Shown: positions 1-44,200 of the stretch, one piece after another | Position numbering within the stretch: the stretch's first letter is position 1 | Layout of the letters: the number at the start of each line of letters is the position of its first letter | Source of the DNA: Perkinsus chesapeaki ATCC PRA-425 | Taxonomy: Eukaryota; Protista; Perkinsozoa | Assembly (NCBI GenBank): GCA_013115145.1 | Contig: JAAPAO010000273.1 | Coordinates: 1-44,200, forward strand | Direction: 5' to 3' | DNA length: 44,200 nt | Made by a program: the position numbers and the translations under genes | Notes under the pieces: model-generated | What the model saw: the letters and a program-made list of their open reading frames with translations, nothing else | What the model was told of the DNA's origin: nothing | Database searches by the model: none

Positions 1-775
1 ATGAGATTAAAGCAAGAGTTAGAGCACTTCGGCCAAACGCTCATGATGAGTTCCACTCAATCTTAGATATGGCAAAGGATAATTAGTTTATATCGGTTTA
101 CAGCTCTCTAATTGTCTGTACTGTTCTTGATATCAATCTTTAATGTCTGGTTCTTATTTCTTTGCTTTCCGAAAATGATATGCCTCTTGGTGAGCGTTGC
201 TGTTCTTTTGATGTAGTTAGTATTATTATTTTCCTTTTACTGTCATTTTTAACGTCAATTCTCATTGTTCTCGTCTGCTGTATTCGTTGAAGCCTTTTAC
301 GTCTCGGCACCGTCGTTGATTATTTTCGATGGCTCCTAATTTGGTGCGGACTCGAGACTGTTCTTCGACTGAAAAGTGGTTTTTCGTTTCGTGATGATGT
401 ATGGTTGGGGTTGAATTCAAGTCTGTAAACTGTTTGCTGGAAATGGCCGGGGTTTCTCAGCACGGGTCTGCAGCGAGGTTTTTAAAAGTCATAAATATCG
501 TCGTCGCATTTTGAAAATCCGCTGCTATCAACGCGATATGGGCAATGAACTAATGTGAATCTTGCTCCTGTCAACTGTATCAATATGGCACTGGTGTGAT
601 GGCACTCAAATTCGTCCTGCCTGTTTCCCCTCGTATGTTTTATGCCGTCCATTTGGGTAGCTAGTACACTCAGTGTAGCTTTCTGAAGCTTTTGGAACTG
701 GATAGATCTCACCGGTTATAATACGACTCACCGTAACCGTAGTGGTTCCGGACTTAGCTTGGCACTTCCTGGTTT

Positions 776-1520
776 ATGCTAGAGAAGCTCACAAGAGACC
801 TACAAGCGATAAAAGCTGAACAGCAAGCGCTGAACAAGCGAATTGCGCATCTGGAAGAAACGAGTACGCCTGCAACTGACAGGTGTAACCCTTAAGAGAT
901 ACTCCCGCTGCTGTGTTGGTAGTTTCGCGCCTCACCATCTCATCATCGGCGGCAGAGCCTTCGCATAGTGAACCTACCTCTGCTCAAGCTAAGAGCACCA
1001 GGCGAAAATCGCGCAGGAAGTCTTCTTCAATTATGGGAGGCAATGCAACGATTTTTAATGCTACGTCTATGCCCCGTTAACGGTAATGTAATTCTCTTCA
1101 GATACCCTGCAAAGATCGTGTACACTAAAGTTGGTATATGAAGATAATTCCCTTGAGGAAAAGTGCCCGGTCTGGCTGAGGGGAAGTGTCCAGAGGCACT
1201 TCAAGGAGACATTTCGCCACCACTTTGACGACAACCTGCACCACTACGAGTTCTCCGTGGGCGACCTTGCCACCCCTGGCGCTCTTATGCGAGTTGATGC
1301 TCAAGAGCGCTGCGAGCGAGCATTTTCTGGGATGAAAAGTCCCTTGTTGATTGCGACGGTTACCGAGAGTTTGCAATCAGTGGAGGATTGTCGCAACGCG
1401 GTCTCGGCAGACGAAATGTTAACAGCTGTGCCCGGAGGGATAATAAAGTGCGAAGTTAAAAATGAAGCATCCAACAACTTGTGCGTTGATTATTCCCTTC
1501 CCCCTGGAGTTATTGACTGA
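776..1520 (+). CDS. Hypothetical spliced gene with a short N-terminal coiled coil and a Cys/His-containing C-terminal exon
   Basis: ATG at 776 opens MLEKLTRDLQAIKAEQQALNKRIAHLEET (heptad-like), followed by GT...AG-bounded segments. The 129-aa ORF 1131-1520 looks like the terminal exon. Exon joins are unresolved and no family was recognised. Confidence 0.45.
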
Positions 1521-1748
1521 CCTATATGCTTATTTAATACTTAATGTTAATATAAGTATTATTATCTCGTATAAACAGTTATTTCTGTAACAACTGGTAT
1601 TAAAACAGGCAGGAAAATGAATCCACTCCGACACAGCAGTACATTACTATAAGAAAACGAAGGTGATACGCCTTCCAGCGTCCCATGTTACACTCTGCTC
1701 TGTTGATTCAATAGTGTTGAATACACTCTATTATAAGTATCTGTTGGC

Positions 1749-2339
1749 ATGTTGCGCTGCGTTGCTAGACCGTTTATGATGTTGTCTCCCGAGGACAAGA
1801 CAACGTGTTTCAAGATTAGGACACGCAGCTCAATGATAACTGATTTCCTTCCAGCTTTCTCATTGACTTCAATGCGCCTTGGAGAACCTTCGAGCCATAA
1901 CGACCCGCCTATTGCCGCCCCACACACGTATGTCAGACTTCTGCTCATGCCAGTACATCCCATGCTCAGGCAGCAAGCAGCCACCCCTGCTCCGAATGGC
2001 ATGCAGACCGCTGCAACAGGCGAGTCTCCAAAGGAAGAACCTTTGCCTCAAGAGCTACCTCCTATTGTGCTAGATAACAAAGTATGTATTTCCGCGCCGA
2101 CTTCGACTTGGCTCTTCGCAGTTCTTTTTGAGAATGGGCAATGTCAGGCGAAGAGTCCTCTCCTTATGGCCGCGGATATCACTACTGCTGTTCTTGAGAC
2201 AAGCCAGAAGAGAGTTGCAGCGGTTCTAACCAAAACTCGAGAACGACTGCTAGATTTTCCGGAGTTCTCCGATGACCTCAGTGACGCTTTGATCAGCGAT
2301 AAAGTAGACACCAGGCTGGACATCACTCGGTTCGCTTGA
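1749..2339 (+). CDS. Possible 5' portion of the downstream membrane protein gene, or a separate hypothetical ORF
   Basis: 196-aa ORF with a Pro/Glu-rich stretch and a good donor (AACAAA|GTATGT) near 2083. I could not establish an in-frame join to 2368. Confidence 0.3.
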   Translation: MLRCVARPFMMLSPEDKTTCFKIRTRSSMITDFLPAFSLTSMRLGEPSSHNDPPIAAPHTYVRLLLMPVHPMLRQQAATPAPNGMQTAATGESPKEEPLPQELPPIVLDNKVCISAPTSTWLFAVLFENGQCQAKSPLLMAADITTAVLETSQKRVAAVLTKTRERLLDFPEFSDDLSDALISDKVDTRLDITRFA

Positions 2340-2367
2340 GCACGGCTCTTGGATTACTCTATTCGAT

Positions 2368-4185
2368 ATGTGCCTTGTTCAGATACCTCACGCTCAGCTC
2401 TATCAGACGGCTTTGATAGCCTGTCTTGTCCCACTCGTCTCGATGGTTCCTTTCCTTATACCCATCTCCGGCCCCCTCAACCTCCCCCTTCTAGAGTGGT
2501 TGCCTGTCTTGTCATTACTCTGCTTCCAGTGCTGCTTTATGTTCGCACCATGGGCTAATAGATTTCTTTCCAACGTCTGGGGCGACAACAGTGTGAAGAA
2601 GTATTTTCAGATTGGATGCGTAGCTGCCGCCTGGCAGCTGCTGTGGCTCGGAATCATCCCCTATTTCACTCCCTACTGGCCGCTCCCGATGATGCCTCTG
2701 ATCGGATGTGCAACAATACTAGCTATCGTCTTCATGATATATTTCAGTCTTCCTCTGGAAATGCGCGTGCTTACCTCGTCGAGGTTTCGTATCCTCGGCG
2801 TGTTGTTGTCTGTCGGAAGCTGCATCGTCGTTTTCGGTATATCGTATCCATTTCTATTCTTTGTTTCCTCCAAGACGGCCGGGGATATCAGGCTCCTTGT
2901 AGGCTCCTTCTTTTATGTATTCCGAGCAATCTTTGAGAGGGTGTCCAAACACTTCGCGAAAAAGTACTGCATCGACTGCTACCCAATGATTGTTCTCTTC
3001 GCAATGTACGCATACGAGTTCTTCATATCCTCCGTCATCAGTAGCGTAAAGCAGCTCTCGGTTGCTATATTGCTCATTGGCTTGGATCTGCTAGAGAATG
3101 CCTACTATCTCTTGTGCATCTTTCGAGCTAGGCAGTCAATGCCTGCGCGCGGTGACATCTGCCCCGCGCTCCTCAAGGACGACATGTCGGATCAGGGACA
3201 TCAGAAATCGTGTAGAGAGAAGGAAAGAAATGCGAGTACGCGAAACAAGGACACTGAACAGTCGAATAATCCTCCGGCTGCCACACCTATGGAGTGTGCT
3301 AGCGAAGCCAAGAAATCAGCACATCGTGGCGATCGCCAAACCTCTCAACCCGGAGAGCTCGTGGAACTAAAACCGAATTTGTTGGAAGCGCCAGGTGGAA
3401 TCCATGGTGATTCAAATTCGAGGCGACAGAGCTCCCGGTCAAGCATACCGACTACCGCAGCAAGTGTACATGACTTTCATGCGGTGCACTTGCCCGAGCC
3501 AGTTGGTTCCCGAGAAGTAGACAATCCTGACATCCCTAAGCAGAGCGAGAGTTGGCCAGAAGAAGTGCCCTCCGAAGAAAAGCAAGCTGCGCGAGACATG
3601 AGACGCGGCTCTCATGAAAGTTCGCGGTCGTCACGAAGGGGTAGCTTACTGGAACTCATTGGTGATGCAGTGACTGGTATGAACCCCAAGATGCTTGTTG
3701 AGATGGCCGACGGTGGCTCCAAGCGTTCCTTGTGTATCGTTAGTATCGCCATATGCAAAGAAGTGGTTGAGATACTTGCGCCACTTCACTATCTTCTGTG
3801 CTCTTTAATGATTCGGACATTCAATTCGAAGCTGCATGATTCTTTGTGGAATGTTACAGATGAAGAGTATCGAGATGGTCTAATAAGGCTCGTCATTGAC
3901 ATTCTCGCCGAGGGACTTCTCTTTGCCCTTCTCGTGTACTTCATTCAACGATGGCTTGGTATATCTGTCATCTTGATAGCTCTCCGTTTGAGCCATCTGT
4001 TTTTCTGGCCATTCATTGGAATGCAAGTCTGCTTGATGACGCACTATATCGACCTCCAGTACACCAACGCTGGTATGAGTTTTTCCTTCGACTTCGAGTG
4101 GGTCGGCGAAAAGTCGAGTAATGTAACCTGGCATGGCGGCTACTGCTATACTTTTGGCAATGAGACCATCGAGGAAGCCTGCTGA
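2368..4185 (+). CDS. Multi-pass membrane protein (about 7 N-terminal TM helices, a polar loop of about 190 aa, about 3 C-terminal TM helices)
   Basis: Uninterrupted 605-aa ORF with many hydrophobic helices and a Ser/Arg/Glu-rich loop. The C-terminal KEVVEILAPLHY...LQYTNAGMSFSFDFEWV resembles, from memory, the xGxDFSFxFxW end of an uncharacterised oomycete/protist membrane family. The frame is open upstream to 2308, so the true start may be earlier. Confidence 0.8.
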   Translation: MCLVQIPHAQLYQTALIACLVPLVSMVPFLIPISGPLNLPLLEWLPVLSLLCFQCCFMFAPWANRFLSNVWGDNSVKKYFQIGCVAAAWQLLWLGIIPYFTPYWPLPMMPLIGCATILAIVFMIYFSLPLEMRVLTSSRFRILGVLLSVGSCIVVFGISYPFLFFVSSKTAGDIRLLVGSFFYVFRAIFERVSKHFAKKYCIDCYPMIVLFAMYAYEFFISSVISSVKQLSVAILLIGLDLLENAYYLLCIFRARQSMPARGDICPALLKDDMSDQGHQKSCREKERNASTRNKDTEQSNNPPAATPMECASEAKKSAHRGDRQTSQPGELVELKPNLLEAPGGIHGDSNSRRQSSRSSIPTTAASVHDFHAVHLPEPVGSREVDNPDIPKQSESWPEEVPSEEKQAARDMRRGSHESSRSSRRGSLLELIGDAVTGMNPKMLVEMADGGSKRSLCIVSIAICKEVVEILAPLHYLLCSLMIRTFNSKLHDSLWNVTDEEYRDGLIRLVIDILAEGLLFALLVYFIQRWLGISVILIALRLSHLFFWPFIGMQVCLMTHYIDLQYTNAGMSFSFDFEWVGEKSSNVTWHGGYCYTFGNETIEEAC

Positions 4186-4430
4186 TTTATTTACTATTTT
4201 GTAGCATTCTCGAGAAACTGTATTCTTTTTCCATGGTTATAGCTTTCCATGTACTTTCCATGACTAAGCCTCGGCGTGTACGCTGTTGAGGTAGTTGCGT
4301 TACTGTAGTGCACTCTGTGGATGGACGAAATCCCTTATTGCAACATTCAAATAAGAGGCTGCTGTGACAGCAGTGCTCTCAGCCACCTTCCGTTACTAGC
4401 ATCAGTCTGACGATACAATTAAAGGCTTAA

Positions 4431-7400
4431 TCATTCATGAAGACACTTGCTCTCGGTGCCGGTAAAAAGACGTTCGTACTTTCTAGGACTATGTCCTACA
4501 TATAAGGTAACCGCAGCCTCCACGCGACCAATTGACATCCCTCGATGTCTTGACAGCGGTACTTCAAGAACTTTCAACACAACATCATATATCAACGGCT
4601 CATGCAAAGCTACACCACCGGGCATACTAAAGAAGCATGCAATGGGATATTAAGGTCATCAAGAGCGGCATGACACAGAGCGACGATGAAAGGCTTCTCT
4701 GAAGAAATTCTCCCCACTCTAGACTCTTTCTGAAAAGCGAAATACGAGTACGGACTCCACACTTGCGGTCCTCACAATGGACTGTTGCAAGAAGCCAGAG
4801 CTGCGATCAGTGACGACATCGGACGTAAGGCTCAACCGGGCGAATTCCACAACACCAGAAATCTTATTCTCCTCGCTCGTGGGACACTCTTCGACACCCG
4901 CTCTAATTCGGACACCTGCGTCAGACGCAGTTCCAACAAGTACTGTCTTGCGTGCACCAATACCTTGCAAGCCATGTGTACTGTTGATGTGCTCTTCCTG
5001 GAACTGCGGGAGAATCACATGTGTGTACGCACTTGACTCATCCGCAGTAGCCTTCTCCAGTAGCTAACCGTGCCCAGCGTGCCCAGAATTATTGCTTTTC
5101 AGCTACCTTGATTGTAATATCAAAAATGCTGCCCTCGGGCAGCCCATCAGAGCAAGGGAGTATTGCGAGAACGATTTCTTCATCAGACGTCGGAACGAAA
5201 AAAATCTAGCATACGTCGGGGATACAACTTTTTAATAGAGAGTGTATCTACAGTAGAGTCTCCAGTGTTCGCGGTGAACTGCAATGGCAGCAGATAGGAA
5301 TGGCTGGACTCTGTCACCAAGAAGGCATCGTCAAACGCAAGGTAAGGCACCTAACAATGGAACTGATCTCATATCGCATGAGATTTCTCACATGTACAGT
5401 CAAGCTAGCGCGCACTGCCAGGATCTCTCGCGCAGCAGTTGATTCGTCCTGGCAAGGCTAATGAAGAGCGGATGTTTGATGCCGGCTCTGACATTGGCAA
5501 CTTGCGCGATTTTGTCTTTCAAGGCATCTCGCCACTTGCCCGCTGTGAAGTCGTACCAACAACTGAGCACTTCTGTATGGAACAAAGTACTAGATCTTAA
5601 AACCTGCCTTTCGCTTGCCCACTGCAGTAACGTATCAATGTTGGGAGGGAGGAAACGACTTGCCATGTGAGATTCCGGCAGCCCAGCCAAGGCCTGGAGT
5701 CCTAGCAGGTGCCATATAGCAAGCAGTGATCGATGCTACATCGGATTCAATTTCTGTCATAAGACGCCGCAGGAGCTCGATACGGCTCGACGTGAGAGTG
5801 TTCCTGATATACGAGAGATTGTCGAGCATCGGCAGGTTCGGTTTCAGCTCACGTGTGAGTGATGAGCTCTTCGGGATTCAAACCAGCCTTGATGAGGCCA
5901 TAAGCTAGAGTGATGGGGTTGCCATCACCCTCGCACATCGCGGACGTGCTAGGGGAAACCTCGCTGGCAGTCGTAAGCGCCTGAGAGGACATGCCGGAGA
6001 AATTATCGCACGCGGAAACTCACAAAGATACACGATTGAAATTGAAGCACTCCGTCTGCCGGTACGGGGTCTCCGTCGGGCAGTCCTGGAGGATCACCAA
6101 GCTCGTCCACATTGCGCCTCGAGTTCATAACCTAAGCAAGACGGACTGAGATCGAACAAAGTGACGGTAGACAGGCACTTGGCCTCGACGGCCATCGGTT
6201 TCCTGTGTCAACTGGTACCATCGAAAATGCGTCTCCTTGAACCTGCAAAGAACGGGCAAAAGAGTTTTCGCCTCATCGAATGTTACTATAATACGATCAG
6301 TTGCGAACTCAGCTTGGAAAGCTGACCGGTCGTACGAGGTCAAAAAAGGCAAATGCCGATCAGCGTTGGGAACCATCAGAGTTTGGACAGCATCATTTCT
6401 ATTTCGATCCGCAATTGCAGGTATATTCAGACCGCGGTTGCTCGGCGTGCTGCCCAGGGGACAGCCAAATGCGAAAAGCAGGTTTCGGAAGACTGCCAGT
6501 TTTTCTTCAGAATGGTTTCATACATGCAGCTTTCTTACGCTGTTTCGATGTCCCTATTTATCGAGTAACGTTGCTCAACTTCATCTCTCTCAGTGTACCT
6601 AAGTATCATCACGTAACGAAGAGGTATCTCGAGACTCTATGGCTACCATATTGTAGCTCGTATGGTGCCAACCTCGGGATAACGTTCGAATATGTGCCTA
6701 CGTAGATTTGTAAGAACCTGAATCCAGCAAGCTTGCAGTTACGTTGATGAGAGGCAGAGGCAGGGAGGCAAGTGCGAATCTCTAGCAGGCAAGTCATTCA
6801 TGTGCCAGTGCACGACTCGTGCACGAGACTGGCGCTGCCAACCAGCTTACCGTGGGTATCATAGACAGTTCTATGACTGATATATGATGTACATGGATCT
6901 GTGGAAGGAGATGAAACTTTAGATTGTATACGATGAGGCCGATCCTGCTGCCGTCCTGCTTGTGTATCCACCACCATGAAGCCTGATAAAACAGAAAGAA
7001 TAATGCCTCTTCTTGAACGAATCTTGCCTGCTCAGCGCCACCTTTGCTAGTAGCAGTGGAGCCATAGATAGCCCTATCGATAAGGTCCCATGTTCCTCGG
7101 GTAGAAGCGACGCTCATCGGATCAGCTTCGGTCGAGATGTAGTTTGCGAACTCGGCGCGCATGACGTCGGAGGTACATCGCGCCGGTTTGAAGAAGATGT
7201 CGAGCCCGGTGGGTGCCTTGTCTTCGTTGAGAGTTTTTCCTTCACCTGAAACATGTTTGATCAGCCGTTACTCGAAGACAGCCATGTTGTTTACCAGTAT
7301 GAGCACCCTCGATATGTTGCTCACCGTGCTCACCACTACCAGACGTGTCAGAGAACTTCGGTACGTGCTCATGGGCTTCAGCAGGCGACTCTCTGACGTG

Positions 7401-9253
7401 AGAATCCTAAACTACATTGACATTTCATATCTACTGCAGGTCAGCTTCCGGTAGACTGTCGGTTTTCAACGGTCGACAAGCCGCTGCTTGCTCTATGGCG
7501 TGGTTGAGTACAGACTCATCCAGCAGGATCATTTCGCACTTCCGAATCTTATCTACGAGGCAGCGGTTTTCAAACCAGCTAAGCTCTCGTCCGGTTACCA
7601 ATCTGGTCCTTATGAAGTGGCACGTGAATCGCTCGTGGTGCTCTCCTCGGTGCAGCCCGCTGGCGTGCCGATGCCGGTTCCGGGACAACTGGGTTCGGAG
7701 AGGCGACACTTGGGCTTACCAAGAATGGGTCACTGCAAACGAAAAAGACCTCTCATTAGGTGTTCAATATGCTCTTAGAGAGAGCAAGATATCAAATGCC
7801 ACTACAGAGTGATTTTGGAAATGTCCTGGGAGATAGGATAAGGACTATGGGCATTATTCTTCACAGCGCGCATGCTCATATCGCCAACTAATCGCGGGAG
7901 TTGCGCATCTTGGGCTCACCTTCTAGAGCTGAATGCGAAGAGCCTATGGAAGCTAGCATCTCCTAGCCATAGGGTGTCCGTCTTTATCTTTATAAGGTAG
8001 TTCGTCCCTGTCTCATCATGCTGCCATATCGGTCTTTCAGAAGGAGCATCTAGGACACGGAAGTCGCGCTTAACTTGCGGATATTATACCATTCAGGCAA
8101 GAGTCGTGGGACACAAGCGACTGTCTCCAATTCACGATAGCCTCAACAGTTTCCATAGAGGCCTGATCAGTTAATTGAGGCACTCCCCGTAACGCGTACC
8201 TCTCGAAGTGACAACAAATTGCTGAGGATCTCGGACCGCAAAGCAGCGGAGTTCACGGCGTTTGGCTGCTCACATATAACTTTGTCAATCTCATCTGAGA
8301 GGCCCGACAATCGGCAGCCCTTTGAGCTCGTTAGCACCGAGTTTGTGTATGACCGATTCTCTGCCCATGACGGCCCTCATCACGTTCTGTACCGAGGAGG
8401 CGTCTCGAGCTAGCCTATCAGCTTCAGCGAGAAGGAAGGAGGGATGCGTGCCGGGATGAAAGAACGATTGTGCATAGTGTCTGCCCGCCAGTCGCTTCCG
8501 TCTCCAGCGACTTCCGTGGACGTACTTCCTGTGATTCTCTGGTATCCGAAAAGCCCTCCAACATTCTCGTATATGATGGGCAAGCTGCGATACGAGTTGT
8601 TCACGCTTTTTCAAGTTGTCAGGTAAGATTGGACTGGTATTCTGTTTGATAACCGTCGGAGCGCGGTGCGAACCTCGGGTAATTGCGGACACACCGCGGG
8701 CACTACATTAAGGAAATCGTTAGTTAATTACTTATTGCCCATAAGACTCACGAGGCTTTGAAAGTCCGTCGACCAGTACTAGCTCGTTCTCTTTTCCTCC
8801 GCAACATTGCGCGATAGGCGCCACAGTTAGCGTCTCTAAGGGGGTCATATTCCGGAATTTTGCCGAGATAGAATCTATCGTCCCAGCCGGACCGGCGCTG
8901 AGCCTGATTCAAGATGAGCGTCCTCTGACGAACAGCTCGATGTATATAATAAAAAGTTGCCTAAGACCCTCGACTATGTAGGGTTACAAACCCCTTATGA
9001 CTGTGGAATGCTGAATCTAAACTGGAGTTCGGATTTGAAAGGCTCTCGTATATAGCAATACCAAAGGAACAAGATTAAGAGTGGTGATTGCCTAAAGATA
9101 CTATCAACGATCCGGCACCTGTTTCTTCTCGAGTACTGTCTTGTGACCAGGTCGATATCTAGGAGGAAGTAGATCGACCTCGCTAACCCTACTGGACCGA
9201 AGGGCGTCTGTACGCCTAGAGCCATCGGTGTTGATTGGGGGTATTAATGTCAT
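4431..9253 (-). CDS. Large multi-exon conserved hypothetical protein (coiled-coil N-half, possible GNAT-like central region)
   Basis: ATG at 9253 (MTLIPPINTDGS...LEKKQ|gt). Phase-compatible GT-AG exons give GWDDRFYLGKIPEYDPLRDANC, IRECWRAFRIPENHRKHY, LLSLRE|ASMETVEAIVNWRQ, GTNYLIKIKTDTLWL...FAFSSR|SDPFL, IDKIRKCEMILLDE, IGLIVYNLKFHLLPQIHVHHIS and FRWYQLTQETDGRRG. Likely last exon ends ...TESKCLHE* at 4431. Several middle exons are unresolved. Confidence 0.7.
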
Positions 9254-10127
9254 GAACTAGAGTGAGTTAAAGCTCAAATAAGACCAAGACGGCCGTATGC
9301 TTTCAACGTTGGTGCAAAGTACATGGCAATGAGGAGCTACTTGGGCAACATTTCAAATGATCTGATAATAATCGCTTTAATAACCACCTGAAGGCGCACG
9401 ACTGTCTTCCGGACTGGTAATAGTATTATTCTGAAAAAGGCTATTTCGACAGTCTCGAACCGTCCGATTGACTAATAAACGATATACACCGATATACGCG
9501 CGCTTCGATAGAGAATCATGAATCAGCACTAACTTTTCACCCTACACAAGGGGCAGGTTAGTAGCTTTGTTTACTGGAGTTGAGGACAACGACTTTTGAG
9601 AGTACCAACTTAACGCGACACAGCACTGCTTGAACAACGTAAGACACCAGCATGAAAGTAATCGGTAAAAATAAGTATCAAGATTGTCATCATCACCAAA
9701 CATTTAATAGTAACCATCGCACTGTAAATCTTGATGCAGATAAGTATTATTAGCTAGTAATATTCGCAGCGATAGTCCTACACTAATTTTCATGATAGAT
9801 GATTGATAAATAATAACTCTAACCATAAATGATTACTATAACATAATTGAGATAGCTGACAAGTACACGTCAGCGATAACCTCGTCTCCAAGGTGCGGAT
9901 TCGTGGACACGAAGTCAGCTGCGGTCATGGAAGATGATAAGCCCAGCCAAGATGACAAATGCTAATGAAGCTATCATACTAGCAGCCGCTGGTCAGAGAA
10001 AGCTGTGCAAATCACGGATACGAATGACAGCACTGTTTCTTGCCTATAGAAGGAGGCTTTTAGGTTATGATGAAGTTCAGAGGGTGAGCTTCTGATGGTA
10101 GCTATAATACCATTAACCTGAACTTGA

Positions 10128-11156
10128 TTATATCCTCCGGAGTGGAAGGCGCATTGTCGATAGCTTGGTTGCAGGATTCAATAGCCTGATCTCCCAGCCT
10201 CCGTCAGGGGCAGGGCAAATACGGATCATATCCCATTTGAGCGAAATGGTCCAGAAATTGAACTTAACGGTTTCTTCGTCAGCATTGTCGTCATTTGCTT
10301 CAGGTTGAAAGCAACCATCCTCTTTCTCCTCCAATTTGACCTCGGGAAGATCCACTGTTCGGTCACCATGAACACGTACAGTTGACAAAACATCTTCCGA
10401 CTTTGTAGATATACTCACCTCAATTCTGTGAGGGGACGACCAAGCTGTGCTCGTGTTATACACACCGTCGGGAGGAAATACCGTTCGTCGTCGTTTTACT
10501 TCGTCTTTGTTTTTCAAGGACGTTACCAACGGCATGCTGCGTTTGCTCGTACTCACGGTCCCTTCAGCCCTTGATGAGCTTGCCCCACTTCGATCTGATT
10601 CAGGGCCCTTTGAAAGCTTATAGCCGCAATGAGCACCGTATACAAATCTGTCTCCCTCCTTGGGAAAGAGGAGTACTGCAATTTCTGTGTCGACCAAACA
10701 GAAAAAGATCAGTGAACTACGGCTCCGTCCCCGAATACGTTTCGTCTTCCTAAATATGGTCGCCAAATTTCTTTTGAATGCTCTCTCTGTGTCAGAAGGG
10801 GGGTCAAACGCGAAGCAGTCGTTACCGGGAATCTCTCCCAGATTATCAACCTCCAACTCACCAGTCAAGGACTCTCGCTTTAACCAAACCAATGGGACCA
10901 TGCTGAGCATGCCTACTTTTTGGCGGTAGGATCTCATAACAGTAGATTTGATCTTGCCGGACATTTTCCCATCCCTATTTTCAACTTTTAGCTCGAAACC
11001 TTCGATGTCAGGTGCCTTGTCGCATTTTCCGGATCCGCTGTATGTCCCAGTTTCTATTCTATCAGTAACGCGTTCAAGTTGAAGAACAGGCTCTTTCGTG
11101 GCTGCTCCAATAACATACTTTATGAAGATAGATAATACAATACACTCTAGAATCAT
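10128..11156 (-). CDS. Secreted protein, two-domain, with a basic linker
   Basis: Intronless 342-aa ORF with a hydrophobic N-terminus (MILECIVLSIFIKYVIGA). Two domains each begin with a GxY motif (ETGTYSG, PDGVYNT) and are joined by a Ser/Lys/Arg linker (KRS...KRRR). Confidence 0.8.
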   Translation of the reverse strand: MILECIVLSIFIKYVIGAATKEPVLQLERVTDRIETGTYSGSGKCDKAPDIEGFELKVENRDGKMSGKIKSTVMRSYRQKVGMLSMVPLVWLKRESLTGELEVDNLGEIPGNDCFAFDPPSDTERAFKRNLATIFRKTKRIRGRSRSSLIFFCLVDTEIAVLLFPKEGDRFVYGAHCGYKLSKGPESDRSGASSSRAEGTVSTSKRSMPLVTSLKNKDEVKRRRTVFPPDGVYNTSTAWSSPHRIEVSISTKSEDVLSTVRVHGDRTVDLPEVKLEEKEDGCFQPEANDDNADEETVKFNFWTISLKWDMIRICPAPDGGWEIRLLNPATKLSTMRLPLRRI

Positions 11157-11953
11157 TTAGAAGGACGGAAGTACTACTAGAAGGAAAGCCAGTCCTCAAG
11201 CGATGGTTTCAACGTGTTTAACGATTAATAGAGCCACACGAAAATTACCAAAGAAAACTAACTAAGGCACTTTCCTTTCAGTTCTTCCCATCGGTCACAT
11301 GATGATAATTTATTGCCCCATTGACGATCCGAATTTCAACGATAAAACATTTCCCGACATTAAACGAGACGTGAAATATTACGAGTTTCATGGCGAGCGA
11401 GAAAGATACTGCGCGGACGAAGTAGAGAACAAAAGTTACTTCGCTCCGCTGAACAGTACCGCAATCTCTATTCGTTCGAAAGAACTATTCGACGAATAAT
11501 CGAATGACTTATTAATCTATCGAACGATATAATAGCTTAAATATCCGGTTATTCAACTCGTGGCGATGCTACGAAACAATAGAAACAATCAAGCCGCATA
11601 TCTGTCCCCATTGCCGTTGAAGCACTCTCCAAACACTTCCTACCTTCGGCAGTCGGCACGATTATTAGACTGCATCATTATTAACTGCTAAGAAAGTGCT
11701 ATTGTCAGCCTCATCGAGTCATAATAACATAAACGCTAATACCAGACTGCATTCCCTTCTACGCTAGAACATCTGTTTTCTAACATTGCACAAGCTGTAA
11801 CGGTTCGCCAGTTCTAGCTCCAAACAGCTAAGGGACTGTGCTAGTGTATCCTACCTTACTAACAGCTTATTTCGAGTATCGGTGTTAATACTTTTGCCTC
11901 TCAGTTTTTTGTATTAAGTGCGTGTTAGCGCGTTTACTATAGACTTTAATATT

Positions 11954-13432
11954 ATGGTTGATAACGCTTCAGCAATGGCTGCTACTCCTACCACAGTGTC
12001 GGCTGCGTTCGACGAGACTAAAGGTCTATCCAATCTTCCTGGTGCCGCCGTTGACATGGCCGGTTCTACTCCCAAGAACTATCGAGAGCCAAAGAGCTTC
12101 GTTTCCCCTACGGTTGCTTCAACCGCAAACGGTTCATCGCCCAGACATGTCAGCTTCGATAACTATATTAACGAGATTGACCATGAAGAGCTTTCTGACG
12201 TTTTGAATCGTCTTTTGCCCTCTTTGGACTACCTCGAGACTGCTGACATCACCGGAGCTGGCGACGTCTCGAGCAGCGACCGAGGTGTCCTTGGTGAGCA
12301 TAATGTGACCAACCACCCCAGTCTAGATTTATCAGCTTTGAGCGATAGTGTCTTCGAGGATTATCACGAGGACCACTTGAGGCATTTTTCTGCTGATGGT
12401 GATCTCACTTATACAAGTGATTTGAAGACGACCCCTGCTTACGAGACCCAATATGGTGGTGACGCTGGAGGATCTTCTACTGGTGATTCTGACGAGGTCG
12501 GAGAAATGGTCGAGAAGGTTGTGGCTGCCTTTGTCGATGCTCAGAAAGAGCTCGAAGAAGAACGTGAAAAAAGAAGGCAACTGGAGCTTGAGAACGAAGT
12601 GATGCGTATGAGGATTCGTACCTTGAGCAGTGTTGGTTCGGTCACTAGTAGTCGACACGGTAGCATAAGTTACGCTGCTGCCTTGAACAACGGCGTTAAT
12701 GGTGCTGCTGCGTATGGTGATATCTCTCCTAGAGGAAGAGCAATGACTGCGGCTCTTGACTCCTTCGGGCCTATCGACTCTGAAGTTGCACCTCCTCCAC
12801 CGGGCTTGTTGGAGCACCAAATGTCCGCTCCCCCTCGCTCGTATGGTTTAACTACTCGTAGTGGTTATGGGCACAACAGCAGCTGGGATGTTTCCCAGAG
12901 AAGGTCCAGCTCTGGTGCGTTGAGCCATCATCAGCAGCAGCAGATGCAGCCGGTATCGCCGACCACTCCACCTAAGATGAATTTGCTCGAGGCTTTGCAG
13001 GTCAAGACCGAAGCTGATGAGAAGAGGGTCTTCACTGTGCGTAAAGTGCACAAGCTTGGCTTCAAGGCGAGGCATATCCTTAGGGAATACTTCTCCAAGT
13101 TCGGTCATGTACGTGATGTTGTTCTACTGCCAATGCGTGCCAAGCCTCGTCCGGGCCCCGGTGGTATTGTTCGTGGACCTAGACCGAGCTCCATGGGGTT
13201 TGTCGTCATGTCAAGTCCCGAGGAAGTCCGCCGTGTCTTGGATGTAGACGGTGTCCATATTGTCAGAGGTTGGCCTGTGGAAGTCCGCCCTTTCGTGAGA
13301 CCTGCTGATCCACCGACAACTGCTGCCAATGACCAGCAGCATCTGGATGACGGCTTCTCTTATACCTCTAATCGTTCTCCAACTTCTTCAAGTGGCTCTA
13401 TTAGCAGTACTGTCCGTTCGGACACTGAGTAG
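11954..13432 (+). CDS. RRM RNA-binding protein, dinozoan-type, with a long disordered N-terminus and a coiled coil
   Basis: Intronless ORF; first in-frame ATG at 11954. The C-terminal RRM reads RVFTVRKVHKLGFKARHILREYFSKFGHVRDVVLL...RPSSMGFVVMSSPEEVRRVL...VEVRPF. Coiled coil AQKELEEEREKRRQLELENEVMRMRI and a His/Gln run (HHQQQQ). Confidence 0.88.
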   Translation: MVDNASAMAATPTTVSAAFDETKGLSNLPGAAVDMAGSTPKNYREPKSFVSPTVASTANGSSPRHVSFDNYINEIDHEELSDVLNRLLPSLDYLETADITGAGDVSSSDRGVLGEHNVTNHPSLDLSALSDSVFEDYHEDHLRHFSADGDLTYTSDLKTTPAYETQYGGDAGGSSTGDSDEVGEMVEKVVAAFVDAQKELEEEREKRRQLELENEVMRMRIRTLSSVGSVTSSRHGSISYAAALNNGVNGAAAYGDISPRGRAMTAALDSFGPIDSEVAPPPPGLLEHQMSAPPRSYGLTTRSGYGHNSSWDVSQRRSSSGALSHHQQQQMQPVSPTTPPKMNLLEALQVKTEADEKRVFTVRKVHKLGFKARHILREYFSKFGHVRDVVLLPMRAKPRPGPGGIVRGPRPSSMGFVVMSSPEEVRRVLDVDGVHIVRGWPVEVRPFVRPADPPTTAANDQQHLDDGFSYTSNRSPTSSSGSISSTVRSDTE

Positions 13433-14320
13433 GTGTTGTTGAGGGCTCTAGTTCATTGAACTTCCGCCGCTATTGTAAATGGATTTGCCATTAAGAGCAT
13501 GATCCATCGGGCTGATTAATAAGGCTAGTTAGTCCTTACCTTTTTATTATTATCATCGTATCCCCGTCATCATTAGTCTCAACCACCGCTACATGCGGAT
13601 GGCCGGTGCTGTTGGTTGACGCCTAGGATTTTTTGTGCCCTCAACTTCTCTCTCTGGTCGTTACCGTATCTGAGACCACTAATACCTTAAATTAGTAGTA
13701 ATTGTCCTGATCACCAGTTGAATAGCTGGTGTTGATGGGTTTATTATCTTCTCTCCTTTTGGTGTAATAGGTTCATGCCTTTGTAATCATACTGCTTAAA
13801 TGTTTCATCATTCTTATAATAATGATAATGAGCACGTAAGTGCGTGCGCTGAAGGTGTTGTTACTAAAATCTCGCTGTCTGTCGTCAGTCATTATAGCTC
13901 GTCAACAGCTTGCTATAGCAGTTTCGAGCATTACTAACGGCAGACTTAACTTATCGTTTAACAGCTATGGTGGGACCATGGCTTGTATTGTAATAGTTGT
14001 TATTGTTGTTCTCGTTTCGTCGTCCTCCTATTGCTATTATTCACATTAATCGGCCTAACATACGTATTTATGGTGGGATTGAAGCTACTGCCGCCTTCCT
14101 CCAATATGAATGGCTTGAGTTAATCAGTACAACTTCAGTATAAATAATGAAGCAATCTGGATTTAGTACACGGCAAGTTCGCCAAGTACATACCTAAGGG
14201 GGCAAAGCTCCTTAAGATTTTATGACTTATTGCGTTGCTAGTGGGGTTCAGTTCGTTGTGTTCGTCATTAATATCGCACCTCCTTTAGGACGCCTGATTT
14301 GTATTTTCCCGGGTGTTATA

Positions 14321-16439
14321 ATGTCAGGGCTCCCATCGGCACCTGCTGTGATGGCGGACCATGCTAAGAGAGTTCTGGAGGATCTTAATAAATTTGTCGA
14401 TGAAATTATTAAGCCAGGTGCTGCCTTGCCTCGTAGAAGCTGGTCCCATCGGTAGCCTTCAGGGGAGCATGTCTACCGTAAAGAGCACGCCGAAGGTAGC
14501 AGCCGTTGGGCAAGTCCACCGGTTATGGAGCGCATGAAGGATGAAGCTAAAAAGAGAGGACTGTGGAACTTGTTCATCCCGAAGCACTTTCCGGAAAGTC
14601 GGTACCATTTCTATGAGCTCTGATTAGTGTGGCTGGGGCAGGTCCAGGCCTTACCACATACGAGTACGCTCATTTATGTGAACTCATGGGGAAGCATCTG
14701 CTGACAGCCGAAGCTACCAACTGCAGTGCCCCGGATACCGGGAATATGGAGGTGCTCAAGATTGTTCTATTCACATTCGGTGCTTTTCGGCAAAGTCGTG
14801 GAGAAACGAAGTCCTATGTTACCAGAACCTTATATTGATTGTTTTCTCAAATTTAGGTTTGCAAGCTATTCTATCTTCGCACTGGTGACAGTCTTGGTTA
14901 GGGTAGATGGTCCTCCGAGCTTGGTGTTGCGCGAACTTTCCTTCCGCCTTCTCGTTGCGCTAAAGTAGCAGTAGCACACCCGTGCAAGAGTATCGGTTAT
15001 TTTGAACTTGACAATTTCGTTATCTCAACATAGCTTCAGGCGATTTTAGGTTACCTATGTAGACTGGGACCACCGGTAGTGTTATCAGTTGCTGTTATAT
15101 ATTAGGTTCTCCTTTTGGCTGGTAGTAAGGACCAGAAGGAACGTTGGCTCAAACCATTACTGGAGGGCAGCATACGTAGCACTTTCCTCATGACAGAGCC
15201 TAATGTTGCAAGCTCTGATGCGAGCAATATATCAATTGATATCAGAAAGGATGGGTATGATTATGTCATCAACGGTACGGTAGAGAAAAGCTAGCCTTCG
15301 CCCTTCCACGCGCCTTCGCCTCCTCACCGGCTTTCGTTGAACGTTAGCAGTGGTAGCGTGTTCCTGCAAGAATAGACGCTCAGGCACAAAGTGGTGGTCG
15401 AGTGGTGCCCTTGATGAGCGCTGCAGAGTCGGTATCCTACTCGGTAAGGTTGGCGGTGGGGAGCGACGGCCGGCTCATCAGCAACAATCTATGCTAGTCG
15501 TAAGTCGGTCCTCTATGTAAATAGAGATGAACTTTTTGCTAGATTCCGATGGATGCCCCTGGTATCCGAGTCGTCCGAGCTCTAACAGTGTTCGGTTATG
15601 ATGACGCCCCGCACGGTCATGCATTGGTTGAATTTGACAATGTCAGAGTTAGCCAGCGGGACTCTCTTCTAGGCAGAGAGGGCGACGGCTTCAAAATCGC
15701 CCAAGTAGATCTTGTCTTCCGTTTCGCTTCATGGCTCCATCAGGCACGCCTCGGGCCAGGTCGCATTCACCACTGTATGAGGCTGGTCGGTATGGCTGAA
15801 AGAGCACTCGAGATTGCCGTTGATAGAGCTCATCATCGACGGGCATTCGGGAAACTGTAAAGTGGCCACACCTTGACAACTGCGAAGTGAATCTCTTCAG
15901 TATTGCTCACCATGGTGGAGTGATGACCGAGGTGGCAGAATGCCGTATTGAGATCGAGGCCGCTAGAGCTCTCGTATTGAGAGCCGCTGCAGCCATTGAT
16001 GTAACCGTTTCGGATATTTTCTAGCTCCGTTGATGCACAGCTGCTCTAATAGCGCGTTGCTGTTTGGTTATTTTATGCGTACTATTGTTAGGCGGTCGGA
16101 GTCAAAGGCGCTCTGAATGAGATTGCCGCCATTAAAGTATTCGCACCAAGAATGGCTTGCAAAGTCATCGATCGCTGTATCCAGGTAACGCTGCTCTACC
16201 TATAGAGTGCATGCTTCAACCTTAGATATGCGGAGGTGCCGGTGTGAGTGGTGACCTTGATTTAGCATTTCTCTATACGGCCGCTCGGCCTCTGAGAATC
16301 GCTGACGGCCCCGATGCTGTGGGTTTCTGATTCATTTTCCTTCCTGTGGTACACTGAGGTTTAGGTGCACCTTGCCACCGTTGCCAAGCATGAGTATCGC
16401 ATGCATGCAAAGAAAGCAGCTACTACCAGCCGTCTTTGA
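14321..16439 (+). CDS. Acyl-CoA dehydrogenase, ACAD10/ACAD11/IBR3-type ACAD domain, probably peroxisomal
   Basis: About 10 GT-AG exons assemble in frame: [126 protein letters not shown]. The protein ends TTSRL*. Confidence 0.95.
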
Positions 16440-16719
16440 TGACGATTGTGTGTCTTGACTCGTTTCTTGGATTTCCTGTGTTGTGTTATCTGGAAAGTGA
16501 GTAGGGATAATAACATTCAGCGCACGACTCTCGGGGATGAGGAACAAGATTAAACTACTGTCTACCAGTAACTGCACCATCACACCTTTCTTAAAGCATT
16601 CGCTGTGTGCCAGCTCATATTAGAAATCCGCCAGGCGTAGCGTTTACATTCTGTGGAAATGGATCATGCCTTCCTCAATGGCTGTGGTTTTTTCAAGTGG
16701 TCCAACCACATTTCTCTCA

Positions 16720-18395
16720 ATGCGATCTAGTCTCCTCCGGCGGTTTGCAGTGCGACCATCAGCACCTGGTCGAGTGGTGCAGAACTCAGAGAGTCTTGTA
16801 CAAGAGCTGAGGGCGGGTACCGTCACCAAAGGCCTTCGAGGCCGCCCTACGCCCCAGAAAGCCAACGAATTAGTATGAACTCAGGGCCTTGCTTTGCGGT
16901 GTACTTTAATAAGGTACATCAAGCATGGCGATCTTGGAAGGACCCAAACGAAGTGGCGCGTGCACTCCGAGCTCTGGTGGGGACCTGTCGTGACGAAGGT
17001 TCCGCTCCTGACCCCGCGGTTTGCCTGGATATGCTAGCCTACTTGGAGGAGCACATCACCATTATGACAGACCTTCCTGGGCTTGTGTAACCCATTTACA
17101 GACAGAATGGGAACTCTGTTCATTTCGATGACGTATTTTTGTTAGGCACTCTGTCGGGTTCATATCTACTCCTGTAGGAGTTTTGGAAGACCCCAAGCTG
17201 TCAGCTGCTCGAGACAGGTTCCTCGAGACGGCCTTTGAGAGGCTAAAACGCAGGCATGGCAACCAGTGGAAGCGGATGGATATGCCTCTCGTGGCAGCAG
17301 TGAAGAACTATAGACCTCAGTTAAGGTGACCGACCGGGTTAGATGTACGCCCTTGACAGATACCATAACTTCATCATGGCCGTCCTCGACACCGCAGCAC
17401 GGGAGCTGACTCTCGAGTTTGAGCGACAACACTCTAACTTGGCCGACTCCCTCACGAGATTACCTGTATTTCTGCACGCATATTCCATGACAAAAGAAAA
17501 GGGACACCCGATTCTCGACACCACCATTAAGATTATGTCGGATAACATCGACTCAGTAGGTGTCACTGCAAACGGCATCGGTGATGGAATGTTTTGAAAG
17601 GTGCCCTTGTGGGTGGTCACGAGAACAGCTTGTCACTTGGCCACCATTTTGCAGCGCGAACCGCGCAACGAATCCATCCGGGCATTCTACTGGTGCCTGC
17701 GCCGGGTAGAGTGCGTTGAGCTAGCCGAGGTCGCTAGCGAGATCTTTCCGTTCTATACTGCACTGTGGAGGATTAATGAGGCTCTTCAAGAGGAGGAACG
17801 TAACACCGCAAATCAATGGATGAAATTGGAGCTAGATATTGAACTCGTCAAAAGAGAAGATATTTATTATGATGGCTTCGCTCTTGAGACCTTATGCGTT
17901 CTTCTCTCCGAGACCAGACTGGATGGGACTGCCCTTCTACAGCTGCTCGACGGTAAACTAGTTGAGGAAGATATCGCATCGTTGAGTCCACCAGCCCTCA
18001 TTCAGTCTTTGCGGTAATGGTAAGCTCCTCTCCTCTCCATAACGTCCTTCAGATTACTGGTTAACTTGCCCTCGGAAGCGTCAACTGCACTACAGCGTCG
18101 ATTGGCAGACCATATCTCTCGAGTGCAGTGGCTCTCGCCAGATGCTATTCTCGAACTATCCTCCCTCTTCACACTCGACCCCTCTCTGAGGAATCGAATA
18201 GGAGATGTAACGGCGGGGATGGTCCGAGCTGCCGCCCGAGAGCTTTACCGATCTATATCGGTTGTGGACGATGAAACGCTGATGCGAATCTGCAGTAATC
18301 TGCGAGGAGCAATGAAAGGATTAGCCGGGGATGAGATGCCCCTAGTGCGGCTATTAATCGAAGAGTATGCTGTCGTTGATAAGCATGTTGATTAA
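16720..18395 (+). CDS. Alpha-helical repeat protein with a mitochondrial-type presequence (HPR/OPR/FASTK-like, tentative)
   Basis: N-terminus MRSSLLRRFAVRPSAPGR is Arg/Ser/Ala-rich with no acidic residues. Exons join the ORFs at 16875, 17343, 17601 and 18066. Recurring helix-start motifs occur (IASLSPPALIQSL, VQWLSPDAILEL, SVVDDETLMRI). Confidence 0.65.
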
Positions 18396-18778
18396 ATGTT
18401 TCTGACTACTTTCAAGCTCCCAAGGATTGTGTAGAAGTTGTTATGGTGTGCAACACAATATCCTAAAGCGAGTGAACGCAGCGCAATCAGTGTCCTCCAC
18501 GTGGAATGCAGAGGTGCAAGAGCGATGATAGACAACATTGGTGAGACCCTAATACCACGGGCGGGCACACTCGAGTAGATGTTCCAGCGCTCGCCACCAA
18601 GACGAGACGCGACGGGGGATGAACAGCGGAGACACTCCCTCAGACGTATTAGTTTTAAGTTTTCTTCGACGCTTCTCTACAAAGACAATACTCCTGATTC
18701 AGGCATTTAATTCTATTTATTCAACGTGCACGACAGATTTCAGCTTGGCGCAGTACTCCTTCTTGACCATCCTTAGAA

Positions 18779-19801
18779 ATGTTCCCCGCGCATTATCGTA
18801 TTATTCTGGTATGTCTTGAGCTAATCGAACTGGTTGCTCTCGGAGGAGTCGAACATGTCTGCTCGTCAAAAGACGATCTTCGTCCGGGTGAATATGTATC
18901 GCAGTCCATCGATCCCTCGTTATCGAAGTGCACTCCACCATTGACTTCAGCTAGCATTACCTTGTCCTTGGCGGAAACAGGAAACAAAGTTAATGCCAGA
19001 ATCACTATCGACGGTAAACCGTTAGTGACAAAGGCTACGCTCTACTCGTACACCACTGAAATGGTGTATCATGCGATCATCGGAGACGTCTCGAATGTGA
19101 AATGCCACTGGTTCAAGTATGACAAGAAACGAAACTTCATTCAGGCCTACCGGTCGCTTTTTAAAAAGTGTGGTTTAGACTCCCCAGCGGGACCCATTAG
19201 ACTCGTTCTGTGCGGATACAAGGGTTCCGGAGAGACTCTGGACCTTTACCTCGAGGGCCGCACCTACGGGAAAAAGGGGGGTAAGCTCCGCTTCCTGAAG
19301 CATAAGATATCCTTCATGGTAGCTTCCGCAGCGCCCGCGGTTCCTCATACAGCACATAAGAGAAGATCGTCGTTCAGTGTTGGCACTGATATGTCGGATG
19401 ATAAACCCCTCAAGGCTGCCGCAAAGGGCCCTGATCAGGAATACTCACCGACTATAAAAAAGAAAAAGACCAATGCAGATGAGAAAAGTCCCATAGAAAA
19501 TGGGGTTTATATCGGTGTCGTGCCAGCGGGTGATGTAGGAATAAGTGCAGTTATACAGTTAGAAGACGGAGAGCAGTTAATAACTGTTACTTCAAGTGTG
19601 AATGGGGCACCAGGTCCTAGGATTGACAATGCGGTACTGGTCAAAGCTGAGGATTATCCCACCAGTGGATGCTTCAAGTTAGAGGGGGCCTCTACTCCAT
19701 CGATGATGCGCATGAAGCCAAGCGCAACTCAACCACCTTCACTGGACGTTGATGCTGGAGACGGAGGCAAATATACGCTTCATCTACTCACACTACTATA
19801 G
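18779..19801 (+). CDS. Secreted protein, two-domain, with a basic linker
   Basis: 340-aa ORF with a signal-peptide-like start (MFPAHYRIILVCLELIELVALG). GxY domain starts (RPGEYVS, ENGVYIG) and a linker with KRR and KKKK. The 3' end may be spliced to further exons around 19880-19990. Confidence 0.75.
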   Translation: MFPAHYRIILVCLELIELVALGGVEHVCSSKDDLRPGEYVSQSIDPSLSKCTPPLTSASITLSLAETGNKVNARITIDGKPLVTKATLYSYTTEMVYHAIIGDVSNVKCHWFKYDKKRNFIQAYRSLFKKCGLDSPAGPIRLVLCGYKGSGETLDLYLEGRTYGKKGGKLRFLKHKISFMVASAAPAVPHTAHKRRSSFSVGTDMSDDKPLKAAAKGPDQEYSPTIKKKKTNADEKSPIENGVYIGVVPAGDVGISAVIQLEDGEQLITVTSSVNGAPGPRIDNAVLVKAEDYPTSGCFKLEGASTPSMMRMKPSATQPPSLDVDAGDGGKYTLHLLTLL

Positions 19802-20699
19802 GGATTGATGATGTCCATACCGAAGGATCAGATGCTTCCATTATATTGATTAATCATTATCATTATGTGTGACCTATTTATCAGTTGACTGGAGAACGAA
19901 GACAACTTGTGTTTGCTGAGTCCAAAATGAGGAGTACTCCCACTCGTGTGGGAGCCTTAAGTGGGGATCACCAAATCGACACTCGAGGTAACCTTTCCAC
20001 AGCTTATTATCACGATAGTTAGCCAATCGGATAAAAGTTAAGTTCCCTGCCCAATAGGTCAAAGAGCCGTTGATGAGTGATTTCGTATCATGATTACGTA
20101 GAGTTGAGGTTTAGCTAGATCACAGCCTCGGGTGTTGCTTTTACGATAGCATCACTCCGACCATCATATACTACGGCTTGGGTGCTTCGAGCTGGGGAGT
20201 ACTCCCGACCTAGATCAACATGAATATGCCAAATACTGTCATTTACTAATTGTTGCATCGACCGAGTGATGATAGTACATTCCCAAAAGAGCTGTTAATA
20301 AAGGAATCAACGGTGATTAGCCCCCAGCTATGCCACGGGTTTCTTGTCAATAGAAGATGCCAAATAAAAGCATCGAAGCGGACACACACAAGCACATGAT
20401 TCATGGGCCATGAAGTTCATGGCATGAACGTAGTGAGATATACTAAGGGAGAAAGCCGACAATAATCAAAGCGCATGCAGCATGCAAGGGTACTCTACTG
20501 TGATTACCGGGGTTCCAAGAACACCCTCGAGTCAATGACCTTGACACATCTTACATCGAATAGGTGTATGTCCAGTTGAGACTGAGAGATTCCGTATATT
20601 ACTAGCAAATTTCCAAACCAACATGTGTATTGTATTGCTAGTAGTAACACAAGACACATGGTAGCTAACGTTAGGGCCGAATCGCGGCAGTCTGAAAGT

Positions 20700-23455
20700 G
20701 ACCTCGTATGAGGTATAGGTTGGGTTAGGCCAAGACAACAACTTGGCGCCGATCGTGTTTTCGTGATTACAGACTCATCCCCTGACTGTGTTTGACAAGC
20801 CCTACAACTCGTGAGCTACAAGAAGCATGTGAGAGTTCTGTAAACTGTCCACTGTAGTCTAGACAGGTCACGGCACTATACTCTAGACTCTGGGAGCAGA
20901 GATACATTCTTTTTACGAAACGTGCCAATTCGCAGCAACGCTGAACGAGCCACCCTATACGGTGGTATGAGACTCGTACCAGCACGAGACTCATCCAATA
21001 TGTCTCATACTATGAGACTATCGAGCTGCTAATAGCAGCTTCAGTCCGGGGCTGGTGATGCCCCTCTAAAGGGCTCCGCAGTGCAGGACCTGCCCAAGCT
21101 TTATTTGCGGGAACGCAGGGACAGGCATCATCCTCCGCATCAACCAGATTGCCGATGATAGCTTGCACTTACACAGCCCAGTTGGTACCGGGCTCATTGT
21201 CGGTAGTATTCCGGAAAGCCAGGGTCATCGTATGGTCATACGAAAGGTATGGAGTGTTCGATCTGACAGTGGCTCAGTGCGCCATGACACTGCTTTCGAT
21301 CATCGAAGTTCGATGTTGTTACAGCTGCAGAGCTAATGATGAGCTGCTAAACCGTGGCAAGTTACACAATCTCGTTTTAGTCTGCTTTGTTGATAGCCTG
21401 CATATCACGAGGATGATGTTATTTAGTTTCAGTTGCTCAGCAGCCGATGGTCGACAGCCGCAGTGACAGAAAAATGTTGTGTCTACTTTTCAGAAGGGGT
21501 AGTTTTTTTTGTGGTAAGGATTATACTGATTACATGTGCCACTACCTGAGAACCAGTAATCATGTACACCCTCTCGAACAGTATACGCGGCCAAACGTCG
21601 AAGTTGTCATGGATTCCGAGAGTGAACCTAATGCTTCTCGACATCTACTCTTGTTGACACTTGAAGGCTCTGCGTCACTGGAGCACTCCGCCGTGACACC
21701 GAAAAGTGAAGGCCCGCCCTCAGCTTAGCAAATCCAGAGGATCACCGTAGAAAATGAATTGAATTCTGTATGTTTTTAGTGGAAGCCCTAGGGACGCCGC
21801 TGATGACTTGTGATCCAGAACTGCGACCTTCGCACCTTCCGGAGCATCTCTCCTCTTTCCCTGTGACTGCATTATTAGTTCAGTCTCTCATAAAATTGTC
21901 ATGATCGCTCCTGTTCTCATCATTTGTAAGTTATTGGTAGGGGTTTCAGCCCAGGCGGAGGGGAGTCCTACCGACAGTGCTCTTGGTAACTTCACCGCTC
22001 TATTCCTCGAACGGGAAGTCCGCAACTTCGTGGATAGCACGATCGAGGAGGTAAAGTCTTTTGCAAGTGGCAGGGTACGGTCATTGCGCGAAGACACTGA
22101 TGTGAGAATGCTGCAAAACGACAGTGACTACCCTTCCTGTGGGAGATGTGAATCGTTCTACACCACAGAGTTTATCAACGCTTTTATGCGACAGATGAAC
22201 GAAGCATGCAGGCGCCCTCGTCCTACGGATCAGCTTCTACTGAATGAATTCTGCACGTACATGGAGTTGAAGATAACTAGTGCCCTTCAGTTCTTACATG
22301 GTTATCTTCTCGACCGGTCCCGCTCTCTTGCACTCACTGCTGCTCTTTGCGTCCACATTGGCTGGTGCCCGGCGAAGGCTCTCTTGAATAAGTTCGGCAA
22401 ACTGACCAACCCAGATCGGCTCGTCGATCTCTCCAACTTTGTCTATTGCCAGCACAGGCCTGATGCGACCTTTTCCGAATGCTCGGAAGCTGTTCTAACG
22501 AGCATGACAGATGTTGCTGTTAGGAAAGTCAGCGCTGTATGTTCTACAGAGAACCCTGATGGTGCTTTTGAAGAGTTCTGTTATTTTTATCTAGTGCATG
22601 AGAATTTTGGTCGTGGGATGCTTGTGAGCTTCTTAAGCATCTTCAGTCATGCAGCAGCTCACTGCACTGACAGAAAATGCAGTCAGGTTGAAGTGTGATA
22701 AGAACTTCTTATTAAGAAGCGTATCACAACTTTTGATTCACAAGTGATAAGACTAATACGTGTGGTGATCAGATTGCTTCTGGTAACAGTGCGATTGTAA
22801 AATTCCCAATATGATCCAGCTCACACTGCCAGGCTGCTGATTTTGTACTGAAAATTTTTGTCGGAAGAGTCTAGTCTAAAATATCTTCAAACTGGAGATG
22901 ACTTATTCGATTAGACCTACTTGAGCACAACTCGTTTTTCTGGTTTAATTTGAATAGAGTTGAGTTCGGCTGCTCAGATCAATGTATGGATCCCACCTTC
23001 CGATTCTTTATCAAGGAGTCAATCGGACCGATTCACCTCGTACTGATGTCCGATTGAACTCGTATATTATATACGCGGTATATACGGTATATACACCCTA
23101 AAGTACATCATTGAATGTAGATGTGCCGCGGCTGTCTCGAGAGCGACGTTGTCGAACCTTCCGAGATACATTCTATTCTTCCGAGATTTTCAGATTTTCG
23201 CTCTGCCGAGACAGTCTAAGTGTAGACTCTATGTTAAACCGAACACCATCAAATGGTCCATATAAACAACGTGGCAGGATTTGGAGATAATAGGGTGACC
23301 TCAGTCACCTAAGAGCTAGTGTGCTTCGGCTAATTCACAGTTATGCTTTGCGTCGAGAACAATGCACGTCTGAATTCGGGAGAACATCATATCGATCATG
23401 ACATTATTGACATATTCTAACCTGTATTCTTCCAGCACCGCTAGCTGTAGTGCTA
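20700..23455. repeat. Tandem segmental duplication, copy A
   Basis: Collinear with 24295-27125. Identity is high over about 21400-23455 vs 25100-27125, and there are degenerate matches upstream (e.g. GGTGGTATGAGACTCG at 20961 and 24471). Confidence 0.92.
21901..22698 (+). CDS. Secreted protein with two tandem saposin-like (SAPLIP) domains, paralog A
   Basis: Intronless, 265 aa, signal peptide. Domain 1 has the Cys spacing C-x2-C-x19-C-x14-C-x31-C-x5-C and ends LCVHIGWC (saposin B-like). Domain 2 has six Cys (YC-x10-C-x19-C-x12-C-x27-C-x4-C). Confidence 0.75.
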   Translation: MIAPVLIICKLLVGVSAQAEGSPTDSALGNFTALFLEREVRNFVDSTIEEVKSFASGRVRSLREDTDVRMLQNDSDYPSCGRCESFYTTEFINAFMRQMNEACRRPRPTDQLLLNEFCTYMELKITSALQFLHGYLLDRSRSLALTAALCVHIGWCPAKALLNKFGKLTNPDRLVDLSNFVYCQHRPDATFSECSEAVLTSMTDVAVRKVSAVCSTENPDGAFEEFCYFYLVHENFGRGMLVSFLSIFSHAAAHCTDRKCSQVEV

Positions 23456-24104
23456 CTGACTACGTAGCCCCTCACCATCTTGAATTGTTACAAATGCGAT
23501 GCTGATCCCGCCAACGATAGTTTCGGGTACTCAAACGAACAGAGGTTGTGGAGACGAGAGGAGTAACCTGTGGTTCACTGGTGAGTGAGTAGTGCTGACT
23601 GTAAACCTAAATGCGGGCTTTGCTTGCAAATCGATCCATTCAGACTCTACGGTAGCAGCTGACAAACTATAGCCTAACTAAGCCTCTTTGAATGGCTTGT
23701 TCTTTATTTACTGAGGTATTTGTCAAATGATGATTGCTACTCGATTCTGGCATTCGCGAAATAATTCCCCATTGAAGAATGAAAGACTCGGCAAGATGTG
23801 CTATAGGTATTTTGTCAACAGGAGAGGTCACTTTTCGCATCGAGACAGGCACGCACAATTCCATGAACATAGTGAGAAAGCTCTACGAAAGAAATGAAAC
23901 ATCTGACACCGACCCAATAGTATCGGATACTAAGTATCCGTGAAGCGAAAGTCCCATAAACACACTTCGCACACCTTGCGTTGGATGATCGGCTGGCCCA
24001 GTTAGGATTATTCCCCATACTACTGTTAGCGCAAGACATAATGAATAGCTACTATTTGCAGGTAGATACACTTGAGATCTTGCAACTCAAACTCCAACCA
24101 AAAC

Positions 24105-24250
24105 CCGTCCACGAACGCGAACAACCTGGGAAATTCTGGCGAAACAGTTTGCCGCGTTCGCTTGATATGACCCTCGATTTCTCTAAACAAGTTGTTCGCA
24201 ACAAGTTGTTGTGATATACTTCTGAAGCCGCGGCCTAACGCGCTCATGAA
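24105..24250 (+). pseudogene. Degenerate coding-like relic, repeated at 27421-27545
   Basis: VHEREQPGKFWRNSLPRSLDMTLDF...LL*YTSEAAA aligns to IYEGKKAGEFL*NSLLH*IEMILGF..LL*NTFEAAV at 27421-27545 (offset about 3.3 kb). Both copies carry stops. Confidence 0.4.
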
Positions 24251-24294
24251 GGGCCGCAGTGCGGCATCTGGAAACGAAATTGCAATACAAGGCT

Positions 24295-27125
24295 TGTATG
24301 AGGCATGGGTTGGGTTAGACCCGAAGCCCAACCTGCTTCTTCTAATAGAGCACTGCTTCTACGACGGCATCCGACGAGCTCCACAAGGAGTATGTGAGAG
24401 TTATGCAAGTTGCCTAGAAGTAGAGGCCCAGTTAACGGTTTCGCGTCAATGCGGCAGCGGTATAGTAGGCGGTGGTATGAGACTCGGACCACCATGAGAC
24501 TCATACTATAACTCCCATACTATCAGACTATCGGGTTGATATCACGCGAACCTTCCAAATGTTCAACCCTACGACGACATCCAAGAAGCGATTCGAATCG
24601 CCGGAGAGAAGGCTTTATCTTTCGGTTACTCATCATTGGTCTGTGCTCATATTGCAACGAGAAGTCGGAGAAGGCACTATGATGTTCAGTCCGGAGCTGA
24701 TGATGGCCCCGCTTGAGGGCTCTGGACCAAGCTCATCTGTGGGAACCCTGCGATCGGTGGTCTGTTGACGCGGTCACCGTAACAGACATTACAAGGCAAT
24801 GATTACTGTGCACGCCAACCCTGGTGCCAGTGATAAACTCCCTTGTTACAGACCTGGTCCACTTTGTACCGATCTCATCGTTGGTAGTATTCCTGACAGC
24901 CAGCGATGTAATCATTATTTGTAACTATCTTGGACATAACGATGCTGGTCATCGGATGCTGATAGAAATGCATAGAATGTTTAATCTGACTGTGGCGTAG
25001 TTATCAGTCGCCTTCTAGAAGGGGTTATTAATATCCTTCGATGTTGTTACTATGCAGCTACAGAGCCATTTTGCGTGGCTCAAGTCAAGCGTGCGTAAGC
25101 TGGTTTCAGCCTTCGTAGCTGGTAGCCTCCATATCACGAAAGTGATGTCATTCAGTTTCTTCGTTCGGTAGCGGTTGTCCCGGCCAACTTGGCCGACAGC
25201 TGCAGGGACAGGAAAAATGCTTTGTCTACTTTTTAGGAGGGTCTTTTGTGATACTGTCTATCCGAGTTACATCTGGCACTAGTGAAACCATAGGAAAACG
25301 CAGCGATACATTAACTAAGGACGCAAAATTATGCATGCCTCCTCGGACAGGCTAAACGTAGAGGTTGTCATGGAACCCGAAACTGAACCTAATGCTTCTT
25401 GACATCTACTCTTCCTGACACTAACTGGCTCTGCGTCACTGGAGCATTCCGCCGTGACACCGAGAAGTGAAGCCCTCCCCTCAGATTAGCAAATTCAGTA
25501 GAATTCACCGTAGACCACGGTCCGTGGTAGTTGGATTGAATTCGGTATGCTTCTAGACGAGGTGCTAGGCACGCCGCTGATGACTTATCATCCAGAACTG
25601 TGCCATTCGCACCTTCCAGAGCACCCCTCGTCTTCCCTTGTGACTGCATTATTAGTTCAGTCTCTTACATAATGATTACGATAGCTCCCTTTCTCATCAT
25701 CTGTAAGCTATTGGTTAGAGCCTCGGCCCAGGCGGAGGGAAGTCCTACCGACAGTGCTCTTGGTAACTTCACCGCTCTATTCCTCGAGCATGAAGTCCGC
25801 AACTTCGTGGATGACATGATCCAGAAGGCACGATCTATTCCAATTGGCAGGGTACGCTCGTTGGTCGAAGGCACTGATGTGAGAATGCTGCAAAACGATA
25901 GTGACTACCCTTCCTGTGGGAAATGTGTAAAGGGTCGCGCCCTGATGATCATCAACATTGCCATGCCACAGATCAATAATGAATACAGGCGCCCTCGTCC
26001 TACGGATCAGGTTGTGGTGAATGAATTCTGCAAGTACGTGGAAATGGACATCACCCCTGCCCTCGAATTCTTATTTGGTTATCTTCTCGACCGGTCCCGC
26101 TCGTATGAACTTGCTACTGCTATGTGCGTCGACAATGGCAGCTGCCCGGCGAAGGCTCTCTTGAATAAGTTCGACAAACAGACCAGCCCAGATCGGCTCG
26201 TCGATCTCTCCAACTTTGTCTATTGCCAGCATAGGCCTGATGCGACCTTTTCCGAATGTTCGAAAGCTGTTCTAACGACCATGACAGATGTTGCTGTTAG
26301 GAAAGTTGACGCTGTATGTTCTGCGAAGAACCCAGATAGTGCTTTTGAAGAGTTCTGTTCTTATTATAAGATGAAAGAGAATTTTGGTGGTGGGATGCTT
26401 GTGAGCTTCTTAAGCATCTTCAGTCATGCAGCAGCTCACTGCACTGACAGGAAATGCAGTTAGGCTTAAGTGTGATGAGAAACATATCACGAGTGTCAAG
26501 TCCCATCTGCGCTTGGTGAGCAGATTGCTTCTGAGAACAGTGTGACTGTGAAAAATCAAATATGATCCAGCTCACACTGCCAGGCTGCGTCCTGCTGATT
26601 TTGTATTGAAAGTATTCGAAGGAAGAATCTTGTCTGTAAAACCTCTGAGCTAAAGATGGCTTACTCGATTAGACCTACTCGAGCTCAACTCTTTTCCGGG
26701 TTTAATTTAAACAGAGTTGAGTTCGGCTGCTCAGATCAATTTATTGCTCCCAGCTTCCGATTCCCCATCAGGGAGTCACAGACGTGTTATTCAATAACTG
26801 ATTGAACTCTGTACATGTTAGCGCGACTGCCTCGAGAGTGGACGTTATCGGACCTAGCGTCTCGGATTCTCGCTCTGTCGAAACAGCGAGTGGAGATTCT
26901 ATGTTAAACCGAACACCATCAAATGGTCCATATAAACAACGTGGCAGGATTTGGAGATACAAAGGCGGTCTGAGTCACCTAGCAGCTAGTGTGCTTCGGC
27001 TAATTCACAGTTATGCTTTGCTTCGAGAACAATGCACGTCTGAATTCGGGAGAACATCATATCGATCATGACATTATTGACATATTCCAACATGTATGCT
27101 TCCAGCACTGCTAGCTGCAGTGCTA
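24295..27125. repeat. Tandem segmental duplication, copy B
   Basis: Same orientation as copy A at an offset of about 3.5-3.8 kb. Shared upstream, coding and downstream blocks; the shared tract ends at ...CTAGCTG(T/C)AGTGCTA at about 23455 and 27125. Confidence 0.92.
25672..26463 (+). CDS. Secreted protein with two tandem saposin-like domains, paralog B
   Basis: ATG at 25672 (the ORF-track GTG at 25600 is upstream of it). Clear paralog of A. The third Cys of domain 1 is Tyr, and CAG->TAG removes the last 4 residues. Confidence 0.75.
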   Translation: MITIAPFLIICKLLVRASAQAEGSPTDSALGNFTALFLEHEVRNFVDDMIQKARSIPIGRVRSLVEGTDVRMLQNDSDYPSCGKCVKGRALMIINIAMPQINNEYRRPRPTDQVVVNEFCKYVEMDITPALEFLFGYLLDRSRSYELATAMCVDNGSCPAKALLNKFDKQTSPDRLVDLSNFVYCQHRPDATFSECSKAVLTTMTDVAVRKVDAVCSAKNPDSAFEEFCSYYKMKENFGGGMLVSFLSIFSHAAAHCTDRKCS

Positions 27126-27394
27126 TCGACTTGTAACAGGTTGGACCATCCAACTTGTGGATCTACGTTCATGCCACTACGTCAGGGTCTCGTCTTGTGG
27201 GCCGAGAGTATTCGAATGAAAGAGAGATTATGTTCCTGAGTGGTAAGGACTTCGCAGGCCTATCTTTGTATATCCGAATGTGATTGGTGATTGCTCCAGT
27301 TATTAATAACAAAACAAACTCGAAGGGATAGTTGAACTTTATTGCATAGATAGCTACACTTCACCACCAAGTGACTTGTGTTTTGCAATGCATC

Positions 27395-29183
27395 TCAGTG
27401 AGATGATCTCACCATAATGCATCTACGAAGGCAAAAAGGCTGGTGAATTCTTGTGAAACAGTTTGCTGCATTAGATTGAGATGATCCTTGGTTTCTTGTT
27501 GTAAAATACTTTCGAAGCCGCGGTCTACCGCACTCACACGAAAATCGTACTGACCAGGAGGTTACTTTTACCAGCAATGGGGTAGAAAGGCTCACATTAG
27601 ATTGACTACTTCCATACAGGAGGCTTTCGTTTTCATGGTAAACCAGCTCGGTTATTTCCAGAGAACCCCGGCAAGAGGAGCCTTCTCGGGCAGGAGATAT
27701 CGCGAGCAGAAGGCAGTTGATGAGTTCTCCTGGGTAATCTAGTTTCCGAGGAAAAATCGCAGACAACGATGCAAGTACTAGATACTCGTGCCCCTGACTC
27801 GACAACTTGGCCAATCAGCGGTATTATGCGCCTCACCTCGATGACTCCTGGAATTGCCGTCCGAACATAAGCTCTGTCCATAACTCTTTCCAGTCTGCCG
27901 AGGAATCTCGGGGACGCTCTTGCTAGAAGGACCTCGCATTCCACCAAAGCCCGGTTCGCCAGACGTGAAGGCGTGGCGGGGACGGTCTCGCCCAATGATA
28001 ACTGACGGTCATCAGGAGACCCTTTTTGAGGAGTGAGCCAGTAGCGAGGTTCGTCATCACCGCTGGGACGTTCTACGACAAAGCAGGTAAGGTCCTCCAC
28101 AGGATACCTTGCAGAAAGTAACCTTCCTGAAAGCAGACTGAAAGTTTAGTCTCTCCGGGACTCACTCATTTCGGTTTCACGTTGTCGAGAGGTTAAGCCG
28201 TAGACCGGCGGCAGAGGGGCTCTTGTGTCACACACTTCAAATTCCGGCGGAGGATTCGTGCGTCCTGATCAGCAGCATGAGCGTGGTTCCATCCTATGTC
28301 TCTTACTTCGTTTAGGTGAACTCAGCTCTCCTTCATGTTGCTTCTGCTCAGCTTGGTCCGTCTGTACCCCGCAACTGATCTGCACTGTCATCTCTCCCCG
28401 GCAACGCGAACACAAAGGAGGACTAATCGGAGCGGAGCCTGGCAACAGCTAAGATGAGAAATGAGCCGAAATGCTACCATCTGCGGTTTGCTGGTTGTTA
28501 TCGATTTCCGGACTCGATACGATCACGGCAGTAACCACGCTTTCACTTTCACTTTCGCTAAGAGAAATCGGTTCCTCATTAGGTGAGCAGGAACCTCGAA
28601 AAAGAGGGAGGTTTGGGGTGGAAGTCAGTGGCTCGCCAACCTTGAGGTGATTGCGGCTCTCTGCGCATTCGATGGCCGATGGCCGATGACACTATTTTAC
28701 AAGCTGTGTATTCGAACAAGTCTATAAGGCACTTAAGAACCCAACAACCAGCATTGGATTTGAAGGCATGGAGGGCGTATCATGATTCTTCACACATGAC
28801 TCTTTTCAATTGAACCCATCTGAATCGATGAGTCTTTAGTGCTATCAACTTGTACTGGCCGCGGTAGACATCCAATAAGCTCGAGATCATTCAGTAATCG
28901 ATCAACGTCTTCAATTCGTATAGTCGAGCCTGACAACCTGACAAGAGAGAGTCGCCCCGAGCTGGTCTATCTACGTCGCTCGCGAAGCAGGAGGTCTCGA
29001 ACCATAACGTGCGATGAAAGCGTGTTAGATATCCTCTCTAGATTGACGGTAACTTCCCCTCCGTCACCTGACAAGGAAAATAATGAAAACGAGAAAGCGG
29101 CACAGAAACGGACGTGGTCTTGAGGGAAGGTGGAATATGTTCATAACATCTTCACGAGTGTACTTCCCGAATTTTGGAGCCAT
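27395..29183 (-). CDS. Hypothetical multi-exon protein
   Basis: ATG at 29183 (MAPKFGKYTREDVMNIFHL). Phase-compatible GT-AG exons give VTVNLERISNTL...IEDVDRLLNDLELIG, an acidic/Ser linker, CSRC, and RRLLSARYPVEDLTCF...TAIPGVIE|LSSQGHEYLVLASLSAIFPRK. The 3' end is uncertain. Confidence 0.7.
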
Positions 29184-29319
29184 TTAAAAAAAGCAACTGC
29201 CGAGGGGCCTCCTAGTGACAATAAAACTCAACACTGTTCGTCAAAGGAGACCATGGAGGCGTCGCTACCATGTGCGGAGCGACCATTACGTGCTAAATAA
29301 TTAGAACCACATTATCATT

Positions 29320-34249
<4,930 letters not shown>

Positions 34250-34699
34250 TTCCTTCGCCAATCTACAACCTATCAACGAGCCCGTTACCCATGGGCGAGA
34301 ATTATTCGACTTGTACTAGGAAGCCTTGAAAGCTACCGAAGCAGACGAGTTTCATGCACCAATTTCTAACGGTGGAGAGGACTTATGAGCAAAACGATAA
34401 CGAACGACAATGACACAGTTCCGTGCTGCATCACACTTCTCGAATAGAGTATCTATTATAGTCACCAGTAGATTCATTCTCCCGGAAACATTTTAATCGC
34501 CTAAAACAGTTCACTCTATGGGCTCTCAAGCTAAAAATGTACGTACTTCTAGGACATGGAATATCAAACATCGAACAGTTAAATTACCAACACCAACAAC
34601 AACACCAGTTCCGTGGTATTGACAAACTTCAAACACAAAAGTAGTCCAATGGAGACGCAAATGTGCCTTGGCAAGCCCCATGAGATGGTACAAATTACG

Positions 34700-37600
34700 C
34701 CACACCACAGTACTGCTAGATTTCCGTATCTGGCAATAAGATGATAGAGCCAGGCCGATCAGACGGCCAAGGGGGACCTATGGTTTCGGTAGAGCTTCTC
34801 ATATTGGCCAAAGGAGTCGAGCAGGCACTGAGGGAAGGCGTCAGAGAGAGGGCAGGAGACAGGACGCTTATGATACGAGGGACCTGAGGGGAGTTGGTAC
34901 TTGATAAAATCGAAACTTGTAAACAGAATTTTACTCCTCACCATGCATGGAAGCATGCTCCTTTGGTACAGCGTCAGCAAGTTCGATGGGAAAGTCGGTA
35001 TGAAAACAACAATGCTCACCTCAATATCAGTCCACCGTGATAGCTTCCCTGCCGGCAATAAAGCCATTGTTGACACCTCCGTCGCTTCCTCATCTACAAG
35101 CACCTCCTCCCTCTTCCTTCCTATAGAACTATCCCCCGTGGAGGGGTCTGAGGCCGGATGAATCAGGTACACTGAGATTGATGGTAATGCTTCCCACATA
35201 CCACGGGACCCGAGTAAATGGGCCCCGTCAATGATCGAAACATGATAAAAGCGATGATCGAAGGATCATAAATATAACGATATAAATGAACAAACGGCGC
35301 GCAAAGAACATGATATTTTCAGGCGCAAATCAATATATTGTATTTTACGCAGTTCTCGCAGTACTCGAAGTTGTCCTACCCAACTCGCTCGACATGTCCC
35401 AGATTCAGTCAAGGCATTCACAGTGGTGGCATCTCTGAGTGCAATTTATCAAAGCGAGGCCATGCAGACCTTATTATAGCTACCATACTTCTCTCACCAA
35501 TCACCTTTACTAGAAATCGGCCCTCTACAACCTACAATACCCAACCCATTTACCCCCTACCAGACCGCCGTCCCCGATGACTATCGTTCATCGGCGTAGT
35601 TATTGTCTCATTTCTTTGCTTTACATCTTCCCGTAGTTCCTCAAGTGCCCACCGAAGCCTTTCAACATCTTCGTGCAGCAGCCTCTCCGATTCCTTACGG
35701 TCTAGTAGCTCCTCGCTAAGTGCCTGATTGGGCTGTGTTAAAATGCATGCATGTGACCGTCTACCTATGTGAGCGAAAAAGGAAAATTTCGCGCGAATTT
35801 TCCACTCGCTTTTTGCGTCTTAACTGTATTAATAGGAAATCTTGCTAGTGCGGAGGATACACAACGGGATGCTTTTAAGAGGAAAATATTCACGACAAAT
35901 CTATTGTCTGCAAGTTCCTGCCACGATTCTCCAGTCTTCCGTACACCACCTCTGAAACTCACCGTGACGGTTCGATTGAGCCCTTCAATAACACGTTCCT
36001 GCGTCTCCAACTTAATCTGCATTTCTGTTACTAAACACTTCAAAGTATCCAGCTCATCATTAGTCACCGCCTCTGCAGTGCCCTCCCCGGGGGGCAGGAG
36101 CACCTGCTGCTGCTGAGGGTCACTGGTGAACTAAGAAAGGGTCATCTATCAGTAGACAACGCTCTGTAGCACTCAGTAATACATTCCAAAAGGCCCATTC
36201 CGGCTTGATAGATTTGCAAAGATCTAATTCGGATGTGATACTAGAACACCACTCATATGAGTGAGAGCTATCCCTCTTCCGCTCCCACCACAGCCAGCCC
36301 CCAGCTGACAGCGCTGTCATTCGATAAGGCACATTTATCCATCTCCCGGATGAGGCCAAAAAATTTTCCATTAAAACGAGATTTCCCGGAAAAGTTCATC
36401 GTGAAATCGGGCAACTACGCACTGTGTGATACGAAATTCGTAAAATGCCGCCTTCTATATTACGGCAGGCCAACCCCAATGCCTCCACACATCGCGACCC
36501 TACCATCTTCCCTCGAGGTTGACGTATTCCGCCCAATTCCCCACGCACCAATTCCTCCTTTTGACATTCTGTGTGAGGCGCTGGAGCTTCCCTCTGCACT
36601 ATCGTCCCCTCGACACTGACATCTACAGACTTCTCCTCAGCAGTTTCTGTTGGTGTCTCCTGCACAGCTGGGGCTTCTTCTACAATCGACAACTCTCTTT
36701 TGTCCACTAAGTTAGTCATCTCCAGTATAGCAGCGCTTTGCCCGTCTGAGAGGGGAAATACAGGACAACATTAGGCTCTTCTTATTGGATCATAGGCCAC
36801 CTTTAAGATATCTACCAGCGCCAACAAACTTCCTTCTCCAGCTCTAAAACTACTTCCTAACCAGTGGGAACAACGTGGGAAATCACTAAAGAACTTTACG
36901 AGTTTTTTTTTGCAAAATTTCTCGATTTTTTCCGCTCTTCCCACCCAAACAAATTCCGGAACATATAACCTTTTACCTATACCACACACCCTTTATTGTT
37001 TATTCAATCCGGTTCCTTACCTGAGCCTGCTAGCGTCCCCTCTGCCACCCGCAAACGCTTCATTTCCCCTGGCCGTTCGACCGTCCCTACGATGACATCC
37101 TCCACACTGTCACGCTTTACTTTACCTTCATAAAACTCGCAGGGTGTCGTGTTGCTCCCAGACAGGACTAATACGAGACACGCCTCTCCGCCCGCCAAAG
37201 CCCTATCGCTTATCAGCTCAGACTTGAGGAAGTGCTGTACAGCAGTGAAGCTACAAATGGCAAATACTTTTCACTGCGCCACGAAACTCACCCTTCACTA
37301 CATTATTCTGTCTCTTTGTCGAGCATCCAGAGCCACGCACCATACCCCCACCAGCGGCAATGTGCCTGTCAAGAGCGACAGGAATTTTCGCTCTTGCGAC
37401 TACACAACTTTTTTTGAATCCCGTTGAGATTTCTATGGTTCACGGAACTCTGCAAATCGCAGCGAATTAAGACTTGCTATTGAGAAATTATTAATAATAT
37501 ATATTATTCGATTCTAACGCAAGCGTGTCTCTCGCCCAGTCTATTACTACTCGAATCCAGAGGTTATGAAAAGTAATCATCCCAAAAAGTCTGTTGGCCT

Positions 37601-38623
37601 GTCGTCATACTAGCCCTCACATTTATCGGTTTTATAACTTCCAAGAATATCCTTTCCAAAATTAGCCCATATATGATATGAAAATGTCCTCGTATATGAC
37701 CTCATTACACCCTTCCTATCTACACAAATTACCCTATTTTTTAGAATAACGTCGCCTGGTGGGAGATACCGAGTCCTTCAAGGACATCCCAACACTTACG
37801 AGAAAACTCGTCATTGACTAGCAAGCACACGCACTTCCGGCCAGCATCCAATGTTACGAAACCTAATGAAAACCCGAAACCCAAAACCCGTTTAACCACC
37901 ATACCGTATTCTCCAATAGAATCTGTTAGCATCTGAGGTGTCTCGGACAGCAATCGCGCCGATAGGGGCGTCGGTCGAACTCGCAATGGATACCGCAGCG
38001 GCTTGAGAAACATCCTTGGCAGCGGCGACGCGAGCTCGAACCACAGCACCTCCGGTTGTCTGATGGCCTAATTGCCGCGAAGCGTCGAACACTATTACTC
38101 TGCGCCGACGATCCATTCACTGCCACATACACTGCTGAATGATAGGCATCCATTACTGTCCATTCCAGAGGGCTTTAGGGGCGAATCTGATGTTGGCTGT
38201 AGCCCCAGGCAGCTGTATAGTAAATACCAGTGTTTATCCGAACAGGCACTGATCCATGGGAGCAGCCTCTCCCTTCATCGACCTCAATCATAATATGGGG
38301 GCCGTCACCACTGCTTTGAGAGAATCTGGCAACCTGGCCGGACAAGCCTGGCCTTCCATAGGCCCCAAAGGTCCCTACAATGCCTTGGCTACTGTCACCA
38401 CTTGCCATGCGTTCCACTAAAGCTCTTGTTATGTAGACTGCATAGTGACAAAGGATGTCCTCGAGACAAAGCATTCTAAAGAGCGATATACCGATAAAGA
38501 TCGGCGGTGACGGTACATTTTCCTCCGCTGGTCATCTACAGTCCGATCCCAAAGCACAGCTCTTGTTGCTGGGAACTTTATACTGTTATCACCTGTCGAG
38601 GAGGAGGAATGTGCAGAGGGCAT
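34700..38623 (-). CDS. STIL: STIL_N-domain protein (STIL/SAS-5/Ana2-like centriole assembly factor candidate) with C-terminal coiled coils
   Basis: Spliced exons give, in order, IKFPATRAVLWDRT, EYG|FVTLDAGRKCVCLLVNDEFS|RTLPLVGVW and FTAVQHFLKSELISDRALAGGEACLVLVLSGSNTTPCEFYE. These match recalled human STIL N-terminal blocks [43 protein letters not shown] and CLRYIFNSSVQERVF...FIIVLYS...PEFYEC. Coiled coils lie at about 35960-36070 and 35580-35730. The 3' end is approximate. Confidence 0.82.
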
Positions 38624-39607
38624 AGGAGAAGGGATTTATTTATAGGTACCTGGAAGGGAAAGAAATAAGTATATTATTATTGATACGATTGATAAGCAAT
38701 AACGGTCGAGCTACTCAACTTCAGTAACCATTGTGAACTTCTCTGTAGCGTTTACTATTAACAAAAAGAACGTACACTCTCTATTGTAGCGTTTTAACAT
38801 TAGAAATATTCCTTTTTAAAGGTGTCGCAGGATCCATTAAACCTGGTAGACCGGTCCACTAAGGATTGGTATAGGATAATAATAAGATTTTCAAAACATT
38901 AAAAATATACCTTCACGCGCCGTTGAGATATTAACAACACTATACAAGTAATTCATGGAGAAACTTGTGGCAGTCTTAGAAAGGATGACTCGCACTGGTA
39001 GTGGTGGGATGCAGCGCAGGGGAGAGAAGAGTCCAGCTTTGATAGTCCATTAAATCACTAATCTTCAAGAGAATCATTCAGTCGAATTCAGTATTGCTCT
39101 TTATACGTACCAGAAGCGCATTACTATAATGAAATGCGTCCTTGAGAGATACTGTTAATGGTTATACTCACCGCTATCAGAACAGGGTTACCGAAGAGGA
39201 GACAATTATGGACAGCACCGTTCAATTAATCGTTCCAGATCTAAAGGAAGGATTCTGAATTAGATCATGCAAATGCCAAGCTTGAGCTAGGATTCTCAGA
39301 TTCCCCACTAAGTTCTACAAGTCGGTGAGCACGGAATTAAGTGGACGTCTCAAGCATGGTAGCGGGCAGGTTTCGGCATTTCAGAAGATAACAAGTGACC
39401 GCCGATGGGAATCGATCTTGCGCCCTCGCGGAGTACAAACGCGCAGACTAACCATTACACAAAAAATTCCGCTTGACGGTCGCGCATCCTATGAGTGTCC
39501 GTCTTCGTTGAGTGTTGCAAACCGATCCCAAAACTCAGCAATTAAACGTTAAATCCGCCAAGCTACTTCTTTGTATCAGCCTTTATTACCAATCTTGTGT
39601 GAAGTGT

Positions 39608-41074
39608 ATGTCTCCTCCACCGACCCTTCCTCTGTTCGCCACTGACACTGAACTGACCTTTTCAGACGAGCCCAGACTGCCTATCCCGGGACCCGTTACG
39701 GCCGACTTGGTGTTCTCAGATGACATACCGGTCGTCAAAGTTGTTAAAAAGGAACGGCCACCTCGAGCACCGGTGGCCCAGCCCAGAAGGAGAAGGGCCT
39801 CTCAGAAGGCCAAGGCTGCGGCGGCCGCTCGCCAAAGAGATCCTCACTACCAACCTTTGAAGTTCAACAAGGATTTCAAACTCGTAGATGAGCCCGAGGT
39901 CGCCGCGACGCAGTTAAAAACTGCCGCCGGTCCGCAGCCGAAAAGCTCCTCTAGCTCTGGCCATCACCGACAAGCCTCTTCCTCTGTCGAACAGGACAGT
40001 AGTGGGAAATCAACACCGATGGTTAGTGATGATGAAAGCTATGCTCCGTCAAGGACGGGAAATAGAAAGAGGGTAAGGGGGACTCTCTGTTGGCAACCGA
40101 TGTGAGCATGCCGTGGGCCTTAGCAATACTTATAGGGAATTTTGGTGTCGAATGTTCTATTTTGTTGGAATCAATCAAGAAGAATTTTAATACAAGTTGT
40201 CTTCGTTCGCCGATTCGTTCGATGGATATTCACTCAATCGGTGCGAGTTTTGGATTCCCCATTAGAATCGGAAGGTCCAACTTGGCTGCCGAACATGCCG
40301 AAATATCAACGCCCATATGAGGCAACAAAAGTTCGGGAAAATTTTCCGATCGGTCCATTCTTTGCATTTCTCAACTTTGGTGAATTTATTCGACGAAATT
40401 GTATAGGTCAGTGAAGGAAGACCAAAAGGCCCTATTTCAGTACCGGGCATTATTCTTCCCACCAACCCGCTTTATGCATTATTTACCAATAGCAATACTC
40501 AGTATTACACACGGCGCTATTGTCAGTCACGTAAAGGAAGAGTTCGCTCAAGGAAGCTTCGATCTGTCGAGGACAGCGTCTCCAGTGGCTTCGGAAGCGA
40601 TGACCAGACAGAACCAAAGCACGGTCTCCTTTCAAGCACGCTCATGCCCTCTTATAAACCAGTCACGCCAAAGCCCGCTGCCGGAAAGCCCCTCCCGCCG
40701 CGACGTCGGCGCGAACCAAGCATGTACACTCCTTTAAAGGAGTTCCTGTATAACGGCCTAGACGCCAGCAAACGGAAAGGTCACGTTTGCGAGGAGGAGA
40801 GGACTGAGCACGAAAAAATGGAGGTACCTCCGCCACAGATGGTTCCAGGAGGTCAAAACCGTTTCAGATATCTTCACTACGCAGTAAGCTGGCGAGTCGG
40901 ATACATGCCTTGGAGACCTACATGGCAACGGCCTCGCTGGCGGCTGTAGGTCAGAGGATGGAAACCTATGACACCGTCGAGGCTGAGGTTGGAGGGACAG
41001 AGAAGGCGGCGGGTGTAGATATTGTACCGGTTGTTAAGAACAAGCGAAAACGCAGACGTAGAGGGTGCCGCTGA
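39608..41074 (+). CDS. Basic, Pro/Ser-rich low-complexity protein (probably nuclear), multi-exon
   Basis: ATG at 39608; exon ends NRKR|GTAAGG at about 40072; acceptor TATAG| at about 40408; open frame through 40885. Several Arg/Lys clusters (PRRRRASQK, PRRRREP, KNKRKRRRRG). The last exon frame is uncertain. Confidence 0.6.
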
Positions 41075-41642
41075 AGGCTATCATGTGAACATGATGATCA
41101 ATGCTGCTACTGAAGTCACTGAGTGTTGCGTGAAGTAATAGGGCATCTTCAGTCGTTGGTGTAGGGGCGGAATGGTGGTCAAGATGGCCAGTAAGTTAAC
41201 ACTGTGGTGGAAGTGAGCATATGGTCACATGGTGATGTCTTTAAACGATGCATGACCTGGATACATATTCTGATTGAGAACTTATTTGACCAGTAATGTA
41301 CCTAATATATTAAAGGTGTGATTTATTAAATTGACCTTTATATTCCAAACCTTTCCCAGTCACTGAGTTCTGCCCGTTATAGTGAGGCGCACAAGAGAGC
41401 TAAAAAGGAATATATCACCACAGTTACATTATTCTTGTACAGCTTCTACTAGGCTGCGTTCCGGATGGTGGCGAAAACCGCTTAAGGCTTAATGTTGCCC
41501 GTGAAATGCAACTAGCTCCCACATTGTCAGATGGCAAGAGCCCCCTTTATTGGGTCGATTCCTGTGTGTCCATGGATGTGTTACTTTATTAGATCGAGAC
41601 AGCTATTCCCTATAGGACTATATTCTCTAGTTCGATTGGTTC

Positions 41643-44094
41643 ATGTCACTATCAAGGGCAGTAAAGGAGATCAAGCAGGTGGCAATACTAACCGCAACCA
41701 ACCCACCGGTGGCATCTCAAAGAGAGATCGCTGCCAAGTGGTCTGCTGCTCTTGAAGCGTTCGTCCAAAGAATAGGTGCTTCATCCGGAGCAGGCACGAT
41801 CGAGGTCTCTCCTATGAACCTATCTCGAGCGCTGCAAGATGTAGCTAAGCATGCACCTGAACAAGGAAGGTCTCTGGTGTATGCCATCTTACCGAACATC
41901 ATGGACGGCGACCGTGGTGGCAACGGCCCTCTGCCGACTTTGGGAGCATTCGGGCCCGTGGAGCTTGCGTACTTGGCGAACAGCATTGCCAATATTATAG
42001 GGTCCGACTCGAATGCGAGGCAATCTCGGGAGCTGCTTCGACGGTTCGGGCAAGAAGTGGGGGAGTACTTCTCCAAGCCAGGGAGGCTGGAGGCTGTACC
42101 CATCTACACGCTGGTGACTCTCACGAATGCCCTCAATAGGCTGGGGTACGACGGAGCATCGCGAAGACGAAGAGAGGAGGACCTATATTCTCGATTCGAT
42201 CGCCTGTGCTGCAGCAAGATCGAATCGATGAACGCTAGCGATATTGCGGTGGCCCTTCAATCCTTCCACAATGGCGGCTGTCGGCAAGTCAGGCCCTCTT
42301 TGGAGCTTCTCAGTAAAGCCTCGGAGCGTCTAAAGGGCGATCTCAGGCAGCAGGTGGGATGCTTTGGTGCTGCGGAGCTTGGTAGCGGTGACCTTAGATA
42401 CCTTCTAAAAGCCTGGCACAGCTGCTTAACATATTTGTGACGTTTGGATATACGCAGGATAGAGATCTACTTGTATTCCTTTTTGAGTCCATTCTGGCAA
42501 CACCTGCTGAGGAGCTGGAGGTACCTCTGATGTGGGTCGAGCTACGTCACGTCACGCTCAGGTCTTCTGTGCTCCTCTGGCGCTGAACTCCCTCTCCAAA
42601 TGCTACAAGGCCTTGAATGACGACAGCGACATACCACTGCCGACAACTCTGGTTTTCAATCTAGCCACGAAGTAGCACGACTGGGCTGTCACCTGGCATG
42701 TCTTTGATAGGCACATTCTGCCCAGACTCGATGAGCTTGCCTCCTGCCAAGTCGCGAATGTGGTGAACGCCCTTGGCAGCCTGCAGGTCATGGACTATCG
42801 CTTGCTGAAGAGTATGTCTCATCTGATCGCCAACAGTGACGGCGGTCGTCGAATTCCCCTGGAGACATTCTCCTTCCAGGAGCTCAGCAATATATCCCAC
42901 GGCTTCGCGAAAATATCGTAAGTATCTTTGTCGACCAGTAGAAGATACGAACGCCATCTTTGTCAGTTACGGTAGCAGTGACCTCTACAGCACGCTTTTC
43001 GGCGAGGCCAGTCGGCGAAGAAGCGAGTTTGACTCTCAAGGCGTATCCATGTTCCTCGATTCGGTGCGACGTGTTGCTAATCGATGGTTTAATAGCATGA
43101 TGAGAGATCCCAATCGCCCAGGGCCTCAGCCGGGTACGTGGTCGGGTACGTGGTCGGGTACCTGGGAGTGCGATGAGAAACAACACGCGCTTGCTGTGCA
43201 GCTGGAACATTCTCAAACGCTTTGCGTAGTATTGCTCTCCCTGATAGCCGACTCTGTATTCTATACTACCGTCCTTCTAAGTGTACCGATGATATTGTCC
43301 GCTGCTGTTCAGGCCTACAGTACATTCCTCACTCCTTGATGGATTCAATAAGGCAGTTGTTAGCCTCTTGTGAATCTTGGTCTAAAGAGCGCCTGCAGAT
43401 GCCTCACAGTGGCGGAATAAGCGTGCAGTCTGCTACCCAGATTTTGCTATGTCTTGTGGAACTCGGTCGAGGCAGCGCGGCGTCCGAGTCTCCCTTGGCG
43501 AAATGCTTCAGCCGGACAGCCTCCACCAAAGGTGAGAAAGAGTCGCTTCATCACCCAGTCACCACGGCGTGTTTTAGGTGATAATTTCGGAGATGACATC
43601 GATTCCATGCTACCGCATTTACTCATTGCTTCTCTGAAGGAGCGGGCCGATAAGCTCACAAAGGAGCAGACTCGACACGTCGCCCATGCGTCCCGAAGAT
43701 ACAAATCGTGCGATTCGGCCACGTACAACGCACTTCCAGAAGAGGTGGGTTTACCCTCGCCGTGGTTACATTCAGTTTTGGTTCTCAGATGATCCGGTGG
43801 CTTGATGACATTCACAGGGAGTTCCCGGCTTCAGTGAAAACTCAGCGCAGTGTTCCTGTGGCGAAGGCGCGGTAAAGGCCGGTTGAACTCCAAAACATGT
43901 TTCTGAAAATTACGTTTCATTATTACGTTGAAGGTGTCGCGTTGCTGCAGTGCAACGGAAAGAGAAAGATGATTGATCACGAACAAATGATCGAATACCG
44001 TAACGTTGTACAAGAAGCGATAGAAGTGCATTGTGTCGTTTTTGCGACAGCGACAACCCTGTGTAACAGATGTCCCTGTGTCATAAATGTGTAA
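41643..44094 (+). CDS. Heptatricopeptide-repeat (HPR/OPR-like) helical RNA-binding protein, probably organellar
   Basis: Repeat starts FGPVELAYLANSIA, MNASDIAVALQSF, LASCQVANVVNALGSL, FSFQELSNISHGFAKI and FDSQGVSMFLDSV. After removing the intron at 42918-42966, the two F residues at 42868 and 43028 are exactly 37 aa apart. Some exon joins are unresolved. Confidence 0.78.
43131..43165 (+). repeat. 12-bp tandem repeat (CGGGTACGTGGT) x ~2.9
   Basis: CGGGTACGTGGT CGGGTACGTGGT CGGGTACCTGG is directly visible and translates as GTWS repeats in ORF 42836-43339. Confidence 0.9.
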
Positions 44095-44200
44095 GATACG
44101 CAGCTACTGTGCTAGGATGGGTAGGTCATGTTGAATGTATTAATGTATTATTGTAGCATTAAGTTAATAGTATTATCATAATATTATTGTTAGTTGATAT

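Follow-up and report, generated by a model that had tools for sequence, protein, structure and literature searches.

Tandem Genes for Predicted Secreted Proteins with Putative, Highly Divergent Saposin-like Modules in Perkinsus chesapeaki

Results

The window, the 44,200-nucleotide stretch of Perkinsus chesapeaki ATCC PRA-425 DNA that was analyzed (contig JAAPAO010000273.1), contains two paralogous genes on the forward strand, to which all features described below also belong. Paralog 1 (positions 21901 to 22698, including the stop codon) is a single ORF encoding 265 amino acids. Paralog 2 (positions 25672 to 26463, including the stop codon) encodes 263 amino acids when read from the ATG that aligns with that of paralog 1; in the mechanical ORF list, this ORF begins at a GTG at position 25600. 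The two proteins showed 75% identity across 260 amino acids in a gap-free alignment. Each gene is contained in one copy of a head-to-tail duplication, with paralog 1 in copy A (positions 20960 to 24182, approximate edges) and paralog 2 in copy B (positions 24470 to 27496, approximate edges). Both copies carry the direct-repeat families D1 to D9, which are 74-92% identical in the non-coding flanks and have a start-to-start spacing of 3314 to 3777 nt (about 3.3-3.8 kb). The two complete ORFs and their duplicated surroundings confirmed the tandem pair that a first-pass annotation had placed at 21901 to 26463. The Pfam scan of ten neighboring ORFs in the window gave no matches. Both genes had also been described as intronless, and each can be read as a single ORF; however, the GenBank model of paralog 2 (FOL47_004834, 210 amino acids) excises an in-frame GT..AG segment of 159 nt (positions 25852 to 26010) as an intron. 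This segment encodes the first two Cys residues and Tyr105 of the first cysteine unit of paralog 2.

Paralog 1 begins with a predicted signal peptide, read from the sequence, that covers approximately residues 1 to 19 (positions 21901 to 21957). A hydrophobic N-terminus ending in AQA was present in both paralogs, the hydrophobic stretch was kept across eight paralogs, and the UniRef name of paralog 2 is 'Secreted protein'. These features agree with the signal peptides assigned previously and suggest that both proteins are secreted. The signal peptide of paralog 1 is followed by an acidic region (residues 20 to 76, positions 21958 to 22128; pI 4.5) with an NFT sequon and an RSLRE motif, in which AlphaFold2 predicted helices at residues 23-36 and 38-63. 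Such an N-terminal helical region, matching the pro-region of the first-pass annotation, was predicted by AlphaFold2 for both proteins.

The remainder of each protein comprises two homologous units of approximately 85 residues, in which all six Cys columns align in register. Unit 1 of paralog 1 (residues 77 to 160, positions 22129 to 22380) has the arrangement C80-x2-C83-x19-C103-x14-C118-x31-C150-x5-C156, with a C-x2-C start, a span of 77 residues and an L-C-x5-C end (C150 and C156) as noticed before; the same six columns are found in the family consensus. Unit 2 of paralog 1 (residues 180 to 262, positions 22438 to 22686; C183-x10-C194-x19-C214-x12-C227-x27-C255-x4-C260) departs from this spacing by its C-x10-C start and C-x4-C end. 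Unit 2 of paralog 2 (residues 182 to 263, positions 26215 to 26460) also has six Cys residues, but unit 1 of paralog 2 (residues 79 to 162, positions 25906 to 26157) has only five, with Tyr105 (codon at positions 25984 to 25986) at the third conserved Cys position. This was the sole unit without the third Cys among 229 distinct units, and it is the one exception to the two six-Cys helical units per protein expected at the outset.

In the AlphaFold2 model of the full-length paralog 1 (pLDDT 70.7), the Cys units were all-helical. When unit 1 of paralog 1 was modeled alone, the pLDDT was 87.5 and four helices were predicted (unit residues 5-31, 39-49, 53-66, and 69-79), the first of which is a single 27-residue helix bearing C1, C2, and C3. 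The predicted helices of unit 2 in the full-length model were at residues 191-214, 221-232, 234-244, and 247-256. The conserved motifs G-Y/M-L, R/V-P, and A-x-G-x-C-x-G-x-G-x-C are the family's own and had no match to the SapB HMMs.

The joint loss of Cys residues was analyzed over the 229 distinct units. C1 and C6 were missing together in 22 units, with C1 missing alone in 4 and C6 alone in 31 (Fisher p 1.4e-12). C2 and C5 were missing together in two units and neither was ever missing singly, while C3 and C4 were near-invariant. The co-loss indirectly suggests C1-C6 and C2-C5 pairing. The C1/C6 co-losses occurred exclusively in C-terminal units and fall into only 4 to 11 sequence clusters, so that few independent loss events are represented. 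Within this limit, the pattern appears compatible with the nested C1-C6, C2-C5, and C3-C4 pairing named in the first-pass annotation.

Members of the family, a count of which had been proposed together with a fold comparison, were found widely. At least 11 genes of the P. chesapeaki genome, with 21 units between them, belong to the family, and eight full-length paralogs were recovered by six-frame search. The profile search detected 131 representative relatives at E<=1e-3 (56 at E<=1e-10), whose sources include P. marinus, P. olseni, Digyalum, Selenidium, two Tetraselmis species, Ancoracysta, and metagenomes; relatives occur in gregarines, free-living green algae, one free-living predator, and environmental eukaryotes. 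These paralogs and relatives show that the genes are real. In the phylogenetic tree, the pair fell in a six-gene clade containing only P. chesapeaki sequences (support 100/99). His-rich C-terminal tails were present in 23 of 132 relatives, and an ML lipid-recognition domain in two, one of which (P0025) has the ML domain upstream of four units; these fusions suggest a lipid-handling context. No Pfam family covers the unit domain, and a word-index protein search returned only the window's own two proteins. The literature search yielded no paper linking Perkinsus with saposins or saposin-like proteins with alveolates, and nothing relevant on the Perkinsus secretome or its cysteine-rich proteins. 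The pair is best explained as recent tandem duplicates; they are part of an expansion, specific to P. chesapeaki, of an unnamed family that is widespread among eukaryotes.

The resemblance to saposins was examined at the levels of structure and sequence. When the model of unit 1 was compared with 350,542 PDB chains using Foldseek, the ten best matches were all saposin-like (saposin B, surfactant protein B, and open saposin C) and extended over 80-92 columns. The proposed fold comparison thus gave a helical model with saposin-like matches on top, but the scores were sub-significant (E 0.4 or worse, TM <=0.41, rmsd 6-9 A), and the Cys pattern itself contributes to the ranking because the amino-acid term rewards aligned Cys residues. 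The ESM language-model neighbors were SapB and ARMET_N clusters at 0.80-0.84 (ARMET_N 0.82), values that serve as leads only, being below 0.9. The P. marinus relative C5KTA5 is named 'Saposin B-type domain-containing protein' in UniRef, which suggests that another profile, probably from PROSITE, matches one relative.

In the Pfam scan, the SapB_1 (PF05184), SapB_2 (PF03489), and Saposin families gave no matches in the window proteins or the 131 relatives, even at E<=10, and accordingly none above the curated cut-offs. All 131 relatives were scanned at E<=0.01 and at E<=10, and a selection of 10 was also scanned at E<=10; apart from ML in two relatives and sub-threshold ARMET_N matches in two of the 131 (best E 0.001), these scans gave scattered chance matches. 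Sequence searches of the PDB with a single protein, a unit profile, and a family profile returned no saposin and nothing meaningful. The six-frame search of the P. chesapeaki genome found no canonical SapB_1 or SapB_2 domain, although this was a weak search with HMMs of 34-38 positions, in which the SapB_2 control was silent. By architecture, the units do have the six Cys residues, the length of about 80 residues, the C-x2-C start, and the C-x5-C end of a saposin-like domain, with the exception of unit 2 and of unit 1 of paralog 2. The saposin-like assignment of the first-pass annotation is accordingly retained in a weaker form: Cys spacing, Cys co-loss, the Foldseek top ten, the ESM neighbors, and the UniRef name favor it, but the structural scores are sub-significant and neither SapB HMMs nor PDB profiles matched. 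From several weak but concordant lines, a saposin-like unit domain is the best available reading.

The calculated pI values of the mature proteins were 5.42 and 5.86, and both proteins are hence acidic. For the individual units, the pI values of paralog 1 were 8.3 (unit 1) and 5.4 (unit 2), and those of paralog 2 were 7.8 and 7.0, respectively. The overall dN/dS ratio between the paralogs was 0.64; the value was 0.93 for unit 1 and 1.31 when only the N-terminal half of that unit was considered.

Discussion

The explanation that we favor, and consider moderately probable, is that the two genes are tandem duplicates of an expanded family and encode very divergent saposin-like modules with a lipid- or membrane-related function. 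In the mature protein, a helical and acidic N-terminal region would precede two homologous domains, each made of four helices, about 85 residues long, and putatively held by a nested set of three disulfides (C1-C6, C2-C5, and C3-C4). This module may be a very divergent relative of the SAPLIPs, in which the first two saposin helices would be fused into a continuous 27-residue helix, like the 'open' lipid-binding conformations of saposin and surfactant protein B. By analogy, the proteins may lie on membranes, or may bind lipids or extract them. They might handle lipids as cofactors inside a digestive or lysosome-like compartment of acidic pH, or scavenge lipids after secretion; a role as cationic pore-formers appears less likely. 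Paralog 2 is probably decaying or changing its function, because its unit 1 has lost half of the putative C3-C4 pair and evolves near-neutrally.

A membranolytic role had been the central proposal of the first-pass annotation, in which the pair was regarded as a candidate amoebapore/NK-lysin-type effector family of a parasite, and in that form the proposal was not supported. Effectors of the amoebapore, NK-lysin, or granulysin type, lysing host hemocyte membranes or killing bacteria, would be expected to carry a saposin-like domain and a signal peptide, both of which are predicted here, and unit 1 is mildly basic in both proteins. Nevertheless, the predicted mature proteins consist of two domains with an acidic N-terminal region and have an overall pI of 5.4-5.9, unlike the single mature domain, cationic or oligomerizing with pH, of the known pore-formers. 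The species-specific tandem expansion to six genes would fit a possible host-facing role, as would the dN/dS in the first helix of unit 1, which approaches or exceeds 1 as is common in host-interaction genes. However, the high dN/dS coincides, in helix 1 of paralog 2, with the loss of a structural Cys and with a Pro, a pattern more suggestive of relaxed constraint than of adaptation. The family is also not parasite-specific, because relatives were found in Tetraselmis, Ancoracysta, and environmental eukaryotes; its members in free-living organisms, namely green algae and a predator, argue against an invention of parasitism. Taken together, we consider the effector explanation unlikely.

A different possibility is that the units are a disulfide-rich four-helix domain of independent origin, whose likeness to saposins is convergent and whose function is unrelated to lipids, such as a structural role in a wall or matrix, adhesion, protein binding, or metal binding. 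This explanation, which we regard as rather doubtful, fits the failure of Pfam and PDB profiles to link the family to saposins at the sequence level, the sub-significance of all structural scores, the family's own conserved motifs, and a helix layout unlike the canonical saposin, with C1, C2, and C3 on one first helix; the His-rich tails would suit metal binding. Convergence would nevertheless have to account for ten best Foldseek matches that are all saposin-like and aligned end to end, for a probable disulfide nesting that is exactly of the saposin type, and for a C-x2-C start, a C-x5-C end, and a C1-C6 span of about 77 residues that all fit saposins. The language-model neighbors and the independent UniRef name also agree with a saposin relationship, and the ML-domain fusions point to a lipid context. 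Since thioredoxin-fold and Erv-type redox proteins carry C-x2-C at the N-terminus of a helix, as does unit 1, thiol oxidoreductases or zinc proteins were considered as well. This reading is highly improbable and was rejected: C1 is missing in 26 units that retain C2, C1 co-varies with C6 and C2 with C5, unit 2 of the Perkinsus proteins has C-x10-C at the corresponding place, and no oxidoreductase family was matched by Pfam in the window proteins or their relatives.

The saposin-like reading can be extended, tentatively, to a broader proposal that we regard as possible rather than probable. The family may represent an undescribed 'fused-helix' branch of saposin-like proteins outside Pfam coverage, with the canonical three disulfides and an open-like shape, distributed among alveolates, chlorophytes, and Ancoracysta. 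The canonical saposins, which the six-frame search did not detect in the P. chesapeaki genome, would be replaced by this branch in Perkinsus, and in P. chesapeaki the branch would have expanded in tandem into host-facing secreted proteins that act on lipids or membranes.

If the family is a true relative of saposins, the superfamily would be extended to a family of at least 131 representative clusters that the standard domain databases miss. It would also provide a candidate set of secreted lipid-handling proteins for Perkinsus, a major genus of shellfish pathogens, where the six-frame search of the P. chesapeaki genome detected no canonical saposin. If the resemblance is merely convergent, a large, conserved, and unnamed secreted domain family would be left, which is worth a database entry. 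No major concept is altered under either outcome. As the species-specific six-gene expansion marks fast evolution, the family merits a look in host-parasite transcriptomes.

Comparison with Known Systems

Among other small disulfide-bonded proteins, the nsLTP/prolamin type was rejected owing to the absence of a CC or CxC motif, and elicitins were rejected because their disulfide map is not nested. The ML proteins (NPC2, GM2 activator, and MD-2; PF02221) enter the comparison solely as a fusion partner; their ML domain, a beta-sandwich, is absent from the window proteins.

The N-terminal domain of MANF/CDNF (ARMET_N, PF20145) is a saposin-like, helical lipid-binding domain with a C-x2-C start and nested disulfides. 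Weak matches to it were found in two relatives, and an ARMET_N cluster was among the language-model neighbors (0.82). In contrast to MANF/CDNF, the window proteins had no ARMET_N match and thus none above the cut-off, have no C-terminal SAP-like domain, and carry tandemly duplicated units.

Points in common between the Perkinsus proteins and the amoebapores, NK-lysin, and granulysin are the overall type of six-Cys helical module, a secretory route that is predicted for the Perkinsus pair, and the occurrence in a protist. The pore-forming SAPLIPs are single mature domains of about 77-80 residues, and NK-lysin and granulysin are strongly cationic, whereas the Perkinsus proteins are two-domain proteins with about 245 mature residues and a pI of 5.4-5.9.

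The saposins A-D and surfactant protein B were the best matches in both Foldseek and VIA-align, at sub-significant scores and with the whole domain aligned. Differences were seen in the Cys spacing, where C2-C3 is 19 and C4-C5 is 27-31 residues in this family, compared with about 27 and about 24 in canonical saposins, and in the predicted fold, where a single straight helix takes the place of the first two and three helices make up the second half. In addition, the Perkinsus proteins have no SapA domain, and the conserved motifs G-Y-L…R-P…A-x-x-C-x-G-x-G-x-C are peculiar to this family. The similarities are the predicted secretory route, the repeated six-Cys domains of about 80 residues that are modeled as all-helical, the C-x2-C start and C-x5-C end, and a nested pairing that is suggested here by the Cys co-loss. 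The tandem arrangement of the domains is also found in prosaposin, and the Perkinsus proteins are acidic overall, as are the lysosomal saposins.

Gene organization and protein architecture

Two ORFs on the forward strand, paralog 1 (21901-22698, 265 aa) and paralog 2 (25672-26463, 263 aa from the ATG aligning with paralog 1), were confirmed where the first-pass annotation had placed a pair of paralogous genes, and their products were 75% identical over 260 residues without gaps. The mechanical ORF list had started paralog 2 at a GTG upstream of this ATG. The pair sits in a head-to-tail segmental duplication, the copies of which (about 20960-24182 and 24470-27496) were delimited by the coverage of nine families of direct repeats whose starts lie 3314-3777 nt apart; the identity was 74-92% in the non-coding flanks and 83-84% in the coding DNA.

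Both proteins start with a hydrophobic stretch that has AQA at its end. Behind it come an acidic helical region (pI 4.5-4.7), in which an NFT sequon is conserved, and two Cys-rich helical units, in agreement with the signal peptide, helical pro-region, and two helical Cys units proposed earlier. The proposal of six Cys per unit in both proteins held for paralog 1 (unit 1, C80-x2-C83-x19-C103-x14-C118-x31-C150-x5-C156; unit 2, C183-x10-C194-x19-C214-x12-C227-x27-C255-x4-C260), but not for unit 1 of paralog 2, in which Tyr105 (nt 25984-25986) occupies the third Cys position and leaves five Cys. In an alignment of both units from each of the eight full-length P. chesapeaki paralogs, the six Cys columns (C1-C6) were in register, with unit 2 carrying 8 extra residues between C1 and C2, which indicates that the protein consists of one module duplicated internally in tandem. 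The AlphaFold2 model of the whole protein (8 sequences) was all-helical with a pLDDT of 70.7, and that of unit 1 alone (16 sequences) reached 87.5, with helices at 5-31, 39-49, 53-66, and 69-79. In the unit-1 model, a single helix of 27 residues carries C1, C2, and C3, and the second helix carries C4; the fourth ends at C5, with C6 directly beyond it.

A PEXEL-like R-x-L-x-E motif was observed where the N-terminal helical region ends, immediately before unit 1 (RSLRE in paralog 1, residues 60-64, 22078-22092; RSLVE in paralog 2, residues 62-66, 25855-25869), and could be a processing site. RSLVE was also present in L005 and L006 of a tandem gene trio on contig C3392, and RSLLG in the remaining gene of the trio, L004; in the paralog alignment, the motif was not present in the paralogs on contigs C791, C2812, and C323.

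Paralog 2 corresponds to GenBank FOL47_004834 (UniRef name 'Secreted protein'), whose 210-aa model has an in-frame 159-nt GT..AG segment (25852-26010) spliced out; this segment codes for the first two Cys and Tyr105 of unit 1. Similarly, the GenBank model of the C791 paralog (P0004, 243 aa) differs from the simple ORF at the C-terminus. Either artefacts of gene prediction or alternative splicing may account for these departures. Ten more ORFs of 155-605 aa are present in the window (1749-4185, 10128-13432, 18779-19801, 29320-30456, and 39512-43339), none of which had a Pfam match at E<=1e-3; one of them (41643-42440) has the same length as paralog 1, 265 aa.

Family size and distribution

A six-frame search of the P. 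chesapeaki genome revealed eight full-length paralogs: besides the window pair, these were the tandem trio on C3392 (47632-54687), single genes on C791 and C2812, and a divergent gene on C323. The unit profile detected 21 units distributed over at least 11 genes in P. chesapeaki, adding two two-unit genes on C48 (935-6778) and a single-unit match on C1412 (12686-12883). Since a word-index protein search found no relatives beyond the window's own proteins, an exhaustive profile search was performed with the eight-paralog alignment as the query. The first-pass annotation had proposed that family members be counted; the profile search recovered 131 representatives at E<=1e-3, of which 56 reached E<=1e-10 and 9 reached E<=1e-30, and in many of the 131 the matches fell in two to four separate stretches. 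The named sources were two further Perkinsus species (P. marinus and P. olseni), two gregarine-like organisms (Digyalum oweni and Selenidium pygospionis), two species of Tetraselmis (T. astigmatica and T. chui), and Ancoracysta twista, alongside many assemblies of metagenomes or transcriptomes. A signal-peptide-like N-terminus was found in 96 of the 121 Met-starting members. These comparisons indicate that both window genes are real and belong to a large family.

Long His-rich or His-Gly-rich C-terminal tails, which the window proteins do not carry, were detected in 23 of 132 family proteins (including P0020, P0026-P0028, P0033, P0048, P0054, and P0060) and suggest that a subfamily binds metal or senses pH.

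Co-variation of the conserved Cys

Iterated HMM searching yielded 289 unit instances, of which 229 were distinct with enough flanking sequence and were used. C2, C3, C4, and C5 were each present in at least 99% of these units, C1 in 89%, and C6 in 77%. C1 and C6 were jointly absent from 22 units (C1 alone from 4, C6 alone from 31; Fisher p 1.4e-12); these 22 were all C-terminal units, which formed 11 clusters at a threshold of 50% identity and 4 clusters at 35%, and therefore represent few independent loss events. C2 and C5 were jointly absent from two units and never singly, and the sole unit without C3 was unit 1 of paralog 2. These losses match the prediction of nested C1-C6, C2-C5, and C3-C4 pairing, which is the saposin map. 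A C1-C2 redox pair is argued against by the same co-loss pattern. In about half of the units outside the Perkinsus clade, a 'C-x-x-T-x-C-P' motif supplied a seventh Cys (HMM column 30), located five residues beyond C3; the co-variation of this Cys with C6 was weak at most (p 0.03).

Proposed relationship to saposins

The Cys pattern and the putative disulfide map are consistent with a saposin. In the Foldseek search with the unit-1 model, ranks 1-10 were saposin B, the N- and C-terminal domains of surfactant protein B, and open saposin C, each aligned over 80-92 columns, and saposin D, saposin A, and the acyloxyacyl hydrolase saposin domain followed at lower ranks; but the E-values were 0.4 or worse and the TM-scores did not exceed 0.41, and the ranking was partly driven by aligned Cys and is thus not independent of the Cys pattern. 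The language-model feature neighbours of the whole protein and unit 1 alike were clusters of SapB and of ARMET_N, the saposin-like N-terminal domain of MANF/CDNF (0.80-0.84), and two relatives showed weak ARMET_N matches in Pfam. With the Pfam threshold relaxed to E<=10, SapB_1, SapB_2, and Saposin still matched none of the 131 relatives, and neither the unit profile nor the family profile found a saposin among PDB sequences. The geometry can be reconciled with that of saposins: the 19-residue C2-C3 spacing and the one long first helix in the model suggest a fusion of saposin helices 1 and 2, and such a fusion would account for 'open' saposin structures being the best matches.

The saposin-like reading of the first-pass annotation is thus the best supported by the Cys map, Foldseek ranks, feature neighbours, and the name of P. 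marinus C5KTA5, but is not secured, and since the domain failed the sequence test for the curated family, it is not assigned to that family. It would work like saposin-like proteins and is probably a distant relative of them. C5KTA5, an orthologue of the C2812 gene, is the only member automatically annotated as a saposin (UniRef 'Saposin B-type domain-containing protein'); all others except paralog 2 are named 'hypothetical' or 'uncharacterized'. No paper linking Perkinsus with saposins was found in the literature search. The domain family is large and appears saposin-like, and Pfam has no entry for it.

Expansion and divergence of the window pair

In the maximum-likelihood tree, the window pair fell within a six-gene clade made up of P. 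chesapeaki sequences (support 100/99), the nearest relatives of which were one representative each from P. marinus and P. olseni, indicating a species-specific, largely tandem expansion. Between the paralogs, dN/dS was 0.64 for the whole gene (dS 0.24), 0.35 for the signal peptide and N-terminal region (dS 0.34), 0.93 for unit 1 (dS 0.29), 1.31 for its N-terminal half (dS 0.28), and 0.68 for the linker and unit 2 (dS 0.12). In paralog 2, unit 1 has lost one Cys and helix 1 contains a Pro; because the excess of unit-1 replacements coincides with these changes, it is read as relaxed constraint or changed function in that copy rather than proven positive selection. The dS was uneven, 0.29-0.34 in the 5' two thirds versus 0.12 in the linker and unit 2, and the low value could reflect post-duplication gene conversion in the 3' part.

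Possible role in lipid handling or as a membranolytic effector

The first-pass annotation had considered the pair as amoebapore/NK-lysin-type effectors, a reading that is speculative and somewhat disfavoured here. The saposin-like module itself points, by analogy, to lipid handling, as do the fusions of ML (MD-2-related lipid-recognition) domains to these Cys units in two relatives. One of them, P0025, is encoded by an intronless 821-aa gene with an ML domain followed by four units, located at L009:437-2902 (an ENA metagenome scaffold) and L010:407-2872; its contig also carries a GCN5L1 gene and is therefore eukaryotic. Canonical SapB domains were not detected in the P. chesapeaki genome, which, as weak evidence of absence, is a slight pointer in the same direction. 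Relatives in the free-living Tetraselmis and Ancoracysta argue that the core role of the family is not parasitism. Finally, NK-lysin and granulysin are cationic, whereas the window pair (pI 5.4-5.9) has an acidic charge closer to that of the lysosomal saposins, which likewise points to lipid handling.
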